From IMG/VR virus record IMGVR_UViG_3300042472_000628, positions 101,455 to 165,454 of that record: 64,000 bases of DNA; one strand, written 5' to 3'. This document shows, in pieces, positions 1 through 64,000 of this stretch. How positions within the stretch are numbered: the stretch's first letter is position 1; every line of letters starts with the position of its first letter. A program made the translations under genes and the position numbers. The DNA is from a virus (lineage: Duplodnaviria; Heunggongvirae; Uroviricota; Caudoviricetes). Under the pieces are notes generated by a model, which did not search any database, was not told where the DNA came from, and saw only the letters and a list, made by a program, of their open reading frames with translations.

Positions 1-47
1 ATTGTACTGTCCATGGTGATAATTTTATCTGGAGCCCAGATTGGGAT

Positions 48-257
48 TTGGAACAATGTAGAGCTATTGAGATTAAGCAATATTTACAAGATCATCCAGA
101 AGTAACTCACTGGGTCGCTATTGATGATTTAAATATGGGCAAAGGTGAAGATTGGCGAGAATCATGGGGATTGGATAATTTTGTACTTACACCTAAACGA
201 ATGGAAGGAATTAAACAATCTGGAATTAAAGATAAAATATTAGAATTTTTAAAATAA
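48..257 (+). CDS. hypothetical protein; frame is open back to position 1, so it may be the 3' part of a gene starting upstream of the window (TTG at 48 otherwise)
   Basis: ORF track; manual frame check shows no stop between nt 3 and 48. Confidence 0.3.
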   Translation: MEQCRAIEIKQYLQDHPEVTHWVAIDDLNMGKGEDWRESWGLDNFVLTPKRMEGIKQSGIKDKILEFLK

Positions 258-341
258 CAAGATATGAAAAATTACGAAAGAGTGCTACACATATTAGCTG
301 GTATAACATTAGGATATTTAATGTTTGCAAATATTTAAATT

Positions 342-701
342 ATGGAAAGATTTTTTAATCACAAAGATTTGGGCAAGGTAGAAGTTTTAATGAGCTTCCA
401 GAGAACTGAAGATGGTAAAGATTTATCAAAGGTAATTGCATTAGCAACATCGACGACGAAACCATGTGTTTCAGAAAAATGGAGCAATTTAGGTGAAGTT
501 ACATATAAACAATCTTATAATAACAAAGGTCAATTGACCAAGCATCATTATTTGATTTGGGGAACTGATGAAAACTTCAAAGAATCAGGATTTCAACAAT
601 TAGTTACTAAATCAGGTAGAAAGGTATCTTTTAAAAGTGCTCTTAAAATTTTTAATGATGCAAGAAAAGCAACAGAATTTGTAAACTTTTCCAAGATCTA
701 A
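342..701 (+). CDS. hypothetical protein
   Basis: ORF track, same-strand tight packing. Confidence 0.4.
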   Translation: MERFFNHKDLGKVEVLMSFQRTEDGKDLSKVIALATSTTKPCVSEKWSNLGEVTYKQSYNNKGQLTKHHYLIWGTDENFKESGFQQLVTKSGRKVSFKSALKIFNDARKATEFVNFSKI

Positions 702-725
702 GATATAATTTAAAATATAACAATT

Positions 726-983
726 ATGCCATTTTATACAGGAACAAAACCAGACTTTTCTGATATTCGAGAAATCGGAGGTATGTATATCTCAGAAAAT
801 GGAAATGAATGGTCTAATCAACCATATCCAATTCATAGAGAATTGTACAGACACTTAAGATATGTTAATTTGTCTTTTAAAGAAGCATATGAAGCAATGT
901 TAAACGGAACTTCAAAAGCATCTAAGAGAGTACAAAAATATGTATTGGCTAATTATCATGCAATGAACCCGCAAAACAAATAA
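726..983 (+). CDS. hypothetical protein
   Basis: ORF track; stop 2 nt before next start. Confidence 0.4.
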   Translation: MPFYTGTKPDFSDIREIGGMYISENGNEWSNQPYPIHRELYRHLRYVNLSFKEAYEAMLNGTSKASKRVQKYVLANYHAMNPQNK

Positions 984-984
984 T

Positions 985-1665
985 ATGAAATATATCTCAA
1001 TTGATATCGAAACTACAGGATTAGATCCAGACTTTAACCAAATTCTTTCAATTGGTGCAGTAATCGAAGACACCTTAAACCCTCTTCCATTCGAAGAGTT
1101 ACCAAAGTTTCATGCTGTTATCAAACGCGAAAGTGTTTATGGTAGTATTTTTGCATTAAACTTAAACCGAGATTTGATTCAAGCAATGAAGGATTATTCT
1201 GAAGCAAGAACTCAAGAACTTAAGGATGAAATTGAGGAATCATTTGGTGCTAAATTCTATGAAGAGGATGAAGTTGTTGAAGCACTTTACCAATTTTGTT
1301 ATAGAAACAACTTGGTTGAATTTGATCCAGATTTCTTAAATAAACATATCAAAGTAGTTGATGGTATTGCGTATCCTATATTAGGCTCAAATATGAAGAA
1401 AACTTATTTGAATTGTGCTGGTAAAAACTTTGCAGGATTTGACAAGAAATTCTTAGAAAAACTACCAAGATGGAAACAAGTATTTTCAATTCGTAGTCGA
1501 GTTTTAGATCCAGGAATCTTATTTGTTGATTGGAAAAATGATGAATCAATTCCGAGTTTGGATCAATGCAAACAACGTGCAGGAATCGATGGTGTTGTAA
1601 CTCACAACGCCGTTGAAGATGCAATGGATGTTGTTATGTTATTACGTAAATGTTATCAAAAATAA
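985..1665 (+). CDS. DnaQ-like DEDDh 3'-5' exonuclease
   Basis: N-terminal IDIETTG (Exo I motif D-x-E) and C-terminal H-N-A-V-E-D (Exo III H-x4-D) in the translation. Confidence 0.65.
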   Translation: MKYISIDIETTGLDPDFNQILSIGAVIEDTLNPLPFEELPKFHAVIKRESVYGSIFALNLNRDLIQAMKDYSEARTQELKDEIEESFGAKFYEEDEVVEALYQFCYRNNLVEFDPDFLNKHIKVVDGIAYPILGSNMKKTYLNCAGKNFAGFDKKFLEKLPRWKQVFSIRSRVLDPGILFVDWKNDESIPSLDQCKQRAGIDGVVTHNAVEDAMDVVMLLRKCYQK

Positions 1666-1667
1666 TC

Positions 1668-2003
1668 ATGGGACTACTACAAAAAATAAGTTGGAAAACT
1701 CGTAAATGGAATCTTAAATTTAATTTACTTGAAGTTTATTTACATGATGGTGATGGTTGTTGGGGATTTTCATTCTTTGAAGTAATCAAAGACTACAGGC
1801 CATATTCATTATTGGCAATAGAATTTAGATTGCCAAATGGAGCAGAAAGAACTGAAACACAATTGACAAATTGGGATATTTTATGTTTAAGTACACCTTT
1901 ATATGATTGGATGGGCGATCTAGAAGAGTCTATATTATGGGGATATAAACCAACGAGAACACAAAGAATATTGCTTAACGTAGCAAATAGATTATTTAAA
2001 TAA
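1668..2003 (+). CDS. hypothetical protein (start moved to internal ATG after upstream stop)
   Basis: ORF 1650..2003 overlaps previous gene; the ATG at 1668 follows the TAA at 1663-1665. Confidence 0.4.
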   Translation: MGLLQKISWKTRKWNLKFNLLEVYLHDGDGCWGFSFFEVIKDYRPYSLLAIEFRLPNGAERTETQLTNWDILCLSTPLYDWMGDLEESILWGYKPTRTQRILLNVANRLFK

Positions 2004-2032
2004 ACAAAACCAATAACAAACATATAAGTTAT

Positions 2033-2506
2033 ATGAAATTAATACTTGTAGGAAAAGCAGCTTCTGGTAAAGATCACTTAAAACAGAAGTTACAAAAGAA
2101 AGGATTTAAAATCGGTATAAGTCATACCACAAGATTACCAAGAGCGAATGAACAAAATGGTGTAGATTATCATTTTGTAACTGAAGATCAATTTTCAGAA
2201 ATGCTAGAGAATGGTGCTTTCATCGAATACATGAAATTCAATGGTTGGTATTATGGCCAAACTGAAGAGGATTTTAATGGAGCAGATGTAATGATTATGA
2301 GCAAAGATGGTCTAGACATACTACCAGAACAGTATAGAAAACAATGTGCAGTCATTTATTTAGACATCGATAGATTAACTAGGATCGAAAGACTTAATGA
2401 CAGAGATGATAAGAATGATTCCATTCAAAGACGAATGGATACTGATGATGCACAGTTTGAAAACTTTACAGACTTTGAGATTAGAATAAAAAACGCAGAT
2501 TTTTAA
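2033..2506 (+). CDS. P-loop nucleoside monophosphate kinase, guanylate-kinase-like
   Basis: Walker A GKAASGKD; HTTR-x-PR and VDYHFV motifs resemble the guanylate kinase signature (TTRxPRxxExxGxDYxFV). Confidence 0.55.
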   Translation: MKLILVGKAASGKDHLKQKLQKKGFKIGISHTTRLPRANEQNGVDYHFVTEDQFSEMLENGAFIEYMKFNGWYYGQTEEDFNGADVMIMSKDGLDILPEQYRKQCAVIYLDIDRLTRIERLNDRDDKNDSIQRRMDTDDAQFENFTDFEIRIKNADF

Positions 2507-2545
2507 GCAAGATAAATAATAAAACAATTAATTTAAACAACAAAT

Positions 2546-3058
2546 ATGAACGCAAAATTAAAAACACGCCAAACTGAATTGGCTACGGAAATTGATGCAA
2601 TGCAAACAGAAGCTTCTCAAAAAAGATTCGAGATTAAATTTGATAGCATCAAATCAATTAAAACAGTACAAGAACACCTTAACAAAGGATATACTTGGAA
2701 AACTCAAAATGCTGCAGTAGTTGTATCTTTATATGATCAATTCAAAACCCAATCTAAAGGTTTTACAGCAGAAACAGAGCCAGTTATTTCATTGAGAGGT
2801 CATGAATTAAATGCGCTTTACCAAGCATTGTTAAATGTTGAAGGTACAGGAATTGAAAATGCTCGTAGATTTATCACAATGTTAACACAAGTTGGTGAAG
2901 CTGTAGGTATTGCAATGCAAGAATTGAGTGCAATGAATGTTACGCTTAACCAATTACATGCAGAATTAGGAGAAGTTGATGCTCAATTAGACGCTGAACA
3001 AAAAGTTGAGGTGGTTACACCTGAACTAGAAACTGCAACGACTAAATCTAGTAAGTAA
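2546..3058 (+). CDS. hypothetical protein
   Basis: ORF track. Confidence 0.4.
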   Translation: MNAKLKTRQTELATEIDAMQTEASQKRFEIKFDSIKSIKTVQEHLNKGYTWKTQNAAVVVSLYDQFKTQSKGFTAETEPVISLRGHELNALYQALLNVEGTGIENARRFITMLTQVGEAVGIAMQELSAMNVTLNQLHAELGEVDAQLDAEQKVEVVTPELETATTKSSK

Positions 3059-3120
3059 GAATCAAAAATGCACTGATCCCCAAAGATCAGTGCAATATTA
3101 AATTTATAGTAGCGTAATAT

Positions 3121-3636
3121 ATGAAAATATTTGTAACATCTAATCTTCAATTGGGAAGACCTGGTTCTATTAAAAAATATAAGAGATCGCATGCTGATGT
3201 AGATCAGATGACTAATGATCTTATATTAAAATGGAATACAGTTGTAAAGCAAGAGGATACAGTGTATCACCTTGGTAACTTTGCTCATGACCCAAAAACT
3301 GCACAAGATAGTATCACGAGATTAAATGGCACTATTAAATTCATTGAAGGCGATATGGATCAAGCAATCGTAACTTTACGAGATCGAGGTCTATTATCAC
3401 CAAGATGTTCTATAATTAATTGCTTAAGTTTTATAGAAGAACTTAATTGTGCAGTATCTTATTGGCCTTTGGGTGTATGGCCTAAGAAATCTTCAAAAGC
3501 ATGGTCTATTATAGGATACCCTGACAAAAAATTTAAATCAGATCCTAAGAATAAGATTATTAATGTTTCTACTGATTTATGGGGAAACACACCACAAGAA
3601 CTAGAAAAACTATTAGGCATATTTTCGGATTTCTAA
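3121..3636 (+). CDS. calcineurin-like metallophosphoesterase homolog with substituted metal ligands
   Basis: N-terminus IFVTSNLQLGRP aligns to the MPP motif I-x-x-SDxHxGH but with D to N and H to Q/R; a GNF/HD block follows. Confidence 0.35.
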   Translation: MKIFVTSNLQLGRPGSIKKYKRSHADVDQMTNDLILKWNTVVKQEDTVYHLGNFAHDPKTAQDSITRLNGTIKFIEGDMDQAIVTLRDRGLLSPRCSIINCLSFIEELNCAVSYWPLGVWPKKSSKAWSIIGYPDKKFKSDPKNKIINVSTDLWGNTPQELEKLLGIFSDF

Positions 3637-3718
3637 TTGTTCGTAACTTTTTTAAAAATACTTGACATAATGCTTTTTTATGTCAAGTTTTTCACGTATA
3701 TTTACATTATAATTAAAA
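3637..3718 (+). promoter_or_regulatory. conserved intergenic cassette 1: TTGTTCGTAACTTT + hairpin (cttgacat/atgtcaag) + TATATTTAC..TATAATTAAAA
   Basis: Motif repeated 11 times in the window at gene starts; ATG of the 3729 gene lies 11 nt downstream. Confidence 0.6.
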
Positions 3719-3728
3719 CAGTTAAACT

Positions 3729-4085
3729 ATGCAGATCAAAATTAATAAAGACCAAGAACAAGTTTTAAAGGACGCTATTGAACTTTACATCGAAAACCTA
3801 GTAGGTAAAGGTAAAAAGTACAACAATGCAGTTGAAATCTTAAATACGATTAATTCAACTGGATTAGTTACTGAAGAAACTAGAATTCCTAAGGTATTTA
3901 TAGAAAAACAATATATGTTCACATTTGCTGAAGGTGGTTGGAATACAGTTTGGGCTAAGACCAAGCGTGGAGCCATCCGAGCTGCCATGTCAGAGTATAA
4001 GGATTCAACTCTTAATCCTATTCCAAGTTCATTCCATGTGGCCACAGAAGCTGGTTTGAAATCAGCAATGAGTTTATTTTACTAA
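3729..4085 (+). CDS. hypothetical protein
   Basis: ORF track; preceded by cassette. Confidence 0.45.
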   Translation: MQIKINKDQEQVLKDAIELYIENLVGKGKKYNNAVEILNTINSTGLVTEETRIPKVFIEKQYMFTFAEGGWNTVWAKTKRGAIRAAMSEYKDSTLNPIPSSFHVATEAGLKSAMSLFY

Positions 4086-4156
4086 TTGTTCGTAACTTTT
4101 AGCAAATAAATTTTTTATTGTCAAATATTTGTAGTATATTAGCCTTATAATTAAAA
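4086..4156 (+). promoter_or_regulatory. conserved intergenic cassette 2 (TTGTTCGTAACTTTT ... TTTTTTATTGTCAA ... TATATTAGCCTTATAATTAAAA)
   Basis: Same motif as the other cassettes; lies upstream of the sigma factor gene. Confidence 0.6.
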
Positions 4157-4174
4157 ACTTAAAAAAACAATCAT

Positions 4175-4789
4175 ATGTCAAAACAACCAAAACAACTTAG
4201 TTACAGAGAATTATCAGAAAACTTTATTCGTACTAAATCAGAAAAGGACTACAATGCTCTTTATGCACGAGTAAAACCAGGACTTAAAAACTATATTGCA
4301 AATGTAGTTAAGGATTCTGAAGCTACTGATGATATTCTTACTAATACTCTAACAAAAATGTGGACTAAGATTGATCAATATGATCCATCATACCAAATTA
4401 CAACTTGGTTATATCGCATCGCATTTAATGAGTGTCTTGGATGGATTCGTCAACGTAACTCTAAATATAGTATTGATACTATGAAAGAGTATGGTATTGA
4501 AATCTCTGAACAGTTTAGTCACACTTCTGCTAAAGACTTGTTGATCGAGTCAGAATTCAAGACTGAAGCAGATTGGTTATTAGAAGATCAAGATTTGACT
4601 AATCGTTATGAATTGGCTTTGAATAACATCAATGATTTGAAACCAATGTATAAAGAGATTATCGAAGATCGATTACTTAATGACATGAAATACGAAGATA
4701 TTGCTGAAAAGTACAATCTTCCATTGCAGACTATCAAGAACAGAATTCGTCGAGGTAAGTCTATCATTGCAGAAAATATGGGATATTAA
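4175..4789 (+). CDS. phage-encoded sigma-70 family (ECF-like) RNA polymerase sigma factor
   Basis: Region 2-like block DDILTNTLTKMWTKIDQYDPSYQITTWLYRIAFNECLGWIRQR; region 4 HTH-like C-terminus YEDIAEKYNLPLQTIKNRIRRGK. Confidence 0.65.
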   Translation: MSKQPKQLSYRELSENFIRTKSEKDYNALYARVKPGLKNYIANVVKDSEATDDILTNTLTKMWTKIDQYDPSYQITTWLYRIAFNECLGWIRQRNSKYSIDTMKEYGIEISEQFSHTSAKDLLIESEFKTEADWLLEDQDLTNRYELALNNINDLKPMYKEIIEDRLLNDMKYEDIAEKYNLPLQTIKNRIRRGKSIIAENMGY

Positions 4790-4942
4790 TTCGATATTTT
4801 TTAAAAAAAGAGATGAAACAAAAAATAAAGGGGATATATAAATCTCATGATGACAACATTTACATATAATTTAGACACTGACAGGTTACAGGAATGTAGC
4901 TCAAAGGCTCTCTTTATGTAAAGTTAACACAACACTATCATG

Positions 4943-4975
4943 AAAAAGAGTCTCCGAAAGAGACTCTTTTTTTTG
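4943..4975 (+). terminator. rho-independent terminator hairpin (aagagtctc-cgaa-gagactctt + T8)
   Basis: Perfect inverted repeat followed by a T-run, downstream of the sigma factor gene. Confidence 0.6.
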
Positions 4976-5052
4976 AAACAAACTCAACGCTATCGGTATA
5001 AAGATAGTAAATAACAAAATGAGTTCATTGACATATTGGTAAGAAAGAAAAT

Positions 5053-5137
5053 ACTCGGGTGGCGAAATCGGTAAACGCGCTGGACTTAAACTCCAGTGGA
5101 CATTGTGTCCTTGCGGGTTCAAGTCCCGCCCCGAGTA
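5053..5137 (+). tRNA. tRNA-Leu (anticodon TAA), class II with long variable arm
   Basis: Acceptor actcggg/cccgagt; Leu-type D arm; anticodon loop cTTAAAc; T loop GGGTTCAAGTCCC. Confidence 0.75.
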
Positions 5138-5149
5138 CAACAAAAAAAT

Positions 5150-5223
5150 GATTCGATAGCTCAACTGGATAGAGCAACGCCCTTCTAAGGCGTAGGTTGA
5201 AGGTTCGACTCCTTCTCGAATCA
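5150..5223 (+). tRNA. tRNA-Arg (TCT)
   Basis: Acceptor gattcga/tcgaatc; D arm tagctcaactggatagagca; anticodon stem acgcc/ggcgt with loop cttctaa. Confidence 0.75.
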
Positions 5224-5266
5224 CAATCTAAACATGGTGTTTAGAGGTTAAAACAAAAACAAAAAG

Positions 5267-5440
5267 ATGAAAAAAGTATTTTTCGCAGCAGTTTTCGCAG
5301 TATTGGCTTTGGCCTCATGCAAGAACACATCAACTTCAGGAGAAGCAACTTCAACTGATTCAACAACAGTTGTAGTAGATTCTACAACAGCAACAGTAGA
5401 CAGCGTAACAGTTGATACTACTGCAGCTCAAGTAAAGTAA
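5267..5440 (+). CDS. small lipoprotein (57 aa) embedded in the tRNA array
   Basis: Hand translation MKKVFFAAVFAVLALASCKNTSTSGEATSTDSTTVVVDSTTATVDSVTVDTTAAQVK; signal peptide with LASC lipobox; not in ORF track because under 60 aa. Confidence 0.5.
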   Translation: MKKVFFAAVFAVLALASCKNTSTSGEATSTDSTTVVVDSTTATVDSVTVDTTAAQVK

Positions 5441-5551
5441 GAAGCTTTAAAAAGCTGACTCAAATCCTATTGCATTATAGGTGAAATAGAGAGAACCAGT
5501 AATCTGCGGGTAAACCATAAGATTAGAATACGTCATACTCTATTTTAATTT

Positions 5552-5624
5552 GCCTCTTTAGCTCAGTTGGTAGAGCAGATCATTTGTAATGATCAGGTCG
5601 TTGGTTCGAGCCCGACAAGAGGCT
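5552..5624 (+). tRNA. tRNA-Thr (TGT)
   Basis: Acceptor gcctctt/aagaggc; D arm tagctcagttggtagagca; anticodon stem gatca/tgatc with loop tttgtaa. Confidence 0.75.
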
Positions 5625-5639
5625 CAAAATATAAAGGAT

Positions 5640-5712
5640 GGTTACAGCAAAAAATACTGAATAGACTGTTAATCTCGTGGTCGTCGGTTCGAATCCGGCT
5701 TTGTGTATCGTA
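5640..5712 (+). other. tRNA-like 3' half (T arm cgtcggttcgaatccggc) without a matching 5' acceptor strand
   Basis: Canonical T stem-loop present, but no complementary 5' acceptor within 90 nt. Confidence 0.3.
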
Positions 5713-5720
5713 AGAAAAGC

Positions 5721-5760
5721 AAATAGCTCAGTTGGTAGAGCACGTATCAAAAAGCTATCC
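5721..5760 (+). other. tRNA-like 5' half (acceptor + canonical D arm gcaaatagctcagttggtagagca) without a matching 3' half
   Basis: Perfect D-arm consensus but no downstream T arm/acceptor partner; lies inside a repeat element also seen at 10793-10860. Confidence 0.3.
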
Positions 5761-5961
5761 TGTTATTTTAATTTAAAAAGTGTAGCTCAGTGACATTAAT
5801 GAGAGCAATCTTCAGTACTTCGCAATTTGCAAGGAACATAGACGTGACGGTAGGTTGGATTCCTCCCACTCTTTTTTATTTAGATGGTGTCTCGGTACGC
5901 TCTGAAGAAATTCAACGACGAGGTCTCGGTAGGCAAAAGGCCTTTGATCCTACCCAACTTT

Positions 5962-6033
5962 GGTCCTGTAGTTAAACGGCTATAATGCAGCCCTGTCACG
6001 GCTGAGTTCGGGGTTCGATTCCCCGTGGGACCG
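5962..6033 (+). tRNA. tRNA-Asp (GTC)
   Basis: Acceptor ggtcctg/tgggacc (2 GU); anticodon stem cagcc/ggctg with loop ctgtcac; T loop GGGGTTCGATTCCCC. Confidence 0.65.
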
Positions 6034-6371
6034 CAAATTGATAATGAAAAAGTACTTTATGAGTATGTTAAATGGGACACTGCCAAAACCCAATAACCCA
6101 TAGTTTAACGAAAGTAGAAGAAAGACAATGGCGCATCAGGAACCTTAGAGGCCGCAATCTCAATGGGTATTTAGAAGACAATGTGATAGCTTCATTTATC
6201 CTGCTCTGGTAAGAAATTTGGTCAATTTATCAATGATTATGCTTAAAACCATTTCGCGTTAAGGTAACAAGTAGCGGCGTGCGGAGACTATGAAACAGTA
6301 GTTGAGTCTTTTTAGAACAAGACGTTAAAGAATTCAAAACCTTGGAATTGTCAAATATTCCTGAAGCTACC

Positions 6372-6399
6372 ATGGAAGGTGCTGGTGGTGACCTTCCAT
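6372..6399 (+). other. perfect 9-bp hairpin (atggaaggt ... accttccat) immediately 5' of tRNA-Glu
   Basis: Exact inverted repeat with 10-nt loop; no strong T-run, so more likely a processing or structural element than a terminator. Confidence 0.4.
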
Positions 6400-6403
6400 A
6401 TTT

Positions 6404-6475
6404 GCTGCCATCGTCTAACGGTTAGGACATTAGGTTTTCATCCTAAAAATCGGAGTTCGATTCTCCGTGGCAGTA
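6404..6475 (+). tRNA. tRNA-Glu (TTC)
   Basis: Acceptor gctgcca/tggcagt; anticodon stem ttagg/cctaa with loop ttttcat; T loop GGAGTTCGATTCTCC. Confidence 0.65.
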
Positions 6476-6588
6476 CGAATGCTAATGTATATGGTCAATA
6501 CATTAAATGTGATATAACAGACCCGTAAAAAAATGAAGCAATCACGGAAGGAAAGTTTTCGCAAACCTGCTTACACTTTGGATCGTAA

Positions 6589-6672
6589 AGTGATTTGGGA
6601 TTATAGTACAATAGGATAGTATAAAGCGACAGTAGTTGCGACAACATGGGTTCGAGTCCCATTATTTCCACA
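6589..6672 (+). other. tRNA-like element with canonical T arm (atgggttcgagtcccat), cloverleaf unresolved
   Basis: T loop and plausible acceptor (gggatta/tatttcc, 1 mismatch) but D and anticodon arms could not be folded by eye. Confidence 0.25.
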
Positions 6673-7083
6673 AACAATTATTTCTTACCAATATGTCAAA
6701 TTGACTTATTTTTAAAATAAATTAGAAAAAAACACATAAATTGTGAAACTTTTAAAAAGTTAATGATATATACTATAATAATACAAAAAACAACAACGAT
6801 GAAACGCAACAACTTACATATAAAATATTGTCTACAGATGATTAGCTGGATATTTAATCCGGGGGTTAATCATGGGCGTGTCTTATCTATAAGTTGATAG
6901 TATAATTATTTCAACATTTAGTTAAACCAAGCCCATCAAAAAGCTTGGTTTTTTTTTGTTTAAAATTTTAAAACGTTTGGTTGGCCGATCGGTTAGGCGC
7001 AGGATTGCAAACTCTGTAAGGTTGGTTCGATTCCAACACTAAACTCAGAACAAAGAGTTCTTTGACATCTTGGTGAAAACGAT

Positions 7084-7156
7084 GGAGCAGTGGCAGATGA
7101 GGTCATTGCGCTGGACTGAAAATCCAGAGGAGTTGGATCGATACCAACCTGCTCCA
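7084..7156 (+). tRNA. tRNA-Phe (GAA)
   Basis: Acceptor ggagcag/ctgctcc; anticodon stem ctgga/tccag with loop ctgaaaa; non-canonical T loop atcgata. Confidence 0.65.
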
Positions 7157-7162
7157 CAATAT

Positions 7163-7233
7163 TGTCCTTTGGTCTAATGGCAGGACACCTGGTTTTGATC
7201 CAGGCGGTCGAGGTTCGAATCCTCGAGGGACAA
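7163..7233 (+). tRNA. tRNA-Gln (TTG)
   Basis: Acceptor tgtcctt/agggaca; anticodon stem cctgg/ccagg with loop ttttgat; T loop GAGGTTCGAATCCTC. Confidence 0.65.
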
Positions 7234-7239
7234 CAACTA

Positions 7240-7315
7240 CGGAAGGTATAGGAGTCAGGTTTATCTAGCTCGCCTTGGACGCGAGATCACGTGGGTTCGA
7301 ATCCCACTCTTCCGA
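7240..7315 (+). tRNA. tRNA-Pro (TGG)
   Basis: Acceptor cggaagg/tcttccg; anticodon stem ctcgc/gcgag with loop cttggac; T loop GTGGGTTCGAATCCCAC. Confidence 0.65.
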
Positions 7316-7323
7316 CTTTTAAA

Positions 7324-7402
7324 TTGTTCGTAACTTTTGAAAAATAATTACGAAAACTGTTTCCAGATTAAAAAACTTTGTGTATATTTACATATAATTA
7401 AT
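7324..7402 (+). promoter_or_regulatory. conserved intergenic cassette 3, located inside the tRNA array (TTGTTCGTAACTTTTG ... TGTATATTTACATATAATTAATAA)
   Basis: Same motif as the protein-gene cassettes; followed by a TTGACAT-TTGG motif and tRNA-Gly. Confidence 0.55.
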
Positions 7403-7439
7403 AACAAAAGCTCTTTGACATGTTGGAAATAACAAATAA

Positions 7440-7511
7440 GCAGATGTCGTATAATGGTCATTACTCCAGACTTCCAATCTGGAGATGAGAGTTCGATTCT
7501 CTCCATCTGCT
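7440..7511 (+). tRNA. tRNA-Gly (TCC)
   Basis: Acceptor gcagatg/catctgc (perfect); anticodon stem ccaga/tctgg with loop cttccaa; T loop GAGAGTTCGATTCTCTC. Confidence 0.7.
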
Positions 7512-7519
7512 CACAGATA

Positions 7520-8110
7520 AGACTGTTATTAATTCATAGAGCTACATATTGCGATCATAGAATTAAAGGTGTTGGCTTCAAGGACGCTAGTAGGGAAGTA
7601 CACTTAAATAAAACGTGCAACGGGGAAAGTGTCGACTTAAGAAACGGCAAGTACCAACGAAGCGTGTGGTATCCATCAAACGCCTCCACGTGGCGATACT
7701 GGAAATTAGTTATGGAACTTGCGCAAGGAAAGCAACTAAAACCAAGTTTGAAAAAGCATAGGTAACTGAAAAATGTGGTTCGAGTCCACACCCGTAATAG
7801 CCAAAGGGTTGAAGCATTGAGGTTGATGCATAAGTTATAACAGAGCTGCAGCTCTAGGATAGGTCTGGTTAAAGTAGGCAGTGCCAATACAAAAGGTTCG
7901 AATCCTTTCTATCCACAAATACATGAGCTTTGAAGCACAAGTGGACGTGCAACCGGTAAAAGGCCGGATTAGGTTATAGGTTCGAATCCTATCTCTGCTC
8001 CAAATGATTATGAGGCCATTGGTTGGCGGCACCTCACAAAGGTTGAGTTGAAATATACTCTTTATTGTAAAGCTGGAATTGGTTCGAATCCAATCATAAT
8101 TACAAAGAAG
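7520..8110 (+). other. block of at least four tRNA-like elements with canonical GGTTCGA(A/G)TCC T loops (near 7777, 7897, 7978, 8071) whose 5' halves do not fold into standard cloverleaves
   Basis: T-loop consensus matches; acceptor partners found for some (e.g. gattatg/cataatt spanning 8006-8101, about 95 nt) but D/anticodon arms unresolved. Confidence 0.3.
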
Positions 8111-8200
8111 ATGCCTGATCAGCAATATCTTCCTAACGATTAAGATTACATATAGCTTAAAGAAATTTGTCGACACTAATTTCTGTAATTTTAATTGATT

Positions 8201-8276
8201 GCTTTACGTAGTTTAACTTGGTTTGGAACGCGGGCACTGAGCCCGAAGAGTATGGGTTCGAATCCCATGTAAAGAC
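8201..8276 (+). tRNA. tRNA, anticodon uncertain (possibly CTG, Gln)
   Basis: Acceptor gctttac/gtaaaga (1 mismatch); stem cggg/cccg with loop cactgag; T loop ATGGGTTCGAATCCCAT. Confidence 0.4.
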
Positions 8277-8283
8277 ACTATAT

Positions 8284-8355
8284 TGCGGGGTAGAGCAGAG
8301 GTAGCTCAGCGGGCTCATAACCCGAAGGTCGCAGGTTCGAATCCTGCCCCCGCTA
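8284..8355 (+). tRNA. initiator tRNA-fMet (CAT)
   Basis: Anticodon loop ctcataa flanked by GGG/CCC in the anticodon stem (initiator hallmark); unpaired 1-72 position; D arm gagc/gctc; T loop GCAGGTTCGAATCCTGC. Confidence 0.65.
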
Positions 8356-8408
8356 CAAATCTTAAGAAGTAATTAATCTTAAGACTGAATGGTTCGAAAC
8401 ATTCGGAA

Positions 8409-8499
8409 TGATTATGGTGTATGGTGCACAGTAGAAGTTAGTAAGCACATAGTGACTGAGGGCGGACACAGGATTAAGGTTCAAATCCTTATTAATCAG
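8409..8499 (+). tRNA. class II (long variable arm) tRNA-like, anticodon unresolved
   Basis: Acceptor tgattat/ttaatca (6 of 7 bp), T loop AAGGTTCAAATCCTT, length about 91 nt. Confidence 0.3.
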
Positions 8500-8505
8500 C
8501 AAAAT

Positions 8506-8579
8506 TCCTCAGTAGCTCAGTTGGTTAGAGCACCTGACTGTTAATCAGGGGGTCGTAAGTTCGAGTCTTACCTGGGGAG
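8506..8579 (+). tRNA. tRNA-Asn (GTT)
   Basis: Acceptor tcctcag/ctgggga; D arm tagctcagttggttagagca; anticodon stem cctga/tcagg with loop ctgttaa. Confidence 0.75.
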
Positions 8580-8645
8580 CTAACTACCAAAATTGAATGA
8601 TACGAGCCTCCAAAGTTCGAAAGGAGTCAGGTGGTAGTTAAATTT

Positions 8646-8726
8646 GGGAGTGTTGAGCAACGGTTGCTTAGCAGACTGTAAATCTGTGGCCTTACGGCAT
8701 TGGGGGTTCGAATCCCTCCACTCCCA
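8646..8726 (+). tRNA. tRNA-Tyr (GTA), class II
   Basis: Acceptor gggagtg/cactccc; anticodon loop ctgtaaa; long variable arm ggccttacggcat; T loop GGGGGTTCGAATCCCTC. Confidence 0.65.
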
Positions 8727-8735
8727 CTATAATAT

Positions 8736-8806
8736 ACATGTGTGGTGCAATGGTAGCATGACGGTCTCCAAAACCGTTGATGGGAGTTCGAATCTCTCCA
8801 CTTGTG
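8736..8806 (+). tRNA. tRNA-Trp (CCA)
   Basis: Anticodon stem acggt/accgt with loop ctccaaa; D stem gtgc/gcat; acceptor acatgtg/cacttgt has one internal mismatch. Confidence 0.55.
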
Positions 8807-9002
8807 CAAATAATAAGTTGATATGCTGTGAAAACCGAAATGAGCGCAAGTTGAGGTTAGGTGGGTTCGAATCCTGTTCAATAATTCCTATGTGGTGGAG
8901 CCAAGTAACAGATAACATATCATAGCCGATTTGGGTTGTGCACCTCGTCCGAGAAGCCCTAATAGTTCCTAATAGTTCGGTATGGAACAACTTATTATTA
9001 AT

Positions 9003-9076
9003 GGACTTGTAGCTCAGTTGGTTAGAGCACCGCACTCATAATGCGTAGGTCGTTGGTTCGAGTCCAGCCTGGTCCA
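9003..9076 (+). tRNA. tRNA with CAT anticodon (elongator Met or Ile2/lysidine type)
   Basis: D arm tagctcagttggttagagca; anticodon loop ctcataa without the GGG/CCC initiator signature. Confidence 0.6.
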
Positions 9077-9139
9077 CAGAATATGGAACAACATCGATCC
9101 CGTAATGCCATGGCTCGTGCACGAGTAACGGGATGCAAT

Positions 9140-9211
9140 AGTCGATTAGTTCAACGGATAGAACACTGAGCTACGGACTCAGGAATAAGGGTTCGAATCC
9201 TTTATTGACTA
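9140..9211 (+). tRNA. tRNA-Arg (ACG)
   Basis: Acceptor agtcgat/attgact; D stem gttc/gaac; anticodon stem ctgag/ctcag with loop ctacgga. Confidence 0.7.
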
Positions 9212-9220
9212 CAAATATAT

Positions 9221-9294
9221 TGCGGGTTAAAGTTCTGGTGAACTTATCGGTCTCATAAGCCGAATGAAGGGTAGTTCGATTCTGCCACCCGCTA
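9221..9294 (+). tRNA. tRNA with CAT anticodon (second non-initiator copy; Met or Ile2)
   Basis: Anticodon stem tcggt/gccga with loop ctcataa; T loop GGTAGTTCGATTCTGCC; acceptor gcgggt/acccgc. Confidence 0.5.
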
Positions 9295-9300
9295 CTAAAT

Positions 9301-9374
9301 TGCGATATGGTAGAGTTGGTTTCTTACGATGCTCTCATAAGGCATAGACTCTGGTTCGAGTCCAGATATCGCAA
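9301..9374 (+). tRNA. tRNA with CAT anticodon (third CAT species)
   Basis: Perfect acceptor tgcgata/tatcgca; anticodon stem atgct/ggcat with loop ctcataa; T loop TCTGGTTCGAGTCCAGA. Confidence 0.55.
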
Positions 9375-9379
9375 CACAT

Positions 9380-9507
9380 GATTGTACTTGTGCAGGGAAG
9401 CACAGCCCACCGGTAAATTGGGTGCCTTTTAGGCTAGGTTAATTTAAAGATGATGAAGTATCGATCAAGTAATCATCAGGGTTCGAGTCCTCTTACAATC
9501 ACGAAGA
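9380..9507 (+). ncRNA. about 128-nt tRNA-like RNA (perfect 7-bp acceptor gattgta/tacaatc + T-loop-like cagggttcgagtcct) with about 55 extra nt of internal hairpins
   Basis: Acceptor pairing and T loop seen directly; internal hairpins tgtgc-agggaa-gcaca and cacc-ggtaaattg-ggtg; may be an intron-containing tRNA or a stable small RNA. Confidence 0.35.
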
Positions 9508-9532
9508 GAAAAGCGAATAGTAATAATATTAG

Positions 9533-9604
9533 CGGCGATTAGTGGAGTGGTGACCACGCTGGCTATAGGGGCCGGAGAAGCAAGTTCGATTCTTGTATTG
9601 TCGT
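9533..9604 (+). tRNA. tRNA, anticodon uncertain (loop tataggg gives TAG, but no long variable arm and A33)
   Basis: Acceptor cggcgat/attgtcg (2 GU); D stem gtgg/ccac; T loop GCAAGTTCGATTCTTGT. Confidence 0.4.
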
Positions 9605-9795
9605 TATAAAATACTGGCCGCAATAAAATAAACCGGAAGTGTAGTAACGTGACAGATACTTAAGTTGCAAATAAAGTATTTGGTGTAGTTAAGTCTTACG
9701 TGGATTCGCGGTCTTAGGTAAGATGTTTATTTTATACTCTTTTTAAAAGTTTTTAGGGTGGTTCTGGTTCTTCAAAAACGCTATCACCTCCACCA

Positions 9796-9869
9796 GACTT
9801 CGTAGCTCAGTTGGTTAGAGCATCGCACTTTTAATGCGAGGGCCGATGGTTCGAGTCCATCCGGGGTCA
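9796..9869 (+). tRNA. tRNA-Lys (TTT)
   Basis: D arm tagctcagttggttagagca; anticodon stem tcgca/tgcga with loop cttttaa; T loop GATGGTTCGAGTCCATC. Confidence 0.75.
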
Positions 9870-10034
9870 CAATAAACTAAAAATTGTTACAATAAACTAA
9901 TAAGGTTTATTGATACAAAAAGAAGTTTACTGAATATGCTTCACTCATAATACTGCGATCTCTCAGTTAAAAGCTGTCGTAGAGTAAAGTTATAGTCCAA
10001 TATGGCTATAGGTTATGGTAAAGTGAAGCTCCAC

Positions 10035-10109
10035 GCTTTCTTAGCTCAGTTGGTTCAGAGCGCCTCGTTTACACCGAGGAGGTCACAGGTTCGAACCCTG
10101 TAGAAAGTA
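10035..10109 (+). tRNA. tRNA-Val (TAC)
   Basis: D arm tagctcagttggttcagagcg; anticodon stem cctcg/cgagg with loop tttacac; T loop ACAGGTTCGAACCCTGT. Confidence 0.75.
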
Positions 10110-10180
10110 CGACGGTGCACAAAGGGTACATGTCCTGGTCAGAGATTTATTCTCGCAAACTCGATACCTTAAGTTGAGCT

Positions 10181-10204
10181 GCCGATCTACGGGATCGGCT
10201 TTAT
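10181..10204 (+). terminator. hairpin gccgatc-tacgg-gatcggc followed by TTTAT (terminator or processing site inside the tRNA array)
   Basis: Perfect 7-bp inverted repeat directly 5' of tRNA-Leu(TAG). Confidence 0.4.
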
Positions 10205-10284
10205 GCCTGGGTGGTGGAATTGGTAGACACGGCGGTCTTAGAAACCGTGGCGAAAGCTTGAGAGTTCGAGTCTCTCCCTGGGTA
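10205..10284 (+). tRNA. tRNA-Leu (TAG), class II
   Basis: D region tg-gtg-gaattggtaga-cac matches the E. coli tRNA-Leu D loop; anticodon stem gcggt/accgt with loop cttagaa; variable arm ggcgaaagctt. Confidence 0.65.
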
Positions 10285-10287
10285 CTA

Positions 10288-10345
10288 GTGTTCATTATAA
10301 ATGAATGTTCATTGCCAATGAACACATGAAAATAATGAACATATA
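10288..10345 (+). promoter_or_regulatory. array of four 9-bp TGTTCATT/AATGAACA motifs in alternating orientation (two overlapping inverted-repeat pairs)
   Basis: gtgttcatt(10288) .. atgttcatt(10304) .. aatgaacac(10318) .. aatgaacat(10335); candidate operator or RNA structure between tRNA-Leu and tRNA-His. Confidence 0.4.
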
Positions 10346-10348
10346 CAT

Positions 10349-10422
10349 GGTGGTTATAGTGTTAGCGGTTAGCACGTCAGTTTGTGGTACTGATAGCATG
10401 GGTTCGAATCCCATTAATCACC
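10349..10422 (+). tRNA. tRNA-His (GTG) with encoded G-1
   Basis: Anticodon stem tcagt/actga (perfect) with loop ttgtggt; acceptor gtggtta/taatcac preceded by an extra G; T loop ATGGGTTCGAATCCCAT. Confidence 0.65.
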
Positions 10423-10429
10423 CAAAATT

Positions 10430-10514
10430 GGAAGATTGTCAGAGTGGTCTATTGTGCAACTTTGCTAAAGTTGTGGACTTCACGGTCCCGAAGGTTCGAA
10501 TCCTTCATCTTCCG
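10430..10514 (+). tRNA. tRNA-Ser (GCT), class II
   Basis: Perfect acceptor ggaagat/atcttcc; anticodon stem caact/agttg with loop ttgctaa; variable-arm hairpin tggacttcacggtccc; T loop GAAGGTTCGAATCCTTC. Confidence 0.75.
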
Positions 10515-10599
10515 CAAAAAATGAAACTTTTTTAATTGATCAAGTATAATTATCAAATAACAAAGTTCTTTAAAATATTAAAGGTTTCTTACAGCAATT

Positions 10600-10725
10600 A
10601 AAAAGCAATCAGAACCGGTACATTGTAGGTTCGAGTCCTACCTCCTCAACAAATTAACTATGAAAAATTGAGGAGTGGTGAAATTGGTAAACACACTGGT
10701 AAGCAAAAACAGAAACCTGACCATA
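10600..10725 (+). other. apparently permuted tRNA: T arm + 3' acceptor strand (gtaggttcgagtcctac-ctcctca, ending about 10648) lies UPSTREAM of its complementary 5' acceptor + D arm (tgaggag-tg-gtg-aaattggtaaa-cac, from about 10669)
   Basis: Exact complementarity ctcctca/tgaggag seen in sequence; halves are in reversed order on the same strand. Confidence 0.3.
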
Positions 10726-10914
10726 TTGGAATACATACAGCAAATTTACAAACTTTGACTTTTACTCAAACAAACTGTATTCCGTATTTTTAAAATATAA
10801 AGGATGCTTCCAGCAAATTTAAAAACTTTTATTGGAAAAAGCAAATCAGCATCCTGTTATTTTATTCATTTAACTAGCCAGCTTTATTAGATACATATAT
10901 AAATATTACAACAA

Positions 10915-11607
10915 ATGAAAACACATATAATTTATCTAAAGGGCAATGAATTCTCAGAGACCATGGTAAAAGATACCATAAAGTCTTTGAACAAATTCGA
11001 TATCGACTATGAATTATTTGATGGAGTTGTAGGCAGAAAAGGCATTGAAGTTTTAAAATCTTATAATGCAAAACCCTCAGCATATGTTAATATGGAAGAT
11101 TGGACCGATGGTACTATCGGTTGTTTAGCAAGTCATTATTTATTATGGGACGAGTGCTCTAAACAAGATCAACCTTTTTTAATTCTTGAACAAGATGCTG
11201 TTTTAGTTAGAGATCCTAGAGAAATACTACACTTAATAGAAAATGCATGTCATTTAGATGCATATTTACCCTTTAATAATTCAGGTGCTGTTACAGAACA
11301 TGAACACTTTAAAGCTTATAATGATGCTATCAAACTTTATACTAGTGGAGTTAAAAAACACCCTATTAGTAAATTTTATGGAGATAAGTCTGTAACTGGA
11401 AGCACTTTTAGAGGCGCATATGGATATATAATAACACCCAAAGGTGCCCAAGAAATCTTAAATTTTATAAATAAAAAAGGTATATTTCCAGCAGATGCAT
11501 GTTTATGTGAAAATGCTACAGATATTCAAAGATCAAATAGTACATACGTTAGATTAAATCCATTTTTCGAAACATTGGACTTACAAAGAAAATTTTCATC
11601 AAGATAA
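10915..11607 (+). CDS. glycosyltransferase family 25 (LOS/LPS beta-glycosyltransferase-like)
   Basis: GTIGCLASHYLLWDE motif and overall layout typical of GT25 (Lic2B/LgtB-like). Confidence 0.55.
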   Translation: MKTHIIYLKGNEFSETMVKDTIKSLNKFDIDYELFDGVVGRKGIEVLKSYNAKPSAYVNMEDWTDGTIGCLASHYLLWDECSKQDQPFLILEQDAVLVRDPREILHLIENACHLDAYLPFNNSGAVTEHEHFKAYNDAIKLYTSGVKKHPISKFYGDKSVTGSTFRGAYGYIITPKGAQEILNFINKKGIFPADACLCENATDIQRSNSTYVRLNPFFETLDLQRKFSSR

Positions 11608-11611
11608 CCAT

Positions 11612-11685
11612 AGTCATTTAGCTCAGTTGGTTAGAGCGCCTCGCTGATACCGAGGAGGTCGTAAGTTCGAGTCTTACATTGACTA
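11612..11685 (+). tRNA. tRNA-Ile (GAT)
   Basis: D arm tagctcagttggttagagcg; anticodon stem cctcg/cgagg with loop ctgatac; T loop GTAAGTTCGAGTCTTAC. Confidence 0.7.
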
Positions 11686-11689
11686 CATA

Positions 11690-11717
11690 AAAAAAGCCGC
11701 AATTTGCGGCTTTTTTC
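11690..11717. terminator. bidirectional rho-independent terminator (A6-gccgcaa-at-ttgcggc-T6) between convergent + and - strand genes
   Basis: Perfect 7-bp hairpin flanked by an A-run and a T-run. Confidence 0.7.
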
Positions 11718-11734
11718 GTTTCATCAGTTTTAGA

Positions 11735-14365
11735 TTAACTAAAAGATATTGATATTGGATCACCATATACAAATGATGAAGCTGCTGTTACAGTTTGAGT
11801 TGCTGCAGCAGTGTTAATACTTATAAAACCTGGACCTGCATTAACATACGCCATGTTTGACATAAGAGTGTAAGTTGCTGTATTACCATTTTGTGTAACT
11901 GATATAGTTCCACCGTTATTTTGTAAAGCAGTGAATTGAGTTGTATAATCAGTACCTGCGCTGTCTTTTAAGCAAAAGTTAAGATAGTCAATTCCTGTAT
12001 TATTATTTGGATTAAATGTTGAAAGAGTTCCAGAACCTGAGTTATTATCTGTAAATATCGCTTGACCGTCTGATGTAGGAGGTCCAACTGTGAATGCTCC
12101 TTCAGCAGTATAGAAGTACCAAGAACCTGATCCAGTGTTTCCACCTCCACCGTTGTTTCCACCTTCATCTAAAACAAAAGGTCCTTTATAGTCTTTTGAA
12201 ATATAAACTCCATTTCCTCCTGCGCTCATGCTTAATACACTAATCATAGGAACATTACCTTCAATTGTATCAAATCCTCTTAAAATAGTAGAATTTATTG
12301 TTTCATAAACTAAAGGCATTGCTGTAAGAGTATTAACAACTAAACTTAGATCTTGCGTACTTCCAGGAATTTGATCCATTGAAATTCCGATTATATTGTA
12401 AACATTATATAAGTTACCTCCATTAGTTATTTCAATATTAGTGATTGAGCCACCAGAAACTGTAATTGTAAATTGTGCACCAGTACCTTCACTACCAGAA
12501 TAGTTAGCAGTTTGGTATACATTATAAACACCATCAGTATATGTAGATTCTCCTATGTTTATTGAAACTGTAGCTATAGAATTAAGTTTTTCTTTAAAAT
12601 TCACACCAGATAAACCAACAACATCAACTTTATTATTTTGAAACCAATGACCGATATTATTAGTACTAAAGTTATCAGCGATATGATTACTATAAAAATA
12701 TTCACCAATGTTATTACCAGTAAAGAAATTACCAATTACATTTCCTCTTGATTCACCATAACCAAATCCAAAGTCTGATGCAATAGTGTTATTGGTAAAA
12801 TTATGACCAATTGTATTGAATCTAAAATCATATCCAATTGTATTATTTTGAAAATTATTACCGATGGTGTTATTATCACCACCTTCTAATATATTAGCTA
12901 TAAAATAATTACCAATTACATTATCACCGAAATTGTTTGTGATTTTATTTTCTCTAAATGCATTTCCAATTCTATTGTTTTCAAACGTATCATGGCAAAT
13001 GTTATTACCGAAATCAAAATCAATAGTGTTAGCTATAAATGTATCGTCTATTATGTTTCTTTGAAAATCATCATTGATGATATTTTTCATGAACTCACCG
13101 TTTGACATAGTTACGAAATTATATTTAAAATTATTTCGTATAACATTATTACTAAAATCATAACCATCATTATCAGCTAAAGTATTATGTTCAAAGCCAT
13201 CACCAATTTGATTTCTAGCCATATCACAATCAATCCAGTTATTTGTAAAATAATTTCCAATGGTGTTTCTATCAAAATCATCAGTCATGATATTATTTTG
13301 GAAATAAAGACCTATTCTGTTACCGTCCATATCATCATCAAATGTATTATTTTGTACATTAGCACCAAAATAATTATCATTATATGTACCGTCTAAGAAA
13401 ACATTATTTGATAAAATAAAAGAATTATAGTCTCTATTATCACCTAAATAAGTATTATTACTATCGTTATCATTAAACGTATAAAATTGTTCAGAATTGA
13501 AACGCAAAGATGGTGCATTACATTTAAATGGACTTCTAAGACCTTTTGTCCAACCTTTAGAATATGTAGCGTTATATTCCCAACCATATGAAATACCAGC
13601 AACAGTCATTGTTGTATCATTTTCAATTCCAACAACTTCATAGAAGTTATGACAACCGATATTATTTGTGTTAAAAACAGCAAGATAATCACCAACATAG
13701 AAACTATTTGTAAAACTAGTATTAGTTCCGGTTACTGTTGCATGCATTATTGGTCCATCAGGTCCGATTAATTGTTCTTGTGTTTCAGGATTATACACGA
13801 AAAAAGGTTCTCCAACACTAACAGTACCTTCATAATAAGAATCTGCCATTAAAGCTTCATGTCTTATAAATTGTACATTTCTAAAATCATAATCAGCTCT
13901 ATTATTTCTTTCATCGATTCTTTCTGTAATTCTACCTTTAGCACCACTATTAGTAAACTCAGTTTGATTCCAAGTAACGTCATATTGAATTTTGTCTTTA
14001 GGATATTCTGGTGAATAAGTTGTTGATGAAATTCTATCTGCAGCTAAAGCCAAAACCATTAATGACTCAATATTACCAACTTTATATGTGTTTTCATTAC
14101 TGATAGCATTACCATTCCAGTCAAAATTAGGTTGATCATAGCATGTTTGGAAATCTGTTATCATATAGAAGTTACCCGGTACTAAACCAACAACTGATAT
14201 TAATCCTGTTAATTCAGCATAAGTTAGTTCTGTGTAGTTTACACCTGCAATTTCAGAATATGGTACATGAACTGTAGCACCATTTTTTTCAGCTAAAAAT
14301 AATGTAGTAGCTGTAACTTGATCAATTGGATTTAATTGACCTATTGTTTTTGGAGTTAATGACAT
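11735..14365 (-). CDS. tail fibre / receptor-binding protein with long run of N-x-(I/F)-G-x-N-F beta-helix-type repeats and Gly-rich C-terminal region
   Basis: 876-aa ORF; central region is about 25 degenerate repeats (NNIxxDxFxxNxIGNxF...); composition typical of phage fibres/spikes. Confidence 0.55.
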   Translation of the reverse strand: MSLTPKTIGQLNPIDQVTATTLFLAEKNGATVHVPYSEIAGVNYTELTYAELTGLISVVGLVPGNFYMITDFQTCYDQPNFDWNGNAISNENTYKVGNIESLMVLALAADRISSTTYSPEYPKDKIQYDVTWNQTEFTNSGAKGRITERIDERNNRADYDFRNVQFIRHEALMADSYYEGTVSVGEPFFVYNPETQEQLIGPDGPIMHATVTGTNTSFTNSFYVGDYLAVFNTNNIGCHNFYEVVGIENDTTMTVAGISYGWEYNATYSKGWTKGLRSPFKCNAPSLRFNSEQFYTFNDNDSNNTYLGDNRDYNSFILSNNVFLDGTYNDNYFGANVQNNTFDDDMDGNRIGLYFQNNIMTDDFDRNTIGNYFTNNWIDCDMARNQIGDGFEHNTLADNDGYDFSNNVIRNNFKYNFVTMSNGEFMKNIINDDFQRNIIDDTFIANTIDFDFGNNICHDTFENNRIGNAFRENKITNNFGDNVIGNYFIANILEGGDNNTIGNNFQNNTIGYDFRFNTIGHNFTNNTIASDFGFGYGESRGNVIGNFFTGNNIGEYFYSNHIADNFSTNNIGHWFQNNKVDVVGLSGVNFKEKLNSIATVSINIGESTYTDGVYNVYQTANYSGSEGTGAQFTITVSGGSITNIEITNGGNLYNVYNIIGISMDQIPGSTQDLSLVVNTLTAMPLVYETINSTILRGFDTIEGNVPMISVLSMSAGGNGVYISKDYKGPFVLDEGGNNGGGGNTGSGSWYFYTAEGAFTVGPPTSDGQAIFTDNNSGSGTLSTFNPNNNTGIDYLNFCLKDSAGTDYTTQFTALQNNGGTISVTQNGNTATYTLMSNMAYVNAGPGFISINTAAATQTVTAASSFVYGDPISISFS

Positions 14366-14387
14366 TTTTGTTAAATTTATTTTTTGT

Positions 14388-14834
14388 TTAGATGTTATAA
14401 GCTAAGTATACGCCTTCGTCAAGAGAGATGTATTCGTTGTTTGAAGTGATGATCGCATTAAATAATTCGGTTTCTTCATTTGGAGTTAATCCCCAAGAAG
14501 TCCAATATCCATTATCGTTTAACCAAACTTTTGCGGTATCGCCTGTTAAAAAACTTTGATCAAATACTTTATTTACTAGTAAAAGAAATGAAGCTTCTGT
14601 TTTTATAGAAGATCTTACGAAACCTAAATAAGCGGTATCACCATCTGCACCTATGTGCAAACCTTCTGGATCTGGTTGAGCAATAATATAATTTAGATCT
14701 TCTTCTGGACCGTTCCACCATTTTAATGATGTGGACTCAAAACTATCAGTAGGTGTTCCTACAGTTAATGATCCAAATTGTTGTGTTCCTGATATATTCC
14801 CACTGGGATTATATGCAAATGGTCTTGTACTCAT
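14388..14834 (-). CDS. tail-fibre-associated / baseplate protein (co-oriented, immediately upstream of the fibre gene)
   Basis: ORF track; position and strand. Confidence 0.35.
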   Translation of the reverse strand: MSTRPFAYNPSGNISGTQQFGSLTVGTPTDSFESTSLKWWNGPEEDLNYIIAQPDPEGLHIGADGDTAYLGFVRSSIKTEASFLLLVNKVFDQSFLTGDTAKVWLNDNGYWTSWGLTPNEETELFNAIITSNNEYISLDEGVYLAYNI

Positions 14835-14901
14835 ATTTCATACTTTTTTATAATTATATATTTAGAGGAATATATAGAATATACTTAAAAATAAGACAGT
14901 T

Positions 14902-15933
14902 ATGAAATTAAAAAGTTATGAAGGGTTCATTGCTAATAAAAGATTAGTAGAATCTAGACGACAAGTAATAGTTAATGTACTTGAACAGTTCGAAGAAATT
15001 AAACCAATTATGAATGAAGCTCTATTTATAGTTGAGTTTGGTATATTTGATGAAGGTTTTGATAATCTGAATGAAGAGAACCTAATTAGCAAAATGAAAG
15101 CTAAATTTGATGCTGCTGTAGAGGTTGCAAAAGAAAAAGGTAAACAAGCATTATCAAAATCACAAGAAGTTATCATCAAATTAGGTGGTAAAATTGCTTC
15201 TATTATTAAACTTATAGTTGAGAAATTAAAAGAATGGGTTGACACCGCATGGACTGCTGCAAAAGCTGCATATCAATCAGGTGTACAAGCTAAGGCTAAA
15301 GAAATTTCTGCAGCTATTGAAAAGAAATCAGAAGAAAGTAAAAATCTTTTATTAAAAGAAGTTAAACAAGGTAAACAGGTTGTATCTGCAACAGTTGGAT
15401 GGATTACTAGTGGATTTGTTAAAGATACTGCAACTGCAGCTCAACAGGCTGCAAGTGAAGATGTTAAAGAAGCTTTTGAAATTGCAATATTAGATTCTAT
15501 AAATGAAGCTATTATTAATGGCGATATTGATTTCAGAGAATTGGTACAAGAAAGCGATGAACATGCAGCTGGTATTCCATTTGTATCTGCAATCGCTCAT
15601 AAAATGCACCATATTCCACCGTTTAATTTATTAGATAAAGTTAAACAAGCTGCTGAAAAAGTTGCTAAAGGAACTCTAGGTAAATTATCATATTATGCTA
15701 CTGAATTAGCAGGAGCACCAGGACCATTTGAGTTTATTGCACTTGCAGGTATTATTGGAATTATTGCTGAAGTTAAAGTTAAAGGAGCTGCAAAACATGC
15801 TTTATTACATGCAGTGCCAGGTTTAGGTACAGTAGCATCAATTATATCAAATGTTGCCATGTTATTAGCTGTAATTGGTATTGTTGAAGCTTTAATGGCA
15901 AAAGATTCTGAAGAAGGCGAAAAAGCACACTAA
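14902..15933 (+). CDS. hypothetical alpha-helical protein with C-terminal hydrophobic segments
   Basis: ORF track; K/E/A-rich helical N-terminus, hydrophobic C-terminus (IALAGIIGIIAEV..., VASIISNVAMLLAVIGIV). Confidence 0.4.
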   Translation: MKLKSYEGFIANKRLVESRRQVIVNVLEQFEEIKPIMNEALFIVEFGIFDEGFDNLNEENLISKMKAKFDAAVEVAKEKGKQALSKSQEVIIKLGGKIASIIKLIVEKLKEWVDTAWTAAKAAYQSGVQAKAKEISAAIEKKSEESKNLLLKEVKQGKQVVSATVGWITSGFVKDTATAAQQAASEDVKEAFEIAILDSINEAIINGDIDFRELVQESDEHAAGIPFVSAIAHKMHHIPPFNLLDKVKQAAEKVAKGTLGKLSYYATELAGAPGPFEFIALAGIIGIIAEVKVKGAAKHALLHAVPGLGTVASIISNVAMLLAVIGIVEALMAKDSEEGEKAH

Positions 15934-15958
15934 TTTCAAGCTACCAATCTGATATATA

Positions 15959-16264
15959 TTGTATAACGCTATAATGCGTAAAAATATATACGATATTATG
16001 AAATTTATTAATTGGTTAGCGAAATTATTTCAGGATGAACATGGTAATCCATCATCTAAAAGATTTGTTGGAATTATATGTGCACTATCATTATGTGTTA
16101 CTTTATTTCTTCCAGTAAATCTACAACACTCAGGTACTTTAATCAATGCAGTGGCTTTATTAGCATTTGGTGGTTTAGGATTATCTTCAGTAGACAAATT
16201 TACTGCTGTTAAAAAACAAATCGCTGAAGCTACAGCAGATGAAACTGAAAAAACAGAAAATTAA
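15959..16264 (+). CDS. small membrane protein (2 predicted TM helices), holin-like topology
   Basis: FVGIICALSLCVTLFLPV and LINAVALLAFGGLGL hydrophobic stretches. Confidence 0.35.
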   Translation: MYNAIMRKNIYDIMKFINWLAKLFQDEHGNPSSKRFVGIICALSLCVTLFLPVNLQHSGTLINAVALLAFGGLGLSSVDKFTAVKKQIAEATADETEKTEN

Positions 16265-16266
16265 TT

Positions 16267-16866
16267 ATGTACACTAGAGAACAAATAGAAAAAGCTGTAA
16301 AAGCAAAAAAATACGTTTGGTTTGAAGGTGCAAAAGACTTTGATGTTAATATCGTTGGAGTTAGAAGTAACGCAGCTGCAATTGCAGACAAAGTAACTAA
16401 CGTATTTGATGACTATATGACTTTATCTTTTAAAGAAGGTGGAGTTTGGAAATTCTATCAATGGGCAATTACAACAGATCCTGGAACAAAAGCTGTAAAG
16501 GAATTTCACAATCCAAATGGAGTTGCAAGAGTAGTTCCTAGTCAATATAGAGGAATGTGGGCAGTTGGTTTACATCAAGGTAAATATGAAGCAATGCGTC
16601 AAGTTAAACCTGTTAAAGTTTACCGTGATAAGAATAAGGATATGACATTTGATGAAACCATTATTCAAGAAGGTATTTTTGGAATCAATGGTCATAGATC
16701 TAATCCTAAAACTGAATCAGCTTATGTAGAAAATTGGTCAGAAGGTTGTCAAGTATTTAAAAGAATAAAGGATTTCAAAGAATTTATGGCACTTATTAAT
16801 AAAGCCAAAGCAATTCATGGAAATTCATTCACATATACCTTAATAGAGTCAACTGACATCGCATAA
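16267..16866 (+). CDS. putative cell-wall-acting enzyme with His...S-x-G-C motif reminiscent of the YkuD (L,D-transpeptidase) catalytic fold
   Basis: GINGHRSNPKTESAYVENWSEGCQVF: His then 17 aa then SEGC; family assignment is tentative. Confidence 0.3.
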   Translation: MYTREQIEKAVKAKKYVWFEGAKDFDVNIVGVRSNAAAIADKVTNVFDDYMTLSFKEGGVWKFYQWAITTDPGTKAVKEFHNPNGVARVVPSQYRGMWAVGLHQGKYEAMRQVKPVKVYRDKNKDMTFDETIIQEGIFGINGHRSNPKTESAYVENWSEGCQVFKRIKDFKEFMALINKAKAIHGNSFTYTLIESTDIA

Positions 16867-16868
16867 AA

Positions 16869-16950
16869 TTGTTCGTAACTTTTACGAAAATAATTAGCCA
16901 AACATTTTTTTGTTTGGCTTTTTTTGTGTATATTAGCTCTATAATTAAAA
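16869..16950 (+). promoter_or_regulatory. conserved intergenic cassette 4 (TTGTTCGTAACTTTT; hairpin agccaaaca-T7-tgtttggct; GTATATTAGCTCTATAATTAAAA)
   Basis: Motif instance; the stop codon of the 16267 gene lies just before TTGTTCG. Confidence 0.6.
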
Positions 16951-16961
16951 AACAAACAGAT

Positions 16962-17438
16962 ATGACAGAACAAGATATAGCATTTAAACCCATTGTTTGG
17001 CTTTTTATTCAACAATATAATTCAACAAATGATCTTTATATAAAGAAGAAATTAAAAGAAGCTTTAAAAGATACTCTTAAAAAAATGACAGATCAAAAAG
17101 TAACTATGGTTTCTGAAGCTGTTTTCTTAGCATGTCAAAAAATTAATCAAGATCCATTTGAATTGTTATGGACAAAGAGAAATATTTTAGGTAAAGATGA
17201 AAATGGTAAATCACTTCTTTTATGGGAACATTCAACACCACTAGCAGAATATTTTGAATCATTGATTAAATGTACATCTGAAACGGAAGTAGAAAAAACT
17301 ATTGAAAATTATAGCGGTGTGTGTTGGTTAATGCGATATGAAGATAATTTATTAAATAAATCAGGATTTAGAGCTAAGAGACCTGGAGGTTGGGAAGAAA
17401 CATATACTAAATGCGATATTAAAATCATTAGAAAATAA
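16962..17438 (+). CDS. hypothetical protein (start placed at ATG 12 nt after the cassette rather than the track's 16869, which lies inside the cassette)
   Basis: ORF track frame; promoter-to-ATG spacing consistent with other cassettes. Confidence 0.45.
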   Translation: MTEQDIAFKPIVWLFIQQYNSTNDLYIKKKLKEALKDTLKKMTDQKVTMVSEAVFLACQKINQDPFELLWTKRNILGKDENGKSLLLWEHSTPLAEYFESLIKCTSETEVEKTIENYSGVCWLMRYEDNLLNKSGFRAKRPGGWEETYTKCDIKIIRK

Positions 17439-17464
17439 ACACTATAACAAATCAAACGTATAAT

Positions 17465-17620
17465 ATGAAAGTAATTTACATGGAGCCTACAATTCAAATG
17501 TTGGCATTTTTAAACAAAGAAAATCCTAATTATGTTAAAACACTTATTGAAAGTGGTACAGTTAAAGAATTAGAAGGTGGTCAAAAATATTTAGTAATCG
17601 AAGATAAAACAGAAGTATAA
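17465..17620 (+). CDS. small hypothetical protein (51 aa)
   Basis: Hand translation MKVIYMEPTIQMLAFLNKENPNYVKTLIESGTVKELEGGQKYLVIEDKTEV; stop overlaps next start (TAATG). Confidence 0.3.
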   Translation: MKVIYMEPTIQMLAFLNKENPNYVKTLIESGTVKELEGGQKYLVIEDKTEV

Positions 17621-18912
17621 TGCAAGATTTAAAACAAATACAAGAGTTCGTAGATGCTCAAAATTCTACAAATAGTAATACTGACAAATTGAATGTATTA
17701 AAGGCGTATGCTAATAATCCAGCAATTCGTAAAGTACTCGAGTATACATACAATACTTTTAAACAATATTATGTTACTTCAGAAACTTGTAAAAAACGTA
17801 GCGACTTGGTTGCTTCAGAAAACGTGTATAACGATCTTTTTAGTTTGCTCGATGACCTTAGTATTCGTTATATTACTGGCCACTCCGCTATTCAAGCAGT
17901 CAATGCGTTTGTTGGCACATATCCTGAATCCGAGGAGCTAATCTTTAATATCATTGATCGTAATCTTAAAACAAGAGCTACAGCATCCATGATTAATACT
18001 GCAATCCCTAATTTAATTCCTACATTTGATGTTGCATTAGCAAAAGCATATGATGAAAAAACTCAAAAGAAAGTTAAATGGTCAGATGGTTGGTTTGTTA
18101 GTCGTAAATTAGATGGATGTCGATGTGTATGTATTATCGATGGACAAGGTGAACCTAGATTTTATTCTCGTGTAGGAAATGAATTCTTAACACTTGATAA
18201 TCTTAAACCTTCAATTAGACAACTTGGTCTTATTAATACAGTATTAGATGGTGAGATTTGTATTGTAGATGCAAATGGAAACGAAGATTTCACAAGTATT
18301 ATGAAAGAGATCAAGCGTAAAGATTACACAATTGAGAAACCACATTATTATATCTTTGACCACTTAACAATCAAAGAATTTGAATCTAAAGTTTCAACTA
18401 CTAAATTTGGTCAACGTATTGCAAACATTGAAAGCATTGTTCCAAATGATTTAGTAGGTATTTCAGTCTTAGATCAATTCATATGTGCAGACGATATGTT
18501 TGCTAGTTTATTAGAGCATTCCAAAAATGAAGGATGGGAAGGACTTATGTTACGTAAGAATACAACTTACAAAGGTAAGAGATCTGATGAGGTTCTTAAA
18601 GTAAAATCATTTCATGATGCAGAGTATATTGTTGTAGATGTTGAAAACGATATACAGCGAGTTATTGTTGATGGTTCAGAAGTTTCTGAATTAATGTTGA
18701 AAAATATTATTATTGAACATAAAGGATATCGTGTTCAAGTTGGTAGTGGTTTTAATCATGAACAGAGACGTCATTATTACAACAATCCTAATGATATTAT
18801 CGGCAAACAAGTCACTGTTCAATATTTCGAAGAAACTCACAACCAAAACGGTGGAACTAGTTTGAGATTTCCAACTATAAAAGCTATTTACGAAACAAAA
18901 AGAGATTTTTAA
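17620..18912 (+). CDS. ATP-dependent DNA ligase
   Basis: Adenylation motif I K-L-D-G-C-R (VSRKLDGCRCV); motif IV-like EGLMLRK; motif V LKVK. Confidence 0.65.
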   Translation: MQDLKQIQEFVDAQNSTNSNTDKLNVLKAYANNPAIRKVLEYTYNTFKQYYVTSETCKKRSDLVASENVYNDLFSLLDDLSIRYITGHSAIQAVNAFVGTYPESEELIFNIIDRNLKTRATASMINTAIPNLIPTFDVALAKAYDEKTQKKVKWSDGWFVSRKLDGCRCVCIIDGQGEPRFYSRVGNEFLTLDNLKPSIRQLGLINTVLDGEICIVDANGNEDFTSIMKEIKRKDYTIEKPHYYIFDHLTIKEFESKVSTTKFGQRIANIESIVPNDLVGISVLDQFICADDMFASLLEHSKNEGWEGLMLRKNTTYKGKRSDEVLKVKSFHDAEYIVVDVENDIQRVIVDGSEVSELMLKNIIIEHKGYRVQVGSGFNHEQRRHYYNNPNDIIGKQVTVQYFEETHNQNGGTSLRFPTIKAIYETKRDF

Positions 18913-18923
18913 ATATAAACAAT

Positions 18924-19142
18924 ATGAAAAAATTGTTGAGATTTATTAAGTTTCTACAAGAAGACTTTTGGAATTATATGCAATCTCTTCCTAAATGTAA
19001 AAAAGGAGGCTATTGTAACCAAGATCGTGAAGAATATTATGTCAATGATATTAAGGCTGGAAATAAAAGTACAATTGTCTATGGATACAAATATTATTGC
19101 AAAAAATGTGGCAATAATACAACTGAATTTGGTAAAATTTAA
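18924..19142 (+). CDS. small zinc-ribbon protein (two C-x-x-C-like pairs)
   Basis: CKKGGYC ... CKKCG in translation. Confidence 0.4.
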   Translation: MKKLLRFIKFLQEDFWNYMQSLPKCKKGGYCNQDREEYYVNDIKAGNKSTIVYGYKYYCKKCGNNTTEFGKI

Positions 19143-19153
19143 ATATAATTAAT

Positions 19154-19384
19154 ATGGAACAAGGATTAATTTTAGAAGAGGCAAAGTTTAGATTTTCACA
19201 AGATGCAAACTGTTTATCTGACGATGAATATGAATTCTTGGAAGTAGAAGCGAAAAGTTCACTAGGTATCGACAGAGATGGTGATTGCTTTTTTGTTTTA
19301 AAAACAAATTCATGGTCAGTAGATTCAATTGAAGATTTAGAAAAAGTGTTTGATAGAATTAGACAAGTTGTTATAAAAAAATAA
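19154..19384 (+). CDS. hypothetical protein
   Basis: ORF track. Confidence 0.4.
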   Translation: MEQGLILEEAKFRFSQDANCLSDDEYEFLEVEAKSSLGIDRDGDCFFVLKTNSWSVDSIEDLEKVFDRIRQVVIKK

Positions 19385-19391
19385 AAAAGGT

Positions 19392-19979
19392 TTGAAGGTA
19401 TTTGTTGCACCACCGAAAGGTGAAATAGAAGGAAAGGCATATATTGATTGGATTATATCAAAGGGTTATGAACCTGTTATGATAGATCTTAGATACAAAA
19501 GGATCGATGCTCCTCTTATACTTTGCGGTGGTGCAGATATTGGTATAAATGTAGATCGAGATACGCGTGAACTTAATTGGATAAAAATGGCAATTGATGC
19601 CAAACAACCAATCATTGGTGTTTGTCGTGGCATGCAAATATTGAATCACTATTTTGGTGGCAAGGTAGAAGATCTAAAAGACAGAATAGTAGAATATCAT
19701 CAAAGTGATGAATTCTCAGATGATGAAGATCATAGTGAAAGAGAATCACAATTTCATTACATCAAAAACTTAGACGATGTAATGTTTGAAGTTAATTCTA
19801 GGCATCATCAATGGTGCTCAATTATTGCAGATAATTTTAAAGTGACACATATGTCTTTTGATGGTGGTTGGATTCCAGAAGCTATAGAAGACGAAGCACT
19901 TAAAATCATTGCAGTTCAATGGCACCCAGAAAGATTTGAGTGCCCAGAGGTATTAAATCTATTTAAATATATAAAATAA
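19392..19979 (+). CDS. class I glutamine amidotransferase-like / peptidase C26 (gamma-glutamyl hydrolase-like)
   Basis: Nucleophile elbow GVCRGMQ, HHQW and QWHPE motifs. Confidence 0.6.
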   Translation: MKVFVAPPKGEIEGKAYIDWIISKGYEPVMIDLRYKRIDAPLILCGGADIGINVDRDTRELNWIKMAIDAKQPIIGVCRGMQILNHYFGGKVEDLKDRIVEYHQSDEFSDDEDHSERESQFHYIKNLDDVMFEVNSRHHQWCSIIADNFKVTHMSFDGGWIPEAIEDEALKIIAVQWHPERFECPEVLNLFKYIK

Positions 19980-19981
19980 TT

Positions 19982-20197
19982 ATGAGCGGATATTACGTAA
20001 GTGACGAGTTTAGAACAAACAATTTAAGTCTAACTCCAGGTGGTTCAACAGTAATTGTAGAATTGTCTAATGGTGAAACCAAAGCATATGACAAGGTTAA
20101 AAATCCAACAGCATATATTAATGCAATCCTAAATAAGAATCCTAATGTCATAAACGTACACGTGGATGCAAAACTAGTTTGGTCTAAAAATAAATAA
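19982..20197 (+). CDS. hypothetical protein
   Basis: ORF track. Confidence 0.4.
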   Translation: MSGYYVSDEFRTNNLSLTPGGSTVIVELSNGETKAYDKVKNPTAYINAILNKNPNVINVHVDAKLVWSKNK

Positions 20198-20202
20198 AAT
20201 TA

Positions 20203-20847
20203 ATGACAGTAAATAAAATACCAAAGAAACTACATCAAGTTTGGATTGGCTATAAAGAAGTACCAGATTGGTGCAAAAGATTTGGAGAAGAGATGCAAGC
20301 AATGCATCCAGATTGGGAATATAAGTTATGGAGTCATGATGATATTTTCAATGATTTGTACAAAGATGATCCATTTTTACAAAACTATGTAAAAGAACCT
20401 GAAATTTATAAATGGGCTTTTATTGCCGATAGAGTTAGGTTATTATTACTTAGAGATTTTGGAGGTATTTATTGTGATATAGATGCAAAACCAATTAGAC
20501 CATTTGATATAATATTGGATCAACTCTCAGAAGAACATACATTCTTTGCAGGTATGAAACCAACTCAAGAACACAATACTCTTATTGATTGTACAGTTTA
20601 TGGATCTACACCTCAAAGTAGAATCATAAATGAATGTCTTAGTGTTTATGATAGAATTACATGGGCTCATGGATGTAAAACATTCAATAATAAGATTATT
20701 GAAAAAATGGATCTGGATGTCGCTTTATTTAATTATGAATATTTCTATAATGACAAAGTAACTGATAAGACTATTATCTTGCATGATGTTGAAGAGACAC
20801 GTTTATTCTCATGGGTTGATGATGTGCATTACAAGAAAAATTGGTAA
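20203..20847 (+). CDS. DXD-motif glycosyltransferase (GT32 / Gly_transf_sug-like)
   Basis: RVRLLLLRDFGGIYCDIDAKP block matches the conserved region R-x-x-x-L-x-x-Y-GG-x-Y-x-D-x-D. Confidence 0.5.
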   Translation: MTVNKIPKKLHQVWIGYKEVPDWCKRFGEEMQAMHPDWEYKLWSHDDIFNDLYKDDPFLQNYVKEPEIYKWAFIADRVRLLLLRDFGGIYCDIDAKPIRPFDIILDQLSEEHTFFAGMKPTQEHNTLIDCTVYGSTPQSRIINECLSVYDRITWAHGCKTFNNKIIEKMDLDVALFNYEYFYNDKVTDKTIILHDVEETRLFSWVDDVHYKKNW

Positions 20848-20850
20848 AAT

Positions 20851-21111
20851 ATGAGAAACAGAGGTAAAGCTATCGAAAATAGTTACGAAATCATAAGTGG
20901 TAATGTAACGCTTATGCAAATAATAACATGTATATGTTTTATCACTGTACACCAAGGTGGTGATTTTCCAGAAGATTTAATTCCTGAATTTTTTATAGAA
21001 ACTGACCAAGAACCTACAGAACATCAAATAGATGAAATGATCAAATACTTTGAAAAGCAAGAAGAGTACGAAAAATGTCAATATTTAAAGGAATTTAAAC
21101 TTAGAATGTAA
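20851..21111 (+). CDS. hypothetical protein
   Basis: ORF track; stop abuts TTGTTCGTAAC motif. Confidence 0.4.
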   Translation: MRNRGKAIENSYEIISGNVTLMQIITCICFITVHQGGDFPEDLIPEFFIETDQEPTEHQIDEMIKYFEKQEEYEKCQYLKEFKLRM

Positions 21112-21112
21112 A

Positions 21113-21193
21113 TTGTTCGTAACTTTATGAAAATAATTAAGCCCAAATTTTTTAGTTTGGGCTTTTTTTCGTATATTAGCTTAGTAATTAAAA
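21113..21193 (+). promoter_or_regulatory. conserved intergenic cassette 5 (TTGTTCGTAACTTTATG; hairpin gcccaaa-T6-agtttgggc; GTATATTAGC..TAATTAAAAG)
   Basis: Motif instance. Confidence 0.6.
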
Positions 21194-21203
21194 GATAAAC
21201 AAA

Positions 21204-21428
21204 ATGATCAGAGAAAAACAAGAGAAAAACGGACCAATTATTATAGATTTAACAGGACCTGATGGTAATGCATTTGCTCTTATGGCATATGCTAAACGAT
21301 TTGCAACTCAATTGGGTTGGAAGGACAGAGGTGCTTCACTTATTGCTGATATGATGTCAGGTGACTATGAACACCTTTTAGAAGTTTTTGATAATGCATT
21401 TGGTGAATTTGTAATCTTAGAACGATAA
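21204..21428 (+). CDS. hypothetical protein
   Basis: ORF track. Confidence 0.4.
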   Translation: MIREKQEKNGPIIIDLTGPDGNAFALMAYAKRFATQLGWKDRGASLIADMMSGDYEHLLEVFDNAFGEFVILER

Positions 21429-21430
21429 CC

Positions 21431-21775
21431 ATGAAAATTTATACATTTCCTCGCAGTGCTTTTTACGGTGATGTTTTTGGCATAGTTAAGACCATATCTG
21501 GTACATATGTATGTCCAGGTTGGCATCGTGTAGCAGAAGGTACTACTAGAGAGCAAATTAAGTTTGAGGCAGCAGTTAATATACCTAAAAAAGAAACTCG
21601 ACCAGAGTCACCTAAAAAAGAATGGCAGGTAAATGGTTCTAAAGTTGGTGTAAATTATACAGTTTCAGATACTAATGGATCTTGGAATTGTACATGTCCA
21701 TCAAAAAGCTTCCACCGAGGTGATTGTAAACATATTAAAGCAAAAAAAGCTGAATTGTTAATAACTTTATCTTAA
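21431..21775 (+). CDS. SWIM-type zinc-finger protein
   Basis: C-x-C-x10-C-x-H (CTCPSKSFHRGDCKH). Confidence 0.45.
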   Translation: MKIYTFPRSAFYGDVFGIVKTISGTYVCPGWHRVAEGTTREQIKFEAAVNIPKKETRPESPKKEWQVNGSKVGVNYTVSDTNGSWNCTCPSKSFHRGDCKHIKAKKAELLITLS

Positions 21776-21780
21776 TATAT

Positions 21781-21825
21781 TTTTTTATATCAAATATTAG
21801 TTGTATATTAGCCTTATAATTAAAA
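21781..21825 (+). promoter_or_regulatory. conserved promoter cassette 6 (T7-ATATCAA ... TGTATATTAGCCTTATAATTAAAA)
   Basis: Motif instance without the TTGTTCG part. Confidence 0.55.
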
Positions 21826-21835
21826 ACAAACAAAG

Positions 21836-22063
21836 ATGACAGAAGACAATTATTTAGCAGAACAAGAGTACAAACAGTACCAAGAGATCATGGATACTAA
21901 AGTGTATTTGACTCAAGAAGAGTATGATTTTTGTTTCAATTGGGATCACGAAGAAACTCGTACCTCAACTAGTAAGCTTTCAGAAGGGCGATACTTAAAT
22001 CTTAATGTTTATTCTGAGGCTGAAAAAGAAGATTACGATTTTAGAAGAGAAACCGGACTTTAA
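21836..22063 (+). CDS. hypothetical protein
   Basis: ORF track. Confidence 0.4.
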   Translation: MTEDNYLAEQEYKQYQEIMDTKVYLTQEEYDFCFNWDHEETRTSTSKLSEGRYLNLNVYSEAEKEDYDFRRETGL

Positions 22064-22084
22064 TATAAATTTAAAATATAAAAC

Positions 22085-22432
22085 ATGAATAAATTAGCAA
22101 CACTTAAAGTAATCGAAGTAACAAGTCAACGTCAAGCCGATAATGGTACAATTTGTTTTCATGATCCTATTACTAACTGTGATTATTTAAGTTACGAGAG
22201 TGGTTACATCAGACGTAAGACAACAACTAAATGTTGGAGAAATGGTAAAACCTTATTTTCAATTTACCAATTAAATCCAGTTAAAAAAGAAAGCATATGG
22301 GTTGAATGGGCTGAAAGAGATTTTAAAATCAACAAACGTATCTTAATACACAATCCAAATTATCGTCTAGAGCTTCTTGCTCGTGCCGTAGTAAATTACA
22401 GAAACACTGTAAAATCTTATAAAACCGTATAA
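22085..22432 (+). CDS. hypothetical protein
   Basis: ORF track. Confidence 0.4.
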   Translation: MNKLATLKVIEVTSQRQADNGTICFHDPITNCDYLSYESGYIRRKTTTKCWRNGKTLFSIYQLNPVKKESIWVEWAERDFKINKRILIHNPNYRLELLARAVVNYRNTVKSYKTV

Positions 22433-22443
22433 AACCAACAATC

Positions 22444-22680
22444 ATGTCAAACAACGAAAAAAATCTAACACCGAACGAACGTGAACTTCTAAAAAGTTTA
22501 AACACTAAAGCTAATCTTATTCTTGAATTTGAAACTTTAATGCAAGGACTTAAATTACCATATGATAAGACTTATATTTATAGTCTTGACGAACAAGTTT
22601 TGAGAGATTTTATAATTTCATGGACACCTGAAAATCAAGAAGAGATGAAGAAAAAATTCTATCTTGAAACTAAAAAGTAA
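22444..22680 (+). CDS. hypothetical protein
   Basis: ORF track. Confidence 0.4.
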   Translation: MSNNEKNLTPNERELLKSLNTKANLILEFETLMQGLKLPYDKTYIYSLDEQVLRDFIISWTPENQEEMKKKFYLETKK

Positions 22681-22722
22681 AAGTAGCATATAAAAAATGT
22701 CTCAAACCAAAGGTAAGATAAG

Positions 22723-22998
22723 ATGAAAAAGCCAATAACAGTTTACTATTTACATTACTATGATGAGGAACACAAAAATCCTGCATTTAGCAAATATAAA
22801 GACTTCGTTACATGTGTAATGGCTGAAGATACCAATGAGGCAATTGAAAAAACTAAAATTATCGCTGGAAATCAAAATATCAAAATCATGGGTATTGCTT
22901 CTGGTAGAGAAGAAGACGTTAATGAAAAACATCCGTTAGGAACTCACGAAGAAATAATGCCACTTGGTGGTTGGAAAAACAAAAACAAAACAATATGA
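22723..22998 (+). CDS. hypothetical protein
   Basis: ORF track. Confidence 0.4.
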   Translation: MKKPITVYYLHYYDEEHKNPAFSKYKDFVTCVMAEDTNEAIEKTKIIAGNQNIKIMGIASGREEDVNEKHPLGTHEEIMPLGGWKNKNKTI

Positions 22999-23237
22999 CA
23001 GAATTAGAAACATGGCAACTGGTTAATCAAGCTGAAACACAGGAGCAACTTGCATTTATTATCAATAAACTTGCAGATGAAGAAGGAATGATTCAAGGTC
23101 GCTTAAGAAAATTTGAAGCTGGCAAAATGATCATTGGTTTGGATCTTTTTATGAAAGACCAAATAGCATCTAATATTCTTACAAGAGAATTCGGTATCAG
23201 ACAGCAAGCAATTTATCTAAAACACTTTATTAACTAA
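22971..23237 (+). CDS. hypothetical protein
   Basis: ORF track (overlaps previous by 28 nt; true start may be downstream). Confidence 0.35.
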   Translation: MEKQKQNNMTELETWQLVNQAETQEQLAFIINKLADEEGMIQGRLRKFEAGKMIIGLDLFMKDQIASNILTREFGIRQQAIYLKHFIN

Positions 23238-23241
23238 GATT

Positions 23242-23487
23242 ATGTTAAATCCAGCAAAATACGTAATTGTTGATGGATGTGCAATCATATTCTCAGCAGC
23301 AATCCAACACAAAGATATGGTTGGTTATAATGAAAAGGCAACTGGTGCAGGTTTCGTAAGATTCTACTTCGACGAAAATGAAGATGAAATTAGAGTAAGA
23401 GCTTATGGTAAATCAATCTCACTAGGAATCGAATCACAAGAAGGCGATTCAGAGATATTAACAAGACAAATCACTAATACCTATTAA
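23242..23487 (+). CDS. hypothetical protein
   Basis: ORF track. Confidence 0.4.
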   Translation: MLNPAKYVIVDGCAIIFSAAIQHKDMVGYNEKATGAGFVRFYFDENEDEIRVRAYGKSISLGIESQEGDSEILTRQITNTY

Positions 23488-23488
23488 G

Positions 23489-24034
23489 ATGAAAATAGAT
23501 TGGATTTTAAAACAACATAAAGATACAAATCACATGTATGATACGTATCTTCCTTATGAATTTCATTTGAGAATGGTTTCAAATGTTGCTCAAGAATTTA
23601 TTAAAGCAATACCTGATACAAATGATGGAGAAACTTCATTTAGAGGATCGGTGCTTTTGGCAGCTTGGGGACATGACCTTATTGAAGATACTCGTGTTTC
23701 TTATAACGATGTAAAAGATCAATTAGGACAAGAAGCTGCCGATATTATTTATGCAGTTTCTAATGAGAAAGGTAAAACACGTAAAGAACGTGCAAACACA
23801 ACTTATTACAAAGGAATTCGTCAAACTCCAGGTGCAACATTCGTAAAACTATGTGACCGTATTGCAAACGTTCAATATTCCAAAATGACTGGAAGTAGAA
23901 TGTTTGAAATGTATAAGAAAGAAAACTCAGACTTCATTCAAGAACTTGGATGGTTTGGAGATGTTACAGACCCTAACTATGAGTTATTCTGTACATTACA
24001 AGAATTATTTGTTGAACCCCGTAAAGAAAAATAA
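23489..24034 (+). CDS. HD-domain phosphohydrolase
   Basis: H ... WGHDLIEDT ... D pattern. Confidence 0.5.
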   Translation: MKIDWILKQHKDTNHMYDTYLPYEFHLRMVSNVAQEFIKAIPDTNDGETSFRGSVLLAAWGHDLIEDTRVSYNDVKDQLGQEAADIIYAVSNEKGKTRKERANTTYYKGIRQTPGATFVKLCDRIANVQYSKMTGSRMFEMYKKENSDFIQELGWFGDVTDPNYELFCTLQELFVEPRKEK

Positions 24035-24126
24035 ATGAGAGAAATTGTATTTGGCCTGATTGGAATTGCAGTAGGTTTATTTATAAGATTTTGTATTATA
24101 GAACAATTTAAAAATAAAAAATAAAG

Positions 24127-24537
24127 ATGAAAAAACACTATTTCGAATTGGACAAAGTAGATTCAATTACATTAACTGGCGAAAGAGAATCAAGTTACCG
24201 ATGGTTTCCTGAAATTCCAGCAAAAGAAAAATCATTCATGGGAATTAAATACGGAATGACTGAAGCAATTCCTGCAGGTTGGAATGAATATATTGACGAT
24301 GATGGAAATGAATACCGACCATGGAACCGAAAACAATCTTCATATTTTGATGATTACAAATGGTACCGAGTAGATGATGTAAATAAAAAAGTTTGTAGTA
24401 GAGCACATGTTGAAATACGTTTAGGATATAAACAATCTTTCGGTGTTAACTTTGAATCTACTGAAGCAGCACAAGCTTATGTTGATGATTTAATCTTAGG
24501 CTCAGATAAAAAATTCACAGTAATCATTAACAAATAA
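24127..24537 (+). CDS. hypothetical protein
   Basis: ORF track. Confidence 0.4.
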   Translation: MKKHYFELDKVDSITLTGERESSYRWFPEIPAKEKSFMGIKYGMTEAIPAGWNEYIDDDGNEYRPWNRKQSSYFDDYKWYRVDDVNKKVCSRAHVEIRLGYKQSFGVNFESTEAAQAYVDDLILGSDKKFTVIINK

Positions 24538-24541
24538 AATT

Positions 24542-25081
24542 ATGAAATTAAATATCAATTCAAAAACATCAAGGTTGTACAGATGGTTCTATGCAACTCA
24601 AAACATGCCAGAATCATTATGTCCATACTTTTGGAAATTAATCTTAATGTGGATTCTTATAATTCCATATTCGATTCTTGCACTTCCAATTATTTTAATG
24701 GAATTAACAAATACAAACGATAAGAATTCAACCGGAGAAAGAGCAGGATTCGGATTCTTAATCTGGTTTATTTTAGGCATGATTATATGCATGTTATCTT
24801 ATGTTGGTTTAATTTGGGTAATTCCAACTAAAGATTCTTTTTTCATGTTTATGTTAACTGTAGGTGGTATTGGATGGGCTGTTGGAATTATAGTTGGAGG
24901 TATTGAGTTATTCAAAGTTCTGGTAGAGAAATGGGAAAATCGAGGTGTTAAATATGACGAAAATGGTTATAGAATCTGGAATCCTAAACCAAAACAAGAT
25001 TCAATCCTTGTATCTTTCGTTAAAGCGTCATATAATAAATATTGTCCTAGAATTGAATGGACTAGAAACGATAACAAATAA
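24542..25081 (+). CDS. integral membrane protein (multiple TM helices)
   Basis: Hydrophobic segments in the translation. Confidence 0.45.
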   Translation: MKLNINSKTSRLYRWFYATQNMPESLCPYFWKLILMWILIIPYSILALPIILMELTNTNDKNSTGERAGFGFLIWFILGMIICMLSYVGLIWVIPTKDSFFMFMLTVGGIGWAVGIIVGGIELFKVLVEKWENRGVKYDENGYRIWNPKPKQDSILVSFVKASYNKYCPRIEWTRNDNK

Positions 25082-25085
25082 AATT

Positions 25086-25319
25086 ATGACAACAGATGCA
25101 CTAGGAAATCCAATTGAAATTGGACAACGTTACGGATATTCACAACAAAGTAATGGACATGTTACAATAGTCGTAGGAACAGTTGAAAAGATTAATGAAC
25201 TAAAAGCAACTTTAACTAATGTTGAAGAGCGCAGAGGTCTTTGGGGAGAAATCACAGAATCTTTTAAACCAGAATTACGTAGACGATCAGTTAATGCATG
25301 TCACCTTTTTAAAGTATAA
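25086..25319 (+). CDS. hypothetical protein (start at internal ATG after upstream stop)
   Basis: Track ORF 24945..25319 overlaps the previous gene; the ATG at 25086 follows the TAA at 25079-25081. Confidence 0.4.
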   Translation: MTTDALGNPIEIGQRYGYSQQSNGHVTIVVGTVEKINELKATLTNVEERRGLWGEITESFKPELRRRSVNACHLFKV

Positions 25320-25322
25320 ATT

Positions 25323-25757
25323 ATGAACGCAAACGAAACTCTTAAACAAGGATTAGAATGGATGAAAAGTCTACCTGGTCAAAAAAGTATGGAAGATTAC
25401 TTTAAAAAACTTGCAGAAAAGGACAGAATCCAAATGGAAAGAGCAAACAAATTATTAGAACGATATGGTGTTTGTGATGACTCGACATTTGATTATTTAA
25501 TGATTGATATTTTTGTTAAGCAAGAGAGATCTGATCAGAAACATTATAATACTTATTCAGATAGACCTCTACATCTAATGAATTTAATGTGGGAATTAGC
25601 AAGTACTTATGGAACTGAAATTGAGCCATTAGATGGTTTAACAGAGAATTTCTCATCAATGATCTATGATTATTATGGTTATCAATTTGCAATTACACAT
25701 GGACAAGGATCTGTGTTAAGTGTTTATCGTCAAAATGAATTAAGATACAGAAGCTAA
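25323..25757 (+). CDS. hypothetical protein
   Basis: ORF track. Confidence 0.4.
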   Translation: MNANETLKQGLEWMKSLPGQKSMEDYFKKLAEKDRIQMERANKLLERYGVCDDSTFDYLMIDIFVKQERSDQKHYNTYSDRPLHLMNLMWELASTYGTEIEPLDGLTENFSSMIYDYYGYQFAITHGQGSVLSVYRQNELRYRS

Positions 25758-26161
25758 TGAAAAGATTTAATGAATGGTGCGATCGAATGGATCAGAACCT
25801 AAAGAATTTTGATTGGAAAGAGATATTATACTTATTATTTCCATTTTCTTTATTCTATAAAAGAAAGCCTAAAAATGAAACTGGAAAGGCATTTGTTTAC
25901 GATACTAAAATAGGAAATCCTATACAAATCAGAAGCACCAGAAACATGTCTAATATGGAAATGATGTATGGCACTGATTTTTCTACAAGTGGATCTGGTA
26001 ATGCATCTACTAGCGGGAATTTTGCACTAGACATGTATAAAGCTGGAATTGCAAGAGAGATATGTGAAGAAATTATGAAAGGTAATCTTATAGATTGGGC
26101 AACAGAAGATACACCTAATGGTACTCAAATCACTGGGCGTATAATTGTTAACAAGTTTTGA
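25757..26161 (+). CDS. hypothetical protein
   Basis: ORF track. Confidence 0.4.
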   Translation: MKRFNEWCDRMDQNLKNFDWKEILYLLFPFSLFYKRKPKNETGKAFVYDTKIGNPIQIRSTRNMSNMEMMYGTDFSTSGSGNASTSGNFALDMYKAGIAREICEEIMKGNLIDWATEDTPNGTQITGRIIVNKF

Positions 26162-26180
26162 TAAAATAATCACACATATA

Positions 26181-26226
26181 TTTTTTTATGTCAAAACTTT
26201 TTGGTATATTTACATATAATTAAAAA
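26181..26226 (+). promoter_or_regulatory. conserved promoter cassette 7 (T7-ATGTCAAAAC ... GGTATATTTACATATAATTAAAAA)
   Basis: Motif instance. Confidence 0.55.
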
Positions 26227-26236
26227 CAACTTAAAG

Positions 26237-27133
26237 ATGATAACATTAGACTTAGTTAATCCAGAAAAATCAGACATTAAATACAAAATTAGTCAATTTC
26301 CAGATGGTCAACAAACAGTAGACCTTATTGATTGGAATGACTTAATGATATATGAAGATGCTGTAAAAATCAGTTCACGTTTAAATAGTTTTAAGGACTT
26401 AGAATTAATTATTTGTGCAACAGCAGCAATCAGAAATATTAAACCAAATCGAGAAATCGCACTTTACGTTCCATACTTCATGGGAGCTCGTTCAGATCGT
26501 AAATTTGTTGACGGTGGTGTTAACTATTTGAAACAAGTTATTTGTCCAATCATTAACTCTTTAAACTTCATAACAGTAATTACATTGGATCCACATTCAG
26601 ATGTTTTAGAAGCATGTTTAAATAACTATGAGAAAACAGATAATCATACAGTAGTTAAATATGCACTTACAGATATTGATAATAAGAGAGATGCTCAAGA
26701 AAGAATTTGTTTAGTAAGCCCAGATGCTGGTGCATACAAGAAAATCTTTGATGTTGCTAAGAAGTTTCAAATCCAAAATATTGTTACGGCAAACAAAGTT
26801 AGAGATATGAGAACTGGTAACATTCTTAAAACAGAAGTACCAAACTTACCAGGATCTATCGGAGACCCTAACTCAGTTAATGATGATATGAAATATGTAA
26901 TCATTGATGATATTTGTGATGGTGGTAGAACTTTTATTGAATTAGCTAAAGCTATTAAAGCAAGCAGACCAAGTGCTAAAATTTATTTAGTAGTTACTCA
27001 TGGAATATTTAGTGCTGGTTTTACAGAGCTAAACAAATATTTCGAACGTATTTACACAACAAATTCTCATAGAGATATTGCTGATAATGAATATGATGTA
27101 AAAACAAACACAACTGCATTTAAAGTAATATAA
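26237..27133 (+). CDS. ribose-phosphate pyrophosphokinase (PRPP synthetase) family protein; candidate ADP-ribose pyrophosphokinase of an NAD+ reconstitution pathway
   Basis: PRPP-binding loop VIIDDICDGGRTF, VSPDAGAYKK, overall Prs layout; start set at ATG 26237 (track start 26201 lies in the promoter). Confidence 0.6.
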   Translation: MITLDLVNPEKSDIKYKISQFPDGQQTVDLIDWNDLMIYEDAVKISSRLNSFKDLELIICATAAIRNIKPNREIALYVPYFMGARSDRKFVDGGVNYLKQVICPIINSLNFITVITLDPHSDVLEACLNNYEKTDNHTVVKYALTDIDNKRDAQERICLVSPDAGAYKKIFDVAKKFQIQNIVTANKVRDMRTGNILKTEVPNLPGSIGDPNSVNDDMKYVIIDDICDGGRTFIELAKAIKASRPSAKIYLVVTHGIFSAGFTELNKYFERIYTTNSHRDIADNEYDVKTNTTAFKVI

Positions 27134-27348
27134 TGTATACAATAGATTCTTTATTTACACAGCATGGTTACGTTATAGAAATAGAAGTAGACCGTACAAG
27201 TGCTCCAAAGTTTGCATTTGACATATACAAATATGAACACTTTGGTAACTATGAAAAAATTGAAGTAAGAGATTGGTATTTATACAGAACATGGCAAGAA
27301 GCATTCGATGCTGCCATTGAAGAACTAACACAATTAAATTTAATATAA
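27133..27348 (+). CDS. hypothetical protein
   Basis: ORF track. Confidence 0.4.
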   Translation: MYTIDSLFTQHGYVIEIEVDRTSAPKFAFDIYKYEHFGNYEKIEVRDWYLYRTWQEAFDAAIEELTQLNLI

Positions 27349-27349
27349 G

Positions 27350-27484
27350 ATGGCTAAAAAAGCAAAAGCAGTAGAAAAGCAAGTACAAGAAGTTATTGTA
27401 CTAGTACACGATCCAATCTTAGGTTCAAGATATGAATTAAGAGAAGTTGAAGTAGAAGAATCTGAAAACGAGGAAGCAGAGTAA
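27350..27484 (+). CDS. small acidic hypothetical protein (44 aa)
   Basis: Hand translation MAKKAKAVEKQVQEVIVLVHDPILGSRYELREVEVEESENEEAE. Confidence 0.3.
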   Translation: MAKKAKAVEKQVQEVIVLVHDPILGSRYELREVEVEESENEEAE

Positions 27485-27981
27485 TGGAATCTATTTACAA
27501 TAGAGAATATCGAATGTATGGATTGGTGCCTTATAATTTAAGCCCAATCCAACAAGGTATCCAATTTGGACATGCTGTTGTAGAATATGGACTTGACTTC
27601 TTTAATACTCCAGAATACCAAGAATGGGCGAAAATAGACAAAACATTTATTATTTTAAATGGTGGAACTACTAATGACAGTAGCATGAGATTAGGAACTC
27701 TTCAGCAAAACTATTTTGAATTAACAGATCGAGGTATTAAAGTTGGAGAATTTCATGAGCCAGATTTGGGTGATCAAATGACAGCTGTAGTTTTCTTAGT
27801 TGATGACAGAGCATTTGACAAAACCCACTGGCCTGATTATGTTGGTCCATATTATATAGATGGTACAACACCAATCGAAATGGATTATTATGAATGGAAG
27901 ATGAAATTTGCTGAAACAGAAAAGGAAGCAGATCAGATCATTTTCTTAAGAGAATTTTTAAAACGATTTAGACTAGCATAA
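27484..27981 (+). CDS. hypothetical protein; weak resemblance to peptidyl-tRNA hydrolase PTH2 family
   Basis: SPIQQGIQFGHAVVEYG resembles the PTH2 s-x-G-K-i-a-A-Q-x-x-H-A motif; tentative. Confidence 0.3.
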   Translation: MESIYNREYRMYGLVPYNLSPIQQGIQFGHAVVEYGLDFFNTPEYQEWAKIDKTFIILNGGTTNDSSMRLGTLQQNYFELTDRGIKVGEFHEPDLGDQMTAVVFLVDDRAFDKTHWPDYVGPYYIDGTTPIEMDYYEWKMKFAETEKEADQIIFLREFLKRFRLA

Positions 27982-28544
27982 TGGGAGAATTAAACAAATT
28001 TATGAAATCGATGATAGATGTTGATACAAATTATCAAGAAATAGAAGGTGATTTAATTGCACTAGCAAAACAGGGAAAGTTTGATGTAATTACACATGGT
28101 TGTAATTGCTTGTCAAATATGGGAGCTGGAATAGCACCGCAAATGGCAAAAGCGTTTGGAGTTGACCGTTTTGAAATGGAAACTTGGGGAGCAACCATTG
28201 AAAAGCTCGGATGTATCGATTGGCAAACATTCGTCATTGGTCAAAATACAATCTGGTCTTTAGAAGACGCCGATAATAAAAGGAATGAACCTGAATTATC
28301 AGTTGTAAATTCATACACTCAATTCAGATATGGTAAGAATCATACCGATGGAGTTTCAAAACCTTTAGATTATGAGGCATTAACTCTTTGTATGCGTAAG
28401 ATCAATTTTCAATTTGAAGGTAAACATATTGGATTGCCAAAGATTGGAGCAGGATTAGCAGGTGGAGATTGGAATAGAATTAAAAGGATTATTCAAACAG
28501 AATTAAAAGACATGAAAGTGTCGGTAGTAATTTATAAACCATAA
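27981..28544 (+). CDS. macro domain (ADP-ribose binding/processing) protein
   Basis: DVITHGCNCLSNMGAGIAPQMAKAFG and GLPKIGAGLAGGDW blocks align to the macrodomain N-A-A-N...G-G-G-V..A-I and P-x-I-S-t-G-x-y-G motifs. Confidence 0.5.
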   Translation: MGELNKFMKSMIDVDTNYQEIEGDLIALAKQGKFDVITHGCNCLSNMGAGIAPQMAKAFGVDRFEMETWGATIEKLGCIDWQTFVIGQNTIWSLEDADNKRNEPELSVVNSYTQFRYGKNHTDGVSKPLDYEALTLCMRKINFQFEGKHIGLPKIGAGLAGGDWNRIKRIIQTELKDMKVSVVIYKP

Positions 28545-28547
28545 GAA

Positions 28548-28757
28548 ATGAAAGATTTAATAGAAGCGCTAATCATATTAGCTAAATACATGGATCCTGA
28601 ACAAAAATGGCCTACTCATTGCGAACATGATGTTCTTTATGTTTGTCACATTGACGAAGAAGATGTATCCGAAGAGGACACGAAAAGATTAGATGAATTA
28701 GGATTTCATCCAAGCGAAGAAGGCGGATTTCAATCTTATAGATTCGGTAGTTGTTAA
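28548..28757 (+). CDS. hypothetical protein
   Basis: ORF track. Confidence 0.4.
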   Translation: MKDLIEALIILAKYMDPEQKWPTHCEHDVLYVCHIDEEDVSEEDTKRLDELGFHPSEEGGFQSYRFGSC

Positions 28758-29245
28758 ATAAGATGAAGGTTATTTTTCTAGATTTTGACGGTGTATTAAA
28801 TGTAATTCCTCAAGGACATGATGATTTCGGTGGAATATTCCATCCTGAATTTGTAGAAAATCTAGGTAGAATCATTGATGAAACCGGAGCAAAATTAGTT
28901 ATTAGTTCTTCATGGAGACACATGGGATTGGAAAGACTACATAGAATGTGGAAACAACGTCAATATCCTGGAGAAATAATTGGAATTACACCAGATCTTA
29001 GATGGAACCATGATTTAGAAGGTGGCCCAGAAATGGTTCGTGGAGATGAAATACAGTCAATTCTCGATAGACAACCTGAAATAACTAATTACGTTATTCT
29101 TGATGATGACACGGATATGTTAAAGAGTCAACGAATGAACTTTGTACAAACATCGACCAATATTAATCATCCAGATTGTATCGATATTGGTTATGGATTA
29201 ACTAAAGAATGCACAAATAGAGCAATAAGAATTTTAAACAAATAG
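28751..29245 (+). CDS. HAD-superfamily phosphatase
   Basis: Motif I FLDFDGVL, motif II ISSSW, motif IV ILDDD. Confidence 0.55.
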   Translation: MLNKMKVIFLDFDGVLNVIPQGHDDFGGIFHPEFVENLGRIIDETGAKLVISSSWRHMGLERLHRMWKQRQYPGEIIGITPDLRWNHDLEGGPEMVRGDEIQSILDRQPEITNYVILDDDTDMLKSQRMNFVQTSTNINHPDCIDIGYGLTKECTNRAIRILNK

Positions 29246-29248
29246 AAT

Positions 29249-29461
29249 ATGTCACAATCTTCACCAGAAGGAATAATTTTAGGAAAAGGTTCTAAATTAG
29301 TTTCATTTAAAGCTTCAATTGATAATGAAGTAGTTGTTAATATAGAAAAGGACAATGCTTTAGAAAAAGCCATTTCATTATTAAAACAAACAACCGAATA
29401 TGAAGTTTTAGAAAGTTTCAGAGAAAAGGTAAAAAATCTTGAACAATTTAAAAACAAATAA
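29249..29461 (+). CDS. hypothetical protein
   Basis: ORF track. Confidence 0.4.
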   Translation: MSQSSPEGIILGKGSKLVSFKASIDNEVVVNIEKDNALEKAISLLKQTTEYEVLESFREKVKNLEQFKNK

Positions 29462-29951
29462 TATGAAAGTAACAGATAAACATGTATTTTTCTGGAATGG
29501 AATTTACTCACAATGGCATAAAGCTCCAATGACAATTGACAAGATTGAATATAATTCATGTGAACAATATATGATGCATCAAAAGGCATTATTATTTGGA
29601 GATGATATTGTAGCAAGTTTGATTATGGAGGAAACGAATCCAAGAGAGCAAAAGAAATATGGTAGACAAATCCAAAACTTTGATAAAGCAACTTGGGATA
29701 AAAATTGTTTGGCAATTGTTTATGAAGGAAACTTGGCAAAATTCAGACAAAATGCTGGATTAAGAGAAGAAATGTTAAATACTGGTGATCGTATCTTTGT
29801 AGAGGCTTCTCCATTAGATAATATTTGGGGAATTGGTCTTGATGAAAATGCCGAAGGAATTGATGATCCATCATATTGGTTAGGTTTAAATCTTTTAGGA
29901 CAAGCATTAACTCTTGTAAAAAATCAATTAAGAAATGAGACAATCAGGTAA
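29439..29951 (+). CDS. NADAR (YbiA-like, DUF1768) domain protein
   Basis: FFWNGIYSQWH ... SCEQYMMHQKALLFGD ... NLAKFRQN ... NTGDRIFVEASPLDNIWGIG follows the NADAR family pattern. Confidence 0.55.
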   Translation: MNNLKTNNMKVTDKHVFFWNGIYSQWHKAPMTIDKIEYNSCEQYMMHQKALLFGDDIVASLIMEETNPREQKKYGRQIQNFDKATWDKNCLAIVYEGNLAKFRQNAGLREEMLNTGDRIFVEASPLDNIWGIGLDENAEGIDDPSYWLGLNLLGQALTLVKNQLRNETIR

Positions 29952-30219
29952 AACTACAAGATTAGTAGATGCTGCAGTTCAATATTTATTTGAACATGGA
30001 TATATTAAAATTTTAACAAACTTTGAAATATTCAATCAAAAATTCATGAGAGGTTATAGACCAGAGCAAGTTGATATGTTTTTAAGATTTATCGATCCAG
30101 ATACTAGACCAGACAATAGAGCACAACAGTATTTTATTGAAGCATTAGATAGAAGACTTGCAACTGAACACGGAGGAAGCACTGAAAGAATTAGTAGAAC
30201 AGAATTTAAAGTAATTTAA
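29935..30219 (+). CDS. hypothetical protein
   Basis: ORF track. Confidence 0.4.
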   Translation: MRQSGKTTRLVDAAVQYLFEHGYIKILTNFEIFNQKFMRGYRPEQVDMFLRFIDPDTRPDNRAQQYFIEALDRRLATEHGGSTERISRTEFKVI

Positions 30220-30371
30220 TATGAAAAGATTAGTAGAATTATTAGCACCATCATATTTAGGATTTGCTCTATCAGCATTTGCAAATATCAGCTGGTACCA
30301 ATGGGAATTTTATGCAATTATAGTTCCATTTTATATTTTAGTAAAAATAACGGATTTTAATAAAGACGAAG

Positions 30372-30947
30372 ATGAGTAGAACAGAATTTCATACCGGAAA
30401 ATTATATCCAGTCAAAATTGAGAAAAGTTTAGAAGAGACTTGTAGAAGTATTGCAAAACGATTTGATGTTGAATTAGGCGAGGATTGGCAAGAAGATTTT
30501 ATGGATGCTTTTGACGAGTACTCTAATAAAAGAAACAGTCAAAAGGAAGAGTATTTTATCTATGGAGAGAAACTTTATAGAGTTATCGATCATGTAGAAT
30601 CTGAAGATTCAGAATACTTTATGAATGTTACTAGAAATAGCGACGGAAGCCTTTCATTTATGGGACAATTCTATAATGGTGGTACATGCTTCTCTGAAAT
30701 GTTAGAAGAGTCTTTGGATAGATTGAAACCAACCTTTGTTGAACAAATCAAAATTGAAGTTGATAAAATTATCGAAGAGCATGGAGAAAAGATGCCTATA
30801 ACAGTTCCATCTGCAGCAACACTAATCATGAAATATCATGGTATTGAAAGAGCAAGAGAATTATTTGCCGGAGCTTCTAGAGAAACTGAAGGGGATCCAT
30901 TTAAACATTCGGCATATCAAGCAACTTTGCAAATCACTTTAAAATAG
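30372..30947 (+). CDS. hypothetical protein
   Basis: ORF track. Confidence 0.4.
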   Translation: MSRTEFHTGKLYPVKIEKSLEETCRSIAKRFDVELGEDWQEDFMDAFDEYSNKRNSQKEEYFIYGEKLYRVIDHVESEDSEYFMNVTRNSDGSLSFMGQFYNGGTCFSEMLEESLDRLKPTFVEQIKIEVDKIIEEHGEKMPITVPSAATLIMKYHGIERARELFAGASRETEGDPFKHSAYQATLQITLK

Positions 30948-31024
30948 TGAAACAAAATAAAAGTATTTAATATAATACTTATAACCAGCATCCAACTAAC
31001 GACGGTTGCACAATAACATATATT

Positions 31025-31870
31025 ATGAAAAACGATGCATTAGGCGATCGCATGAAAGAGTTCTACGAAGATAGAACTAGAATCAAACTCCCAAGGAGAA
31101 CATTTACAATTATCCGTATTGACGGAAAAGCCTTTCACACCTATACGAAAGGATTAGAGAGACCATTTGACCAAGGACTTATTGAAGACATGAATGCAAC
31201 TACTGCATATTTATGTAAAAACATTCAAGGTGCTAAATTTGGTTATGTACAATCAGATGAGATTAGTTTAGTTCTAACAGACTTTGATGACCTAGGAACT
31301 CACGCTTGGTTTGACAACAACCTACAAAAAATGGTATCAGTTGCTGCTTCTATGGCCACTGCAGAATTCAATAAACTTAGGTTAATGAGATACATGAAAA
31401 ATAGCATGATCTTTTTAGAACCGGAACATATTGAAAAATTCAAAATGGCTGAATTCGACGCAAGAGCATTTCAAATTCCATTTATTGATGAGGTAGAAAA
31501 CTATTTTATCTGGAGACAACAAGACGCTGTAAGAAATTCAATTTCTTCAGTTGCTCAAAGTCTTTATAGTACTAAAGAATTACATGGTAAAAAAACAAGT
31601 GACATGCAAGAATTGATCTTCCAAAAAGGAATCAATTGGAATGACTATGATTTTCGTCTAAAACGAGGTGCAGTAATTGCAAAGGTGGAAGTTCCAGTAC
31701 TTGTAAAAACCAAAGAGTTTATTAATGATGGTGAAACACATGTAATAGACCCTACTCAAATTGTAATGAGAAACAAATGGCAAGTTGTAGAAACTCCAAC
31801 ATTTACACAAGACAGATGGTTCATTAAAGGATTAATAAACCCAACTAAAAACATAGACAATGATAATTAG
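31025..31870 (+). CDS. Thg1-like protein (tRNA-His guanylyltransferase family; 3'-5' polymerase / tRNA 5'-end repair)
   Basis: N-terminal RMKEFYEDRTRIKLPRRTFTIIRIDGKAFH...RPFD...FGYVQSDEISLV parallels Thg1 FEYVRxFE...IVVRIDGKKFH...KPND...GESDEYSF. Confidence 0.6.
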   Translation: MKNDALGDRMKEFYEDRTRIKLPRRTFTIIRIDGKAFHTYTKGLERPFDQGLIEDMNATTAYLCKNIQGAKFGYVQSDEISLVLTDFDDLGTHAWFDNNLQKMVSVAASMATAEFNKLRLMRYMKNSMIFLEPEHIEKFKMAEFDARAFQIPFIDEVENYFIWRQQDAVRNSISSVAQSLYSTKELHGKKTSDMQELIFQKGINWNDYDFRLKRGAVIAKVEVPVLVKTKEFINDGETHVIDPTQIVMRNKWQVVETPTFTQDRWFIKGLINPTKNIDNDN

Positions 31871-32318
31871 AGAACAAATAAATGCAGACTTTATAACTGC
31901 AATGAAAGCAAAAGACGAAGTAGCCAAAATGGCACTTAATAGTATTAAAGCAGCAATCACGAATGCTGAAAAGGGAAATGGAACTTGGGTTGCAACGAAT
32001 GAAGAGGTTATTAAAATAATTAATAAAGGAATCAAGCAACGTGAGGAATCCATTAAAATGTATGATTTGGCAAATAGACCAGAATTGTCTAAAAAAGAAT
32101 CAGAAGAGTGTGCAATCTTAAGAAGATATATGCCAGCACAAATGGAACCTCAAGAAATTGTAGATGCTCTTACAGAAATTATGCAAGAATTTAGTGGAAT
32201 AGTTACAAATCCACAAGCATTACAAGGTAAAACTATTGGCGAATTTAACAAAAGATACCAAGGTCGTGCAGAAATCGGTATAGTTAAGAGTGTTTTAGCA
32301 AATCTTGTAGATTGTTAA
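31860..32318 (+). CDS. GatB/YqeY-domain protein
   Basis: Full-length match to the YqeY pattern (AMKAKD..., IKQREESIKMY, ILRRYMPAQM, GKTIGEFNKRYQGRAE). Confidence 0.55.
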   Translation: MIIREQINADFITAMKAKDEVAKMALNSIKAAITNAEKGNGTWVATNEEVIKIINKGIKQREESIKMYDLANRPELSKKESEECAILRRYMPAQMEPQEIVDALTEIMQEFSGIVTNPQALQGKTIGEFNKRYQGRAEIGIVKSVLANLVDC

Positions 32319-32324
32319 TAACTT

Positions 32325-32394
32325 TTTTAAAATAAATCACCTGATATTTTTTTATGTCAGGTTTTTTATGTATATTTACTCTATAATTAAAAAC
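32325..32394 (+). promoter_or_regulatory. conserved cassette 8 (degenerate TTGTTAATAACTTTTTT; hairpin acctga-T7AT-gtcaggt + T6; ATGTATATTTACTCTATAATTAAAA)
   Basis: Motif instance upstream of the NAMPT-like gene. Confidence 0.6.
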
Positions 32395-32403
32395 AATTAA
32401 TAT

Positions 32404-33984
32404 ATGAACCCATTATTTTTAACAGACGGTTACAAAACAGGACATCACCAACAATATCCAAAAGGAACAACGTTGGTTTATTCAAACTTCACACCTAGAA
32501 GTAATAAGTATGCTCCTAAAGGATGCGACCAATTAGTATCATTTGGACAACAAATGGTAATCAAACAAATTCACGAAGCATTTGACAAAGATTTCTTTAG
32601 CAAACCTAAAGATGAAGTTTGCGGCGAAATGAAACGTGAATTGTCAATGTACTTAAATACTGACTATGATGTTAGTCACTTTGAAGCATTACATGATTTA
32701 GGTTATTTACCAATCGTGGTAAAAACAATCGAAGAAGGTTCTTTAGTACCAATGAGAGTTCCTGTATTGACAATTTACAATACACATCCAGATTTCTATT
32801 GGATTACAAACTACTTAGAAACAATTATTTCTAACTTGTTATGGAAACCAATGACTTCAGCAACTATTGCACATGCTTACCGTAAATTATTTACATCATG
32901 GCAAGAAAAAACCGATGCTGAAAAAGGTTGGTTCGTAGATTGGCAAGCACATGATTTTTCAATGAGAGGTTTAGATTCTATTGATGCAACTATTAGTTCA
33001 GGATTGGGTCACTTAACAAGTTTCTCAGGTTCAGACAGTTTACCAGCAATCTTTGGAGCTCGTAAATTCTATGGAGAAACTGGATTTGTTGCTGGATCTG
33101 TGAATGCAACTGAACACTCAGTTATGTGTGCTGGATCTAAAGAAGATGAGGTTGGAACATTTAGAAACTTGATGGAAACATATCCAACAGGAATTCTTTC
33201 AATCGTATCAGATACTTGGGACTTATGGAAAGTTTGTACTGAACATATTGTTACCTTGAAAGAAGAGATTTTAGCTCGTGATGGTAAGGTAGTTATTAGA
33301 CCCGACTCTGGTGATCCAGTAGATATTATTTGCGGCGCAAGTGTTATTAAAACAAACGCGCACCATGATAATGATGTGGTTGCTTACTTAGGTGGAGTAG
33401 CAGAAGTTAATCCTACCGATGAATATTTAAACAAACCAGAAGTAAAAGGAGTTATTGAATTACTTTGGGATGTATTCGGTGGAACTATCAATGAACAAGG
33501 TTACAAAGTTCTTGATTCTCATATTGGAGCAATCTACGGAGATTCAATAACGTTAGATCGTGCAGAACAAATCTTTACAAGATTAGAAGCAAAAGGTTTC
33601 GCAAGTACAAATATTGTATTAGGCGTTGGAAGTTTTACATACCAATATAACACTAGAGATACTTTTGGTTTTGCAATGAAAGCAACTTATGTTGAAGTTA
33701 AAGAACATTTTAGAACTGTTAAAGACGAGAATGGTAACTATACACATTCAGAAGAAATCATCACAGGTCGTGAAATCTTTAAAGATCCAATCACTGATGA
33801 CGGTATTAAGAAATCTGCAAAAGGTTTATTAAGAGTTGCCGGAGACGAAACATGTTTCTTATTAGAAGATCAATGTACTTGGGAAAATGAAGCCACTGGT
33901 AAATTAAAAACTATCTATAAAGATGGCCAATTCGAAAACCAAACTACACTAACAGAAATTCGTGAACGTTTAACTAATTCATAA
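32404..33984 (+). CDS. nadV: nicotinamide phosphoribosyltransferase family protein (NadV/NAMPT-like); candidate nicotinamide ADP-ribose transferase if paired with an ADPR pyrophosphokinase
   Basis: N-terminus MNPLFLTDGYKTGHHQQYP and length 526 aa are diagnostic of the NAMPT family. Confidence 0.7.
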   Translation: MNPLFLTDGYKTGHHQQYPKGTTLVYSNFTPRSNKYAPKGCDQLVSFGQQMVIKQIHEAFDKDFFSKPKDEVCGEMKRELSMYLNTDYDVSHFEALHDLGYLPIVVKTIEEGSLVPMRVPVLTIYNTHPDFYWITNYLETIISNLLWKPMTSATIAHAYRKLFTSWQEKTDAEKGWFVDWQAHDFSMRGLDSIDATISSGLGHLTSFSGSDSLPAIFGARKFYGETGFVAGSVNATEHSVMCAGSKEDEVGTFRNLMETYPTGILSIVSDTWDLWKVCTEHIVTLKEEILARDGKVVIRPDSGDPVDIICGASVIKTNAHHDNDVVAYLGGVAEVNPTDEYLNKPEVKGVIELLWDVFGGTINEQGYKVLDSHIGAIYGDSITLDRAEQIFTRLEAKGFASTNIVLGVGSFTYQYNTRDTFGFAMKATYVEVKEHFRTVKDENGNYTHSEEIITGREIFKDPITDDGIKKSAKGLLRVAGDETCFLLEDQCTWENEATGKLKTIYKDGQFENQTTLTEIRERLTNS

Positions 33985-34256
33985 TGAACAGAAAAAATGT
34001 AACATTATTAATATTAATCTTTGCAGCGCTTGTAGCCTTTGTGGTTACAAGCTGCGAAGGTAATGTACAAGTTTCAACTCAACCGAATCCGCATCGAATG
34101 GAACTTGATAGTAATTCACAATACTCTGATCAAAATTATAGAGTCTACACTCTTGAAGGTTGTGAATATATTGTAGTCGGAATGGGTAATACTCAATGGG
34201 GATCCCATAAAGGAAATTGTAAAAATTCAATACACAAAGAAAATGGAAGTAATTAA
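33984..34256 (+). CDS. small lipoprotein / secreted Cys-rich protein
   Basis: Signal peptide LLILIFAALVAFVVTSC. Confidence 0.4.
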   Translation: MNRKNVTLLILIFAALVAFVVTSCEGNVQVSTQPNPHRMELDSNSQYSDQNYRVYTLEGCEYIVVGMGNTQWGSHKGNCKNSIHKENGSN

Positions 34257-34719
34257 ACCAGAACCAAAAAATGCATATTATAACGATCATCATGTTAAAA
34301 TATTTTTAGCAGGTTCTATTGAAATGGGAAAAGCAGAAGATTGGCAAGCAGTAATTCCTGAATTATTTAAAGATCGTCAAAACTTGGTTTTTTTCAATCC
34401 TCGTAGAGATGATTGGGATAGTTCATGGGAACAAAAAGAATCTAATCCACAATTCAGTGGACAAGTAAATTGGGAAATGAATAAGTTAGATGAATGCGAT
34501 ATTATTTTCATGTACTTTTCTCCAGAAACCAAGAGTCCAATCAGTTTATTAGAACTTGGTATGCATGCTGCATCTGAAAAAATGATTGTTTGTTGTCCAG
34601 ATGAATTTTGGCGCAAAGGAAATGTAGATATAGTTTGCAGTCGACACAACATTCCAGTCTATAATACTTTAGAAGGTGCAATTGGTAGATTAAGAACAGA
34701 ATTAAAAGACGTAGAATAA
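34243..34719 (+). CDS. nucleoside 2-deoxyribosyltransferase-like (DNPH1/Rcl family) protein
   Basis: VKIFLAGSIEMG N-terminus and ...ECDIIFMYFSPETKSPISLLELGMHAASEKMIVC core resemble the Nuc_deoxyrib_tr fold. Confidence 0.45.
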   Translation: MEVIKPEPKNAYYNDHHVKIFLAGSIEMGKAEDWQAVIPELFKDRQNLVFFNPRRDDWDSSWEQKESNPQFSGQVNWEMNKLDECDIIFMYFSPETKSPISLLELGMHAASEKMIVCCPDEFWRKGNVDIVCSRHNIPVYNTLEGAIGRLRTELKDVE

Positions 34720-34720
34720 T

Positions 34721-34999
34721 ATGAAAAATACATTAGGACTTATAAATTACGAAGGAGATTGTCTTAAATTAGTTAAAGACAATGATGCGCTTCATGTTAA
34801 AGATCAATATGGTCAAACTGTAATGCAGAATATTACAGTAGAAAGGATATATGAATTTATATCGGGTACCATAAGTATCACTGATAGTGAAGGTAAAGGT
34901 TGGTGGTTTACATTAGAACATGAGAACGCAAAACCATCACTTTTTAAAATACACGAATTCCTTAAAGACATTAACATTAAAATCTGCAAATGTTCGTAA
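34721..34999 (+). CDS. hypothetical protein (terminates inside the TGTTCGTAA motif)
   Basis: ORF track. Confidence 0.4.
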   Translation: MKNTLGLINYEGDCLKLVKDNDALHVKDQYGQTVMQNITVERIYEFISGTISITDSEGKGWWFTLEHENAKPSLFKIHEFLKDINIKICKCS

Positions 35000-35070
35000 C
35001 TTTTTAAAAAATAATCAGTCAAACATTTTTTTGTTTGGCTTTTTTTATGTATATTAGCCTTATAATTAAA
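34990..35070 (+). promoter_or_regulatory. conserved cassette 9 (TGTTCGTAACTTTTT; hairpin agtcaaaca-T7-tgtttggct; ATGTATATTAGCCTTATAATTAAAAG)
   Basis: Motif instance. Confidence 0.6.
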
Positions 35071-35081
35071 AGATAAACAAT

Positions 35082-35405
35082 ATGAAAAAATTTAAAGTAC
35101 TTAGTCAAGAAGATGCAATCAACGAGTCAAATGGCTCATCTCTTAAAGGTTACATTAGTGCAACTTATAGTCAATTAATTGAAGCACTTGGAGAACCTAC
35201 TCATAATACACCTTCGGGTGATGACAAAACTCAAGTAGAATGGGTTGTTGAATTTGAAGATAGTATTTTTACAATTTATGATTGGAAAACATATTCAAGA
35301 GAATATACTGAAACCAGATTGACACAATTTAATGTTGGTGGCAAAACTTATGCCGGGGATTTCATCGATCAAATTGAAACTATTTTAAAATCTAAAGCTT
35401 ATTAA
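35082..35405 (+). CDS. hypothetical protein
   Basis: ORF track. Confidence 0.4.
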   Translation: MKKFKVLSQEDAINESNGSSLKGYISATYSQLIEALGEPTHNTPSGDDKTQVEWVVEFEDSIFTIYDWKTYSREYTETRLTQFNVGGKTYAGDFIDQIETILKSKAY

Positions 35406-35406
35406 T

Positions 35407-35571
35407 ATGAACTACAAGAACTATTTTATTGAAGAAAATGAAAACTATTGGCCATCACACCCTGAATCTAAGTATGTGTTTAATAATACTGAAGATTGCG
35501 ATGAAACAATAGGATGTGGTAGTAGTATAGAGGATTGTATAGAACAAATCGAAGAAAGATTAGACCAATAA
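35407..35571 (+). CDS. small Cys-rich hypothetical protein (54 aa)
   Basis: Hand translation MNYKNYFIEENENYWPSHPESKYVFNNTEDCDETIGCGSSIEDCIEQIEERLDQ. Confidence 0.3.
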   Translation: MNYKNYFIEENENYWPSHPESKYVFNNTEDCDETIGCGSSIEDCIEQIEERLDQ

Positions 35572-35574
35572 CAT

Positions 35575-36282
35575 ATGAGAATAACATTAATTTCAGATAC
35601 TCACACAAAGCACGATGAGTTATCTTACGACCCTAAAGATCTCCCAGGTGGAGACTTATTAATCCACGCAGGAGACCTTATGAATTCTGGTAGAAATCCA
35701 ATGGATATTCACCAATTTTGTAAATGGTTTGAAGGATTAGAGCAATATAGCAATAAAGTTTTTATTGCAGGAAATCATGACAGAATCTTTGAAACTGACC
35801 CAGAAATGGCAAGTGAGATTTATACCTCTTATAAAAACATTGAATATCTTCAAGATAATCGATTAGATCTATGGGATCAAGATGACCAACAAACCGTTAT
35901 TTATGGTAGTCCATGGCAACCTGAATTCTATAGTTGGGCATTTAACTTACCAAAGGGTGGTCCTGGATTAATGTCAAAATGGGAAGCAATTCCTAAAGAT
36001 ACTGATATTCTTATCACACATGGACCTCCACAAGATCATTTAGATGTGAGTGGTCCTCCATATAATGAACCACATTTAGGATGTGCATTACTTAGAGAAA
36101 AGGTAGATGAACAACCACCTAAGATTCATGTATTTGGACACATTCACGGTGGATATGGTTACAAATTCCACAACGGTACTCACTTCTTTAACGCATCAAT
36201 CTTAAACGAAAGATATGAATATGTGAATAAGCCTGTAACGTTCGATTGGGATCCTGAAACTAATGAAATAACTTTTATATAA
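35575..36282 (+). CDS. calcineurin-like metallophosphoesterase
   Basis: ISDTHTKH, GDL, GNHD, GHIHGG motifs. Confidence 0.6.
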   Translation: MRITLISDTHTKHDELSYDPKDLPGGDLLIHAGDLMNSGRNPMDIHQFCKWFEGLEQYSNKVFIAGNHDRIFETDPEMASEIYTSYKNIEYLQDNRLDLWDQDDQQTVIYGSPWQPEFYSWAFNLPKGGPGLMSKWEAIPKDTDILITHGPPQDHLDVSGPPYNEPHLGCALLREKVDEQPPKIHVFGHIHGGYGYKFHNGTHFFNASILNERYEYVNKPVTFDWDPETNEITFI

Positions 36283-36287
36283 TTAAC

Positions 36288-36920
36288 ATGAAACAGAAAA
36301 GTAAATTTGAATTTAAAGACAATAGACCATTTAGCAAAAAGGCAAAAGACTTTGCTACAATGATATTGTATTGCGTGATATTTTGGAAAGGTCGTTCTAA
36401 AGGAATGATTCACACCATGAACATTAGATTCAAAGATGTTTTGGCTGTTTTCTTTCCAAAGAATTTTGCTGAGAAATATCGATACTTAGGAACTAGTGTT
36501 TGGCGAGAAGATAGTGAATATTATAAAGCCTTATTTCCATTAGTCTTAGCATTAGATTATGAGGCCAAACCAAAATGGTGTCCAAGATGGTTCTTAAGAT
36601 TCTTACACTTATTTGGTAGTGATAATTCAATAGTTAGAGTTAGAAATCGTAGACTACACAATTTATCAAAGAAACTTACTGGCGGTATTATGTTTGTTGA
36701 TTGGAAAACTAAGTGGACTAATTATGATTTAAGAATTAGTATTTGGGCACCAGAACACCTACAAGAATTGGCATCTGCAATTGAAGATAGATTTTATAGT
36801 CGAGGTAGACAAACTGAATTGAGAGATCAAATTATAGCAATAGATCCAACTAGAAATCCAATTTGGGGCAGCATCTCAAGATTAGAGAAAGAATTAGAGG
36901 AATTACAAGATAAACAATAA
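36288..36920 (+). CDS. hypothetical protein
   Basis: ORF track. Confidence 0.4.
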   Translation: MKQKSKFEFKDNRPFSKKAKDFATMILYCVIFWKGRSKGMIHTMNIRFKDVLAVFFPKNFAEKYRYLGTSVWREDSEYYKALFPLVLALDYEAKPKWCPRWFLRFLHLFGSDNSIVRVRNRRLHNLSKKLTGGIMFVDWKTKWTNYDLRISIWAPEHLQELASAIEDRFYSRGRQTELRDQIIAIDPTRNPIWGSISRLEKELEELQDKQ

Positions 36921-36949
36921 TTAATTTAACAGTATAACTAAAAAATAAG

Positions 36950-37210
36950 ATGACTAAACAAGCAAAAATTACAACAATGGCATACATCGAGATGATTTCA
37001 AAGGATTATCAATTCGATAAGAACCATGAAAATTATTTAGGATTTATTAATATAGATCCACAAGATGCAATTGAACTTGGTACTGATCATTCAGACGCTG
37101 CTATTCAAATAGCAATGAATCCTAGTCAATTTGAAGCCATCTTTAATGAATATGGTTTAAGTATACAAAGTGCTCACGAAAGTGAACTTATTATTGAGGA
37201 ACTAAACTAA
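36950..37210 (+). CDS. hypothetical protein
   Basis: ORF track. Confidence 0.4.
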   Translation: MTKQAKITTMAYIEMISKDYQFDKNHENYLGFINIDPQDAIELGTDHSDAAIQIAMNPSQFEAIFNEYGLSIQSAHESELIIEELN

Positions 37211-37215
37211 GAGAA

Positions 37216-37644
37216 ATGAAACGTATATTCCATTATTTCAAAAGAAGATTTCAAAAGGCAAAAATCAAAGTTAAGAAAACATTTGATCCAGTTGCATATT
37301 CTAGTAGAAAATTAGATCCTACTCAACAAAAGGCAAGAACAATTTGTATGAGACTCTTGAATGATCCTGATTCAGAATTATTATATTCAGGTCCACATTT
37401 AGACAGAAGATATGTTAAGAACGGTGACTACTTTATAATTATAGACGAATCAAGTCTTAAGATTGTAAATCATGTTTATAGTTACGATATAGCATTTCAT
37501 GGTTCACCTAATACTAAATTAAAAAACTTTTTCGATTTAAAATTAAATGGAATACGATTAGAAATGGAAGATGAAATCATGTTAAACGTTACACATTCAC
37601 TAGATAATATTATTGCAAACATTAATTCAAAAACAAAAAAATGA
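37216..37644 (+). CDS. hypothetical protein
   Basis: ORF track. Confidence 0.4.
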   Translation: MKRIFHYFKRRFQKAKIKVKKTFDPVAYSSRKLDPTQQKARTICMRLLNDPDSELLYSGPHLDRRYVKNGDYFIIIDESSLKIVNHVYSYDIAFHGSPNTKLKNFFDLKLNGIRLEMEDEIMLNVTHSLDNIIANINSKTKK

Positions 37645-37841
37645 CAAATTTAATAGAATTCGCAAATTTGGTTATGACCAAATATCCTCATCTTAAAGAA
37701 GATGTAAAATCATTAGTTCAGTTATGTATTGATGAAATCGAAGAAGGTAGTCCAGAATCACATGAAATTCAATTATGTTGGAGTGATATTGAGGAATTAG
37801 TAAAAGAGGAAGAGGTTAGTATTTTGTCTAGAAATATATAA
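37641..37841 (+). CDS. hypothetical protein
   Basis: ORF track; 4-nt overlap with upstream gene. Confidence 0.4.
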   Translation: MTNLIEFANLVMTKYPHLKEDVKSLVQLCIDEIEEGSPESHEIQLCWSDIEELVKEEEVSILSRNI

Positions 37842-37844
37842 TCA

Positions 37845-38060
37845 ATGAGTACCAAACCTAAATTAGATAAATTTCATTATCACGAAATGTTAGACAGATT
37901 ACATGTCGTAATGTGTATGGCTGACGATCATTTACAGCAACATCCAGTAGCAAAAATAGAATCTGAGATTGGCAAACATATAGATGATGCAGTATCTAGT
38001 TTATGGCAAGCATATCAATTAACTGGTAGAATTGATTACGAAAAATTTGACAAAGAATGA
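37845..38060 (+). CDS. hypothetical protein
   Basis: ORF track. Confidence 0.4.
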   Translation: MSTKPKLDKFHYHEMLDRLHVVMCMADDHLQQHPVAKIESEIGKHIDDAVSSLWQAYQLTGRIDYEKFDKE

Positions 38061-38431
38061 CGTACGAAAGATTTTTAAAAGTAATTCTAAGCCTTCAAAA
38101 AGAAGACAGAACCATTAATGCATTGTATACGAATGGTGTAGATCTAATTAATTTTGTTGATCCATATCATGAGATTATTTCAGAGTTGATTAAAGAAATA
38201 TATGGTGAAGAGGGTTACGATTGGTTTAGTTGGTTTTGTCATGACAGTGAATATGGTCAAAAAGATTGGTCAACATCCGATTCATATAAAATAAATGAAG
38301 AAGGTAACATGGAACTAGAACACAAAAGCGGTGAAGTTAGATTCGGAGCACATGACAAAGACGGTAATCCAATATGCTATTCATTTGAATCATTATATGA
38401 ATATCTAGAAGAAAATCATAAAACAAAATAA
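38057..38431 (+). CDS. hypothetical protein
   Basis: ORF track. Confidence 0.4.
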   Translation: MTYERFLKVILSLQKEDRTINALYTNGVDLINFVDPYHEIISELIKEIYGEEGYDWFSWFCHDSEYGQKDWSTSDSYKINEEGNMELEHKSGEVRFGAHDKDGNPICYSFESLYEYLEENHKTK

Positions 38432-38436
38432 TTAAT

Positions 38437-39165
38437 ATGAAACTGGTAGTTATAGGAGATTCAACATCTGGCGCCAGACTAAAAGATTGTGGCGATGATA
38501 CGATAGGTTGGGCAGAATATGTCAATGAATATCTAGATACCACTAAATGTATTGGTGAAAATAAATGTATGATTGGTTGGGGTATTCGAGACTTCTTTAA
38601 TCGTAATGGAAATATACTCGATATGATAATATCTAAACTTGATGAAAATGATATATTGTTAGCATCTTTTGGCACATTAGAAAGATCACCGTTATCAAGA
38701 ACAGATTTTGGTGGATTTGGTGCAAGAGGATCATTGCCAGGAAAAGATGATAGATTTGAAATAGTATATGATGAACATTATAAAGTTGAGTATACAGTAT
38801 ATACGTTTGGTGAATATCTAAGAAGACTGGCACAAAAGGTAAAAGACAGAGGTGCAAAACTATATTTTCTAAGTCAAATACCAAGAAATACATGGGAAGA
38901 TGGTCACCATAAAAGAACACATTCTATTGAATATGCTAGAATTATGGAAGACATTGCAAATGAAACTAAAGTTGGTTTTCTAGATACAAATGAAATACTG
39001 TCAGTGTTTTTAGAAGAGATTGGGCAAGATAAAGCCAAAGACTTTTATTCACCAACTGACAAATCACATACTACACCAGAAGGTGCTAAAACATATACTC
39101 AGATAATCTTGAATGAACTTAACAAGAAATATTCAAATGACTTTGACTTTATTAACAAAATTTAA
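38437..39165 (+). CDS. SGNH/GDSL-type hydrolase
   Basis: N-terminal LVVIGDSTSG (GDS block). Confidence 0.45.
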   Translation: MKLVVIGDSTSGARLKDCGDDTIGWAEYVNEYLDTTKCIGENKCMIGWGIRDFFNRNGNILDMIISKLDENDILLASFGTLERSPLSRTDFGGFGARGSLPGKDDRFEIVYDEHYKVEYTVYTFGEYLRRLAQKVKDRGAKLYFLSQIPRNTWEDGHHKRTHSIEYARIMEDIANETKVGFLDTNEILSVFLEEIGQDKAKDFYSPTDKSHTTPEGAKTYTQIILNELNKKYSNDFDFINKI

Positions 39166-39176
39166 ATTATAATAAT

Positions 39177-39953
39177 ATGGAAGCAGAAAAAGATTACACA
39201 GTAAAGGACGACATGATTTGTCCTATTACAAAATCACATTGCGATGACGAATGTTGTCCAGTTGGATCAACATGTAACATGAGCGATACAGATATACTAG
39301 ACTGTGAAAGTCCTTCATCTGAACCAGAATTAGACGTATTTGATGAATGGGCTGAAGAGAGAGCCAAAAAACTATGGATTGTAAGAAAACTTGAATGGAT
39401 TCCATTATGGTGGGATCATGAAGGTAAGTATTACCATAAAATGTTTAAAACAGGTATTAAGAACTTGATTTATTGGTTTCCTATCATTTGGAAAGATCGT
39501 AATTGGGATTCTCACTATATCTTTGAAATCATGATGCACAAAATCAAAGCTCAATCAAAATATATCGGAGAACGAGATATTCATACAAGAGCCCAACGAG
39601 ATGCTGAAATTATGATGACATGTGTTAGATTAATGAAACTAATCGATGATGATTTTTATAGCTCTGAATATTCTGACTATCATAAGACTAAGCATTGGTT
39701 TGCAGATGTGCCAGGAAAAGAAGGTTTGAGTTCATGGGAATCTCGTTTATTAGAAGAGAATTTTGATGATTTCTTTAAGAAATATCCATTGATCTATAAA
39801 AGAGTTTTAGCAGGTGAAGGTCCATTTGGTCGTGATGGACGTGAAGATGACAAACAAGTTATTGCAATGAATATTGGACATATCAATCACAACAGAGCAA
39901 ACAAATTGTTATTTAAGTTAATGGAAGAAAATATCCAAAGATGGTGGGATTAA
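39177..39953 (+). CDS. hypothetical protein
   Basis: ORF track. Confidence 0.4.
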   Translation: MEAEKDYTVKDDMICPITKSHCDDECCPVGSTCNMSDTDILDCESPSSEPELDVFDEWAEERAKKLWIVRKLEWIPLWWDHEGKYYHKMFKTGIKNLIYWFPIIWKDRNWDSHYIFEIMMHKIKAQSKYIGERDIHTRAQRDAEIMMTCVRLMKLIDDDFYSSEYSDYHKTKHWFADVPGKEGLSSWESRLLEENFDDFFKKYPLIYKRVLAGEGPFGRDGREDDKQVIAMNIGHINHNRANKLLFKLMEENIQRWWD

Positions 39954-40076
39954 TACAAAACAATACAATAGAAGTAATCATTGGTTACTTGCTGATAACA
40001 GGATGTTTTATTGCATATCATATGTATAAGGCACCAGAAGTGGACGAAAAAGGTAACATAATAAAAAACAATAAAA

Positions 40077-40238
40077 TTGAAAAGAAGTAAAACAAACAGT
40101 TACCTCGGAGGTGTCTGCGGTGGTATTGCTAAAGCTACTGGAACATCAGCTATAGCATGGCGATTAATATTCTTACTTGTACCATATACATTCTGGATAT
40201 ATGTTGCATTGTGGATAGGACTATTAGAAGAAGATTAA
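40077..40238 (+). CDS. small PspC-domain membrane protein (TTG start proposed)
   Basis: Hand translation ...KRSKTNSYLGGVCGGIAKATGTSAIAWRLIFLLVPYTFWIYVALWIGLLEED matches the PspC pattern (R-x-x-I-a-G-V-C-G-G-l-A...R-l-f-v-l); no in-frame ATG. Confidence 0.35.
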   Translation: MKRSKTNSYLGGVCGGIAKATGTSAIAWRLIFLLVPYTFWIYVALWIGLLEED

Positions 40239-40307
40239 TTCACACAGTATTGAAACAAACCAAAACAGCCCAGTATAACATATATAATAAATAAACAAAT
40301 ATAAAAC

Positions 40308-40481
40308 ATGGAAACATTAGCACAAATTCAAGAAGTATTAAACGCAGTTCAAGCTGACGCAACAAAATTCTTCGAAAACGGAAACAAAGCAGCTGGAACA
40401 AGAGTTCGTAAAGCTATGCAAGAGATCAAAAACTTAGCACAAGTTGTTAGAACAGAAGTATCTGAGAAGAACAACGCCTAA
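40308..40481 (+). CDS. histone H1-like small DNA-binding protein (Bacteroidetes type)
   Basis: Hand translation METLAQIQEVLNAVQADATKFFENGNKAAGTRVRKAMQEIKNLAQVVRTEVSEKNNA. Confidence 0.45.
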   Translation: METLAQIQEVLNAVQADATKFFENGNKAAGTRVRKAMQEIKNLAQVVRTEVSEKNNA

Positions 40482-40703
40482 TTAAACCTTAAAAAACTGT
40501 TCGAGTAGGCGTTAACGACTTATTCACTCTGACGCTAAAGTGGTGGACAAATATATAGATAAAGGTCACTAGTCAATAACGATAAGTAGTGGTTCTAATA
40601 CTGAACCTGAGGCTAGAGCGGTTGGATCCCGAAGTAATATGAGTTTTAAATGGAATAGGCTAGTTTCTCACATTGCTAAAATTAATAAGATATATAATAT
40701 CAC

Positions 40704-40777
40704 GGGGGTGTAGCTCAGTTGGCTAGAGCATCTGCCTTGCACGCAGAGGGTCGCAGGTTCGATTCCTGTCACCTCCA
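40704..40777 (+). tRNA. tRNA-Ala (TGC)
   Basis: Acceptor gggggtg/cacctcc with G3-U70; D arm tagctcagttggctagagca; anticodon stem tctgc/gcaga with loop cttgcac. Confidence 0.7.
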
Positions 40778-40781
40778 CTAA

Positions 40782-40815
40782 AAAAGACTCATCGAATGAT
40801 GAGTCTTTTTGGTTT
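40782..40815 (+). terminator. rho-independent terminator (aagactcatc-gaat-gatgagtctt + T5)
   Basis: Perfect 10-bp hairpin and T-run directly after tRNA-Ala. Confidence 0.65.
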
Positions 40816-40824
40816 AACAAACAA

Positions 40825-40903
40825 TTGTTCGTAACTTTATGAAAATAATTAGCCAAATATTTTTTTGTTTGGCTTTTTTTGTGTATATTAGCTCTATAAT
40901 TAA
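40825..40903 (+). promoter_or_regulatory. conserved cassette 10 (TTGTTCGTAACTTTATG; hairpin agccaaata-T7-gtttggct; GTGTATATTAGCTCTATAATTAAAAG)
   Basis: Motif instance. Confidence 0.6.
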
Positions 40904-40915
40904 AAGATAATCATT

Positions 40916-41830
40916 ATGGAAAATTCAATTAAAGTAGGTTACGATTCTCAAACAGGTTTATATGTAGTTAAAACTATCTATAATAGAGCTCTTATTGTTA
41001 ACGGTAAACCATTAGTAGATGCCTTAAGAGGTACTTCAAACGGTTCAGATCTTATTACTATTTCTGAGAAACCAGAAACTATCACATATAAAAGTTCTAG
41101 TCGTAATTTAATCGGTTATGATAATGTAGAAAACATGACCACAATCAGTTTAAAAGAATATAACAAAATTCTTGAAAAAGTTGTTGAGTCAAAAACTTAT
41201 AATGAAGAACTCGACGAAGATGTTTATAACACAATCGAGGATGAGGTATTTGCTACACGTTTCTTTAGAACTTATAAAGCAATTTATGAAAATATTGAAG
41301 AGATTCACAATATGGAAATCGAGATCATTGAATATCCAGTAAGCGCATATAAAAATATTGTACCATTGCACTCAATGGATGCTAAACATATTCTTGAAAC
41401 TAATTGTAAATTTACACCAAACAATAACGAATTATTCTTTGAAGTTTGTGCAAGTTTTGGAATTGACAAAACAAGAATCGATATTCCTACACATTCTGGT
41501 TTAAGATTTGTTAAGATTGACGGTTCTTATGTTAGTGGAATGGAAGATTTTGAAAAATCTGCAAGTCTTTCTATTATTTCAACATATGATAAGTGTATTG
41601 AAAGAATGAATGATAATCGTAAGAAATTAGAGGACTTAATTAGTTTCCATTTAGCAAAACAATCTCAGAAGAAAGTAAATGATGCAACTGTTGGAAACTT
41701 ATTGACTCAATTACAACATTTGCAAAATTCAGTTAGAAGTTTAGATGTTAAAGCAAAAGAACACAACTCTCAAAGATCAATTTTAACCAGAATTGGTGAA
41801 TTAATTGTAACTTATAAAGAACAAGCATAA
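40916..41830 (+). CDS. hypothetical protein
   Basis: ORF track. Confidence 0.45.
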   Translation: MENSIKVGYDSQTGLYVVKTIYNRALIVNGKPLVDALRGTSNGSDLITISEKPETITYKSSSRNLIGYDNVENMTTISLKEYNKILEKVVESKTYNEELDEDVYNTIEDEVFATRFFRTYKAIYENIEEIHNMEIEIIEYPVSAYKNIVPLHSMDAKHILETNCKFTPNNNELFFEVCASFGIDKTRIDIPTHSGLRFVKIDGSYVSGMEDFEKSASLSIISTYDKCIERMNDNRKKLEDLISFHLAKQSQKKVNDATVGNLLTQLQHLQNSVRSLDVKAKEHNSQRSILTRIGELIVTYKEQA

Positions 41831-41973
41831 TGAAAGAGACTAAGAAAATCAAATTAGAAAAAATTAACATAACATTACAAGAATGGTTTGATGCTCTTAA
41901 AGTGCCTGCACCTTATCGTAATAAAAAGAAGTATTATCGCAAAGACAAACATAAAAAGAATGATTGTTCGTAA
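41830..41973 (+). CDS. small basic hypothetical protein (47 aa) whose stop lies in the TTGTTCGTAA motif
   Basis: Hand translation MKETKKIKLEKINITLQEWFDALKVPAPYRNKKKYYRKDKHKKNDCS. Confidence 0.3.
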   Translation: MKETKKIKLEKINITLQEWFDALKVPAPYRNKKKYYRKDKHKKNDCS

Positions 41974-42030
41974 CTTTTTTAAAATATATTTTTTTATGTC
42001 AAATATTAGTATTATATTTACCCTATAACA
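41963..42030 (+). promoter_or_regulatory. conserved cassette 11 (TTGTTCGTAACTTTTTT; T7-ATGTCAAAT; TATTATATTTACCCTATAACAATTAAAA)
   Basis: Motif instance. Confidence 0.55.
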
Positions 42031-42047
42031 ATTAAAAACAATTAAAA

Positions 42048-42308
42048 ATGAAAAAATTATTCATTATAGCTATCGCAGCTATTTCACTAGCATCTTGTAC
42101 AGAAAATCAAAGAGCTAGATCATTTGGTGGAACAGAGGTTATTAACCTAGAAGCTGGTACACGAGTAGTAAATGTTACCTGGAAAGGTAAAGATGCAAGT
42201 CTTTGGATCTTGACTAAAAAAGATACCACCAAAGCAACTACTTATTACTTTACTGAGAAATCTGGTTTTGGAGTAATGGAAGGCCAAGTAATCATTAACG
42301 AAAAATAA
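42048..42308 (+). CDS. lipoprotein
   Basis: Signal peptide + lipobox LASC. Confidence 0.5.
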   Translation: MKKLFIIAIAAISLASCTENQRARSFGGTEVINLEAGTRVVNVTWKGKDASLWILTKKDTTKATTYYFTEKSGFGVMEGQVIINEK

Positions 42309-42514
42309 TGAGATACTTACTTATACTTTTAATGGTGATCCTCTCATTTTCATGTAAACCTGCAGAGGAAAGAATCAAAGAATATAGTTACACCAAAGAG
42401 TGGTATTTCAAAGATGGTCAAAGGTATCAATTGTATAAAACTAAATATGACAAAAAGTACATTTTAGTTATAAACAAGAAGGAAACCAAAATCATTAGAA
42501 AATACGTTAAATAA
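42308..42514 (+). CDS. small lipoprotein
   Basis: MRYLLILLMVILSFSCK (lipobox FSC). Confidence 0.45.
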   Translation: MRYLLILLMVILSFSCKPAEERIKEYSYTKEWYFKDGQRYQLYKTKYDKKYILVINKKETKIIRKYVK

Positions 42515-42543
42515 ACTTTTTACAATTAACAAGTACAATACAT

Positions 42544-42816
42544 ATGAACTACAAAAATCTATTTAGGGACATTTTAATTATCTTGACAATCACTATTGCG
42601 TTATTGCCAGTGGGAGATCAGATTTTTAATCTTATGAGTGCAAAATCAGATTTTGCATATTTAGGTCCAATCTTATTATTCAGCGTAGGATTTGCTGCTG
42701 GATTATTAATCTACGAGAGATGCAAATCAATTATTTACAATTATAAACAATCTGAAGAATGTCAGAAAAAAGCTACTGGGAAATCCAGCAAGAACAAAGA
42801 GAACAAGAAAAATTAA
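42544..42816 (+). CDS. small membrane protein
   Basis: Two hydrophobic helices. Confidence 0.4.
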   Translation: MNYKNLFRDILIILTITIALLPVGDQIFNLMSAKSDFAYLGPILLFSVGFAAGLLIYERCKSIIYNYKQSEECQKKATGKSSKNKENKKN

Positions 42817-42839
42817 ATCAACAATTAAAAATTAAAAAA

Positions 42840-43688
42840 ATGGTAAAGAAAATTTTAATCGGAGTAGTAGCGTTTATCGCTTTAGTAGTAGTGTTTCAAT
42901 CATGTGAGCGTATTGACGCAGGACATGTCGGAGTAAAAGTTAATTTGTACGGAAGTGGTAAAGGTGTAGATGATGTTGTAGCATGTACTGGAGTTGTATT
43001 TTATAATCCAATTTCAACAAAAATTTATGAGTTTCCAACATATATTCAACACAAAGAATATAAATTAGACAAAGAATCTGGTGTTGATAATTCATTTATC
43101 GTAAACTCAAAGGATGGTTCTGAATTTAGTGTTTCGCCTATTATGAACTACTCTGTTAAGTCAGAAAAAGTACCAGCAATTTTTGCTAAATATCGTAGAT
43201 CTCTTCCAGAAATCGAGGAAGGATTCTTAAAAACAGCAGTTTATGATGCATTCCGTTTAGCTACTAATAAATATACAGCAGACGAATTAATTTCAAATCG
43301 TGCAGTATTTGAAGTAGAAGTACGAAGATTACTTGAAGGACAATTACTTAAAGAGGGATTCGTTATTAATCAATTCACATCCAACTTAATTTATCCTGAA
43401 ACATTCAAGAGATCAATTGAAGCTAAGAATAACGCAGTACAATCAGCATTAAGAGCAGAAAATGAAGTTAAAACAGCAGAAGCACAAGCTAAAATTAAAG
43501 TTGCAACTGCAAATGGTAATGCCTCTGCAATGTTAGCATCTGCAAGAGCTGAAGCTGAAGCAAATAGTTTAAAACAAAAAACTATCACACCAATGTTACT
43601 TCAATTAGAATGGATCAATAAATGGAACGGTAAATTACCAACTACAATGTTAGGTGATAAATCAACTTCTATGATTGGTATCAAGTAA
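42840..43688 (+). CDS. SPFH / band-7 (prohibitin-flotillin-like) membrane protein
   Basis: N-terminal TM anchor then SPFH-like core (GHVGVKVN..., coiled AEAQAKIKVATANG...ARAEAEANSLKQ); start set at ATG 42840. Confidence 0.5.
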   Translation: MVKKILIGVVAFIALVVVFQSCERIDAGHVGVKVNLYGSGKGVDDVVACTGVVFYNPISTKIYEFPTYIQHKEYKLDKESGVDNSFIVNSKDGSEFSVSPIMNYSVKSEKVPAIFAKYRRSLPEIEEGFLKTAVYDAFRLATNKYTADELISNRAVFEVEVRRLLEGQLLKEGFVINQFTSNLIYPETFKRSIEAKNNAVQSALRAENEVKTAEAQAKIKVATANGNASAMLASARAEAEANSLKQKTITPMLLQLEWINKWNGKLPTTMLGDKSTSMIGIK

Positions 43689-43708
43689 ATCAAACAAACA
43701 ACAAACTC

Positions 43709-43736
43709 AAGGGCACTAATTTAGTGCCCTTTTTTA
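43709..43736 (+). terminator. rho-independent terminator (agggcactaa-ttt-agtgccct + T6)
   Basis: Perfect hairpin + T-run after the SPFH gene. Confidence 0.65.
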
Positions 43737-43766
43737 GTTAGATAAATATTTAAAATATATTAAAAT

Positions 43767-44468
43767 ATGGCATTCGATCTAACTTCACAATCTGGTCAAA
43801 AGTTTTTTTATCAAGTAGGTTCTGTTACTACAACAATTCCATGGCGAAGACCATCTTTTGAAAAGATAACAAGATTTTTTCAAGATGAATCAATTTCTTA
43901 TTTACTTGAAAAATATAATGCATATCTTACTGGTGGATGTTTATGGGATTTTAATACATGGGACGTTGATTTAATATTAATACATGATTGGAACGAATCA
44001 GTGGATTGGAATGTAATCGAACAGGATCTAAATACATTAAATGATGCAGCTCTAAATAAACATCACATATTAGTAGATCTTTCATTGTTTGACAAAATAG
44101 AAAATTCTTTTAAATTTCCAACTAAATCTGAATTAATAGAACACAATAAAGGAATAGATGAATCAGAATATGAATATCAAAGAAGACCATTGGAAGGTGC
44201 AGTACTTGTAAAAGTAAGTTACATCAAAAAACAAGTAGGTGACATAACACAGGAAACTGATTTAAAATATGATGAAAGAAAACAACCTCTTACAGAAAAT
44301 TATCTATATAAAATTGATGACAGAGGAAATCCACATTCAAGTAAGATCATTCAAAAGATATTGAAGTTTGATGAATCTGGTAAATTTATTCATCATTTGC
44401 ACTATAAAGAATTTTTATCTATGGATGCTGACACTTTTTACAAAATACAAAATAAACGAATATTCTAA
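43767..44468 (+). CDS. hypothetical protein
   Basis: ORF track. Confidence 0.4.
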   Translation: MAFDLTSQSGQKFFYQVGSVTTTIPWRRPSFEKITRFFQDESISYLLEKYNAYLTGGCLWDFNTWDVDLILIHDWNESVDWNVIEQDLNTLNDAALNKHHILVDLSLFDKIENSFKFPTKSELIEHNKGIDESEYEYQRRPLEGAVLVKVSYIKKQVGDITQETDLKYDERKQPLTENYLYKIDDRGNPHSSKIIQKILKFDESGKFIHHLHYKEFLSMDADTFYKIQNKRIF

Positions 44469-44516
44469 TCTTTTGAAACATTTCAATATTACCTCATATA
44501 AAACTAAACATTAGTT

Positions 44517-44735
44517 ATGAATATACAAATTTGGATACAAGAAGAAGCTATTGAGAACCTTATTAAAATTAGCTCTGAAAAATATCAAGGCGATGCTGAG
44601 CAAGCTTTTGAAGATTCAGTAGAATACACTAAGGTATTAACAATAGAAGGTCAGGTTGCTATTAATATGTCATTGGACACATTTATTAGATTAACAGACA
44701 ATGAATTATTAACAGAATGGACATTACAATATTAA
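44517..44735 (+). CDS. hypothetical protein
   Basis: ORF track. Confidence 0.4.
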   Translation: MNIQIWIQEEAIENLIKISSEKYQGDAEQAFEDSVEYTKVLTIEGQVAINMSLDTFIRLTDNELLTEWTLQY

Positions 44736-44738
44736 AAT

Positions 44739-45023
44739 ATGGAAATTAAAGAACAAATTAAAACAGGCAGAGTACTTGTAGATTTTTACGCAGATTGGTG
44801 TGGACCATGTAGAGTCTTAGGTAAGACTTTAGAGAAATATGAAACTGAAATTACTGACGTGAAAGTAGTTAAAGTAAACGTTGATAAACATCAAGATTTA
44901 TCAGCAGAATATGGCATTAGATCAATACCAGCATTATTGTATATGGAAGATGGTCAATTGATTGACAGAACCATAGGTACAAAAAGCATGGACCAATTAA
45001 AAGAATTTACTAAAATCAATTAA
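44739..45023 (+). CDS. thioredoxin
   Basis: WCGPC active site, about 94 aa. Confidence 0.65.
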   Translation: MEIKEQIKTGRVLVDFYADWCGPCRVLGKTLEKYETEITDVKVVKVNVDKHQDLSAEYGIRSIPALLYMEDGQLIDRTIGTKSMDQLKEFTKIN

Positions 45024-45024
45024 T

Positions 45025-45513
45025 ATGTGGAAATCATTTTTAAGTACATTTAGTTTTTGGCGAGAACTCTCCAAAGATGTCAGAATATGGTGGATCTTTC
45101 GTAGAACTGCAAATCAATATAAAGATCAATTAAATAAAGATTTTCAATTGAGAGTTGACTGGTTAGGAAGAATTTATGGCGTAGTTAATTTACCAGAAGA
45201 AGTACAAGGTGCTTCAGGTGAAATTCAACAAGCTTATGTTCTTAATAAGATTTCAACGTATGGTAACTATATGTTACAAATTGGTTTAGCAGATATGGTA
45301 TATCCACAGATTCAAAAACTACCACAATCAGCATCATACTTGGTTATATTATGGCCAGTTTTTGATGAGCTTGCAATATTGCCTATTCTTGGTAATATTT
45401 TAAAATCTGCATTTGTAGGACTAATATTATTCCTTATTTATAAATTTATCTTTGTTAATCTAGATCTTTGGGTTGCATTATGGGATAAATTTACACACGT
45501 AATCTTACAATAG
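45025..45513 (+). CDS. membrane protein
   Basis: Hydrophobic helices in translation. Confidence 0.4.
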   Translation: MWKSFLSTFSFWRELSKDVRIWWIFRRTANQYKDQLNKDFQLRVDWLGRIYGVVNLPEEVQGASGEIQQAYVLNKISTYGNYMLQIGLADMVYPQIQKLPQSASYLVILWPVFDELAILPILGNILKSAFVGLILFLIYKFIFVNLDLWVALWDKFTHVILQ

Positions 45514-45514
45514 T

Positions 45515-46276
45515 TTGGATCAGTATAAAATAGTACGAGTTCATGAAGATGGTCTAAGATTTTATCAAGTTACCGAAGGTGATACAGTAATAGCTAAATT
45601 ACCATCTGTTACTACAGTTTTAGGTCAAACTAAAGATCAATCTGGATTGGACAAATGGCGTCAAAAAGTTGGTGAAGCAGAAGCTGATCGAATTTCAACG
45701 CTATCTATGAATAGAGGTACTATTATGCACAGACTTATAGAGCTATATAAGGGCACTTCTGGCGAAGCTAACGAAAGGCTTATTATTCTTAAAGATTTGG
45801 CAAAAGAAGATGATGAGTGTAACCAATTCAGTGATGATGAGAACGGAGCATTGTACTTAGCAGAAGCTTGGAAATTCTTTTACAAATTCTACTTTAATAG
45901 TTCAGATTATTTTGACAGAATTAAAAAAGTATTAGAAGCTGAAACATTCTTATGGACTACAAAAGCCGGAGGTTGGGCAGGTACAGTAGATAACATATCT
46001 GAAATGACAGATAATTTGATTAAGATCATTGACTACAAAAATTCACGTAAACCAAAACAAGAACATTGGATCCAAGATTATTTCATTCAAACAGGTGCTT
46101 ATTTTATTGCATATTGGGATAGAACTGGTATTAAAGCAGATGGAGCAGAAATTTGGATCGCTAACGAAGAGGATAATTTACCACAATGTTTCTCATTAAC
46201 ACAAAAAGATTTAGAATTCTATTCAAAAGAATTCATGAGAAGAAGAAAAATGTTTAAAGAAAAATTTAATATATGA
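45515..46276 (+). CDS. PD-(D/E)XK-family nuclease (TTG start)
   Basis: GTVDNI ... IIDYKNSRK (D...D/E-x-K arrangement) and upstream GTIMHRLIE. Confidence 0.4.
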   Translation: MDQYKIVRVHEDGLRFYQVTEGDTVIAKLPSVTTVLGQTKDQSGLDKWRQKVGEAEADRISTLSMNRGTIMHRLIELYKGTSGEANERLIILKDLAKEDDECNQFSDDENGALYLAEAWKFFYKFYFNSSDYFDRIKKVLEAETFLWTTKAGGWAGTVDNISEMTDNLIKIIDYKNSRKPKQEHWIQDYFIQTGAYFIAYWDRTGIKADGAEIWIANEEDNLPQCFSLTQKDLEFYSKEFMRRRKMFKEKFNI

Positions 46277-47364
46277 AAGCAAACAAAAAATTCTTATACA
46301 ATTATTTAAATGCGTATAGTCCAGTAGGACAAGAAAGCGAAGGACAACAAATATGGACAGATTACATTAGACCATATGCTGATACTTTAAAACAAGATGC
46401 ATATGGAACCACATATGGTGTACTAAAAGGATCACAACCGTCATTAGCACATAGATTGGGTGTACCATATAAAGTAGTTATTGAAGCACATTGTGATGAA
46501 ATAGCATGGATCATTACCAATATTGAAAAAACTGGAATGATTAGAGTTAAAAGACATGGTGGTTCAGATAACATGATTGCACCTTCTAAAACTGTAATGA
46601 TTCATACACATGATGGTAAGAAAGTTAGAGGTCTTTTTGGTTGGCCGGCAATTCACACTAGAGATTCATACACCGAAATGGGTTATGAGCAACATGAATT
46701 ATGGGTTGATTGTGGATTAGCTGACAAAGAAGCAGTAATTGAAGCAGGTATTGAGATTGGAAATCTAATTACGTTTGATACACAATTAGAAGAAATTGGG
46801 GACTATTATGTTGGAAGATCATTAGATAATAAGATTGGTGGTTACATTATCGCAGAAGCACTAAGAACTATTAAAGAGAATAGTATTAAACTACCTTATG
46901 ATTTATATGTAGTCAATTCAGTACAAGAAGAAGTTGGATTACATGGTGCAAAGAAAATTGCTAAAGAATTAAAAGCAGATCTTGCATTAGTACACGATGT
47001 ATGTCACAATACTAATACACCTAAAATTGACAAAGCAAAAGATGGAGATAATAAAGGTGGAGAAGGTCCTTGTTTAGAATACACTGCACAAAATCACAGA
47101 GACATTAATAAAATGTTAAGAGAGGTTGCAAAAACAAACGAGATTCCAGTTCAATTAACAGTAGGTTCAATGGGTAACGATACCATGGCTTTCTTTATGG
47201 AAAACACACCAACTGCAATCTTGGCAACTCCACTCAAATATATGCATACCACAGTTGAAATGGCACATAAAGATGATGTTGAAGCTTGTATTAAACTATT
47301 CATTGAATTCTTAAAGGCACTGACAATCGAAAAAATTGACACAATAAATAAAACAAATATATAA
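46273..47364 (+). CDS. M42-family (glutamyl aminopeptidase / CelM-like) metallopeptidase
   Basis: HCDEIAW (M42 H-x-D-E-I-G-type motif), DNKIGG, VQEEVGLHGA. Confidence 0.5.
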   Translation: MKANKKFLYNYLNAYSPVGQESEGQQIWTDYIRPYADTLKQDAYGTTYGVLKGSQPSLAHRLGVPYKVVIEAHCDEIAWIITNIEKTGMIRVKRHGGSDNMIAPSKTVMIHTHDGKKVRGLFGWPAIHTRDSYTEMGYEQHELWVDCGLADKEAVIEAGIEIGNLITFDTQLEEIGDYYVGRSLDNKIGGYIIAEALRTIKENSIKLPYDLYVVNSVQEEVGLHGAKKIAKELKADLALVHDVCHNTNTPKIDKAKDGDNKGGEGPCLEYTAQNHRDINKMLREVAKTNEIPVQLTVGSMGNDTMAFFMENTPTAILATPLKYMHTTVEMAHKDDVEACIKLFIEFLKALTIEKIDTINKTNI

Positions 47365-47379
47365 ATAAAACATAAAATC

Positions 47380-47664
47380 ATGAACAAATTTAATCAATTC
47401 CTAGAAAATCACGGTACAAAGATTGTATTAGTGTTATTATTGTTAACTTACATGAAATCATGTAGTATTGATTCTGAAGTCAGCAAATTAAAAAAAGAAG
47501 CTAAGGCAAATCAAGAAATTATCAATACTTTACCAACAGCAAAGCAATTGCAAATTGAAGGTTTAAAAGTTGAAAAAAGAATGATCCAAGCAACTGATCG
47601 TAAAATGTTAGATGTTCAACGTCAAAATGTAATTGAAAAAGAAATAGAAAAACTTAGCAAATAA
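47380..47664 (+). CDS. hypothetical secreted/membrane protein
   Basis: N-terminal hydrophobic segment. Confidence 0.4.
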   Translation: MNKFNQFLENHGTKIVLVLLLLTYMKSCSIDSEVSKLKKEAKANQEIINTLPTAKQLQIEGLKVEKRMIQATDRKMLDVQRQNVIEKEIEKLSK

Positions 47665-47669
47665 TAATT

Positions 47670-48032
47670 ATGGCATCCGAAGATAAAACACAAAATTTCA
47701 ACGAGGATCTTAACAAGATAAACATTACGCCACCTCCGGCTAGTATTGAGACACCAAGAGAGGAAACGTCTCAAATTAGTCAAATACTTTCTGGATGGGG
47801 TAATAGGTTTAAAGATGTATTCGGTTTACTAGATGAAGAGACTAAAGAGATTAGTCGTGCACGTTTAATACACTGTAATTCATGTTATATGAGAACTGGT
47901 AATTCATGTGATCCAAGGAAAGCTATGAAAAATAATGCAACAGGCGAAATAGTAAAAGGATGCGGATGTAATATATCTGCAAAATCATTATCACCACATT
48001 CGATATGTCCATTGAGTAAATGGGACAAATAA
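47670..48032 (+). CDS. Cys-rich (zinc-binding) hypothetical protein
   Basis: CNSC...C...CGC...C pattern. Confidence 0.4.
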   Translation: MASEDKTQNFNEDLNKINITPPPASIETPREETSQISQILSGWGNRFKDVFGLLDEETKEISRARLIHCNSCYMRTGNSCDPRKAMKNNATGEIVKGCGCNISAKSLSPHSICPLSKWDK

Positions 48033-49111
48033 AAACAAAAATTATGAAAGATAAATTAGTAAGAAACTTTGTAATAGGCACATTTGTAACTCTGTATGCG
48101 TTAGTGTCAGTAATTTCAACAATTCACGTAATAGACTTCTTTGAATTATCGAATCCATATTGGTTAGCGGTAACTCTTGCAATTGGATTTGAGATTGGAG
48201 CAGCGGCATCATTAGCATCTTTAGTTATTTTGAAAAAAATGAATAAGACATTGGTTTGGGCTCTCTTTATTACCATAACTTTAATGCAAATGCAAGGAAA
48301 TATGTATTACGCATTTAAAAATATTAGTAATTACGAAACATGGTCTCAATTATTCAATTTAATAGAAGAAGATGCTATTTACCAAAAAAGAATTCTTGCG
48401 TTTGTTTCAGGTGCTATTTTACCTCTTATTGCATTAGGATTTATTAAATCATTAATTGATTATATCAAACCAGAAGAAGATGAACAAGAAACATTAACTG
48501 ATGGTATATTGGGCGAAAATATGGAAATGCCTCACGGATTTGATAAAGAACCTTCTAAAGAATATTTTGAAGATATTGAAGATCCAACACAACTTACTAA
48601 AGAGCATAGAAGAGAAACTCTTGCCGAGATGATGAAAAATGATGAAGAACTTGGTTTATATGACGAGATTTGGGATCAAACATTAATGGATGGATTAGAA
48701 GACGAAGATCATGCATTTGATTTAGTTATGAATGATATGGTTGAAGATATGACACCTGATGAAATTCAAGAAATTATTGATGGAACTTCAGAACAAGAAA
48801 AACCATGGTGGGAAGGACCAATAGGTACAAATGGACCGAATGATGAATTTGATGGTTTAACAATGGGTCAAATTGAGTCAAAACCAGAAAAAGAAAATAT
48901 GTTAGACATACTTGAATTAGAAATTGATGATGAGAATGCAAATATAAATCCAACATCAGTAGGTTCAATAGTACAAAAAATGTCTACACCGCATTTACCA
49001 ACAAATGAAGATCAACCTAAAAGTGAAGACCAACTTTGGAATGAAGCCATGGCTAAAAAAGCTAAAGAAGACATGGAAGCTTTTATAAAAAATAAAAATG
49101 CTAACAAATAG
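48020..49111 (+). CDS. membrane protein with acidic C-terminal region
   Basis: Multiple TM helices then a D/E-rich tail. Confidence 0.4.
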   Translation: MGQIKTKIMKDKLVRNFVIGTFVTLYALVSVISTIHVIDFFELSNPYWLAVTLAIGFEIGAAASLASLVILKKMNKTLVWALFITITLMQMQGNMYYAFKNISNYETWSQLFNLIEEDAIYQKRILAFVSGAILPLIALGFIKSLIDYIKPEEDEQETLTDGILGENMEMPHGFDKEPSKEYFEDIEDPTQLTKEHRRETLAEMMKNDEELGLYDEIWDQTLMDGLEDEDHAFDLVMNDMVEDMTPDEIQEIIDGTSEQEKPWWEGPIGTNGPNDEFDGLTMGQIESKPEKENMLDILELEIDDENANINPTSVGSIVQKMSTPHLPTNEDQPKSEDQLWNEAMAKKAKEDMEAFIKNKNANK

Positions 49112-49532
49112 ACTTAAGATCAATATTGAAGATCTTTATATTTCAAAGCCCTTAGAGAAAGAAACTTTTCTCAAAGTCATTAATGAGCATCACAACACAA
49201 TTCATTCGTTATATTTAATAGCGAATGAATTGAAGTCTATGCACTATTTCCTTTCATTAGAAGATCATCCATTATATGACGTAAGTGCATATATTAGTGT
49301 CCAACATGGATACTGTGGTAAAGCAAAACAACAAATCGGTGTTGTTAAATCGATGATCGATAAGTATAAACAAAGACCACTATTTTCAATTTCTTATAAG
49401 ATAATATTGAAAGAGAATGTCAAGGAAGTCTTTTCTTTTAGACATGTATGTTCGAGTAAAAAGGAAATATATAAATTAATAGATAAATTTCATAAAAAAA
49501 CAGAACAGTTATGCAAAGTAAATACGTTTTAA
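49098..49532 (+). CDS. hypothetical protein
   Basis: ORF track. Confidence 0.4.
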   Translation: MLTNRLKINIEDLYISKPLEKETFLKVINEHHNTIHSLYLIANELKSMHYFLSLEDHPLYDVSAYISVQHGYCGKAKQQIGVVKSMIDKYKQRPLFSISYKIILKENVKEVFSFRHVCSSKKEIYKLIDKFHKKTEQLCKVNTF

Positions 49533-50431
49533 AATTAGGTCAAACTGGAAACTTGGTAGGAATACTTCAAGAACTTTTGGATCTAAAAATAGACGGTGAA
49601 TTTGGAAATGAAACTAGACTTGCCGTTATTAAATTCCAAAAAGCAAATGGTTTAAAATCAGATGGTACAGTGGGTCCATTAACATGGAAAGCTTTAAATT
49701 ATAATCCACTAGAATTAGATGCCGATACTGATGCTACTACTGGTGCAACATGGATTCAACAACATCTTTTACCAGATAACGAATATATCAAAGAAGTAAC
49801 ACATAAAGAATGGATATTTTTACATCACACTGCTGGTAGACATAATCCAAAAGATACAATTGACCAATGGGCTAAGGACCAACGTGGTAGAATAGGAACA
49901 CATTATGTTATTGGTGGAATTCCTTCAACTGCAAATATTAATACACTGACAGAAAAAGAATCTGAATGGGATGGTAAAATTTTACAAGCCATCAAAGATG
50001 AATATTGGGGTTATCATTTAGGTGCTGTCAAATCTTCAAAAATGCATAAGGGTTCTATTAGTATAGAAATCTGTTCTGCAGGATGTTTAACAGAAAAGGA
50101 TGGTAAATATTACACATGGTACGGTGCTCAAGTTCATGAATCACAAGTCGCAAGATTAGATTCTGAATACAGAGGTTTTAAATATTACCATAAATATTCA
50201 CCAGAACAAATCAAAGCTACTAAAGCATTATTGTTATTATTATCAGATAAACATGATATTGATTTAAAATCAGGAGTAGTTCAAAAATTAACTAGTTCTA
50301 ATGCTTTTGAATATAGCGAAGATGCAAATCTAGGAAAGATCAAAGGCGTATTAACGCATGGTCAAGTTAGAAAGGATAAATCAGATGTATTTCCACAACA
50401 AGAATTAATTACAATGCTATTGAGTTTATAA
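49511..50431 (+). CDS. endolysin: peptidoglycan-binding domain + N-acetylmuramoyl-L-alanine amidase (amidase_2/PGRP type)
   Basis: PG_binding_1-like LQELLDLKIDGEFGNETRLAVIKFQKANGLKSDGTVGPLTWKAL; amidase_2-like FLHHTAG ... THYVIGG. Confidence 0.55.
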   Translation: MQSKYVLKLGQTGNLVGILQELLDLKIDGEFGNETRLAVIKFQKANGLKSDGTVGPLTWKALNYNPLELDADTDATTGATWIQQHLLPDNEYIKEVTHKEWIFLHHTAGRHNPKDTIDQWAKDQRGRIGTHYVIGGIPSTANINTLTEKESEWDGKILQAIKDEYWGYHLGAVKSSKMHKGSISIEICSAGCLTEKDGKYYTWYGAQVHESQVARLDSEYRGFKYYHKYSPEQIKATKALLLLLSDKHDIDLKSGVVQKLTSSNAFEYSEDANLGKIKGVLTHGQVRKDKSDVFPQQELITMLLSL

Positions 50432-50489
50432 TTAATCCTCAATATAAACTATTAGTATAAATTTGGTATAAGTATTAAACTATTTAAAA

Positions 50490-50696
50490 ATGTCAGAACA
50501 AACAACACAAGAAAAACCACAAGTTTCACCTTTCGAAGAAGTGAAAACTATGACCAATGTACAAGCTCTTAATATTTTAATTCAGGCAGCTAATGCAGCT
50601 CAAGGCGCAGGAGTATTAAGTGTACGAGATTCAGTATTTGTTGCAGCCGCAGCAGAATTATTAACAAAACCATTCAGTGATAAAAAAGCGAAATAA
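50490..50696 (+). CDS. hypothetical protein
   Basis: ORF track. Confidence 0.4.
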   Translation: MSEQTTQEKPQVSPFEEVKTMTNVQALNILIQAANAAQGAGVLSVRDSVFVAAAAELLTKPFSDKKAK

Positions 50697-51085
50697 TGAA
50701 AATCGAGGTATCAAACGGAGAAATTATTGACAAGTTAACTATTTTAGAAATCAAACTTAAAGAGATTTCTGATCCTGAAAAATTAGCAAATATTCAAAAA
50801 GAGTATGATTCACTTTCATCTGTCGTAGATCACATCTATAATGAAGTTGATGACTATCGTGAATTAACAGTATTACACGAAGATTTATTTAATGTAAATA
50901 AAACCCTTTGGAATATTGAAGATATGATTCGTGAATGTGAACGCAAAGAATCATTTGGCGAAGACTTCATTGAATTGGCAAGATCTGTGTATTACACAAA
51001 TGATGATAGATCTGATGTCAAGAAAAAAATCAATTTGTTAACAGGATCTTTATTCGTAGAAGAGAAATCCTATGAATCATACTAA
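50696..51085 (+). CDS. hypothetical protein
   Basis: ORF track. Confidence 0.4.
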   Translation: MKIEVSNGEIIDKLTILEIKLKEISDPEKLANIQKEYDSLSSVVDHIYNEVDDYRELTVLHEDLFNVNKTLWNIEDMIRECERKESFGEDFIELARSVYYTNDDRSDVKKKINLLTGSLFVEEKSYESY

Positions 51086-51088
51086 TAC

Positions 51089-54000
51089 ATGTCAAAACAA
51101 GTTGCGATATGTATAGATACGCCTGCATTAGGTGACACGATAGCAGCAATTCCTACACTTAGGAAGTTAGCTAAAGCGTGTGAGTCACAGCTTATAGTAT
51201 TTTCTAGTAAACCTTTCTTATTCGAGGGTCATCCACTAGTGTCGAAAGCACTAAAGTTGGATGACCCTCTTAGATATGACCCTAATATAAAGGTTTATCG
51301 TACGTTTATGCCAATTGTTGGTAAAGCATATGATTTAAGAGGTGAACAAGTAGAATTTAGATCGTCTAATATGGATATTAGACAATTTCATGCAGTTTCA
51401 TTAGGGTTTAGTTTAACTCAAGATGAAATGGAAATGGATTTGTATATTGAACGTGAAAGAAATCTTGGATTTGAAAACTATGTTATAATACACCCAACTT
51501 ATACTTGGGCAAGTAGAACATGGGATCAAGATAAGTGGCAAGAACTTGTTGATAGATTAAACGATAGAGGTATTCCAGTAGTTGCAGTTGGTCGAGATTC
51601 TCATGAAGTTGGTACATTCTCAGTAGACAAACCAGTAATGAATTTGAATATAAAACTCGGAGTTAACTTACTTAATGATCCAACAAATGATCCAGCTGAA
51701 TTAAGATGGATGATGAATCATAAAGCTAGAGCTATAGTTACTATGGATTCTGGTTTATTGCACATTGCAGGAACTACTGATGTAAATATTATTCAATTGG
51801 GTAGTTCAATAGATCCAAAATTAAGAGCACCTTATAGAAAGGGTTCACAAGATTATAAATACAAATATATTGGTGGAAGTTGCGATATTTTCTGTTCTAG
51901 TAATATGAAATACAATATTATTGAACATGGAACTATTCAAGCTATTCCTCCACAGTTGCATTGCTTAGAATATAAACCAACATTCGAGTGTCATCCTACA
52001 GTGGATAAAACATTCGATGCAGTTATAGATTTGTATAATGACTTATTAGTAGACCATGTCTATATGAAACCTAACACCAAAGAAATGACAAACAAAACTA
52101 AATTACTATTCCTAGCACCACATTTAAGTACAGGAGGCATGCCTCAATTTGTCTTAAAGAGAGTTGAAGCTATGTTAGATGTAAAAGACTTTGAAATCCA
52201 CTTAGTAGAGTATACTCAATATAGTGATATTTACAATGTACAACGAGATCAACTTATAGAAAAATTAGGTGCTAGATTTCATTCATTAGGATTTTTAAAT
52301 TCAATAGACATCACTGAGCGAGGTGAAAGATTAAAAGCAAAGATTTTAGAAATAAACCCAGATATTATTCATATTGATGAATGTCCAGAATCATTTGATG
52401 GATTTAATAAAATTGATCAAAGCGCAATGGAATGGCTTTACAATAAACAATGGAAGATTGTAGAAACATCTCACAATATTTGGTTTGATCCAAACAATAA
52501 GATCAATGATCCAGATATGTACATGATGTGTACTCCATATCATTTAGAAACATTTGGAAATAGAGATGGTTTAAAACCAGTTGTAGAATATCCTATATTA
52601 AATCAAAAACCTTCAGCATTTGATAAAGCAAAATCAAGAGCTAAATTAGGTTTAGCTATCGATAAGACTCACATATTAAATGTAGGTCTTTGGACACAAG
52701 GAAAGAATCAAGCAGAAGGTGTTGATATTGCTAGAATTGTAGAAGCTCAATTTCCTGGAAAGTATCACTTTCATTTCGTGGGTAATCAAGCAGAAAACTT
52801 CGAACAATATTGGGGACCAATTATGAAGAAGCTGCCAAGTAATGTTACTATATGGGGTGAGAGAAACGACGTTGATGTCTTTATGAGTGCATGTGACGCA
52901 TTTATGTTTAACTCAACATGGGAGTGTAGTCCACTCGCACTACGTGAAGCAATCGGTCATGGTCTAATCACATTCTCTAGAAACTTAGAGCAATATAAGG
53001 ACATGTTTACACCTTACATTGTCCCATTCACAGATGATCTCCATGGAAATGTTGACCAATTAATCAAAACACTCAAATCATCCGAGGCACAAGGAAAAAA
53101 TATCCCAGACGACGATCTAAAACGTTTCACTGTACAACATATCCAATGGTACCAACAATGTTTAACTACCCCACGAGGCCCTCAAAAGCCACCGACACAC
53201 AAACAACCTGAATGGACATTAGAGTATCAAGATGGTCCGAAATTAACGATCAAGTCAACTGGAAGTGGTCAATTACGGGCCGAGTTTTATGATAACCAAG
53301 ATCTAGTCTGGAACGCTACAGACCTGCAAGCTGGAAGTTGGTACAAGCCCGCAAGAAATTGGTGGACTCAGTGGACTGTTAAGGTTTACAGTAATGACCA
53401 ACTAGTTCATTCAGAACGTCTGAGCCTGGAAGGCCAGGAACTGACAGTGGAAATGGCGAGCTCATCACTTGGAGACACACTGAGCTTCATGGGACAGCTG
53501 CACACAGTGATAGACACACATAAGCTTAGCAAATTATATGTGAAGACACACAAACCCTGGCTGTTTGACAAAGCATGGTATAGCTCAAAGGGCATAGACA
53601 TCATTGACTGGTCAGTGCCTAACAAGGGTGCGCTAATTACACTCGGAGTCTTTTACACCATGGAAGAACCATGGAAACGTGCTGAACATAAATATGACTG
53701 GAGACAAATACCCCTGGGGAAAATCGCCTCAGATCGCTTAGGTACTGAGTACGTAGAACAAAGACCTCAACTAGCGCGCGAATTCTTGATCAAGTCTACT
53801 GCAAAAAAACGCTCCATTGTCATTGCTACCCAAAGTACCGCACAAGCCAAGTATTGGAATAATCCTACTGGATGGCAAGAAACCATTGACTGGTGTAATA
53901 GTAAAGAGATTAGTGTGTACCATGCTAGTAAAGAAGGTAGTCAATTAAAAGGGGTTAAACAATTACCAGAAGAGCTTGCATTAGTAGCAGGAGCTATCAA

Positions 54001-54292
54001 TGAAGCTGAACTGTTTATTGGAATCAGCTCTGGCCTTAGTTGGTTCGCTTGGGCACTTGGAGCAAAAGTAATTATTATTAGTGGCTTTACAGATCCTTAT
54101 GTAGAATTTGCAGATGCCATTTATATTAACAATCATCAAGTATGTCATGGTTGTTGGGGTTGGGATACATTTGACAAAGGTGATTGGAATTGGTGTCCTT
54201 TATGGAAAGGTACACACCGACAATTTGAATGTACTAAAACAATTGGATCGGACAGAGTTATAAATGTAATTAATAAAGAACTGTATGGATAA
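51089..54292 (+). CDS. 1067-aa multidomain glycosyltransferase (GT9 heptosyltransferase-like N-domain + GT4/GT1-like middle domain + second GT9-like C-domain)
   Basis: N-term VAICIDTPALGDTIAAIPTLRKL (GT9 signature); middle ...FNSTWECSPLALREAIGHGL (GT4 E-x7-E-like region); C-terminal IATQSTAQAKYWNNPTGW block GT9-like. Confidence 0.5.
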   Translation: MSKQVAICIDTPALGDTIAAIPTLRKLAKACESQLIVFSSKPFLFEGHPLVSKALKLDDPLRYDPNIKVYRTFMPIVGKAYDLRGEQVEFRSSNMDIRQFHAVSLGFSLTQDEMEMDLYIERERNLGFENYVIIHPTYTWASRTWDQDKWQELVDRLNDRGIPVVAVGRDSHEVGTFSVDKPVMNLNIKLGVNLLNDPTNDPAELRWMMNHKARAIVTMDSGLLHIAGTTDVNIIQLGSSIDPKLRAPYRKGSQDYKYKYIGGSCDIFCSSNMKYNIIEHGTIQAIPPQLHCLEYKPTFECHPTVDKTFDAVIDLYNDLLVDHVYMKPNTKEMTNKTKLLFLAPHLSTGGMPQFVLKRVEAMLDVKDFEIHLVEYTQYSDIYNVQRDQLIEKLGARFHSLGFLNSIDITERGERLKAKILEINPDIIHIDECPESFDGFNKIDQSAMEWLYNKQWKIVETSHNIWFDPNNKINDPDMYMMCTPYHLETFGNRDGLKPVVEYPILNQKPSAFDKAKSRAKLGLAIDKTHILNVGLWTQGKNQAEGVDIARIVEAQFPGKYHFHFVGNQAENFEQYWGPIMKKLPSNVTIWGERNDVDVFMSACDAFMFNSTWECSPLALREAIGHGLITFSRNLEQYKDMFTPYIVPFTDDLHGNVDQLIKTLKSSEAQGKNIPDDDLKRFTVQHIQWYQQCLTTPRGPQKPPTHKQPEWTLEYQDGPKLTIKSTGSGQLRAEFYDNQDLVWNATDLQAGSWYKPARNWWTQWTVKVYSNDQLVHSERLSLEGQELTVEMASSSLGDTLSFMGQLHTVIDTHKLSKLYVKTHKPWLFDKAWYSSKGIDIIDWSVPNKGALITLGVFYTMEEPWKRAEHKYDWRQIPLGKIASDRLGTEYVEQRPQLAREFLIKSTAKKRSIVIATQSTAQAKYWNNPTGWQETIDWCNSKEISVYHASKEGSQLKGVKQLPEELALVAGAINEAELFIGISSGLSWFAWALGAKVIIISGFTDPYVEFADAIYINNHQVCHGCWGWDTFDKGDWNWCPLWKGTHRQFECTKTIGSDRVINVINKELYG

Positions 54293-54992
54293 TTTTTGGA
54301 TAATAAATCGATTAGCAGATCAATATAAAACTAGTCTAGAAGCCAATGGAGGTCGACCTGAAAGAGCAAGACAAATTGATACTATAGTTAGCGCTATAAT
54401 TGGTAAAGTAAAAGCTATTGGTCCTATTAATATTATAGAAACTGGAGCTAGTCAATCATGGCAAGATGGTATGATGGGTACTTTTTTTGCTAATATAGCT
54501 TTAGTAACTGGTGGTAAAATGTGGGTCGTAGATATAGATCCTATTATAATAGCTAAATCTAAAACAGCATTTGCAGAATTAGGTTTGGAATTTGTAGAAT
54601 TTTTTACTGAAGACTCCGTCCAATTTTTAAAGAGGTTTGATGAGCATGTAGATATTGTTCATTTAGATTCATGGGATTTGGATTTACGTGATTCTTTACC
54701 TAGTGCATTACATGGTTGGCGAGAATTCGAAGCCATTGAAGCCAAATTAGGTGCAGGTGCTATAGTAATAGTCGATGATAATTATTTAGATGGTACATGG
54801 GTTAATATAAACGAGATACTAAATGGTCAGTTGACTGAAAAATTCGAAAGATTTGATGTAACAATGCCATGTGCTGGTAAAGGTGCTCATATATATTGGT
54901 GGGTTAAACAAGATGCAAATAAATGGTCTCTTTTAGGAGATCATTATCATGCAGGAAATAATATTAAAATTATATGTCAAAAAGAAGTATGA
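54285..54992 (+). CDS. class I SAM-dependent methyltransferase (TylF/MycF, Methyltransf_24-like)
   Basis: IIETGASQSW ... VVDIDP pattern; tentative. Confidence 0.4.
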   Translation: MDNFWIINRLADQYKTSLEANGGRPERARQIDTIVSAIIGKVKAIGPINIIETGASQSWQDGMMGTFFANIALVTGGKMWVVDIDPIIIAKSKTAFAELGLEFVEFFTEDSVQFLKRFDEHVDIVHLDSWDLDLRDSLPSALHGWREFEAIEAKLGAGAIVIVDDNYLDGTWVNINEILNGQLTEKFERFDVTMPCAGKGAHIYWWVKQDANKWSLLGDHYHAGNNIKIICQKEV

Positions 54993-55867
54993 AAGCTGTA
55001 GTTACAGGTGGAGCTGGTTTTATCGGTTCACATCTAGTTAAAGAACTATTAAATAATGGATGGTTTGTAACTGTACTTGATAATTTCAGTACTGGATCAA
55101 TTGACAATTTAGAGCCACATCCAAATCTAATTATTGAAGCCATAGATATTACTAATGGTAAATTGCCAACTTATAAATTTGATACTCTATTTCATTTAGC
55201 TGCACCTATTAGTGTACCTGAAAGTTTAGAAGAGCCAATGAAATATTGGACAGGTATATGTGTTGCAAGTAGAAGAGTCATGAGTTGGGCTTATGAAATG
55301 GGAGCTACTTCAATGGTAGCTGCATCCACTGCTGCAGTTTATGGTGATTCAGAACAAGTGCCTCTAAAAGAGAGTGATACACCAAGTCCAATGAGTCCTT
55401 ATGCCGAATTTAAATTGGAAATGGAACACATGATGATGAGTTATAATAAACCTCAATTTAAGTGTACAGCTCTAAGATTTTTTAATGTCTTTGGTGAAGG
55501 TCAAAGAGCTACTGGTGGATACCGAAGTGCAGTGCCTATTTTCTTACAACAATATGAATCTTATCAACCTATTACTGTAACTGGTGATGGTGCACAAACC
55601 AGAGATTGGATTTATGTTAAAGATGTAGTCAATGCTATTATAATGAGTAGTCAGGCCGAATTTAAGACCACAATGCCAATTTATAATGTTGGATCTGGCA
55701 CAGAAACTCAAGTTATTGAAGTAGCTGAAGCATTTGGTGGTGAAATCAAACATTTAGAAAAAAGAGAGGAACCTATGCGTTCTGTTGCAGATATTGCAAA
55801 AATAACTAAACAATTGGGTTGGAAACCTGAAACAAACTTATTATCTTGGATAAAATCAATTAAGTAA
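54974..55867 (+). CDS. NAD-dependent nucleotide-sugar epimerase/dehydratase (SDR family)
   Basis: VVTGGAGFIGSHLVKEL Rossmann motif; about 297 aa. Confidence 0.6.
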   Translation: MSKRSMKAVVTGGAGFIGSHLVKELLNNGWFVTVLDNFSTGSIDNLEPHPNLIIEAIDITNGKLPTYKFDTLFHLAAPISVPESLEEPMKYWTGICVASRRVMSWAYEMGATSMVAASTAAVYGDSEQVPLKESDTPSPMSPYAEFKLEMEHMMMSYNKPQFKCTALRFFNVFGEGQRATGGYRSAVPIFLQQYESYQPITVTGDGAQTRDWIYVKDVVNAIIMSSQAEFKTTMPIYNVGSGTETQVIEVAEAFGGEIKHLEKREEPMRSVADIAKITKQLGWKPETNLLSWIKSIK

Positions 55868-55876
55868 AACTAATAA

Positions 55877-56269
55877 ATGGAACATATAACAACACACCCT
55901 ATCAAAAAGTCAGATTTGGGTTTTCATGGAAATCTTTTTGGTGGAAAACTATTAGCATGGTTAGATGCTGCAGCTGCAGGATATGCAATGCAAGTGTGTG
56001 ATACACCAAGAATGGTTACAGTAATGATTGATAAGTGTGAGTTTAAAAAACCTGCAAAAGAAGGTCAACTATTAAAAATTTATGGTAAAATGCTAAATAT
56101 CGGTAGAACGAGTATTACGCTATATTTAGAAGCCAGAGCACATAACGTATATTCAGGCAGTCAATCAATTATATTATGTACAAATATCAAGTTTGTACGA
56201 ATAGATGAGAATGGTGATCCCATACCAATTAGTGAAAGAGTTAAAGAAAAATATAAACTCGATATATAA
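55877..56269 (+). CDS. hotdog-fold acyl-CoA thioesterase
   Basis: HGNLFGGKLLAWLDAAAAGYA block. Confidence 0.5.
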   Translation: MEHITTHPIKKSDLGFHGNLFGGKLLAWLDAAAAGYAMQVCDTPRMVTVMIDKCEFKKPAKEGQLLKIYGKMLNIGRTSITLYLEARAHNVYSGSQSIILCTNIKFVRIDENGDPIPISERVKEKYKLDI

Positions 56270-56304
56270 GTTATAAGTGTTTAAATTAAAAACATAAAAA
56301 CATC

Positions 56305-56595
56305 ATGAGCACTACAGAAAAGTTTCTAATGCTATTTTCAGACTTCGAGATGATCGTGGTTGAAAAAACGAATGAGGTAAAAATAGACAAGAGTAATACT
56401 CAACATTCGATTGGCACCAATCAAACAAAGAGTGAACTAAAGAAAGTACTTAAGCGATTGACTGAAGAATACAGCAGAGCTAAAAAGTCATTTAAACAAA
56501 ATAAATTAAGTCGTCAAGAGCTATTTGATTTCGAATGGAGATTATTTGAAATACAAGAAGAGATTAAAAGATTAGATGACGAAACTACAGCATAA
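56305..56595 (+). CDS. hypothetical protein
   Basis: ORF track. Confidence 0.4.
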   Translation: MSTTEKFLMLFSDFEMIVVEKTNEVKIDKSNTQHSIGTNQTKSELKKVLKRLTEEYSRAKKSFKQNKLSRQELFDFEWRLFEIQEEIKRLDDETTA

Positions 56596-57083
56596 TGAAA
56601 CACCTAAAAAAATATGATCAATTTATCAACGAGAAATATCTAGACACTAGATATTCAGCTGGTCTTGCGATTGTGTTTGATGGTAAAATTTTGTTAGGTC
56701 AATCTAGAGGTAGAAAAGAAGGAACAGGTTATGGTATATCTAAAGGTGGCATCGAAGAAGGTGAATCACATTTAGATGCTGCTATCAGAGAAACTTATGA
56801 AGAGTTCGGTATCAAAGTTCCTAAATCTTTAATAAGCAAAAATGAACATACATTTGTTTTAACTTCTAGAAAGTATAAGTATAATAAAGTTATTTATTAT
56901 TTTATAGTTGAAATAGATAACCTGTCTAAAATAGGACTTAAAGATCTAGTGGTACCTAAAGGACAATTACAGCGTGAAGAAATTGATAATGCCAAATTTA
57001 TGGACAAAATCGAAGCTTCACAAGTTGTAATGTTAAGTCAACAAGTGGTTTTACAAAATCTAAGTGCAATGGGACTAATATGA
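56595..57083 (+). CDS. Nudix hydrolase
   Basis: Nudix box GGIEEGESHLDAAIRETYEEFGI (G-x5-E-x7-R-E-x2-E-E-x-G). Confidence 0.6.
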   Translation: MKHLKKYDQFINEKYLDTRYSAGLAIVFDGKILLGQSRGRKEGTGYGISKGGIEEGESHLDAAIRETYEEFGIKVPKSLISKNEHTFVLTSRKYKYNKVIYYFIVEIDNLSKIGLKDLVVPKGQLQREEIDNAKFMDKIEASQVVMLSQQVVLQNLSAMGLI

Positions 57084-57403
57084 AAGAATTAATAGGACAA
57101 TACATATCAGAATGGGGTTGGGTGACAGCAGTAGCTATAATTTCATTTACATTCAAAGACATGATTGCTAATCTTGTTATTGGTATGCAGTTTTTATGGG
57201 GTAATGATTTTAATGTAGACGATATTGTTTATATTAAAGGCGCTAAGAAAGCTAGAATAGTTAGACAAAATATATATAAAACAACTTTTTATGTTTTTGG
57301 ACATGAAAGAAAATTCGTAGTACCTAATAATAGGCTATGGACTCTAGAAATAGAAAAAGAAATACCAAAAGATGAAACACCTGAAAACTTTCCAATTATT
57401 TGA
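57080..57403 (+). CDS. hypothetical membrane protein
   Basis: ORF track. Confidence 0.4.
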   Translation: MKELIGQYISEWGWVTAVAIISFTFKDMIANLVIGMQFLWGNDFNVDDIVYIKGAKKARIVRQNIYKTTFYVFGHERKFVVPNNRLWTLEIEKEIPKDETPENFPII

Positions 57404-57635
57404 GGATGCTCAAAAAGTAGCTGACCTAAATCTTAAAGTTAGAGAATTAGATTCAAAGAAAAACGACATTAAATCTAAAGCGGTTGAAACTGCAAAAGCA
57501 ATGAGAAATGAAGAGGATCCATTAAAATCTGAAATATTATCACTTAATGCTCAAAAATTATCTATGCAAGCAGAAATAGCAAAAATTGATATAAAAATTG
57601 CTGCTATAAAAATAAAACAAGAATCTAATAAATAA
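57372..57635 (+). CDS. hypothetical coiled-coil protein
   Basis: ORF track. Confidence 0.35.
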   Translation: MKHLKTFQLFEDAQKVADLNLKVRELDSKKNDIKSKAVETAKAMRNEEDPLKSEILSLNAQKLSMQAEIAKIDIKIAAIKIKQESNK

Positions 57636-57665
57636 ACATTATTAGATTTTTTAGTATAATTAAAG

Positions 57666-58265
57666 ATGAAACACCTTAAGAATTACACAGAATACCTGAA
57701 TGAGGTAAACAGAGCTGGAAAACCATATCATGGTTCAAAAATTCTTGTGTTTGATCTTGACGACACATTAGTTATTTCTTCAGCTAAGATTAAGGTTTGC
57801 AATAAGAAAACCGGAGAATGTTATTCATTAACACCAGAGGAATTTAATAGTTATGAAAAACATGCAGATCATGAATTAAACTTTGATGAATTTAAATCAT
57901 TAGAGATTATGAAAGCTGGTCAAATGATTGAACATTACTTAGACATATTCAAAGAAGCTTATAAATCACGTATCGCAGTTGGAATTGTTACAGCAAGAGA
58001 TGATAGAGAAATGATCTATAGATGGTTAAGAGAACATGTTGGATTTAGAATCGACAAAGATCTTATTTTTGCAGTAAATGATTCAGTACATAAATTTAAA
58101 GGTAGTATATCAGATCGTAAAAAACAAGCGTTTAGAGAATTGATCAATATGGGTTATAGCGACCTACAATTTTACGATGATGATGAAGCTAATTTAGTAT
58201 TAGTAAAATCATTAGAACAAGAACACGAAGGAATTCAAATTTCCACAATCAGAGCATATAAATAA
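57666..58265 (+). CDS. HAD-superfamily phosphatase (possible sugar-phosphate, KdsC-like, phosphatase)
   Basis: Motif I FDLDDTLV, GIVTARD, FYDDD. Confidence 0.5.
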   Translation: MKHLKNYTEYLNEVNRAGKPYHGSKILVFDLDDTLVISSAKIKVCNKKTGECYSLTPEEFNSYEKHADHELNFDEFKSLEIMKAGQMIEHYLDIFKEAYKSRIAVGIVTARDDREMIYRWLREHVGFRIDKDLIFAVNDSVHKFKGSISDRKKQAFRELINMGYSDLQFYDDDEANLVLVKSLEQEHEGIQISTIRAYK

Positions 58266-58271
58266 TTTAAT

Positions 58272-60092
58272 ATGAAAAAACAATTTAACGATATCAGAAA
58301 TGATTTTGCTATTGCTATGGCAAAAATGAATGCAAAAAATGCTATCAATGAGCTTGACTTTACAGATAAAGAAGAGATGGCTGATTATGAAGATGAACAT
58401 AAAATCGGAGATAATACAAAAGTTACAATAGATGGTGTTACATCTAAAAGAGGTGATGTCGAAACAGAAGATGATAAAAAATTATCTGGTTTAAATAAAA
58501 TTACCGATAATATTGAAAAAGCATTAAAAGATATAACAGATCCAGAACAAAAAGCAAATGCTGAAGAATTATTAAGCGGTATTAGAAAGATCCAAGATCC
58601 AAATGTATCAGCTGAAGAAAAGAAAGAATTGTTAGGTAAATATGTTGAATCTGGTTGGATTAAAAAAAATGCAGGAGGTACTAAATTATATGTAGACACT
58701 GCTTCAACTGGTCTTTATAGAAAATCATTAGGTGATAAAACTACGCCAAAGGGTCTTATTGATGTTGCTAATGATTACGGGATTGATAATATTGAAAAAG
58801 ATGGTAGTAAACGTATTGCTAAAAAAGCAATGACCGGAGCTAAAATCTTTGGTGATAAAAAAGCCAAAATGGAAGTTAAACAATTAGACAATGGTGTTTC
58901 TATTGACGGTGCTGACTATACAAGACATGATGTTCCCAGCGACGAAAGATTACTTGAAATCTATGGTAATGAAAAAGAAGCAAAACGTGCAAAAAAAGTA
59001 TTAGAGAAATATAATAAAATTATTGACCTAACTGCAAAAGCATTTAAAGACACTGATAATATTGAAACATTATCTGCATTTCCTGATACACCTCCTACCA
59101 CACCAGAAAATAGAAAAAAACTAAAAGATGGTACAGCAGATATTTTAGCAGATGGTTTTGCTAAACAATTTGCAGATGAAGAACCTACCAAAGAACAACA
59201 AGCCATAATTGATGATTTTAAAAATCTTAAAGATATTAAAGATCAGCAAGAATATGATGACAAATTAATGGAAATTACTGGAAGAATGATGAAGGATCCG
59301 TATATGTCAACTGGAGCAGCTGATGTAGTTGAAATGGTTTCATATATGAGAGAACTTAATAAAGGTAATTCAGTTTATATGCCAGCCGCTTCTAACTTTC
59401 CGTTAGGTGATATTGTTTCTATTTCACCAGAAAAAGTTGATTTTGAAAAAGATTCACCAGAAGAAATTCAAAGAAAATTACAATTAATTATGACTAGTGT
59501 TGAAACTAGATCTATTAAAAAAGATGCTGGTGGAGCATCAGCTTCTGGAGATAAAACAGAATTAACTGAATACAAAGAATACACAAGTAAAGACGGTAAG
59601 AAGATTAGTCCTGAAGAAATAAAAGGTGATTTAACTAAAATGTCTAACAAAACAGAGATGTATTCATCTATATTTGATGGAGATACGGCGAAAGCACATG
59701 AAGACATTAAAGCAATGTCTAAGAAATATGATTTTGATCTAGAAGATCCAAAATACAAAGCACGTAAAGAAAAATCAATTGCATCTGCAATAGCTTACGT
59801 GAAAAAGAAAAATCAAGATATCGATGAAGATAAATTGAGAGCACAATACGAAGCATATTACGATTTAGGTAACATATATGCAAATACGTATAATTCTACT
59901 GCTGATTCTCAAATGTTTACAAACGAAGTTTGGAAGTATGATAAAAAAGAAGGTAAAGCTAAAGTTAATAAAACAGATGGATTAGATACATTAAGTTTAT
60001 TGAAATTCGAATTCAATATTGGATTCGGTGCAACTGGAAGACCTTCAAATCCAGTACCTACCAGATTTCAAAATCAAGAAGGTGAAGAATAA
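58272..60092 (+). CDS. large K/E/D-rich hypothetical protein (606 aa), possibly virion-associated
   Basis: ORF track; composition. Confidence 0.4.
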   Translation: MKKQFNDIRNDFAIAMAKMNAKNAINELDFTDKEEMADYEDEHKIGDNTKVTIDGVTSKRGDVETEDDKKLSGLNKITDNIEKALKDITDPEQKANAEELLSGIRKIQDPNVSAEEKKELLGKYVESGWIKKNAGGTKLYVDTASTGLYRKSLGDKTTPKGLIDVANDYGIDNIEKDGSKRIAKKAMTGAKIFGDKKAKMEVKQLDNGVSIDGADYTRHDVPSDERLLEIYGNEKEAKRAKKVLEKYNKIIDLTAKAFKDTDNIETLSAFPDTPPTTPENRKKLKDGTADILADGFAKQFADEEPTKEQQAIIDDFKNLKDIKDQQEYDDKLMEITGRMMKDPYMSTGAADVVEMVSYMRELNKGNSVYMPAASNFPLGDIVSISPEKVDFEKDSPEEIQRKLQLIMTSVETRSIKKDAGGASASGDKTELTEYKEYTSKDGKKISPEEIKGDLTKMSNKTEMYSSIFDGDTAKAHEDIKAMSKKYDFDLEDPKYKARKEKSIASAIAYVKKKNQDIDEDKLRAQYEAYYDLGNIYANTYNSTADSQMFTNEVWKYDKKEGKAKVNKTDGLDTLSLLKFEFNIGFGATGRPSNPVPTRFQNQEGEE

Positions 60093-60259
60093 TGAATCCT
60101 CAAGAGTGGAAACACTACATAGACAAAGGTGAGGTTCCAATGCATTTTTTTAAATCAATGGTGGAATCTATTAAGAAAGGCGAAAGGCTAAATGGTCAAC
60201 ATTTAGCCGTTTACCAATCTCATGGCATGATTGTTGAAATGATGTTACGTAAAAAATAA
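60092..60259 (+). CDS. small hypothetical protein (55 aa)
   Basis: Hand translation MNPQEWKHYIDKGEVPMHFFKSMVESIKKGERLNGQHLAVYQSHGMIVEMMLRKK; start overlaps the upstream stop. Confidence 0.3.
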   Translation: MNPQEWKHYIDKGEVPMHFFKSMVESIKKGERLNGQHLAVYQSHGMIVEMMLRKK

Positions 60260-60290
60260 ACTATTTCCAAGATTTTCATATAACTCATAA

Positions 60291-61043
60291 ATGAAAATGG
60301 AAAATTACACATATATTCTAGGTCCTTGTAGCATTGAAAGCGAGGACAACTTCATAGAAGTAGCAAATGCACTATATCCTTTAATGCAAGGAAAAGATTG
60401 GTATCTTAAAGGTAGCTTTGATAAAGCCAATAGAACTTCAATTCACTCTAATCGAGGTCCAGGTTTGGACGAAGGTATTCAGATCATGCGAAATGTTAAA
60501 GATAAATTTCCAGGTCTTAAAATTGTTACAGATATTCATACTGCAGATCAAGCATTACCATTATCAGATGTAGTAGATGTGATTCAAATTCCAGCATTCT
60601 TGTGTAGACAAACAGATCTTCTTATAGAATGTGCAAAACACTTTGATATTATTAACGTTAAGAAAGGTCAGTGGTTATCTGCAGATGCAATGAAACATGC
60701 TGTTACCAAGATCAAAGAAGTAAATCCAACATGTCAAGTATGGATTACAGAACGTGGATCTCAATTTGGCTTCGATAGATTAATTGTAGATTTTAGAGGT
60801 GTTGATGTTATGAAACAATTTGCAGATAAAGTTATCTTTGATTGTACACACTCAACTCAAATGTCAGGTGATGGTATTACTGGTGGAAGCAGAAAACTTG
60901 CAAAACAATATTCTTTAGCTGCGCGTATTTTTGAATATGATGGAGTATTTATTGAAACACATCCAGATCCTGATAATGCCATCTCAGACGCAGCTAGTCA
61001 AGTAGAATTGGATTGGATGGTTGAAAATCTAAAAAACATCTAA
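60291..61043 (+). CDS. kdsA: 3-deoxy-8-phosphooctulonate (KDO-8-P) synthase
   Basis: ILGPCSIES, GSFDKANRTS, IPAFLCRQTDLL blocks characteristic of KdsA / DAHP-synthase I family. Confidence 0.6.
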   Translation: MKMENYTYILGPCSIESEDNFIEVANALYPLMQGKDWYLKGSFDKANRTSIHSNRGPGLDEGIQIMRNVKDKFPGLKIVTDIHTADQALPLSDVVDVIQIPAFLCRQTDLLIECAKHFDIINVKKGQWLSADAMKHAVTKIKEVNPTCQVWITERGSQFGFDRLIVDFRGVDVMKQFADKVIFDCTHSTQMSGDGITGGSRKLAKQYSLAARIFEYDGVFIETHPDPDNAISDAASQVELDWMVENLKNI

Positions 61044-61074
61044 ATTTCGTGTTAGATATATAATAAGAGAGTAT

Positions 61075-61278
61075 ATGCCTTACCCTTTAAAAATATCTAG
61101 TTTTACAATGGCTGAATTTATCCCAGAAGTTGTTCCCGCTTCTGAGCATGATTCAAAAACCGTAGAAGTTACAAGTGTTAAAAATGATCACATTTTCCAA
61201 ATTAGTTTAGATGATCTTTATGACATAGCAGATGATTACGCAAATTGGGTCCATTTCGGAGTCGGTGGTCCAGCTTAA
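61075..61278 (+). CDS. hypothetical protein
   Basis: ORF track. Confidence 0.35.
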   Translation: MPYPLKISSFTMAEFIPEVVPASEHDSKTVEVTSVKNDHIFQISLDDLYDIADDYANWVHFGVGGPA

Positions 61279-61289
61279 ACAGAACAAAG

Positions 61290-61313
61290 AGCAGCTTTTT
61301 AGCTGCTTTTTTC
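61290..61313 (+). terminator. rho-independent terminator (agcagct-tttt-agctgct + T6)
   Basis: Perfect 7-bp hairpin + T-run. Confidence 0.6.
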
Positions 61314-61378
61314 TTTTATGAAACAAAACGAAGATAAATAATATAAATATATAATCAAAAATAATAAAAAACAAAATT

Positions 61379-61810
61379 ATGAGTACAACAATCATCGCAG
61401 TAGTGCTAGTATCTTTAGTAGTTATTATAACTATTTTTAAAGCAGTTGCAAAAAAAGAGAAAGAAGATTCTAAAAGAGGTTCAGTACTTGATCCTATTGT
61501 AGAACCTACAGTAAAAAAGCCTACTAAAATTAAAGCTGCTAAACCAGTAAAAGAAGTAGCACCAATTGCTAAAGAAGCAAAAGCTAAAAAACTTACACCT
61601 AAAAAACCAAAAACAGGTAAAAATGCTACTAGTGGTTCAGGATCTGGATCAGGATCGGGCACTGGAAGTGGATCAAATATAGGTGGAACAGGATATGCTT
61701 ATGGTACAGGTTCTGGCCGTTCAAGTGGTAAAGGTTCAGGTTCTGGAAGCGGAAGTGGTTCAGGTTCTGGAAGCGGAAGTGGTAAAGGTTCCGGTGCTGG
61801 TAAAAAATAA
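61379..61810 (+). CDS. membrane-anchored protein with basic linker and long Gly-Ser (GSGSGS) repeat tail
   Basis: N-terminal TM IIAVVLVSLVVIITIF; KKPTKIKAAKPVKE basic segment; (GSGS)n. Confidence 0.45.
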   Translation: MSTTIIAVVLVSLVVIITIFKAVAKKEKEDSKRGSVLDPIVEPTVKKPTKIKAAKPVKEVAPIAKEAKAKKLTPKKPKTGKNATSGSGSGSGSGTGSGSNIGGTGYAYGTGSGRSSGKGSGSGSGSGSGSGSGSGKGSGAGKK

Positions 61811-61842
61811 GAATATATAAAGTAAAATATACAAACAAACAT

Positions 61843-64000
61843 ATGTCATCATTTATTAATTTCAATAATAAAGAAGTTACGACTGAAGTAAGCTATACTG
61901 CTGAAGCAGTTAAACTAGCTTTATTAAAGTCAGAGACTAAAAGCTCTATAAAAGCTGAAACGCTTACAAAAAATATCAAAGAACCTTTGTCATTAAATGA
62001 GGCTTTAGTATTTTTTACTGATAAATTATCAGCAATGAAATCATTATCTCTTGCAAACGCAGAGATCAATGAAGGAAAGATCAAGCAATTCGAAACGGAT
62101 TACAAGGATATGGAAACTAGTATCAAAAGAGGTATTGGTTGGATTGATCCAGAATACGTAGGAGATACTTGGGAAAATTCATCTGATTCTATTGATTTTG
62201 AATTAGTTAAAACCGAGCTTTATAAGAGATTAATTGCTGCAGGTTTATTAGCATTTTCAAATCCAGAAGATGGTGAAACAAAAGGTGTACCTGTTAGAAG
62301 TTTAAAAGACTTAAGTATTAAAGAATCTTTAGAAGCAGATAAAGTTAACGAAACTTTATTCTTTGCATTCTTTAATAACAAGAAAATTGAAGTAGAAGGT
62401 AAAGATCTTTGGGATGCTAAACAAAAAGCAATCATTGAACTAAAGGTACCTAAATCAAAAATCGGTTATTTAGCTGTAGTAAGTGCTGAATCACAAAAGA
62501 ATCAAGATTTTAAATTTGAATCCTTTGTAAATGAAAGCGAAGTTGAAACCATTGAACTTGATATGGCATGGGACGCTTCTAGTACAGAAGATGACAAAGC
62601 AGCTAAAGCAGCATTCAAGAAATATAAGATCAAAGTAAAAGGTGCAAATGGTCAACCCGGAACATATGAAGTAACTGGTAAGAAAAAAGACATTCTTGCA
62701 TATCTTAAAAGTGATTTCTATGAAATGGATCAAGAAACTATTGAAGAATACTATCCTGAACTTTTAGAATCTGCTAAAAAACCAGCAGGTCTTACATTAG
62801 ACGATACAAAAAAAGTTGCAGAATTATATGCTAGCGCTCTTTCTAAAGCAGATGGTGTTAAAGCTACTGTTAATAAAAAATCACTAGAAGAAGATTCATT
62901 TGATTTAGATGTAGATGGCGAAGAATACGCAGGTGGATCTTATAATATTTATCATAACGGAGAAGTAGTTAATCACGCAGTTCCAGGATCACCAGTATAC
63001 GGTTATTTTGATGACAAGCTAGATACTATTGTAAAAAATATAAAAAATCCAAAGTTACACGAAAGTGCAATGTCAAATATTGATATTATGGCTCAAGAAG
63101 CAAAAGATTTTAAATCATTTGTAAAAGAGTTTAAAAAAGAACATCATGATTTGTCTAAATCTGGTGAACCTGGTCAATTTGAAGCATGGTTACAAACAAT
63201 TTACGATACTGCTAAAGAAAACATGGATGAGTCAGTAGTTAATGAAGGTCAATTCTCATGGATGGCTCAAGATACTGGAAATCAAATTGGTTCTGAAAAA
63301 CAAAATACCATTACAATTACAATGTTTGATGACAAAGGTAATAAATGGGAAGAAAAGAAATACGACGGTTATGGTGAATTCGGTGGTAAAGATTACTATG
63401 AATTACTAGCTCAAATGAATGGAATTGAAAATCCTAATAGACAAGATGGTATTGATATTGCATTTGATAAAAAGAAAGTTAAAGGAAAAGTTCTTTTCCC
63501 AGCTTTAGTTGAAGATCCAAAACGTTTTAACTTCAAAAAGCATGATTTTACACAAGAAGCTGAAAGTGATCCAAATCAATCATGGTACCAGGAAGAAGAG
63601 TATGATGATGATTATGAAGAGTATGATGAATCAGTTGTAACTGAAGCTATGTTTGGTGCTAAAGATTTTAATAAAACTTTAATAACATATGCACTTGATC
63701 CTAAAGCTGATGAAATCTATATTATTAAAGTTGATACAGTTATTAATTCAGGCTTCCCTGATCCTACAAAAGTATCAGACAAAAGATTCCATGGAATGTT
63801 CGGTATGATGTTAGAAGATAACTGGATGAAACAATATGACAAATTACCAGAAGTTGGTGATATTTTACCAGCTCCTAAAAAAGATAAAGCATTTGAATCT
63901 AAAGTCAATGAAGCAGCAAGAGTACCTTCTAATGTTTTAGATTTTGCTAAAAGAAAAGGAAGTTATGCAACTTCATTAGTTAAGAAAGCTGCTACATGGG
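61843..64000 (+). CDS. large hypothetical protein, 5' partial in window (more than 719 aa, continues past the window end); K/E-rich, possibly structural
   Basis: Open frame from ATG 61843 to the window end, checked by hand over the first about 1.2 kb (to about 63040) and assumed open beyond; absent from the ORF track because no stop is reached. Confidence 0.45.
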   Translation, partial: MSSFINFNNKEVTTEVSYTAEAVKLALLKSETKSSIKAETLTKNIKEPLSLNEALVFFTDKLSAMKSLSLANAEINEGKIKQFETDYKDMETSIKRGIGWIDPEYVGDTWENSSDSIDFELVKTELYKRLIAAGLLAFSNPEDGETKGVPVRSLKDLSIKESLEADKVNETLFFAFFNNKKIEVEGKDLWDAKQKAIIELKVPKSKIGYLAVVSAESQKNQDFKFESFVNESEVETIELDMAWDASSTEDDKAAKAAFKKYKIKVKGANGQPGTYEVTGKKKDILAYLKSDFYEMDQETIEEYYPELLESAKKPAGLTLDDTKKVAELYASALSKADGVKATVNKKSLEEDSFDLDVDGEEYAGGSYNIYHNGEVVNHAVPGSPVYGYFDDKLDTIVKNIKNPKLHESAMSNIDIMAQEAKDFKSFVKEFKKEHHDLSKSGEPGQFEAWLQTIYDTAKENMDESVVNEGQFSWMAQDTGNQIGSEKQNTITITMFDDKGNKWEEKKYDGYGEFGGKDYYELLAQMNGIENPNRQDGIDIAFDKKKVKGKVLFPALVEDPKRFNFKKHDFTQEAESDPNQSWYQEEEYDDDYEEYDESVVTEAMFGAKDFNKTLITYALDPKADEIYIIKVDTVINSGFPDPTKVSDKRFHGMFGMMLEDNWMKQYDKLPEVGDILPAPKKDKAFESKVNEAARVPSNVLDFAKRKGSYATSLVKKAATW

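Follow-up and report, generated by a model that had tools for sequence, protein, structure and literature searches.

Gene content and organization of the island

The window, that is, the whole stretch of 64,000 nt that was analyzed, belongs to a large phage whose host is probably Bacteroidota-like. Between the candidate Adps gene (position 26237, a start taken from the public gene call) and the end of the YqeY gene (position 32318) there are 14 tightly packed ORFs (Table 1), which overlap or are separated by no more than 5 nt, with the sole exception of the 77 nt preceding the gene for a Thg1-like protein (TLP). This group is flanked on both sides by copies of a repeated cassette, the downstream one spanning positions 32346–32395, and contains no copy inside. 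Further copies occur on the + strand at ca. 3672–3721, and at 4110–4159, 7383, 21779–21828 and 41988–42040; its 26-nt core yielded four matches versus 0.01 expected by chance. The cassette pairs a hairpin with a promoter-like sequence, a putative promoter by its likeness to those of Bacteroidota. The terminator following the YqeY gene is not clearly kept in relatives. We consider that Adps–YqeY forms one accessory unit, which is likely to be co-transcribed. The stretch 27484–32318, which an earlier note had singled out as tRNA-repair-type genes co-located with an NAD module, would then be the middle and end of this unit, with Namat opening the next one. The Macro, HAD_SAK_2 and NADAR genes, overlooked in that note, also lie in this stretch.

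Table 1. Features of the island and tRNA genes of the window, with positions in the window.
Feature	Position	Strand	Evidence and remarks
Array of 25 tRNA genes, putative TLP substrates	5053–11686	+	ca. 20 kb upstream of TLP
tRNA-His, within the array	10350–10423		G-1 at 10349, discriminator C73 at 10422
Repeated cassette copy	26180–26230	+	Hairpin 3′ half (ATTTTTTTATGTCA) then GTATATTTACATATAATTAAAAACA; ca. 32 nt upstream of Adps start codon
PRPS-like protein, candidate Adps (ADP-ribose pyrophosphokinase of NARP1)	26237–27133	+	PHROG 619, 6.5e-67
Small ORFs of 71 aa and 44 aa	27133–27484	+	No assigned function
Predicted PTH2-fold protein, ca. 55-aa C-terminal extension	27484–27981	+	AlphaFold2 model and Foldseek
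Macro-domain protein, Adpp-like (ADP-ribose-1′′-phosphate phosphatase type)	27981–28544	+	PHROG 335 "phosphatase", 3e-43
69-aa ORF	28548–28757	+	No assigned function
HAD_SAK_2 phosphatase	28763–29245	+	PF18143, 2.5e-27
70-aa ORF	29249–29461	+	No assigned function
NADAR domain protein	29463–29951	+	PF08719, 9.8e-49; TIGR02464, 9.6e-42
Small ORFs of 94 aa and 52 aa	29935–30379	+	No assigned function
191-aa protein	30372–30947	+	PHROG 6035; no assigned function
Thg1-like protein (TLP), 281 aa	31025–31870	+	Bacterial-type, template-dependent 3′-5′ nucleotidyltransferase, by sequence match
YqeY/GatB-tail-like protein	31860–32318	+	PF09424, 4.7e-31
Terminator-like hairpin and T-run (32339–32362) merged with next cassette copy	32339–32395	+	ca. 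33 nt before Namat
Namat (nicotinamide ADP-ribose transferase of NARP1)	32404–33984	+	Elsewhere annotated NAMPT
Nucleoside 2-deoxyribosyltransferase-like protein	34243–34719	+	PF15891, 1.4e-35
tRNA-Ala, outside the array	40704–40778		

The co-location of tRNA-type genes with an NAD module was confirmed, although the module is not one for classical salvage: its genes match Adps, Adpp and Namat, and the module is NARP1-AP, a known counter-defense. The candidate Adps resembled true Prs only weakly (2e-12) and is 29 % identical to Adps from Bacillus phage FADO. Namat, 49 % identical to its FADO counterpart, reached 485 bits with SpbetaL1 Namat (9W5X/9W5W) versus ca. 175 bits with canonical NAMPT. 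The Macro ORF scored under the Pfam Macro threshold (17.1 versus 22 bits), matched BT1257 (1e-9) and Poa1p (6LFU, 4e-4) in the PDB, and has homologs in 2,448 phage records; by analogy, it may function like Adpp. No NMNAT was found among the tested ORFs of the window. NADAR proteins are a family of ADP-ribosyl-nucleobase glycohydrolases, and the phage orphan antitoxin AdfN is of that class. The deoxyribosyltransferase-like gene, syntenic 3′ of Namat in 14–18 related loci, may also be a member of the island. The feature flagged earlier is real and is an expanded NARP1 island, with every part coming from known families.

The ORF immediately upstream of the Macro gene, whose start it overlaps by 1 nt, did not show any sequence match in Pfam, NCBIfam or PDB, including to PTH2. 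However, its AlphaFold2 model (pLDDT 89.6) retrieved PTH2 structures (2ZV3, 3ERJ, 1Q7S, 1XTY) as the top 13 Foldseek matches, with probability 1.0 for the top eleven, decreasing to 0.77 by rank 13, and TM values of 0.57–0.66 across ca. 100 residues for these eleven. The earlier suggestion of a possible PTH2 is thus backed by structure prediction, which points to a PTH2 fold, but not by sequence, and the gene is not adjacent to TLP as had been stated, being situated 3 kb upstream with eight ORFs in between. The family comprises 3,112 metagenomic homologs, has no Pfam entry and is uncharacterized.

The HAD_SAK_2 sequence contains FLDFDGV, which fits the DxDxV motif, as well as DDD, an acidic motif. 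HAD_SAK genes are found near TLP in 7 of the 37 TLP lineages; in four loci (L021–L023 and L025), they lie directly upstream (0–325 nt). Regarding the ORFs with no assigned function, that of 71 aa adjoins Adps in seven related loci, that of 52 aa is kept in ten, and the PHROG 6035 protein is encoded upstream of TLP within 75–240 nt in three loci of relatives and within ca. 4 kb in eleven more.

The Thg1-like protein and the tRNA genes

The TLP matched Pfam Thg1 (PF04446; E-value 2e-29, 102.6 bits with a cut-off of 29.2), PHROG 4717 (3.5e-86) and the solved TLP of Bacillus thuringiensis (BtTLP, 4KGK; 1.2e-59), the profile match to Thg1C being weak. By alignment, the BtTLP catalytic residues D30, D75 and E76 (PMC3701042) correspond to D33, D78 and E79, and residues E12, R28 and H35 to E15, R31 and H38, with K43 replaced by R46. 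These matches and residues agree with the Thg1-like identity claimed in the earlier note, which had made the reading depend on metal-binding carboxylates, all three of which are present. Identity with ordinary TLPs of Bacillus phages is 48 % and the active site is standard; in its alignment with solved structures, the protein lacks the HINNLYN-type motif seen in eukaryotic Thg1. It is, judging from sequence, a bacterial-type TLP; no experimentally characterized phage TLP was found in the literature searched.

The start codon of the adjoining gene overlaps the 3′ end of TLP by 11 nt, with an equal overlap in three other loci (L003, L004 and L015). Besides its Pfam match, its product resembles the solved YqeY chains 8XJE (5e-14) and 1NG6 (2e-10), as expected for the YqeY/GatB-domain gene proposed previously at this place. 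In Deinococcus GlnRS, a YqeY domain is reported to strengthen tRNA binding (PMC1865053).

As noticed before, the window carries a large tRNA set, amounting to 26 genes, with a tRNA-His whose G-1:C73 is present in the DNA. Near other phage TLPs, G-1 is encoded in seven of nine tRNA-His genes (8 of 10 including the window). Bacterial RNase P retains an encoded G-1 of tRNA-His. Because G-1 is genome-encoded here and in those seven cases, its addition would not be needed for tRNA-His maturation. Additionally, acceptor stems of the window tRNAs are mostly well paired, with mismatches at 1:72 in only two of the 26 (G1.A72 in tRNA-Gln CUG and U1.U72 in tRNA-Met 8284) and G.U in four; across the comparison loci, 4 of 151 tRNAs are mismatched. 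The tRNA genes themselves thus give no sign of requiring a TLP.

TLP could nonetheless be devoted solely to the upkeep of tRNA-His, restoring a G-1 lost in processing and preserving histidine charging, and not to general repair. The G-1:C73 pair would be a template for a bacterial-type TLP, the flanking arrays of several TLP loci hold tRNA-His genes and, in locus L026, tRNA-His begins 21 nt past the TLP stop codon. However, G-1 is mostly encoded and would be retained, the HINNLYN-type motif is absent, and TLPs of other phages neighbor general RNA-repair enzymes. Moreover, 5′-truncated tRNAs are far faster substrates of bacterial TLPs than full-length tRNA-His, with a kobs for BtTLP of 0.91 per min versus 0.0007–0.046 per min (PMC3701042). 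We consider this explanation unlikely. Even less probable appears a programmed editing in which mismatched 5′ ends are removed and rebuilt by TLP, as in protist mitochondria. The few mismatches and G.U pairs at 1:72 would fit with it, but the great majority of the stems are normally paired, a 1:72 mismatch normally marks initiator tRNA, and no 5′ exonuclease partner was identified beside TLP.

Genomic context of TLP genes in other phages

In four other loci, including L026, TLP genes are enclosed by tRNA arrays. An RNA ligase, identified with Pfam, is directly upstream of TLP in locus L029, whose upstream neighbor family is shared by L043 and L054 as judged by BLASTP clustering, Pfam having been run on L029 only. 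A polynucleotide kinase gene lies 0.6 kb downstream of TLP in Mycobacterium phage DmpstrDiver, an Erwinia jumbo phage has RlaP 3 kb downstream of its TLP, and an RNA ligase is 4 kb from TLP in XacN1. Neighbors of the PTH2-fold family include RNA ligase, RlaP, PolyA_pol/CCA-type nucleotidyltransferase, NADAR, PARP, Adps and Macro genes. A role of TLP in RNA or tRNA repair is thus supported, because tRNA and RNA-repair genes adjoin TLPs in unrelated phages. This context favors the tRNA-handling gene set proposed earlier, although about half of the span corresponds to ADP-ribose/NAD chemistry (Macro/Adpp, NADAR). No gene qualifies as a universal TLP neighbor, and NARP1 genes are found within 8 kb of TLP in only 2–5 of the 37 TLP lineages; linkage of TLP with NARP1 is lineage-limited.

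The location of TLP between Adps/Adpp and Namat would be explained if its adenylylation activity, which creates a 5′-5′ pyrophosphate, acted on a substrate other than tRNA, for example in capping or uncapping of RNA 5′ ends or on ADP-ribosylated 5′-phosphates. Thg1/TLP enzymes do form an A-pp-RNA intermediate, TLP is near NARP1 also in FADO, and NMNAT was not found in the tested ORFs. Nevertheless, NARP1 does not need an extra adenylyltransferase, most phage TLPs have no nearby NAD genes yet have tRNA or RNA-repair neighbors, and the identity to Bacillus-phage TLPs and the standard active site speak for ordinary chemistry, making this hypothesis highly improbable.

The island is kept, with rearrangements, in relatives having a TLP at least 60 % identical. 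Its parts are separable, because the close variants L084 and L086 lack HAD_SAK, NADAR and the full-length PHROG 6035 protein and keep TLP–YqeY. These insertions and deletions among near-identical contigs, the shuffled gene order among relatives, the lack of a universal neighbor, and the scarcity of NARP1 genes around TLP, also seen in the three phages compared below, would all be expected from an accessory-gene hotspot, where dispensable modules with separate jobs gather in an early or accessory region, in no common pathway and with no cooperation. Conversely, in lineages that are not related, TLP and the PTH2-fold family each have recurrent RNA-repair neighbors, stop and start codons overlap in TLP–YqeY and in PTH2-fold–Macro, the unit has no cassette copy in its interior, and FADO, an unrelated phage, likewise has NARP1 near its TLP. 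We hold the hotspot to be a tenable explanation, with clearly less than an even chance.

A proposed two-guild accessory unit

We favor, with a probability of about one half for the whole explanation, an accessory unit made of two guilds, dealing with NAD+/ADP-ribose and with tRNA ends. In the first one, Adps, the Adpp-like Macro phosphatase and Namat would constitute NARP1-AP and convert ADP-ribose (or ADPR-1′′-phosphate) and nicotinamide to NAD+ after NAD-depleting immunity, with NADAR probably stripping ADP-ribose off nucleic-acid bases. In the second, TLP would use ATP or GTP to activate the 5′-monophosphate of a 5′-shortened tRNA and would then extend it nucleotide by nucleotide, 3′-to-5′, with the acceptor-stem 3′ strand as template; on tRNA-His, this would include placing G-1 across from C73. 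YqeY, translationally coupled to TLP, probably helps by binding tRNA. Blocking phosphates on RNA ends are probably removed by the HAD_SAK phosphatase, and the PTH2-fold protein probably cleaves an ester at the 3′ terminus of tRNA (peptidyl, N-acyl-aminoacyl or a comparable adduct). By cooperating, these proteins might keep the 26 phage tRNAs, as well as those of the host, usable during infection. The window does not show a complete repair pathway, since RNA ligase, CCA-adding enzyme and RlaP, as well as a PNK kinase domain, were all absent from it.

The tRNA-targeting defenses described include cleavage of the anticodon loop, acceptor-stem modification by MenT and CapRel, and cleavage of the T-loop or of the 3′ tail; 5′ truncation of tRNA is unmentioned in a recent list of such defenses and in the reports on T-loop and 3′ tail cleavage. 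A counter-defense role of the tRNA-type genes is plausible as a candidate function.

The TLP belongs to the Thg1-like family of "backwards" (3′-to-5′) RNA polymerases. Unlike the window, phages BSP38, Eldridge and Bcp1 carry a TLP without NARP1 nearby, whereas Bacillus phage FADO, a validated NARP1 phage, possesses its own TLP 2.2 kb downstream of Adps–Namat.

Organisation of the gene island

The window is phage-like, with a GC content of about 31–33 %, nearly all genes on the plus strand and 26 tRNA genes. Its ORF map agrees with the public gene calls of an identical contig, and metagenomic contigs as long as 165–255 kb carry proteins identical to those of the window; a search of GenBank phages identified no near-identical DNA, the sole match being 52 nt in prs genes. 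The gene for the Thg1-like protein (TLP) is situated in a run of 14 ORFs, from a gene for a PRPS-like protein (candidate Adps) to that for YqeY, in which consecutive ORFs overlap or are at most 5 nt apart, with the sole exception of a 77-nt gap before the TLP gene; the ATG of YqeY is 11 nt inside the TLP reading frame. About half of the span covered by the earlier note is devoted to NAD/ADP-ribose chemistry, which that note had overlooked.

A cassette of ca. 50 nt, consisting of the 3′ arm of a hairpin (ATTTTTTTATGTCA) followed by GTATATTTAC and, further on, by TATAATTAAAAACA, occurs in about seven copies, and its 26-nt core gave four matches versus 0.01 expected by chance. The cassette is found ca. 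32–33 nt 5′ of the start codons of ORF 3729, the sigma-factor gene, Adps and Namat (the gene for the NAMPT-like protein), one copy is upstream of tRNA-Gly inside the tRNA array, and there are no copies between 26240 and 32340. A terminator-like hairpin with a T-run, not clearly conserved in relatives, forms part of the copy preceding Namat; another terminator-like hairpin is present further downstream. The sequence TAnnTTTA of the cassette resembles the −7 box of Bacteroidota. The cassette is probably a terminator-promoter module delimiting transcription units. The tight packing of the ORFs, together with the positions of the cassette copies, suggests that Adps to YqeY constitute a single transcription unit of 14 ORFs, with Namat opening the next one. 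A scan for promoters of the E. coli type was uninformative (60 found versus 69.6 expected), the consensus being probably unsuitable for the host. Shine-Dalgarno-like motifs were present at only 2 of the 62 plus-strand starts, versus a background of 10 %, the regions upstream of these starts being A-rich, and among GenBank phages the Macro gene was best matched in Cellulophaga phage phi17:2 (48 % identity). The near-absence of Shine-Dalgarno motifs and the Cellulophaga phage match suggest that the host is probably Bacteroidota-like.

Outside the island, the window encodes a sigma-70-family factor (regions 2 and 4), whose gene follows a cassette copy and shortly precedes the tRNA array. On the minus strand there is a single long ORF, which is in a patch of negative GC skew and has no PHROG match. 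Five accessory genes code for an RNase T-like exonuclease, adjoining the tRNA array, a guanylate kinase, a class-I glutamine amidotransferase/peptidase C26, an SPFH/Band 7 protein and an M42 aminopeptidase. The genes for the nucleoside 2-deoxyribosyltransferase-like (NDT-like) protein and the metallophosphoesterase, after Namat, are syntenic in many relatives and may be further members of the NAD/ADP-ribose island.

Coordinates of the features in the window
Feature	Coordinates	Strand	Remarks
Five accessory genes	985–1665, 2033–2506, 19392–19979, 42759–43688, 46273–47364	+	
Cassette copies	3672–3721, 4110–4159, 7383–7410, 21779–21828, 26180–26230, 32346–32395, 41988–42040	+	
Sigma-70-family factor	4175–4789	+	
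tRNA genes	5053–11686 and 40704–40778		26 genes
Long minus-strand ORF	11735–14365	-	876 aa
PRPS-like protein	26237–27133	+	candidate Adps
Two small ORFs	27133–27484	+	
PTH2-fold protein (predicted)	27484–27981	+	165 aa
Macro-domain protein	27981–28544	+	candidate Adpp
Small ORF	28548–28757	+	69 aa
HAD_SAK_2 phosphatase	28763–29245	+	
Small ORF	29249–29461	+	70 aa
NADAR	29463–29951	+	
Two small ORFs	29935–30379	+	
Protein, unknown	30372–30947	+	191 aa
Thg1-like protein	31025–31870	+	
YqeY	31860–32318	+	
Terminator-like hairpin with T-run	32339–32362		part of a cassette copy
NAMPT-like protein (Namat)	32404–33984	+	
Nucleoside 2-deoxyribosyltransferase-like protein	34243–34719	+	PF15891
Terminator-like hairpin	35017–35040		
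Calcineurin-like metallophosphoesterase	35575–36282	+	

Identity of the encoded proteins

The description of the TLP as Thg1-like in the earlier note was amply confirmed. The protein matched Pfam family Thg1 (PF04446; 102.6 bits, cut-off 29.2, E 2e-29), corresponding to the N-terminal catalytic (palm-like) domain, and PHROG 4717 (3.5e-86). Its best solved relative is the TLP of Bacillus thuringiensis (BtTLP; PDB 4KGK, 1.2e-59 over residues 4–220, 205 bits), and the Thg1 structures from yeast, Candida or human scored only 28–53 bits. The carboxylates holding two metal ions, whose loss would have spoken against the identification, are all present, with D30/D75/E76 of BtTLP aligning to D33/D78/E79; likewise, the nucleotide-binding residues E12, R28 and H35 correspond to E15, R31 and H38, and K43 is conservatively replaced by R46 (residue roles from Hyde et al., 2013; PMC3701042). 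The HINNLYN motif of Candida Thg1 aligns to RNSISS, the Thg1-type motif being therefore absent. These matches and aligned residues make a solid case, at the sequence level, that the protein is a TLP of the bacterial type whose active site is intact. BtTLP (4KGK/4KGM) thus shares with the window protein the same three carboxylates and the equivalents of E12, R28 and H35, but it is shorter (245 versus 281 aa); the window TLP has an insertion of ca. 13 residues near position 125–137 and a longer C-terminus, carries an Arg in place of K43, which positions ATP, and a Ser in place of M158, and is, unlike BtTLP, encoded by a phage and coupled to a YqeY gene.

The identity of YqeY, also proposed earlier, is equally clear, with a full-length PF09424 domain (108.2 bits, cut-off 27, E 4.7e-31) and matches to the solved YqeY chains 8XJE (5e-14) and 1NG6 (2e-10). 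By analogy with the GatB tail and the YqeY domain of Deinococcus GlnRS, this protein would bind tRNA.

The "possible PTH2" of the earlier note held up as a fold, but not as a sequence relative. Pfam (E up to 0.1; PF01981 absent), NCBIfam and PDB phmmer gave no match, nor did a profile of 34 sequences against PDB at E up to 10, and sequence kinship with PTH2 was accordingly discarded. However, an AlphaFold2 model (pLDDT 89.6) retrieved PTH2 structures as all of its top 13 Foldseek PDB matches, the top eleven with probability 1.0 and target-normalised TM of 0.57–0.66. The product is thus predicted to be a PTH2-fold protein that is not a member of the PTH2 family. It shares its fold with MJ0051, AF2095, human Bit1/PTRH2 and Sulfolobus Pth2, but shows only 11–20 % identity to PTH2 and has an extra C-terminal helical extension of ca. 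55 aa. Its family comprises 3112 metagenomic homologues, lacks a Pfam model and has invariant residues that include Q23, Q27, H30, D94, D97 and T100.

The HAD_SAK_2 protein (PF18143; 96.3 bits, cut-off 27.5) contains HAD motif I (DxDx[TV]) as FLDFDGV near the N-terminus and did not match any solved structure. The NADAR protein (PF08719) scored 166.2 bits, with a cut-off of 35.1.

The remaining genes of the island point to the NARP1 pathway, which rebuilds NAD+ out of ADP-ribose and nicotinamide; in the NARP1-AP extension, RES-type defences can also be overcome by NARP1, thanks to a Macro phosphatase (Adpp). The NAMPT-like protein scored 485 bits to the Namat of SpbetaL1 (crystal structures 9W5X/9W5W; PMC12774641) versus ca. 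175 bits to canonical NAMPT, and shares 49 % identity with Namat from Bacillus phage FADO; from these comparisons it is a Namat of the ADPR-PP-specific clade. The candidate Adps aligned with FADO Adps over 205 aa at 29 % identity and matched true Prs weakly. The candidate Adpp matched Poa1p (6LFU, 4e-4) and BT1257 (1e-9), with a Pfam Macro score below threshold; yeast Poa1p is the ADP-ribose-1′′-phosphate phosphatase. Both names are candidate assignments, by family and context. The Namat matches and the PRPS-like gene indicate NARP1, and the location of the Macro gene between the candidate Adps and Namat fits the arrangement of NARP1-AP. The scanned ORFs of the window did not include an NMNAT, which fits NARP1 rather than the NMN route.

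Genomic neighbours and tRNA genes

The neighbourhoods were compared in 80 TLP loci and 80 loci of the PTH2-fold family from IMG/VR (loci designated by L numbers), as well as in 13 GenBank records. The TLP homologues were 47–94 % identical, many of them on contigs of 100–430 kb. Where the TLP of a relative is at least ca. 60 % identical, the island is found again, with some genes rearranged or lost, in the order Adps, PTH2-fold, Macro, (HAD_SAK), NADAR, 191-aa protein, TLP, YqeY, Namat and NDT-like; outside this lineage the NAD genes mostly vanish and RNA-related neighbours appear. The TLP gene was situated within tRNA arrays in L026, L036, L041 and L048, with a tRNA-His gene beginning 21 nt downstream in the first of these. 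A HAD_SAK gene was directly upstream (0–325 nt) in L021–L023 and L025, and at most 4 kb away in several others. An RNA ligase (PF09414) was directly upstream in L029, and the upstream neighbours in L043 and L054 clustered with this ligase family. Among named phages, Mycobacterium phage DmpstrDiver has a polynucleotide kinase 0.6 kb downstream of the TLP gene, Erwinia phage pEa_SNUABM_50 has, 3 kb downstream, the nucleotidyltransferase RlaP ('RNA repair pathway'), and Xanthomonas phage XacN1 has an RNA ligase 4 kb away; the upstream neighbours in Bcp1, XacN1, FNU2, pEa_SNUABM_50, FADO and P018-4 had no Pfam matches.

After collapsing the TLPs at 70 % identity into 37 clusters, the neighbours within 8 kb included HAD_SAK in 7 clusters, Adps and NADAR in 5 each, PTH2-fold and YqeY in 4 each, Macro in 3 and Namat in 2. 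In the second set, centred on the PTH2-fold family (L093–L172, 80 loci from 23 lineages), the neighbours were RNA ligase (17 loci, 4 lineages), RlaP (7 loci, 3 lineages), a PolyA_pol/CCA-type nucleotidyltransferase (6 loci, 4 lineages), a PARP-domain protein (22 loci, 3 lineages), NADAR (6 loci, 5 lineages), and Adps and Macro (26 loci and 3 lineages each). These neighbourhoods place both the TLP and the PTH2-fold family in a recurring RNA-end repair guild, which is interleaved with NAD/ADP-ribose genes in some lineages. The PARP-domain protein (L140, 983–2287, and 21 other loci) is ca. 434 aa long, contains a PARP catalytic domain (PF00644, 2e-26) and is encoded at most 3 kb from the PTH2-fold gene, being a phage ADP-ribosyltransferase amid RNA-repair genes that is absent from the window.

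In phage FADO, where deletion validated NARP1 as in other phages, the TLP gene (gp072) is 2.2 kb downstream of Adps–Namat (gp078–077), on the same strand. Bcp1, BSP38 and Eldridge possess a TLP with NARP1 not nearby, and NARP1 is lacking near the TLP in most IMG/VR lineages. Close variants of the window contig have lost HAD_SAK and NADAR and kept PTH2-fold, Macro, TLP, YqeY and Namat. The link between NARP1 and the TLP is real in the window lineage, and its patchiness elsewhere suggests shared deployment rather than a single biochemical pathway, this deployment consisting probably of the same unit and the same timing.

TLP homologues were found in at least 164 GenBank phage records, almost all from genomes of ca. 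85–635 kb, including Lak megaphages, XacN1, phiCbK-like phages, Eneladusvirus, Omegavirus and Herelleviridae. Several of these phages are known to be tRNA-rich, and tRNA genes occurred at most 8 kb from the TLP gene in 12 of the 52 TLP loci scanned. Most GenBank phage TLPs are annotated as 'tRNA-His guanylyltransferase'. As the earlier note had observed, the G−1 of the window's tRNA-His is encoded in the DNA: a G at 10349 precedes G1 at 10350, with a C discriminator at 10422, and position −1 of the other 25 tRNAs is a G in none and a T in 18. Of the 9 further phage tRNA-His genes close to a TLP, 7 likewise have a genome-encoded G−1. Supply of G−1 was therefore demoted to a rival explanation. 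TLPs are frequent in GenBank records of phages from alphaproteobacteria (Caulobacter, Brevundimonas, Sinorhizobium, Agrobacterium). To our knowledge, the tRNA-His of these hosts lacks G−1 which, if so, would argue against a G−1 role of the TLP there.

Editing of tRNA 5′ ends would be a second alternative. The protist mitochondrial TLPs that carry it out belong to the same enzyme family and use the same templated 3′-5′ repair chemistry but target genomically mismatched 5′ ends, whereas the window tRNAs are mostly well paired. Only 2 of the 26 have a 1:72 mismatch (tRNA-Gln(CUG) at 8201, G1·A72, and tRNA-Met at 8284, U1·U72), the acceptor stems of the window tRNAs pairing otherwise normally, and we consequently discarded editing of phage tRNAs as the main role of the TLP.

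At the 3′ end, CCA is not encoded in any of the 26 tRNA genes, 13 of them showing N73-CAA and almost all others a C after N73; hence a CCA-adding enzyme must complete the window tRNAs. Pfam searches on 50 ORFs and tblastn with representatives from related loci did not identify any RNA ligase, polynucleotide kinase, CCA-adding enzyme, RlaP, PARP or NMNAT in the window.

Possible role and known systems

The most far-reaching interpretation, to which we assign roughly one chance in four, is that the TLP, YqeY, PTH2-fold and HAD_SAK proteins form a tRNA-rescue system, co-expressed with NARP1-AP and NADAR, that would undo damage inflicted by host immunity on the acceptor end, namely 5′ truncation, 3′ phosphates or pyrophosphates and N-acylated aminoacyl esters; the whole would be one multi-purpose counter-defence unit to 'undo the damage'. 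By a chemistry that is well established, enzymes of the TLP family activate a 5′-monophosphate with ATP or GTP and then add templated nucleotides 3′-5′. The bacterial type repairs 5′-truncated tRNAs by such templated addition and strongly favours them over full-length tRNA-His (PMC3701042). YqeY would act as a tRNA-binding helper, considering its translational coupling as well as the precedents of the GatB tail and of the YqeY domain in Deinococcus GlnRS. From family and context, HAD_SAK would heal phosphorylated RNA ends and, from fold and context, the PTH2-fold protein would strip an ester-linked group off tRNA 3′ ends.

A recent list of tRNA-targeting defences includes cleavage of the anticodon loop as well as MenT and CapRel, which modify the acceptor stem, and two other papers add cleavage of the T-loop and of the 3′ tail; 5′ truncation is mentioned in none of these sources. 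Our literature search found no experimental test of a phage TLP. These two points, together with the encoded G−1 and the normal acceptor pairing, weaken a simple counter-defence story. If true, the tRNA-rescue reading would for the first time give a bacterial-type TLP a demonstrated biological role and imply that a class of defences hitting tRNA 5′ ends still awaits discovery; phage tRNA repair, with tRNA genes as counter-defence, would then reach beyond the T4 Pnkp/Rnl1 model.

The family of every component was already known, phage TLPs are routinely annotated, and counter-defence by NARP1, NARP1-AP and phage NADARs has been published. New are a putative NARP1-AP with 13 ORFs between Adps and Namat, among them TLP-YqeY, HAD_SAK, NADAR and PTH2-fold; the recognition of an abundant phage family with a predicted PTH2 fold, with more than 3000 metagenomic members consistently near RNA-repair and ADP-ribose genes; and the cross-lineage evidence for phage TLPs in an RNA-repair guild, although Burroughs and Aravind (2016) may hold some of these associations. 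Truncated tRNA repair by bacterial-type TLPs is known in vitro, and phages offer a clean genetic handle on their role in vivo, FADO being tractable for such genetics; in both the window lineage and FADO, the TLP adjoins a validated counter-defence pathway.

The window system resembles the NARP1 and NARP1-AP of Bas63, SpbetaL1, FADO and Vibrio phage Gary in that a PRPS-like and a Poa1p-like Macro protein accompany Namat. However, canonical NARP1 is an operon of two or three genes and a compact Adps–Namat operon was not found in the window, where these genes are 5.3 kb apart, separated by the Macro gene and 12 other ORFs, and Namat comes after a hairpin and has a cassette copy to itself; the system would be functionally NARP1-like but is architecturally expanded. 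As with the orphan antitoxin-like NADAR enzymes of phages (AdfN) and DarT-NADAR, the window has a stand-alone NADAR in a phage accessory region, a likeness assigned by family; stand-alone phage NADAR genes are known counter-defences against DarT1.

The phosphatase domain of T4 Pnkp is HAD-type. In the annotation of a Vibrio jumbo phage, one polynucleotide kinase ORF has both a HAD_SAK domain and a match to T4 Pnkp (5UJ0). Counter-defence through phage-encoded tRNA repair has its precedent in T4, where Pnkp and Rnl1 counter the PrrC anticodon nuclease. The T4 pathway acts on a break in the anticodon loop, which is healed and sealed by a kinase and a ligase, neither of which was found in the window, whereas a TLP rebuilds missing 5′ nucleotides. 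In other lineages TLPs adjoin a polynucleotide kinase and an RNA ligase.

Follow-up and report, generated by a model that had tools for sequence, protein, structure and literature searches.

The region from 26.2 to 34.7 kb of the window, which is the whole 64,000-nucleotide stretch of phage DNA analysed, is probably an expanded NARP1-AP locus for NAD+ reconstitution, with Adps and Namat as its core enzymes, the macro-domain protein as Adpp and a NADAR protein as a fourth member, the HAD and Nudix genes being separate from it. Homologies, motif conservation and gene order were computed here; the chemistry of Adps, Namat and Adpp and the de-ADP-ribosylation of guanine by NADAR have been established by others on homologues. 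We infer that the window proteins may do as their homologues do and that the output of NADAR may be used by NARP1. Adps would pyrophosphorylate free ADP-ribose (ADPR) at C1'', and Namat would couple the product to nicotinamide, by which NAD+ would be remade after its cleavage by host defence. RES-domain (aRES) NADases leave ADPR-1''-phosphate as a dead end, which Macro/Adpp would turn into ADPR usable by Adps. NADAR would be an ADP-ribosyl N-glycohydrolase releasing free ADPR either from guanine that a DarT1-type defence has ADP-ribosylated in phage DNA or from soluble N-linked ADPR signals; with either substrate, it would strip a hostile ADPR adduct and refill the same ADPR pool. HAD would be an accessory gene that was inserted separately and codes for a phosphatase of the RNA-end or protein type, and the distant Nudix gene would be unrelated. 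The features are as follows.

26201 to 27133 (likely start 26237), plus strand: Adps-like PRPS homologue, predicted ADP-ribose pyrophosphokinase, first NARP1 enzyme
27133 to 27348, plus strand: conserved small ORF of 71 aa between the Adps-like and PTH2-like genes
27484 to 27981, plus strand: PTH2-fold protein of 165 aa, putative accessory gene
27981 to 28544, plus strand: macro-domain protein of 187 aa, predicted Adpp (ADPR-1''-phosphate phosphatase) by homology to Adpp of phage Gary
28548 to 28757 and 29249 to 29461: small ORFs flanking HAD, grouped with it as a probable passenger/indel cassette
28763 to 29245, plus strand: capless HAD phosphatase, HAD_SAK_2 family (Pfam HAD_SAK_2, 2.5e-27)
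29463 to 29951, plus strand: bare NADAR domain, predicted ADP-ribosyl N-glycohydrolase (PF08719, 1e-48)
31025 to 32318, plus strand: Thg1-like gene (31025 to 31870; PF04446, 2e-29) and YqeY gene (31860 to 32318; PF09424, 5e-31)
32404 to 33984, plus strand: predicted Namat (nicotinamide ADP-ribose transferase), second NARP1 enzyme
34243 to 34719, plus strand: nucleoside 2-deoxyribosyltransferase-like (NDT) gene, recurrent 3' of Namat (PF15891, 1.4e-35)
56595 to 57083, plus strand: generic Nudix hydrolase, outside the module (PF00293, 1.3e-12)

The Prs-like gene is predicted to be of the phage Adps type and not a canonical PRPP synthetase. Its product (298 aa in the JGI gene call) matches phrog_619 (6.5e-67) and Adps of Vibrio phage Gary (32% identity, E 3e-32), compared to E 2e-12 for the best PRPS match in the PDB, and scored below all NCBIfam PRPS cut-offs (77 bits vs 113). 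This protein shares the catalytic His, Asp, Lys and DD motifs with the Adps proteins of SPbetaL1, Gary and JD007; conservation was compared at motif level, and the residue numbering of Adps in PMC13586617 did not fit SPbetaL1 Adps. In the Adps clade, 97% of members have a Namat gene in their vicinity, as is also the case here. The best PDB matches of the NAMPT-like protein are SPbetaL1 Namat structures (9W5X, 9W5W; 3e-144), while canonical NAMPT reached about 1e-50. It is 49% identical to SPbetaL1 Namat and 44% to Gary Namat. The clamp residues F392 and Y396 and the catalytic R306 (SPbetaL1 Namat numbering) are kept and the segment GSFTYQYNTR is identical to that of SPbetaL1, whereas the clamp-loop residue R40 is replaced by Lys in a loop described as variable. 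With its Nampt-like core, the aromatic residues of the adenine selectivity clamp and R306, the protein is a predicted Namat.

The domain assignments of the initial annotation hold on profile search for HAD, NADAR and Nudix. For the macro protein, the Pfam Macro match (PF01661) stayed below threshold (E 0.005, 17.1 bits vs a 22-bit cut-off) and covers the C-terminal 35 residues only. Despite this, the predicted macro domain is confirmed by PDB matches (BT1257 2fg1/2afc, E 1e-9; 5e3b, 2e-6; yeast Poa1p 6lfu, 4e-4), by phrog_335 (3e-43) and by the ADPR-binding motifs GD, H-x-x-N-C, MG-G-(I/V)-A and P-x-I-G, which are conserved in the alignment. Residues G23, D24, H39, N42, G48, G50, P153, I155, G156 and G161 are invariant in the macro proteins of the window and of the Gary, FADO and Cellulophaga phages. 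Over its full length the protein is 30% identical to Gary Adpp (KNV71_gp137; E 4e-17) and is predicted to be the Adpp of NARP1-AP, a pathway marked by a Poa1p-like macro gene associated with the adps/namat pair; here the macro gene lies between the two. The earlier proposal that the macro protein feeds ADPR into NAD+ reconstitution agrees with experiments on its homologue Adpp in NARP1-AP (bioRxiv 10.64898/2026.01.28.702374).

The macro, HAD, NADAR and Nudix ORFs all lie on the plus strand where the initial annotation had placed them, the first three between the Prs-like (26201/26237-27133) and NAMPT-like (32404-33984) genes. The likely start of HAD is ATG 28763 (JGI call of 160 aa, homologues begin at M5) and that of NADAR is ATG 29463 (JGI call of 162 aa); the earlier coordinates 28751 and 29439 are both TTG. 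Adps and namat are 5.3 kb apart. The distance from adps to macro is 0.85 kb with three ORFs between, that from macro to namat 3.9 kb with 11 ORFs, among them NADAR, HAD, Thg1-like and YqeY. Most genes between 26.2 and 32.3 kb overlap or are spaced by 1-5 nt, the PTH2-like stop overlapping the macro start by 1 nt. The PTH2-fold family is abundant and unannotated, with more than 3,000 metagenomic homologues. Larger gaps precede the Adps-like (40 nt), Thg1-like (78 nt) and Namat (86 nt) genes. No terminator-like hairpins were found on the plus strand from 26.2 to 32.3 kb, and one is located at 32339-32362, upstream of Namat. A scan for sigma-70 promoters gave fewer sites than shuffled sequence did, and for this phage it carries no information. 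The arrangement is looser than the three-gene NARP1-AP prototype. The genome is that of a large, tRNA-rich phage of low GC content, with 26 tRNA genes in the window, and its host probably belongs to the Bacteroidota. A DNA search of a phage collection with the whole 26.1-34.0 kb region returned matches to the Namat gene alone, at about 67% identity, and therefore no close cultured relative.

Gene neighbourhoods were compared in non-redundant related metagenomic phage loci, 57 anchored on macro and 25 on NADAR, along with 54 anchored on Thg1. Of the 57 macro loci, 39 have an Adps-like gene no more than 3 kb away from macro, and 36 of the 57 contain a NAMPT-like gene. Around NADAR, macro (16/25) and an Adps-like gene (14/25) were found within 3 kb, and a NAMPT-like gene is present in 20 loci. 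The order Adps-macro-NADAR-Namat occurs in at least 12 NADAR-anchored loci, including compact Adps-macro-NADAR-Namat(-NDT) rows such as L095-L101; the PF15891 gene was seen in 27 macro-anchored and 15 NADAR-anchored loci. The 71-aa ORF was found inside this 3-kb distance from macro in 11 of the 57. Linkage of NADAR is kept at 45-90% NADAR identity and through rearranged gene orders, and in two loci (L086, L111) NADAR stands between or beside Adps and Namat without macro. Since related loci share ancestry, these counts are not independent events. The co-location of macro and NADAR with these genes is beyond chance, that of HAD and Nudix is not, and NADAR is a conserved companion of NARP1-AP. 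Of the single module previously proposed, macro and NADAR stand as conserved neighbours of Adps and Namat, but neither HAD, a neighbour of macro in one of 57 loci and missing from L001, the compact relative that is closest, nor the Nudix gene, 26 kb off, belongs to it.

It might be argued that there is no functional unit at all and that unrelated accessory genes came to stand in a row by chance in a hypervariable early region of a big phage. The interval between Adps and Namat indeed varies from 1 to about 15 ORFs among relatives, the HAD cassette represents an indel, and many of the small ORFs lack conservation. However, adjacency of macro to Adps and of NADAR to macro and Namat is kept across 27-90% protein identity and rearrangements, and a macro homologue was shown by experiment to be required together with Adps and Namat (bioRxiv 10.64898/2026.01.28.702374). 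For macro and NADAR a chance run is already contradicted, and as an account of the whole row it is hardly credible.

The NADAR protein belongs to the NADAR superfamily (PF08719, 166 bits vs a cut-off of 35; TIGR02464, 143 vs 74). Compared to 8BAU (E 8e-13), seven of eight ADPR-contact and catalytic residues are kept: E43, K50, R79, W89, E125, D130 and W133 have equivalents, and Asn takes the place of R93. Identity to a near-copy of NADAR-Bas60 is 33% (E 8e-29). The features of a DarG1-type antitoxin (DarT1-associated, BC4488) were not found in this protein, the subfamily-defining position being Glu (FVEASP) and not Asp. The domain begins about 12 residues from the N-terminus, so that there is no N-terminal DNA-binding extension. 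No ADP-ribosyltransferase (ART), including an adjacent DarT1, was detected among the window ORFs scanned.

These properties bear on a second explanation, according to which macro (acting on thymidine-ADPr like DarG) and NADAR (acting on guanine-ADPr like AdfN) form a DNA/RNA de-ADP-ribosylation pair against DarT-type toxins, their proximity to NARP1 is a matter of counter-defence clustering and neither feeds NARP1. All phage NADARs tested reverse guanine ADP-ribosylation and counter DarTG1 (PMC11257639), and the relationship to the NADAR-Bas60 near-copy points the same way. Since the substrate of the tested phage NADARs is DNA guanine-ADPr and no soluble one is known, the link to NARP1 may reflect counter-defence clustering only. 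PMC13309987 reports an anti-defence macro protein of a phage that resembles DarG2, and Bacillus phage FADO carries a NADAR-x-macro pair without a NARP1 gene in a 14.5-kb region. In the same macro clade, further members without NARP1 nearby occur in Cellulophaga phage phi17:2, in T4-like Tk.4 phages and in about 16 of the 57 loci, and therefore the family has other uses. The window macro protein itself matched the DarG model (E 2e-8, 34 bits vs a 250-bit cut-off) and TARG1, in both cases weakly and over part of its length. However, both matches span the last ~40 residues only, whereas its only full-length characterised homologues are ADPR-1''-phosphate phosphatases (Gary Adpp, E 4e-17, and Poa1p). 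Moreover, the macro gene follows an Adps-like gene in 39/57 loci, and NADAR keeps its place by Adps and Namat even without macro. De-ADP-ribosylation is also compatible with a supply of ADPR to Adps, the two not being mutually exclusive. A de-ADP-ribosylation pair that does not feed NARP1 is considered unlikely. FADO, where the macro gene is next to NADAR and not next to NARP1 genes, had been taken up as a candidate for a cultured Adps-macro-NADAR-Namat locus and was rejected, as was Staphylococcus Kayvirus, whose member JD007 has a plain two-gene NARP1 and no NADAR in a 13-kb region.

Beyond the expanded NARP1-AP locus, a more general idea can be put forward tentatively, although it is rather doubtful: a set of interchangeable deprotection enzymes may serve NARP1 as their hub, each stripping a different substituent from ADPR's distal ribose, and NADAR may be the missing N-glycosidic member. 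Removal of these substituents would allow Adps to pyrophosphorylate C1''. Macro/Adpp would take off the 1''-phosphate and RyDEP would cut O-glycosidic 1''-2'/3' links, both of which reactions were shown by others. NADAR would return N-linked ADPR immune signals or adducts to an NAD+ precursor, candidate substrates being His-ADPR-type Thoeris signals, N1-/N7-cyclic ADPR and base-ADPr on nucleic acids. It is conceivable that the conserved PTH2-fold protein between Adps and Adpp is a fourth such enzyme, for example a 2''/3''-O-acyl-ADPR esterase.

The HAD protein belongs to the HAD_SAK_2 family (96 bits vs a cut-off of 27.5). The catalytic residues D11-x-D13, S52/S53 and D118-D120 do not vary across 24 homologues, and the structural model of the protein has a capless HAD fold. 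A function as an ADPR-derivative phosphatase feeding NARP1 was rejected as its principal explanation in view of the lack of synteny, the capless fold and the paralogues that accompany Thg1-like genes (within 3 kb in 10 of the 54 Thg1-anchored loci). HAD and the small ORFs flanking it probably do not belong to the NAD+ module. The Nudix protein matches the generic Nudix fold alone and is not identifiable as an ADP-ribose pyrophosphatase; no NCBIfam equivalog reached its cut-off, the best ones, Deinococcus Nudix hydrolase and RppH-type models, lying far below. Its best PDB match is Dcp2 (2e-5), and it looks like a decapping or RppH-type enzyme. In view of these matches and of its missing linkage (just one of the 57 loci around macro gave a match, a weak one, and none of the 25 around NADAR did), it was rejected as a module member.

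A third explanation regards the row as an RNA/tRNA repair set, in which HAD_SAK_2 heals RNA ends, the Thg1-like, YqeY and PTH2-like proteins service tRNAs, and macro and NADAR clear ADPR-1''-phosphate or Appr>p left by an NAD+-dependent 2'-phosphotransferase, a task that Poa1p has in the tRNA splicing of yeast. The name of the HAD_SAK_2 family, published RNA-repair predictions for SAK-type HADs, NADAR and Macro, the native role of Poa1p, the number of tRNA genes in the window, the presence of Thg1-like, YqeY and PTH2-fold genes in the same row and the HAD_SAK_2 paralogues near Thg1-like genes are in line with it. By contrast, macro and NADAR go along with Adps and Namat rather than with HAD or Thg1. 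Tpt1/KptA, sirtuin, RNA ligase, RtcB and polynucleotide kinase were not found in about 60 Pfam-scanned ORFs of the window, which is part of a genome of perhaps ~255 kb. For the entire row this explanation is improbable, while for the HAD gene itself a role in RNA/tRNA repair probably holds, even though no RNA ligase or kinase was found as a partner in the window. The Thg1-like and YqeY genes are tRNA-related genes interposed in this lineage and not general NARP1 partners: a NAMPT-like gene is near the Thg1-like gene in 19 of the 54 Thg1-anchored loci, all of which belong to the closer ones of the relatives sampled. The suggestion that the Thg1-like protein is a cryptic NMN adenylyltransferase tied to Namat was dropped because closer Thg1 homologues alone adjoin Namat.

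If the assignments hold, the range of NARP1-AP, so far Vibrio and Pseudomonas phages, also takes in a large clade of big phages that are uncultured, and the pathway tolerates many inserted genes. NADAR is a useful lead, being a conserved insert of NARP1 operons, yet having DNA de-ADP-ribosylation as its only proven phage role. Should it act on soluble N-linked ADPR signals, it would be a third enzyme class turning host immune molecules into NAD+. The same reasoning makes the PTH2-fold family a candidate worth study.

The locus is mostly explained already by described systems, and the initial statement that its arrangement is not a described operon type is outdated, since Adps-macro-Namat is NARP1-AP. 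NADAR and Macro beside phage NAD+ salvage genes had likewise been described before. Iyer et al. (2021, PMC7824862; 2022, PMC9503650) reported that NADAR adjoins NadV-type salvage genes and co-occurs with Macro, and they predicted an activity towards soluble ADPR derivatives, e.g., ADPr-1''P and cADPr. Their NAD+-ADPr network neighbourhoods are computational only, the Nudix link proposed there lacks support here, and PRPS-like and NadV genes are treated as classical salvage because the papers predate NARP1. Among phage NADARs, T4 AdfN/gp30.3, NADAR-Bas32 and NADAR-Bas60, which neutralises DarT1, are known anti-DarT factors (PMC11257639). Like these, the window protein is a stand-alone bare NADAR of a large phage with the catalytic Glu and Lys kept, and it shares the FVEASP Glu with the near-copy of NADAR-Bas60, whereas T4 AdfN has His at this position. 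On the other hand, the anti-DarT genes have not been reported inside NARP1 operons, and there is no DarT context in this window. Yeast Poa1p is of the same macro subfamily with the same predicted reaction, ADPR-1''-phosphate to ADPR, but clears a by-product of Tpt1, and Tpt1/KptA was not found among the scanned window ORFs. The closest system is NARP1-AP of Vibrio phage Gary, a three-gene pathway shown in January 2026 to defeat aRES defence, in which Adpp was biochemically validated as a Poa1p-like ADPR-1''-phosphate phosphatase (Osterman et al., bioRxiv 10.64898/2026.01.28.702374). The two loci agree in their three enzyme families and in the order of these (Adps, Adpp and Namat identities of 32%, 30% and 44%), with the Poa1p-like macro gene 3' of adps. 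They differ in that Gary possesses a tight three-gene operon, while inserted ORFs, a hairpin before Namat and a different host characterize the present locus. Besides Adpp, RyDEP provides a precedent for ADPR-producing inserts in NARP1 operons. This glycosidase with an RyR domain, whose gene is an insert of the NARP1 operon in mycobacteriophage DyoEdafos, frees linear ADPR from a defence-made ADPR derivative and fuels Adps and Namat (bioRxiv 10.64898/2026.05.28.727677). The unassigned ORFs of the row are without any Pfam match and thus without an RyR-domain match, and RyDEP has a fold unrelated to NADAR, cleaving O-glycosidic ribose-ribose bonds of 2'/3'cADPR and not N-glycosidic bonds. Nevertheless, RyDEP follows the logic proposed here for NADAR, that of an accessory gene in a NARP1 operon supplying ADPR.

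The genes on either side of the macro and NADAR genes are, as judged from their products' sequences, the two genes of the phage NAD+ reconstitution pathway NARP1, Adps (ADPR pyrophosphokinase) and Namat (nicotinamide ADP-ribose transferase). For the NAMPT-like protein (gene at 32404-33984), the top solved relatives were the SPbetaL1 Namat structures 9W5X and 9W5W (3e-144), canonical NAMPT being matched at about 1e-50. Compared with SPbetaL1 Namat, the protein shows 49% identity and retains the catalytic R306 of this enzyme together with its clamp-helix aromatics F392 and Y396, which according to the SPbetaL1 Namat paper set Namat apart from Nampt. The Prs-like protein (26201-27133) scored under all curated PRPS cut-offs. 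Its identity to Adps of Vibrio phage Gary, which is functional, amounts to 32%, and the catalytic motifs common to Adps proteins are conserved.

The macro ORF (27981-28544) was found as annotated and its product is a predicted Adpp. The protein remained under the Pfam threshold (17 bits vs. 22) but matched phrog_335 (3e-43) and the solved macro proteins BT1257 (1e-9), a Streptomyces-type macrodomain (2e-6) and yeast Poa1p (4e-4), and it retains the macro ADPR-binding motifs. Its best cultured match belongs to Cellulophaga phage phi17:2 (48% identity). Using the NARP1-AP prototype of Vibrio phage Gary as reference operon, a full-length alignment with Gary Adpp was obtained (30% identity, E 4e-17). 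As described in a January 2026 preprint, RES-domain defence proteins (aRES) split NAD+ to ADPR-1''-phosphate, which cannot be used by Adps; Adpp strips the phosphate from this compound, the pathway with Adpp being NARP1-AP, and a Poa1p-like macro gene lies within the operon of ~15% of NARP1 phages (bioRxiv 10.64898/2026.01.28.702374). Macro homologues (identity ≥48%) defined a set of 57 non-redundant IMG/VR loci of 20 kb; an Adps-like gene was located within 3 kb of macro in 39 of them and a NAMPT-like gene was present in 36, both counts being lower bounds because of contig ends. The initial annotation had regarded the arrangement as an undescribed operon type, which is incorrect, since Adps-macro-Namat is NARP1-AP (same preprint). 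With the present locus, this kind gains a new and expanded member.

The HAD protein (28751-29245; likely start ATG 28763 according to JGI gene calls on an identical contig, with which homologue alignments concur) is a solid HAD_SAK_2 member (2.5e-27) with invariant catalytic aspartates. Its gene adjoins macro in one of the 57 macro loci, and macro or NADAR was near HAD in only 2 of 11 HAD-anchored loci. L001 is a compact relative (macro 88%, NADAR 90% identical) in which NADAR directly follows macro, and this identifies the segment p69-HAD-p70 as an indel; relative to L001, HAD and the two flanking small ORFs behave as an inserted cassette. The respective features are:

28548-28757, + strand: p69, small ORF (69 aa) flanking HAD, conserved only in near-identical contigs
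29249-29461, + strand: p70, small ORF (70 aa) flanking HAD, conserved only in near-identical contigs
48-257, + strand: second HAD_SAK_2 gene, C-terminal portion only (truncated by the start of the window)

Due to this second gene, the phage has at least two HAD_SAK_2 paralogues. The predicted structure of HAD (pLDDT 84) is that of a capless HAD, a type whose substrates in this superfamily are mostly large or macromolecular. The model was closest to MDP-1, UBLCP1, Scp1 and HisB-N, and the T4 Pnkp 3'-phosphatase was also similar. The Nudix protein (56595-57083) is a generic Nudix resembling decapping or RppH-type enzymes; its gene is 26 kb away and had a single weak match in related neighbourhoods. 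The ORFs and domains named by the initial annotation were thus all recovered (macro by PDB, phrog_335 and motifs, HAD_SAK_2, NADAR at 1e-48 and a generic Nudix). Their proposed union in one ADPR-handling module was right in spirit for macro, given its Adpp homology, and is plausible for NADAR, whereas HAD and Nudix have to be removed from it as they are not syntenic.

Further genes of the row are:

31025-32318, + strand: Thg1-like and YqeY genes, between NADAR and Namat
34243-34719, + strand: PF15891 nucleoside 2-deoxyribosyltransferase-like (NDT) gene, next after Namat bar one lipoprotein-like ORF of 90 aa

The Thg1-like and YqeY genes are interposed in closer relatives only. In 10 of 54 loci anchored on the Thg1-like gene (e.g. 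L144 and L148), a HAD_SAK_2 paralogue was detected no more than 3 kb away from it, suggesting that HAD and Thg1-like proteins form an RNA-end repair pairing in other phages. The genes might also be read as an RNA-repair set, but this explanation is weakened by the fact that neither Tpt1/KptA, RNA ligase, Nmnat, sirtuin nor ADP-ribosyltransferase was found among ~60 ORFs of the window; as the window is only part of the genome, the explanation may still hold. The PF15891 gene again follows Namat in 27 of the 57 loci anchored on macro and in 15 of the 25 anchored on NADAR and may therefore be a further NARP1-linked gene of the N-glycosidase type. Genes between 26201 and 30947 mostly overlap or are 1-5 nt apart, and + strand terminator-like hairpins occur at only two places in the 25.5-36.5 kb region, one immediately ahead of Namat (32339-32362) and the other at 35017-35040. 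This hints that Adps through YqeY may constitute one transcription unit and Namat-NDT another.

The large phage genome that holds the window has a GC content of ~31% and carries almost all genes on the + strand. No close relative was found among 50,697 deposited phage genomes, in which the NAMPT-like gene alone was matched (~67% identity); IMG/VR contains dozens of related contigs with sizes up to 434 kb. Several ORFs begin with Bacteroidota-style lipoprotein signals, from which a Bacteroidota host is inferred. Twenty-five tRNA genes are clustered at 5053-11686 and another one lies at 40704. Within the array, the tRNA-His gene (10349-10423) encodes G at position -1, so that G-1 addition does not obviously require the Thg1-like enzyme. 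The lone tRNA-Ala gene (40704-40778) precedes the gene for an SPFH/Band-7 protein (42759-43688) by 2 kb; SPFH modules with tRNA-like RNA were reportedly proposed as RNA-repair scaffolds by Burroughs and Aravind in 2016. The gene at 23489-24034 (+) codes for a protein of 181 aa that weakly matches HD_4 (RelA/SpoT-type HD); homologues occur in 12 of the 57 macro-anchored loci, where they mostly precede the Adps-like gene by a few kb. A 1,067-aa ORF (51089-54292, +) lies in a stretch of higher GC (38%); the next genes encode a spermidine-synthase-like protein, an NAD-dependent epimerase and a thioesterase.

The NADAR assignment (29439-29951; likely start ATG 29463 according to independent JGI gene calls on the identical contig) is unambiguous, with a Pfam match at 1e-48 and the TIGR02464 cut-off passed. 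NADAR homologues (45-90% identity) served as anchors for 25 non-redundant loci; macro was within 3 kb of NADAR in 16 and an Adps-like gene in 14, while 20 loci contained a NAMPT-like gene. The order Adps-macro-NADAR-Namat was observed in at least 12, some rows being gap-free and followed by the PF15891 gene (e.g. L095-L101). In L086 and L111, NADAR borders on Adps and Namat without macro; L092 and L106 are rearranged in order with the linkage kept. NADAR is a conserved companion of the NARP1 genes. In Bacillus phage FADO (L117), NADAR and macro form a trio with a small ORF between them (7028-8304), the macro gene being annotated as 'ADP-ribose 1''-phosphate phosphatase related'. As the surrounding 14.5-kb region harbors no NARP1 genes, the NADAR-macro pairing also exists independently of Adps and Namat.

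The NADAR protein is a bare domain without N-terminal extension. It retains seven of eight ADPR-contact and catalytic residues of the Phytophthora NADAR-ADPR complex and has Glu at the subfamily-defining position. A near-copy of the NADAR-Bas60 gene, found via the published cloning primer, encodes a protein with 33% identity over the full length (E 8e-29). Since NADAR-Bas60, like NADAR-Bas32 and T4 AdfN, strips ADP-ribose off DNA guanine and counters DarTG1 (PMC11257639), the chemistry is very likely ADP-ribosyl N-glycohydrolysis with release of ADPR. The natural substrate here would be either DNA or an N-linked ADPR compound in soluble form; Iyer et al. reported that NADAR neighbours salvage genes of the NadV type and predicted that its substrates are soluble (PMC7824862, PMC9503650). 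A literature search retrieved no experimental link between NADAR and NARP1. The interest that remains lies in candidate NARP1 accessories, namely NADAR and perhaps also the PTH2-fold protein (27484-27981). The glycosidase RyDEP, whose gene is inserted in the NARP1 operon of a mycobacteriophage, converts 2'/3'cADPR to ADPR for Adps and Namat (bioRxiv 10.64898/2026.05.28.727677) and is a direct precedent for ADPR feeder genes in NARP1 operons, the role considered for NADAR.

Follow-up and report, generated by a model that had tools for sequence, protein, structure and literature searches.

A phage-encoded three-module glycosyltransferase with a TibC/Aah-like C-terminal unit and a possible role in protein glycosylation

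The 64-kb stretch of DNA analyzed here, taken from a large marine phage and referred to as the window, contains a 10-kb block of genes that had originally been predicted to suffice for a KDO-containing, methylated oligosaccharide, and raises the question of which glycan its unusually large glycosyltransferase (GT) builds and on which acceptor. All open reading frames of the block are present and co-oriented on the plus strand. Around the GT gene, they are organized as follows:

50696..51085, plus strand, DUF6165 protein, 129 aa, predicted helical (Pfam PF19662, 60 bits)
51089..54292, plus strand, GT9-GT4-GT9 fusion GT, 1067 aa (Pfam and AlphaFold2)
51089..52036, plus strand, module 1 of the fusion, aa 1-316, GT9-type GT-B (PF01075, E 9e-12)
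52091..53167, plus strand, module 2, aa 335-693, retaining GT4-type GT-B (PF00534, E 2e-8; PF13692)
53210..53455, plus strand, module 3a, aa 708-789, N-terminal beta-barrel of a TibC-like unit (AlphaFold2 strands)
53456..54292, plus strand, module 3b, aa 790-1067, GT9 catalytic core resembling bacterial autotransporter heptosyltransferases (BAHT; TibC, PDB 4rap, E 1e-32)
54285..54992, plus strand, putative class-I SAM methyltransferase (weak Pfam matches; PHROG 24975, 5e-17)
54974..55867, plus strand, extended SDR nucleotide-sugar epimerase (PF01370, 168 bits)

The predicted triple fusion is borne out by three separate Pfam GT modules, i.e., a GT9 domain (aa 127-251, E 9e-12), a GT1/GT4 domain (aa 513-671, E 2e-8) bearing an EX7E motif (E612-E620) and a second GT9 domain (aa ~900-1000, E 6.5e-5), and by an AlphaFold2 model (mean pLDDT 78) in which linkers modelled with low confidence (aa 317-334 and ~694-707) separate three folded domains. 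A lone GT domain with extended linkers, which the original prediction had left to be checked, is therefore ruled out. An assembly artefact was ruled out because the identical protein occurs on at least four contigs and the same architecture is found in more than 30 clusters with 49-94% identity. No transmembrane or membrane-association segment was found in the protein. With regard to the claim that the architecture had not been described before, no paper on the fusion or its family was found; on the other hand, it is abundant in metagenomic phages and has been named automatically by JGI.

Catalytic motifs are kept in both module 1 and module 2. Module 1 has no beta-barrel and is paralogous to module 3 (probability of 96% in hhalign with the C-domain profile); it carries its own four cysteines (C265, C269, C292 and C301), which are invariant in 34 sequences together with D16, T139, R143 and H225; its scores with LPS heptosyltransferase equivalog models amount to 24-32 bits vs. 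cutoffs of 135-467. In module 2, K539 and E612 of the EX7E motif are invariant, E620 is E or Q, and Foldseek matches comprise BshA, HepE, PimB' and WaaG (TM 0.62-0.75). Both modules may serve in glycan elongation, module 2 from a UDP- or GDP-sugar.

The nature of the C-terminal unit is the new point over the earlier GT9 label. TibC is its best match in sequence (PDB 4rap, E 1e-32, the alignment beginning at TibC residue 12) as well as in structure (Foldseek TM 0.78-0.80 for the entire chain, barrel included), such that the whole protomer fold of the BAHT (TibC of ETEC, Aah of DAEC; TIGR04414; PDB 4rap/4rb4) is recognizable, consisting of beta-barrel, GT9 GT-B core and Cys4 iron finger. The strands of module 3a (aa 708-789) are modelled with a pLDDT of about 90, and Pfam TibC_1st matches the equivalent region of a homolog from Microcystis phage Mel-JY01. 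Module 3b contains the catalytic D796 and the iron-finger cysteines C1019, C1022, C1036 and C1048; equivalents of the four cysteines and of TibC D110, T226, K230 and W305 (the catalytic Asp, the Thr and Lys contacting the beta-phosphate and the heptose-O4 Trp) are invariant in 142 family members. TIGR04414 yields 208.8 bits for the whole fusion and 182 bits for the C-domain alone, the latter falling below the equivalog cutoff of 200 bits. An identity as LPS heptosyltransferase was rejected in view of the TibC match, barrel and iron finger and of the low equivalog scores (26 bits vs. 182 bits for the TibC-type model; the LPS models score 5-10 times below their own cutoffs). Judged by sequence and structural model, module 3 is evidently a homolog of TibC and Aah and not an LPS heptosyltransferase, and could perform the initiating O-glycosyl (heptosyl) transfer onto protein Ser/Thr. 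Three of the four TibC donor contacts are kept and a Ser occupies the stereoselectivity position, as in Aah. The beta-hairpin thumb needed for the TibC dodecamer is deleted and the adenine-contacting R286 has given way to V, T or I; since both are essential in TibC, donor and quaternary structure of module 3 may differ.

The DUF6165 gene, overlooked earlier, ends 4 bp upstream of the fusion gene and constitutes its most tightly linked conserved neighbor, adjoining it in 13 of 66 groups (same strand in 82%, with a median of 41 bp between the genes) as well as in relatives L005-L008 and L012; a solved structural relative of DUF6165 was not found. The methyltransferase belongs, by weak matches, to the class-I superfamily (Spermine_synth, 22.8 bits vs. 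a cutoff of 22.9; Methyltransf_24, E 0.037), whereas its former TylF label finds no counterpart in the form of a TylF match, nor was any PDB relative detected. Its slot is taken by FkbM in L012, L003 and L005 and by Methyltransf_24 and Methyltransf_25 in L007; L026 and P0093 have FkbM and GT joined in one protein, and BLASTP of the window methyltransferase against the first methyltransferase of L007 (Methyltransf_24) revealed no similarity. By these comparisons, the slot is filled by several unrelated families. The SDR is a nucleotide-sugar epimerase/dehydratase as predicted; it scores below cutoff with both GalE (TIGR01179, 169.5 bits) and heptose epimerase (108.9 bits), has 6dnt, 6wjb, 4zrm and UXS as best PDB matches and thereby resembles UDP-hexose/HexNAc 4-epimerases or UXS and not heptose epimerases. 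Its counterpart in L003 is HldD-like (ADP-heptose 6-epimerase, 177 bits). O-methylation of the glycan and donor supply for an elongating module are the putative roles of methyltransferase and SDR, respectively.

The fusion family comprises more than 1300 homologs and is represented on at least 545 IMG/VR stretches. No member was found in isolate bacterial genomes and a survey of 185,579 species genomes returned only seven matches, all on MAG contigs; the family thus appears restricted to phages. Core neighbors are kept down to 45% identity and the order GT, methyltransferase, SDR is present in all six near relatives. The conserved module consists of DUF6165, fusion GT, methyltransferase and SDR epimerase, and this synteny, together with the near absence from bacterial genomes, is at odds with a recently acquired host LPS fragment, the possibility against which the original prediction had been set. 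In L003, the module is flanked by gp13, a neck gene, on one side and the gene for the tail sheath on the other. Near-clade neighbors include GlmS, PAP2 and an amidase.

The remainder of the block does not support a KDO-containing glycan. The following genes lie downstream of the conserved module, the first two having been missed before:

57080-57403, MscS-beta-like gene
58272-60092, 606-aa open reading frame without assigned function
60291..61043, plus strand, KDO-8-phosphate synthase, KdsA (NF003543, 287.5 bits, cutoff 242)

KdsA carries its label rightly and is represented by more than 120 clusters (identity of at least 79%) on contigs of marine origin that reach 255 kb. It is kept in L012 and absent from L003, L005-L008 and 80 IMG/VR loci, and lies 6 kb from the fusion gene with intervening genes lacking an evident link to glycan synthesis. 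A search of the annotated genes of the window for kdsB and kdsD, as originally proposed, revealed neither of them, nor KdsC or a Kdo transferase (WaaA), which leaves the KDO-containing glycan island, with the whole 10-kb block as a single pathway, without support. KdsA is probably a stand-alone auxiliary metabolic gene. Domain searches confirmed the hotdog thioesterase (4HBT) and the Nudix hydrolase, which fits the NAD-salvage genes of this phage at least as well as a glycan pathway. The supposed KdsC-like phosphatase retains weak HAD-IIIA matches (E 0.008) and nothing specific to KdsC; it also matches the PHROG 'polynucleotide kinase' (1.7e-12). All four are backbone genes of the lineage.

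More distant relatives offer a view on possible acceptors. A collagen-like open reading frame occurs within 10 kb of the GT in 38 of 66 dereplicated groups, downstream and convergent in 31 of the 38, with a gap of at most 2 kb in 27 of 37 (P about 5e-12 vs. uniform placement). These genes encode giant (Gly-Thr-Ser/Asn)n repeats; among 12,217 triplets, 92% have Thr or Ser at X, and 92% likewise have Ser, Thr or Asn at Y (Ser 59%, Asn 31%). In the collagen-adjacent relatives, the TibC-like domain reaches 291-297 bits (cutoff 200) and the GT is followed by genes best matching rfaE_dom_I and rfaE_dom_II, i.e., split HldE-type ADP-heptose genes; some distant members also carry P4H-type oxygenases. 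Conversely, a TibC-like domain was present in six of 120 loci selected solely for a DNA pattern of collagen repeats. Both associations, that with collagen-like genes and that with ADP-heptose genes, pertain to relatives just 37-44% identical: no member of the nearer clade (at least 45% identity) has a collagen-like gene within 10 kb, and none is present in the 64-kb window or in the ~7.8 kb examined past its end. Together, fibre and HldE-type genes point to glycosylation of a phage fibre protein, and the giant collagen-like fibre is, by gene neighborhood, the most likely acceptor in the distant relatives. In the window itself, three genes deserve attention in this respect:

10915..11607, plus strand, GT25 glycosyltransferase beside the fibre-like gene (PF01755, 80 bits)
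11735..14365, minus strand, 876-aa beta-solenoid fibre- or tailspike-like protein (AlphaFold2, Foldseek)
61379..61810, plus strand, 143-aa protein with N-terminal membrane anchor and (Gly-Ser)n tracts (composition)

The 876-aa protein contains about 29 nine-residue repeats (aa ~318-583; period 9/18), is modelled as a beta-solenoid (pLDDT 77-96) and has phage tailspikes as weak top Foldseek matches (E 4.6e-4); in 10-12 groups, a homolog (BLASTP 2e-30) is encoded no more than 4 kb away from a TibC-like GT. It is, speculatively, a candidate acceptor. The adjacent GT25, correctly predicted, possibly provides a second glycosylation activity. Equally speculative as an acceptor is the 143-aa protein (Kyte-Doolittle maximum 2.96 at residue 5; S+T fraction 24%; 90% G/S/T/N over 30 aa), the only extremely Ser-rich real open reading frame of the window, whose (GS)n tracts are kept in the L012 homolog.

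We give even credence to the fusion being a soluble, cytoplasmic, three-module protein-glycosylation enzyme of an apparently phage-restricted family. Module 3 would initiate the glycan, taking a heptose or similar sugar from a nucleotide donor, probably ADP-heptose and in this phage supplied by the host, and attaching it to Ser or Thr in a repetitive protein that the phage encodes. Extension to a short oligosaccharide would fall to the other two modules, the retaining GT4 and the inverting N-terminal GT9, with the SDR supplying an epimerised UDP-sugar and the methyltransferase capping a hydroxyl. Given the loss of the thumb, we propose that the fusion acts as an intramolecular assembly line replacing the dodecameric TibC ring. 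Unlike BAHT, it is phage-encoded, joined to two further GT modules and devoid of an autotransporter partner, the likely partners being collagen-like or other fibre proteins. The acceptor would most likely be a virion fibre protein, in distant relatives the giant collagen-like fibre. The phage thus probably sugar-coats one of its own proteins and does not build a KDO-containing cell-wall sugar.

Among the three roles originally offered, glycosylation of virion proteins is favored by the TibC-like module and the fibre genes beside relatives; our confidence in phage protein glycosylation is evenly divided, with a virion fibre protein as most likely acceptor and those within the window as candidates only. 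The main rival, which we consider rather unlikely and which corresponds to the seroconversion ('lock-out') suggested originally, is that the enzyme remodels LPS or a different glycan of the envelope, the fusion imitating inner-core assembly on Kdo-lipid A or another lipid-linked acceptor during infection and KdsA boosting the supply of Kdo. GT9 and GT4 are classic LPS-core families (WaaC, WaaF and WaaQ belong to GT9, WaaG to GT4, all with GT-B folds), GT9 enzymes usually take ADP-heptose as donor, the structural matches of module 2 include WaaG, KdsA is genuine and kept in this lineage, GT25 is an 'LPS biosynthesis protein' family, and near-clade neighborhoods hold GlmS, a PAP2 lipid phosphatase, an extra GT9 and an amidase. 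Sets of LPS genes including KdsA and WaaG have been reported from large marine phages and read as LPS remodelling (PMC5332604, PMC12801897). However, module 3 resembles TibC far more, Waa equivalog models score just 24-51 bits against cutoffs of 135-467, and the Waa enzymes are unfused and have neither barrel nor iron finger. In addition, the absence of KdsB, KdsC, KdsD and WaaA from the annotated genes of the window, a KdsA that does not travel with the GT beyond the immediate lineage, the lack of a membrane-association segment and distant members that adjoin fibre and not LPS genes speak against envelope remodelling.

Modification of a surface or secreted host protein, e.g., an adhesin or T9SS cargo, that blocks superinfection or alters host behavior appears distinctly improbable. 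All characterized BAHT modify adhesins of the bacterial surface while these are still in the cytoplasm, prior to export (PMC4358343), genes for CHU_C proteins (T9SS sorting domain) lie close to the module in relatives and a phage acceptor was not found in the window; yet 38 of 66 groups adjoin phage-encoded collagen-like genes, the L003 gene is embedded in a structural module, no autotransporter gene is nearby and the window has no CHU_C homolog. We attach very little weight to glycosylation of phage DNA (hypermodified bases), a small molecule or a free glycan by the multi-GT enzyme. Phage GT-B enzymes often use DNA as their acceptor and hypermodification of DNA with several sugars is known, as far as work cited in PMC12619734 indicates, and the window carries many nucleotide-metabolism genes. 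Against this stand the lack of an adjacent hydroxymethylase or base-modification gene, homology specific to a protein-acting enzyme with substrate-side modules retained, and the fibre genes adjoining family members.

Glycosylation of viral structural proteins by virus-encoded enzymes has several parallels. In mycobacteriophages, the analogy drawn originally, phage GTs reportedly decorate the phages' own structural proteins (Freeman et al., 2023, cited in PMC12619734); these are said to be separate single-domain GTs that target C-terminal tails of capsid and tail-tube subunits. That system differs in the absence of a BAHT-like module and in host phylum. Collagen-like repeat proteins encoded with dedicated glycosylation enzymes (and hydroxylases) are likewise familiar, the Bacillus anthracis protein BclA being a glycosylated collagen-like protein; the distant family members with their (G-T-S/N)n genes resemble such systems, whereas in our case the collagen association is seen in relatives and not in this window. 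Mimivirus L230, encoded with viral collagens, glucosylates hydroxylysine via an unrelated GT (PMC9614988). Chlorovirus PBCV-1 A064R is a three-domain enzyme of two GTs and a methyltransferase that builds a capsid-protein glycan (PMC9614988), and thus a cytoplasmic, virus-encoded multi-domain assembly line that also methylates its product, comparable to phage members with fused FkbM. It differs in its GT-A or novel-fold domains vs. GT-B (GT9/GT4) here, such that by fold description homology is not expected, and in elongating an N-glycan without initiating it, in a eukaryotic host. Finally, the window contains a further enzyme whose predicted identity was confirmed:

20203-20847, GT32-like DXD enzyme (46.6 bits)

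With regard to its architecture, the 1067-aa protein encoded at 51089-54292 (+) combines three glycosyltransferase (GT) modules, as the original prediction had proposed. When each third was scanned alone, Pfam matches were obtained to GT9 at aa 127-251 (E 9e-12), to GT1/GT4 at aa 513-671 (E 2e-8) and again to GT9 at about aa 900-1000 (E 6.5e-5), while the AlphaFold2 model (34 homologs; mean pLDDT 78) features three folded units with low-confidence linkers at aa 317-334 and about 694-707. Three folded units together with three Pfam matches speak against a single GT with long linkers. Module 2 scores above cutoff for PF00534/PF13692, carries a C-terminal EX7E motif (E612-x7-E620) in a GT-B fold and finds its structural matches (Foldseek) among the retaining GT4 enzymes BshA, HepE, PimB' and WaaG. 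Module 1 is a paralog of the catalytic core of module 3 from which the barrel is absent (hhalign probability 96%), with invariant Asp16, Thr139, Arg143 and His225 and a separate, likewise invariant Cys4 set of its own. An assembly or frameshift artefact is ruled out because the identical protein, with the same neighbours, is encoded on at least four metagenomic contigs and because the architecture is kept in full-length homologs of 49-94% identity.

The C-terminal third, module 3, is TibC-like and not a generic GT9 enzyme. TibC, a member of the bacterial autotransporter heptosyltransferases (BAHT), is an iron-containing protein O-heptosyltransferase with the autotransporters TibA and AIDA-I as substrates. 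Module 3 aligns with it at E 1e-32 over TibC residues 12-385, and TibC is also the top Foldseek match (TM 0.78-0.80 over the whole chain, about 395 columns). Key residues described for TibC (PMC4358343) were compared across an alignment of 142 family C-domains. The catalytic base Asp110, the beta-phosphate contacts Thr226 and Lys230 and the heptose-O4 contact Trp305 of TibC (PMC4358343) correspond to D796, located within an LGD motif, and to T917, K921 and W985, all of which are invariant in the 142 sequences. The same holds true for C1019, C1022, C1036 and C1048, the equivalents of iron-finger residues Cys339, 342, 358 and 370, from which an iron finger is predicted. The flattened N-terminal beta-barrel of TibC (residues 1-97) is present, the alignment starting at TibC residue 12 and the AlphaFold2 strands at 708-789 having high pLDDT, and at the stereoselectivity position 136 of the 142 domains have the Ser that is typical of Aah.

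While module 3 thus shares with BAHT enzymes the GT9 GT-B core, the barrel, the Cys4 set, the catalytic Asp and the Thr/Lys/Trp donor residues, it lacks the thumb, Arg286 and the adjoining autotransporter gene. In TibC, the beta-hairpin thumb (Phe265-Val266) mediates formation of the dodecameric ring, and Arg286 confers specificity for ADP through its contact with adenine N1; both are essential (PMC4358343). All phage domains examined have a deletion of 11-14 residues across the thumb, and at the position of Arg286 each of the 142 phage domains has Val, Thr or Ile, with a gap in the phmmer alignment. No autotransporter gene occurs in the window or in related loci, whereas bacterial BAHT genes adjoin that of their substrate (PMC4358343). 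With TIGR04414 (cutoff 200 bits), two stretches together bring the whole fusion to 208.8 bits, the C-domain by itself scoring 182 and the N-domain about 30 bits; the relatives at IMG/VR loci L041 and L026 reach 291-297 bits in a single stretch. Against the LPS heptosyltransferases WaaC, WaaF and WaaQ, either GT9 module attains 24-51 bits vs. NCBIfam cutoffs of 135-467.

More than 1300 homologs of the fusion were found in metagenomes. Longer ones (1270-1630 aa) either have extra segments, among them GT8 and GT34, inserted after module 1 and before module 2 or carry an appended FkbM methyltransferase, and shorter ones of about 730 aa consist of GT4 and the TibC-like unit only. At least 545 stretches in IMG/VR carry the family, on contigs of up to 373 kb, and the automatic JGI name is "autotransporter strand-loop-strand O-heptosyltransferase." Among 185,579 species genomes there were seven family matches, all on MAG contigs and most of them binned as Bacteroidota. 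Recent capture of the fusion from a host can be dismissed since none of the isolate genomes searched matches, and the possibility, raised with the original prediction, of a recently acquired host LPS fragment falls with it. Relatives encode T9SS CHU_C-domain proteins (L005 4082-5674; L007 1099-3168; L012 338-670), which suggests export through the T9SS of the host and, together with the binning of the MAG matches, gives a weak hint of Bacteroidota hosts. In the literature we found no paper tying TibC-like enzymes to phages; a 2025 description of large aquatic Bacteroidota phages lists several core GTs of unknown role and nothing more specific (PMC12619734).

Gene neighborhoods were compared among six near relatives of 45-82% identity (L003, L005-L008 and L012) and by unlabelled clustering of all ORFs in 93 loci, which fell into 66 groups once GTs were dereplicated at 90% identity. 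All ORFs listed in the original prediction are present at the positions assigned to them and co-oriented. A methyltransferase and an SDR gene follow the fusion gene in all six near relatives. DUF6165, a family with weak DUF4254 similarity, is encoded within a few kb in five of the six (all but L003), and directly abuts the fusion gene only in L012 and the window. It occurs in 13 of the 66 groups, where the gap has a median of 41 bp, and no other neighbor is linked as tightly to the fusion GT.

DUF6165 genes
Window 50696-51085
L005 17672-18064
L007 17930-18316
L012 9605-9997

DUF6165 may assist GT9-type enzymes as an accessory factor. PDB sequence searches returned nothing significant for it, for the methyltransferase or for the HAD-like protein. 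The methyltransferase slot is filled by a type of its own in the window, by FkbM in L012, L003 and L005 and by Methyltransf_24 plus Methyltransf_25 in L007, and BLASTP found no similarity between the window enzyme and the L007 Methyltransf_24 enzyme. So varied a set of families in one slot, together with FkbM-GT fusions elsewhere, argues that the GT and methylation are linked in function. The label "TylF-like" for 54285-54992 is not upheld, as PF05711 was not among the Pfam matches at E up to 0.1; those obtained were weak and to generic class-I methyltransferases. The window SDR is nearest to UDP-hexose/HexNAc 4-epimerases and UXS, and that of L003 resembles ADP-heptose 6-epimerase (HldD-like; 177 bits vs. 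44 for GalE). In L003, the GT/methyltransferase/SDR trio has the T4-like neck gene gp13 on one side and the gene for the tail sheath on the other.

The block had also been read as an island for a KDO-containing glycan. The gene at 60291-61043 is indeed a genuine KdsA, i.e., KDO-8-phosphate synthase (NF003543 287.5 bits, above the cutoff of 242; TIGR01362 271.8 bits, below 314). With more than 120 clusters of at least 79% identity, on contigs of up to 255 kb, KdsA is a long-standing resident of this marine lineage, and it has already been reported in large marine phages (PMC5332604, PMC12801897). For the remainder of the Kdo pathway (SIS/KdsD, KdsB, KdsC-specific models and GT30/Kdo transferase), no match was obtained among the annotated window genes and in about 7.8 kb downstream, and neither GmhA nor HldE was present among the annotated window genes. 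The HAD-like protein, formerly labelled "KdsC-like," has a weak HAD-IIIA match (E 0.008) and no KdsC-specific one. The order of KdsA, Nudix, HAD-like, MscS-like and thioesterase genes is kept only in the closest relative, L012; in the neighborhoods of L003 and L005-L008 these genes are absent or elsewhere. The reading as a KDO-containing island is therefore not supported, and the thioesterase, Nudix, MscS-like and HAD-like genes are rejected as members of a glycan pathway because they are not near the GT in L003 or L005-L008.

In distant relatives, the commonest neighbor is a collagen-like gene (Pfam Collagen, 207 bits), which lies within 10 kb in 38 of the 66 groups and is downstream and convergent in 31 of these 38. 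The gap is at most 155 bp in 10 groups and at most 2 kb in 27 of 37 (P about 5e-12 vs. uniform placement). Counted across 12,217 triplets, the repeat amounts in essence to (Gly-Thr-Ser/Asn)n, with Thr (72%) or Ser (20%) at X and Ser (59%) or Asn (31%) at Y, and runs of up to 861 consecutive triplets occur in ORFs of more than 3000 aa. If triple-helical, fibers near a micrometer in length are conceivable. Each "N-G-T" within the repeat doubles as an N-glycosylation sequon.

Features of collagen-associated and related loci
L026 12979-22224 (-), giant collagen-like ORF, almost wholly (Gly-Thr-Ser/Asn)n
L055 13001-22252 (-), the same; also in L058, L049, L045 and others
L041 12186-13688, split HldE with separate adenylyltransferase (135 aa) and PfkB kinase (249 aa); a small cupin precedes, replacing a recognizable GmhA
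L011 4433-8113 (PP395634.1 4750-8430), family member of Microcystis phage Mel-JY01, adjoining a collagen-like ORF and a "structural protein"

In L041, the TibC-like GT gene is followed by the cupin and then by genes with best matches to rfaE_dom_II (100 bits) and rfaE_dom_I (122 bits), which may represent a variant phage pathway to ADP-heptose. P4H-type oxygenases, proteins with Pro/Thr linkers and further GTs are recurrent in collagen-associated neighborhoods. In the reverse direction, a TibC-like domain was present in six of 120 IMG/VR loci listed by a (Gly-Thr-x)8 DNA pattern alone. As BAHT genes adjoin their substrate genes in bacteria (PMC4358343), the collagen-like fiber genes are, by analogy, likely to encode substrates. 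The cultured cyanophage Mel-JY01 makes this hypothesis directly testable, since its family member, a 1226-aa GT4 plus TibC-like (plus FkbM) protein annotated only as "methyltransferase FkbM," adjoins a collagen-like gene.

Within the 64-kb window, G-X-Y triplets nowhere form a run of at least five, no collagen-like gene was called in the about 7.8 kb examined past the window end on the source contig, and none of the near-clade loci has one within 10 kb. Two other proteins are speculative candidate acceptors.

Candidate acceptors in the window
11735-14365 (-), 876-aa beta-solenoid, tailspike-like protein with about 29 nine-residue repeats, beside the GT25 gene
61379-61810, 143-aa protein encoded a short way downstream of KdsA, with N-terminal membrane anchor, long (Gly-Ser)n tracts and a Lys-rich spacer

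In 10-12 groups, homologs of the 876-aa protein are encoded at most 4 kb from the GT; its tailspike matches in a fold search are weak (E 4.6e-4, low TM), so that the likeness is suggestive only. The (Gly-Ser)n tracts of the second candidate are kept in the relative of 82% identity (L012 21938-22453).

Taken together, the best-supported explanation, to which we give about even chances, is that the fusion is a phage assembly-line enzyme for protein O-glycosylation acting on a phage fiber protein. The BAHT-like module would start the glycan, the two other modules would elongate it, and methyltransferase and epimerase would assist. More tentatively, and possible rather than probable, large aquatic phages may possess a viral protein-heptosylation system in which a thumb-less TibC-like initiator fused to GT4, GT9 and methyltransferase hyperglycosylates virion fibers with a methylated, heptose-based coat; the targets in many lineages would then be (Gly-Thr-Ser/Asn)n collagen-like fibers of several thousand residues, in principle near a micrometer long. 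Remodelling of LPS or another envelope glycan, the main rival, draws on KdsA and GT25 (10915-11607) in the window and on GlmS and PAP2 in near relatives; with the LPS heptosyltransferase scores below cutoff and the collagen-like genes placed as they are, we consider it unlikely.

In either form, glycosylation of fibers by the fusion would extend known kinds, one being the BAHT family and the other the glycosylation of structural proteins by enzymes that viruses encode. To our knowledge, BAHT enzymes have so far been described solely from a handful of proteobacterial pathogens, in which they modify autotransporter adhesins and are associated with virulence. That environmental phages encode hundreds of divergent and modular versions widens the biology of the family and offers glyco-engineering fused, probably monomeric variants of natural origin. 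Should a virion fiber be the target, phage particles in oceans and lakes would commonly bear self-made glycan coats, with consequences for adsorption, aggregation, grazing and stability that go further than the known cases of mycobacteriophages and giant viruses. A common default annotation would also be corrected, by which GT9, GT4 and KdsA genes of marine phages are usually taken for "LPS genes for host modification."

The window is a piece of a large tailed phage with a low GC content of about 31% that encodes 26 tRNAs, an ATP-dependent ligase, NAMPT and an endolysin. When the block was compared by Megablast with 50,697 deposited phages, no match and hence no annotated close relative emerged, and the phage ligase, only about 30% identical to sequences of Bacillus phages (tblastn), is unhelpful for classification. 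Of the tRNA genes, 25 form an array within 6.6 kb (5053-11686), with a lone tRNA-Ala further off (40704-40778); nearby, 31025-31870 encodes a Thg1-like tRNA-His guanylyltransferase, and 31860-32318 is a YqeY-like gene. A cluster for NAD/nucleotide salvage extends over 26201-36282.

Salvage cluster
26201-27133, PRPP-synthase-like gene
29439-29951, NADAR
32404-33984, NAMPT
34243-34719, nucleoside deoxyribosyltransferase-like gene

The Nudix gene at 56595-57083 may be part of this set and not of glycan synthesis. At 4175-4789 the phage encodes a sigma factor of the sigma-70/ECF type with regions 2 and 4; comparable sigma factors are on record for "moraphages" and for predicted phages of Flavobacteriaceae. 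The 107-aa product of 57080-57403 matches the beta-domain only of MscS channels (PF00924, 26 bits) and is kept in L012.
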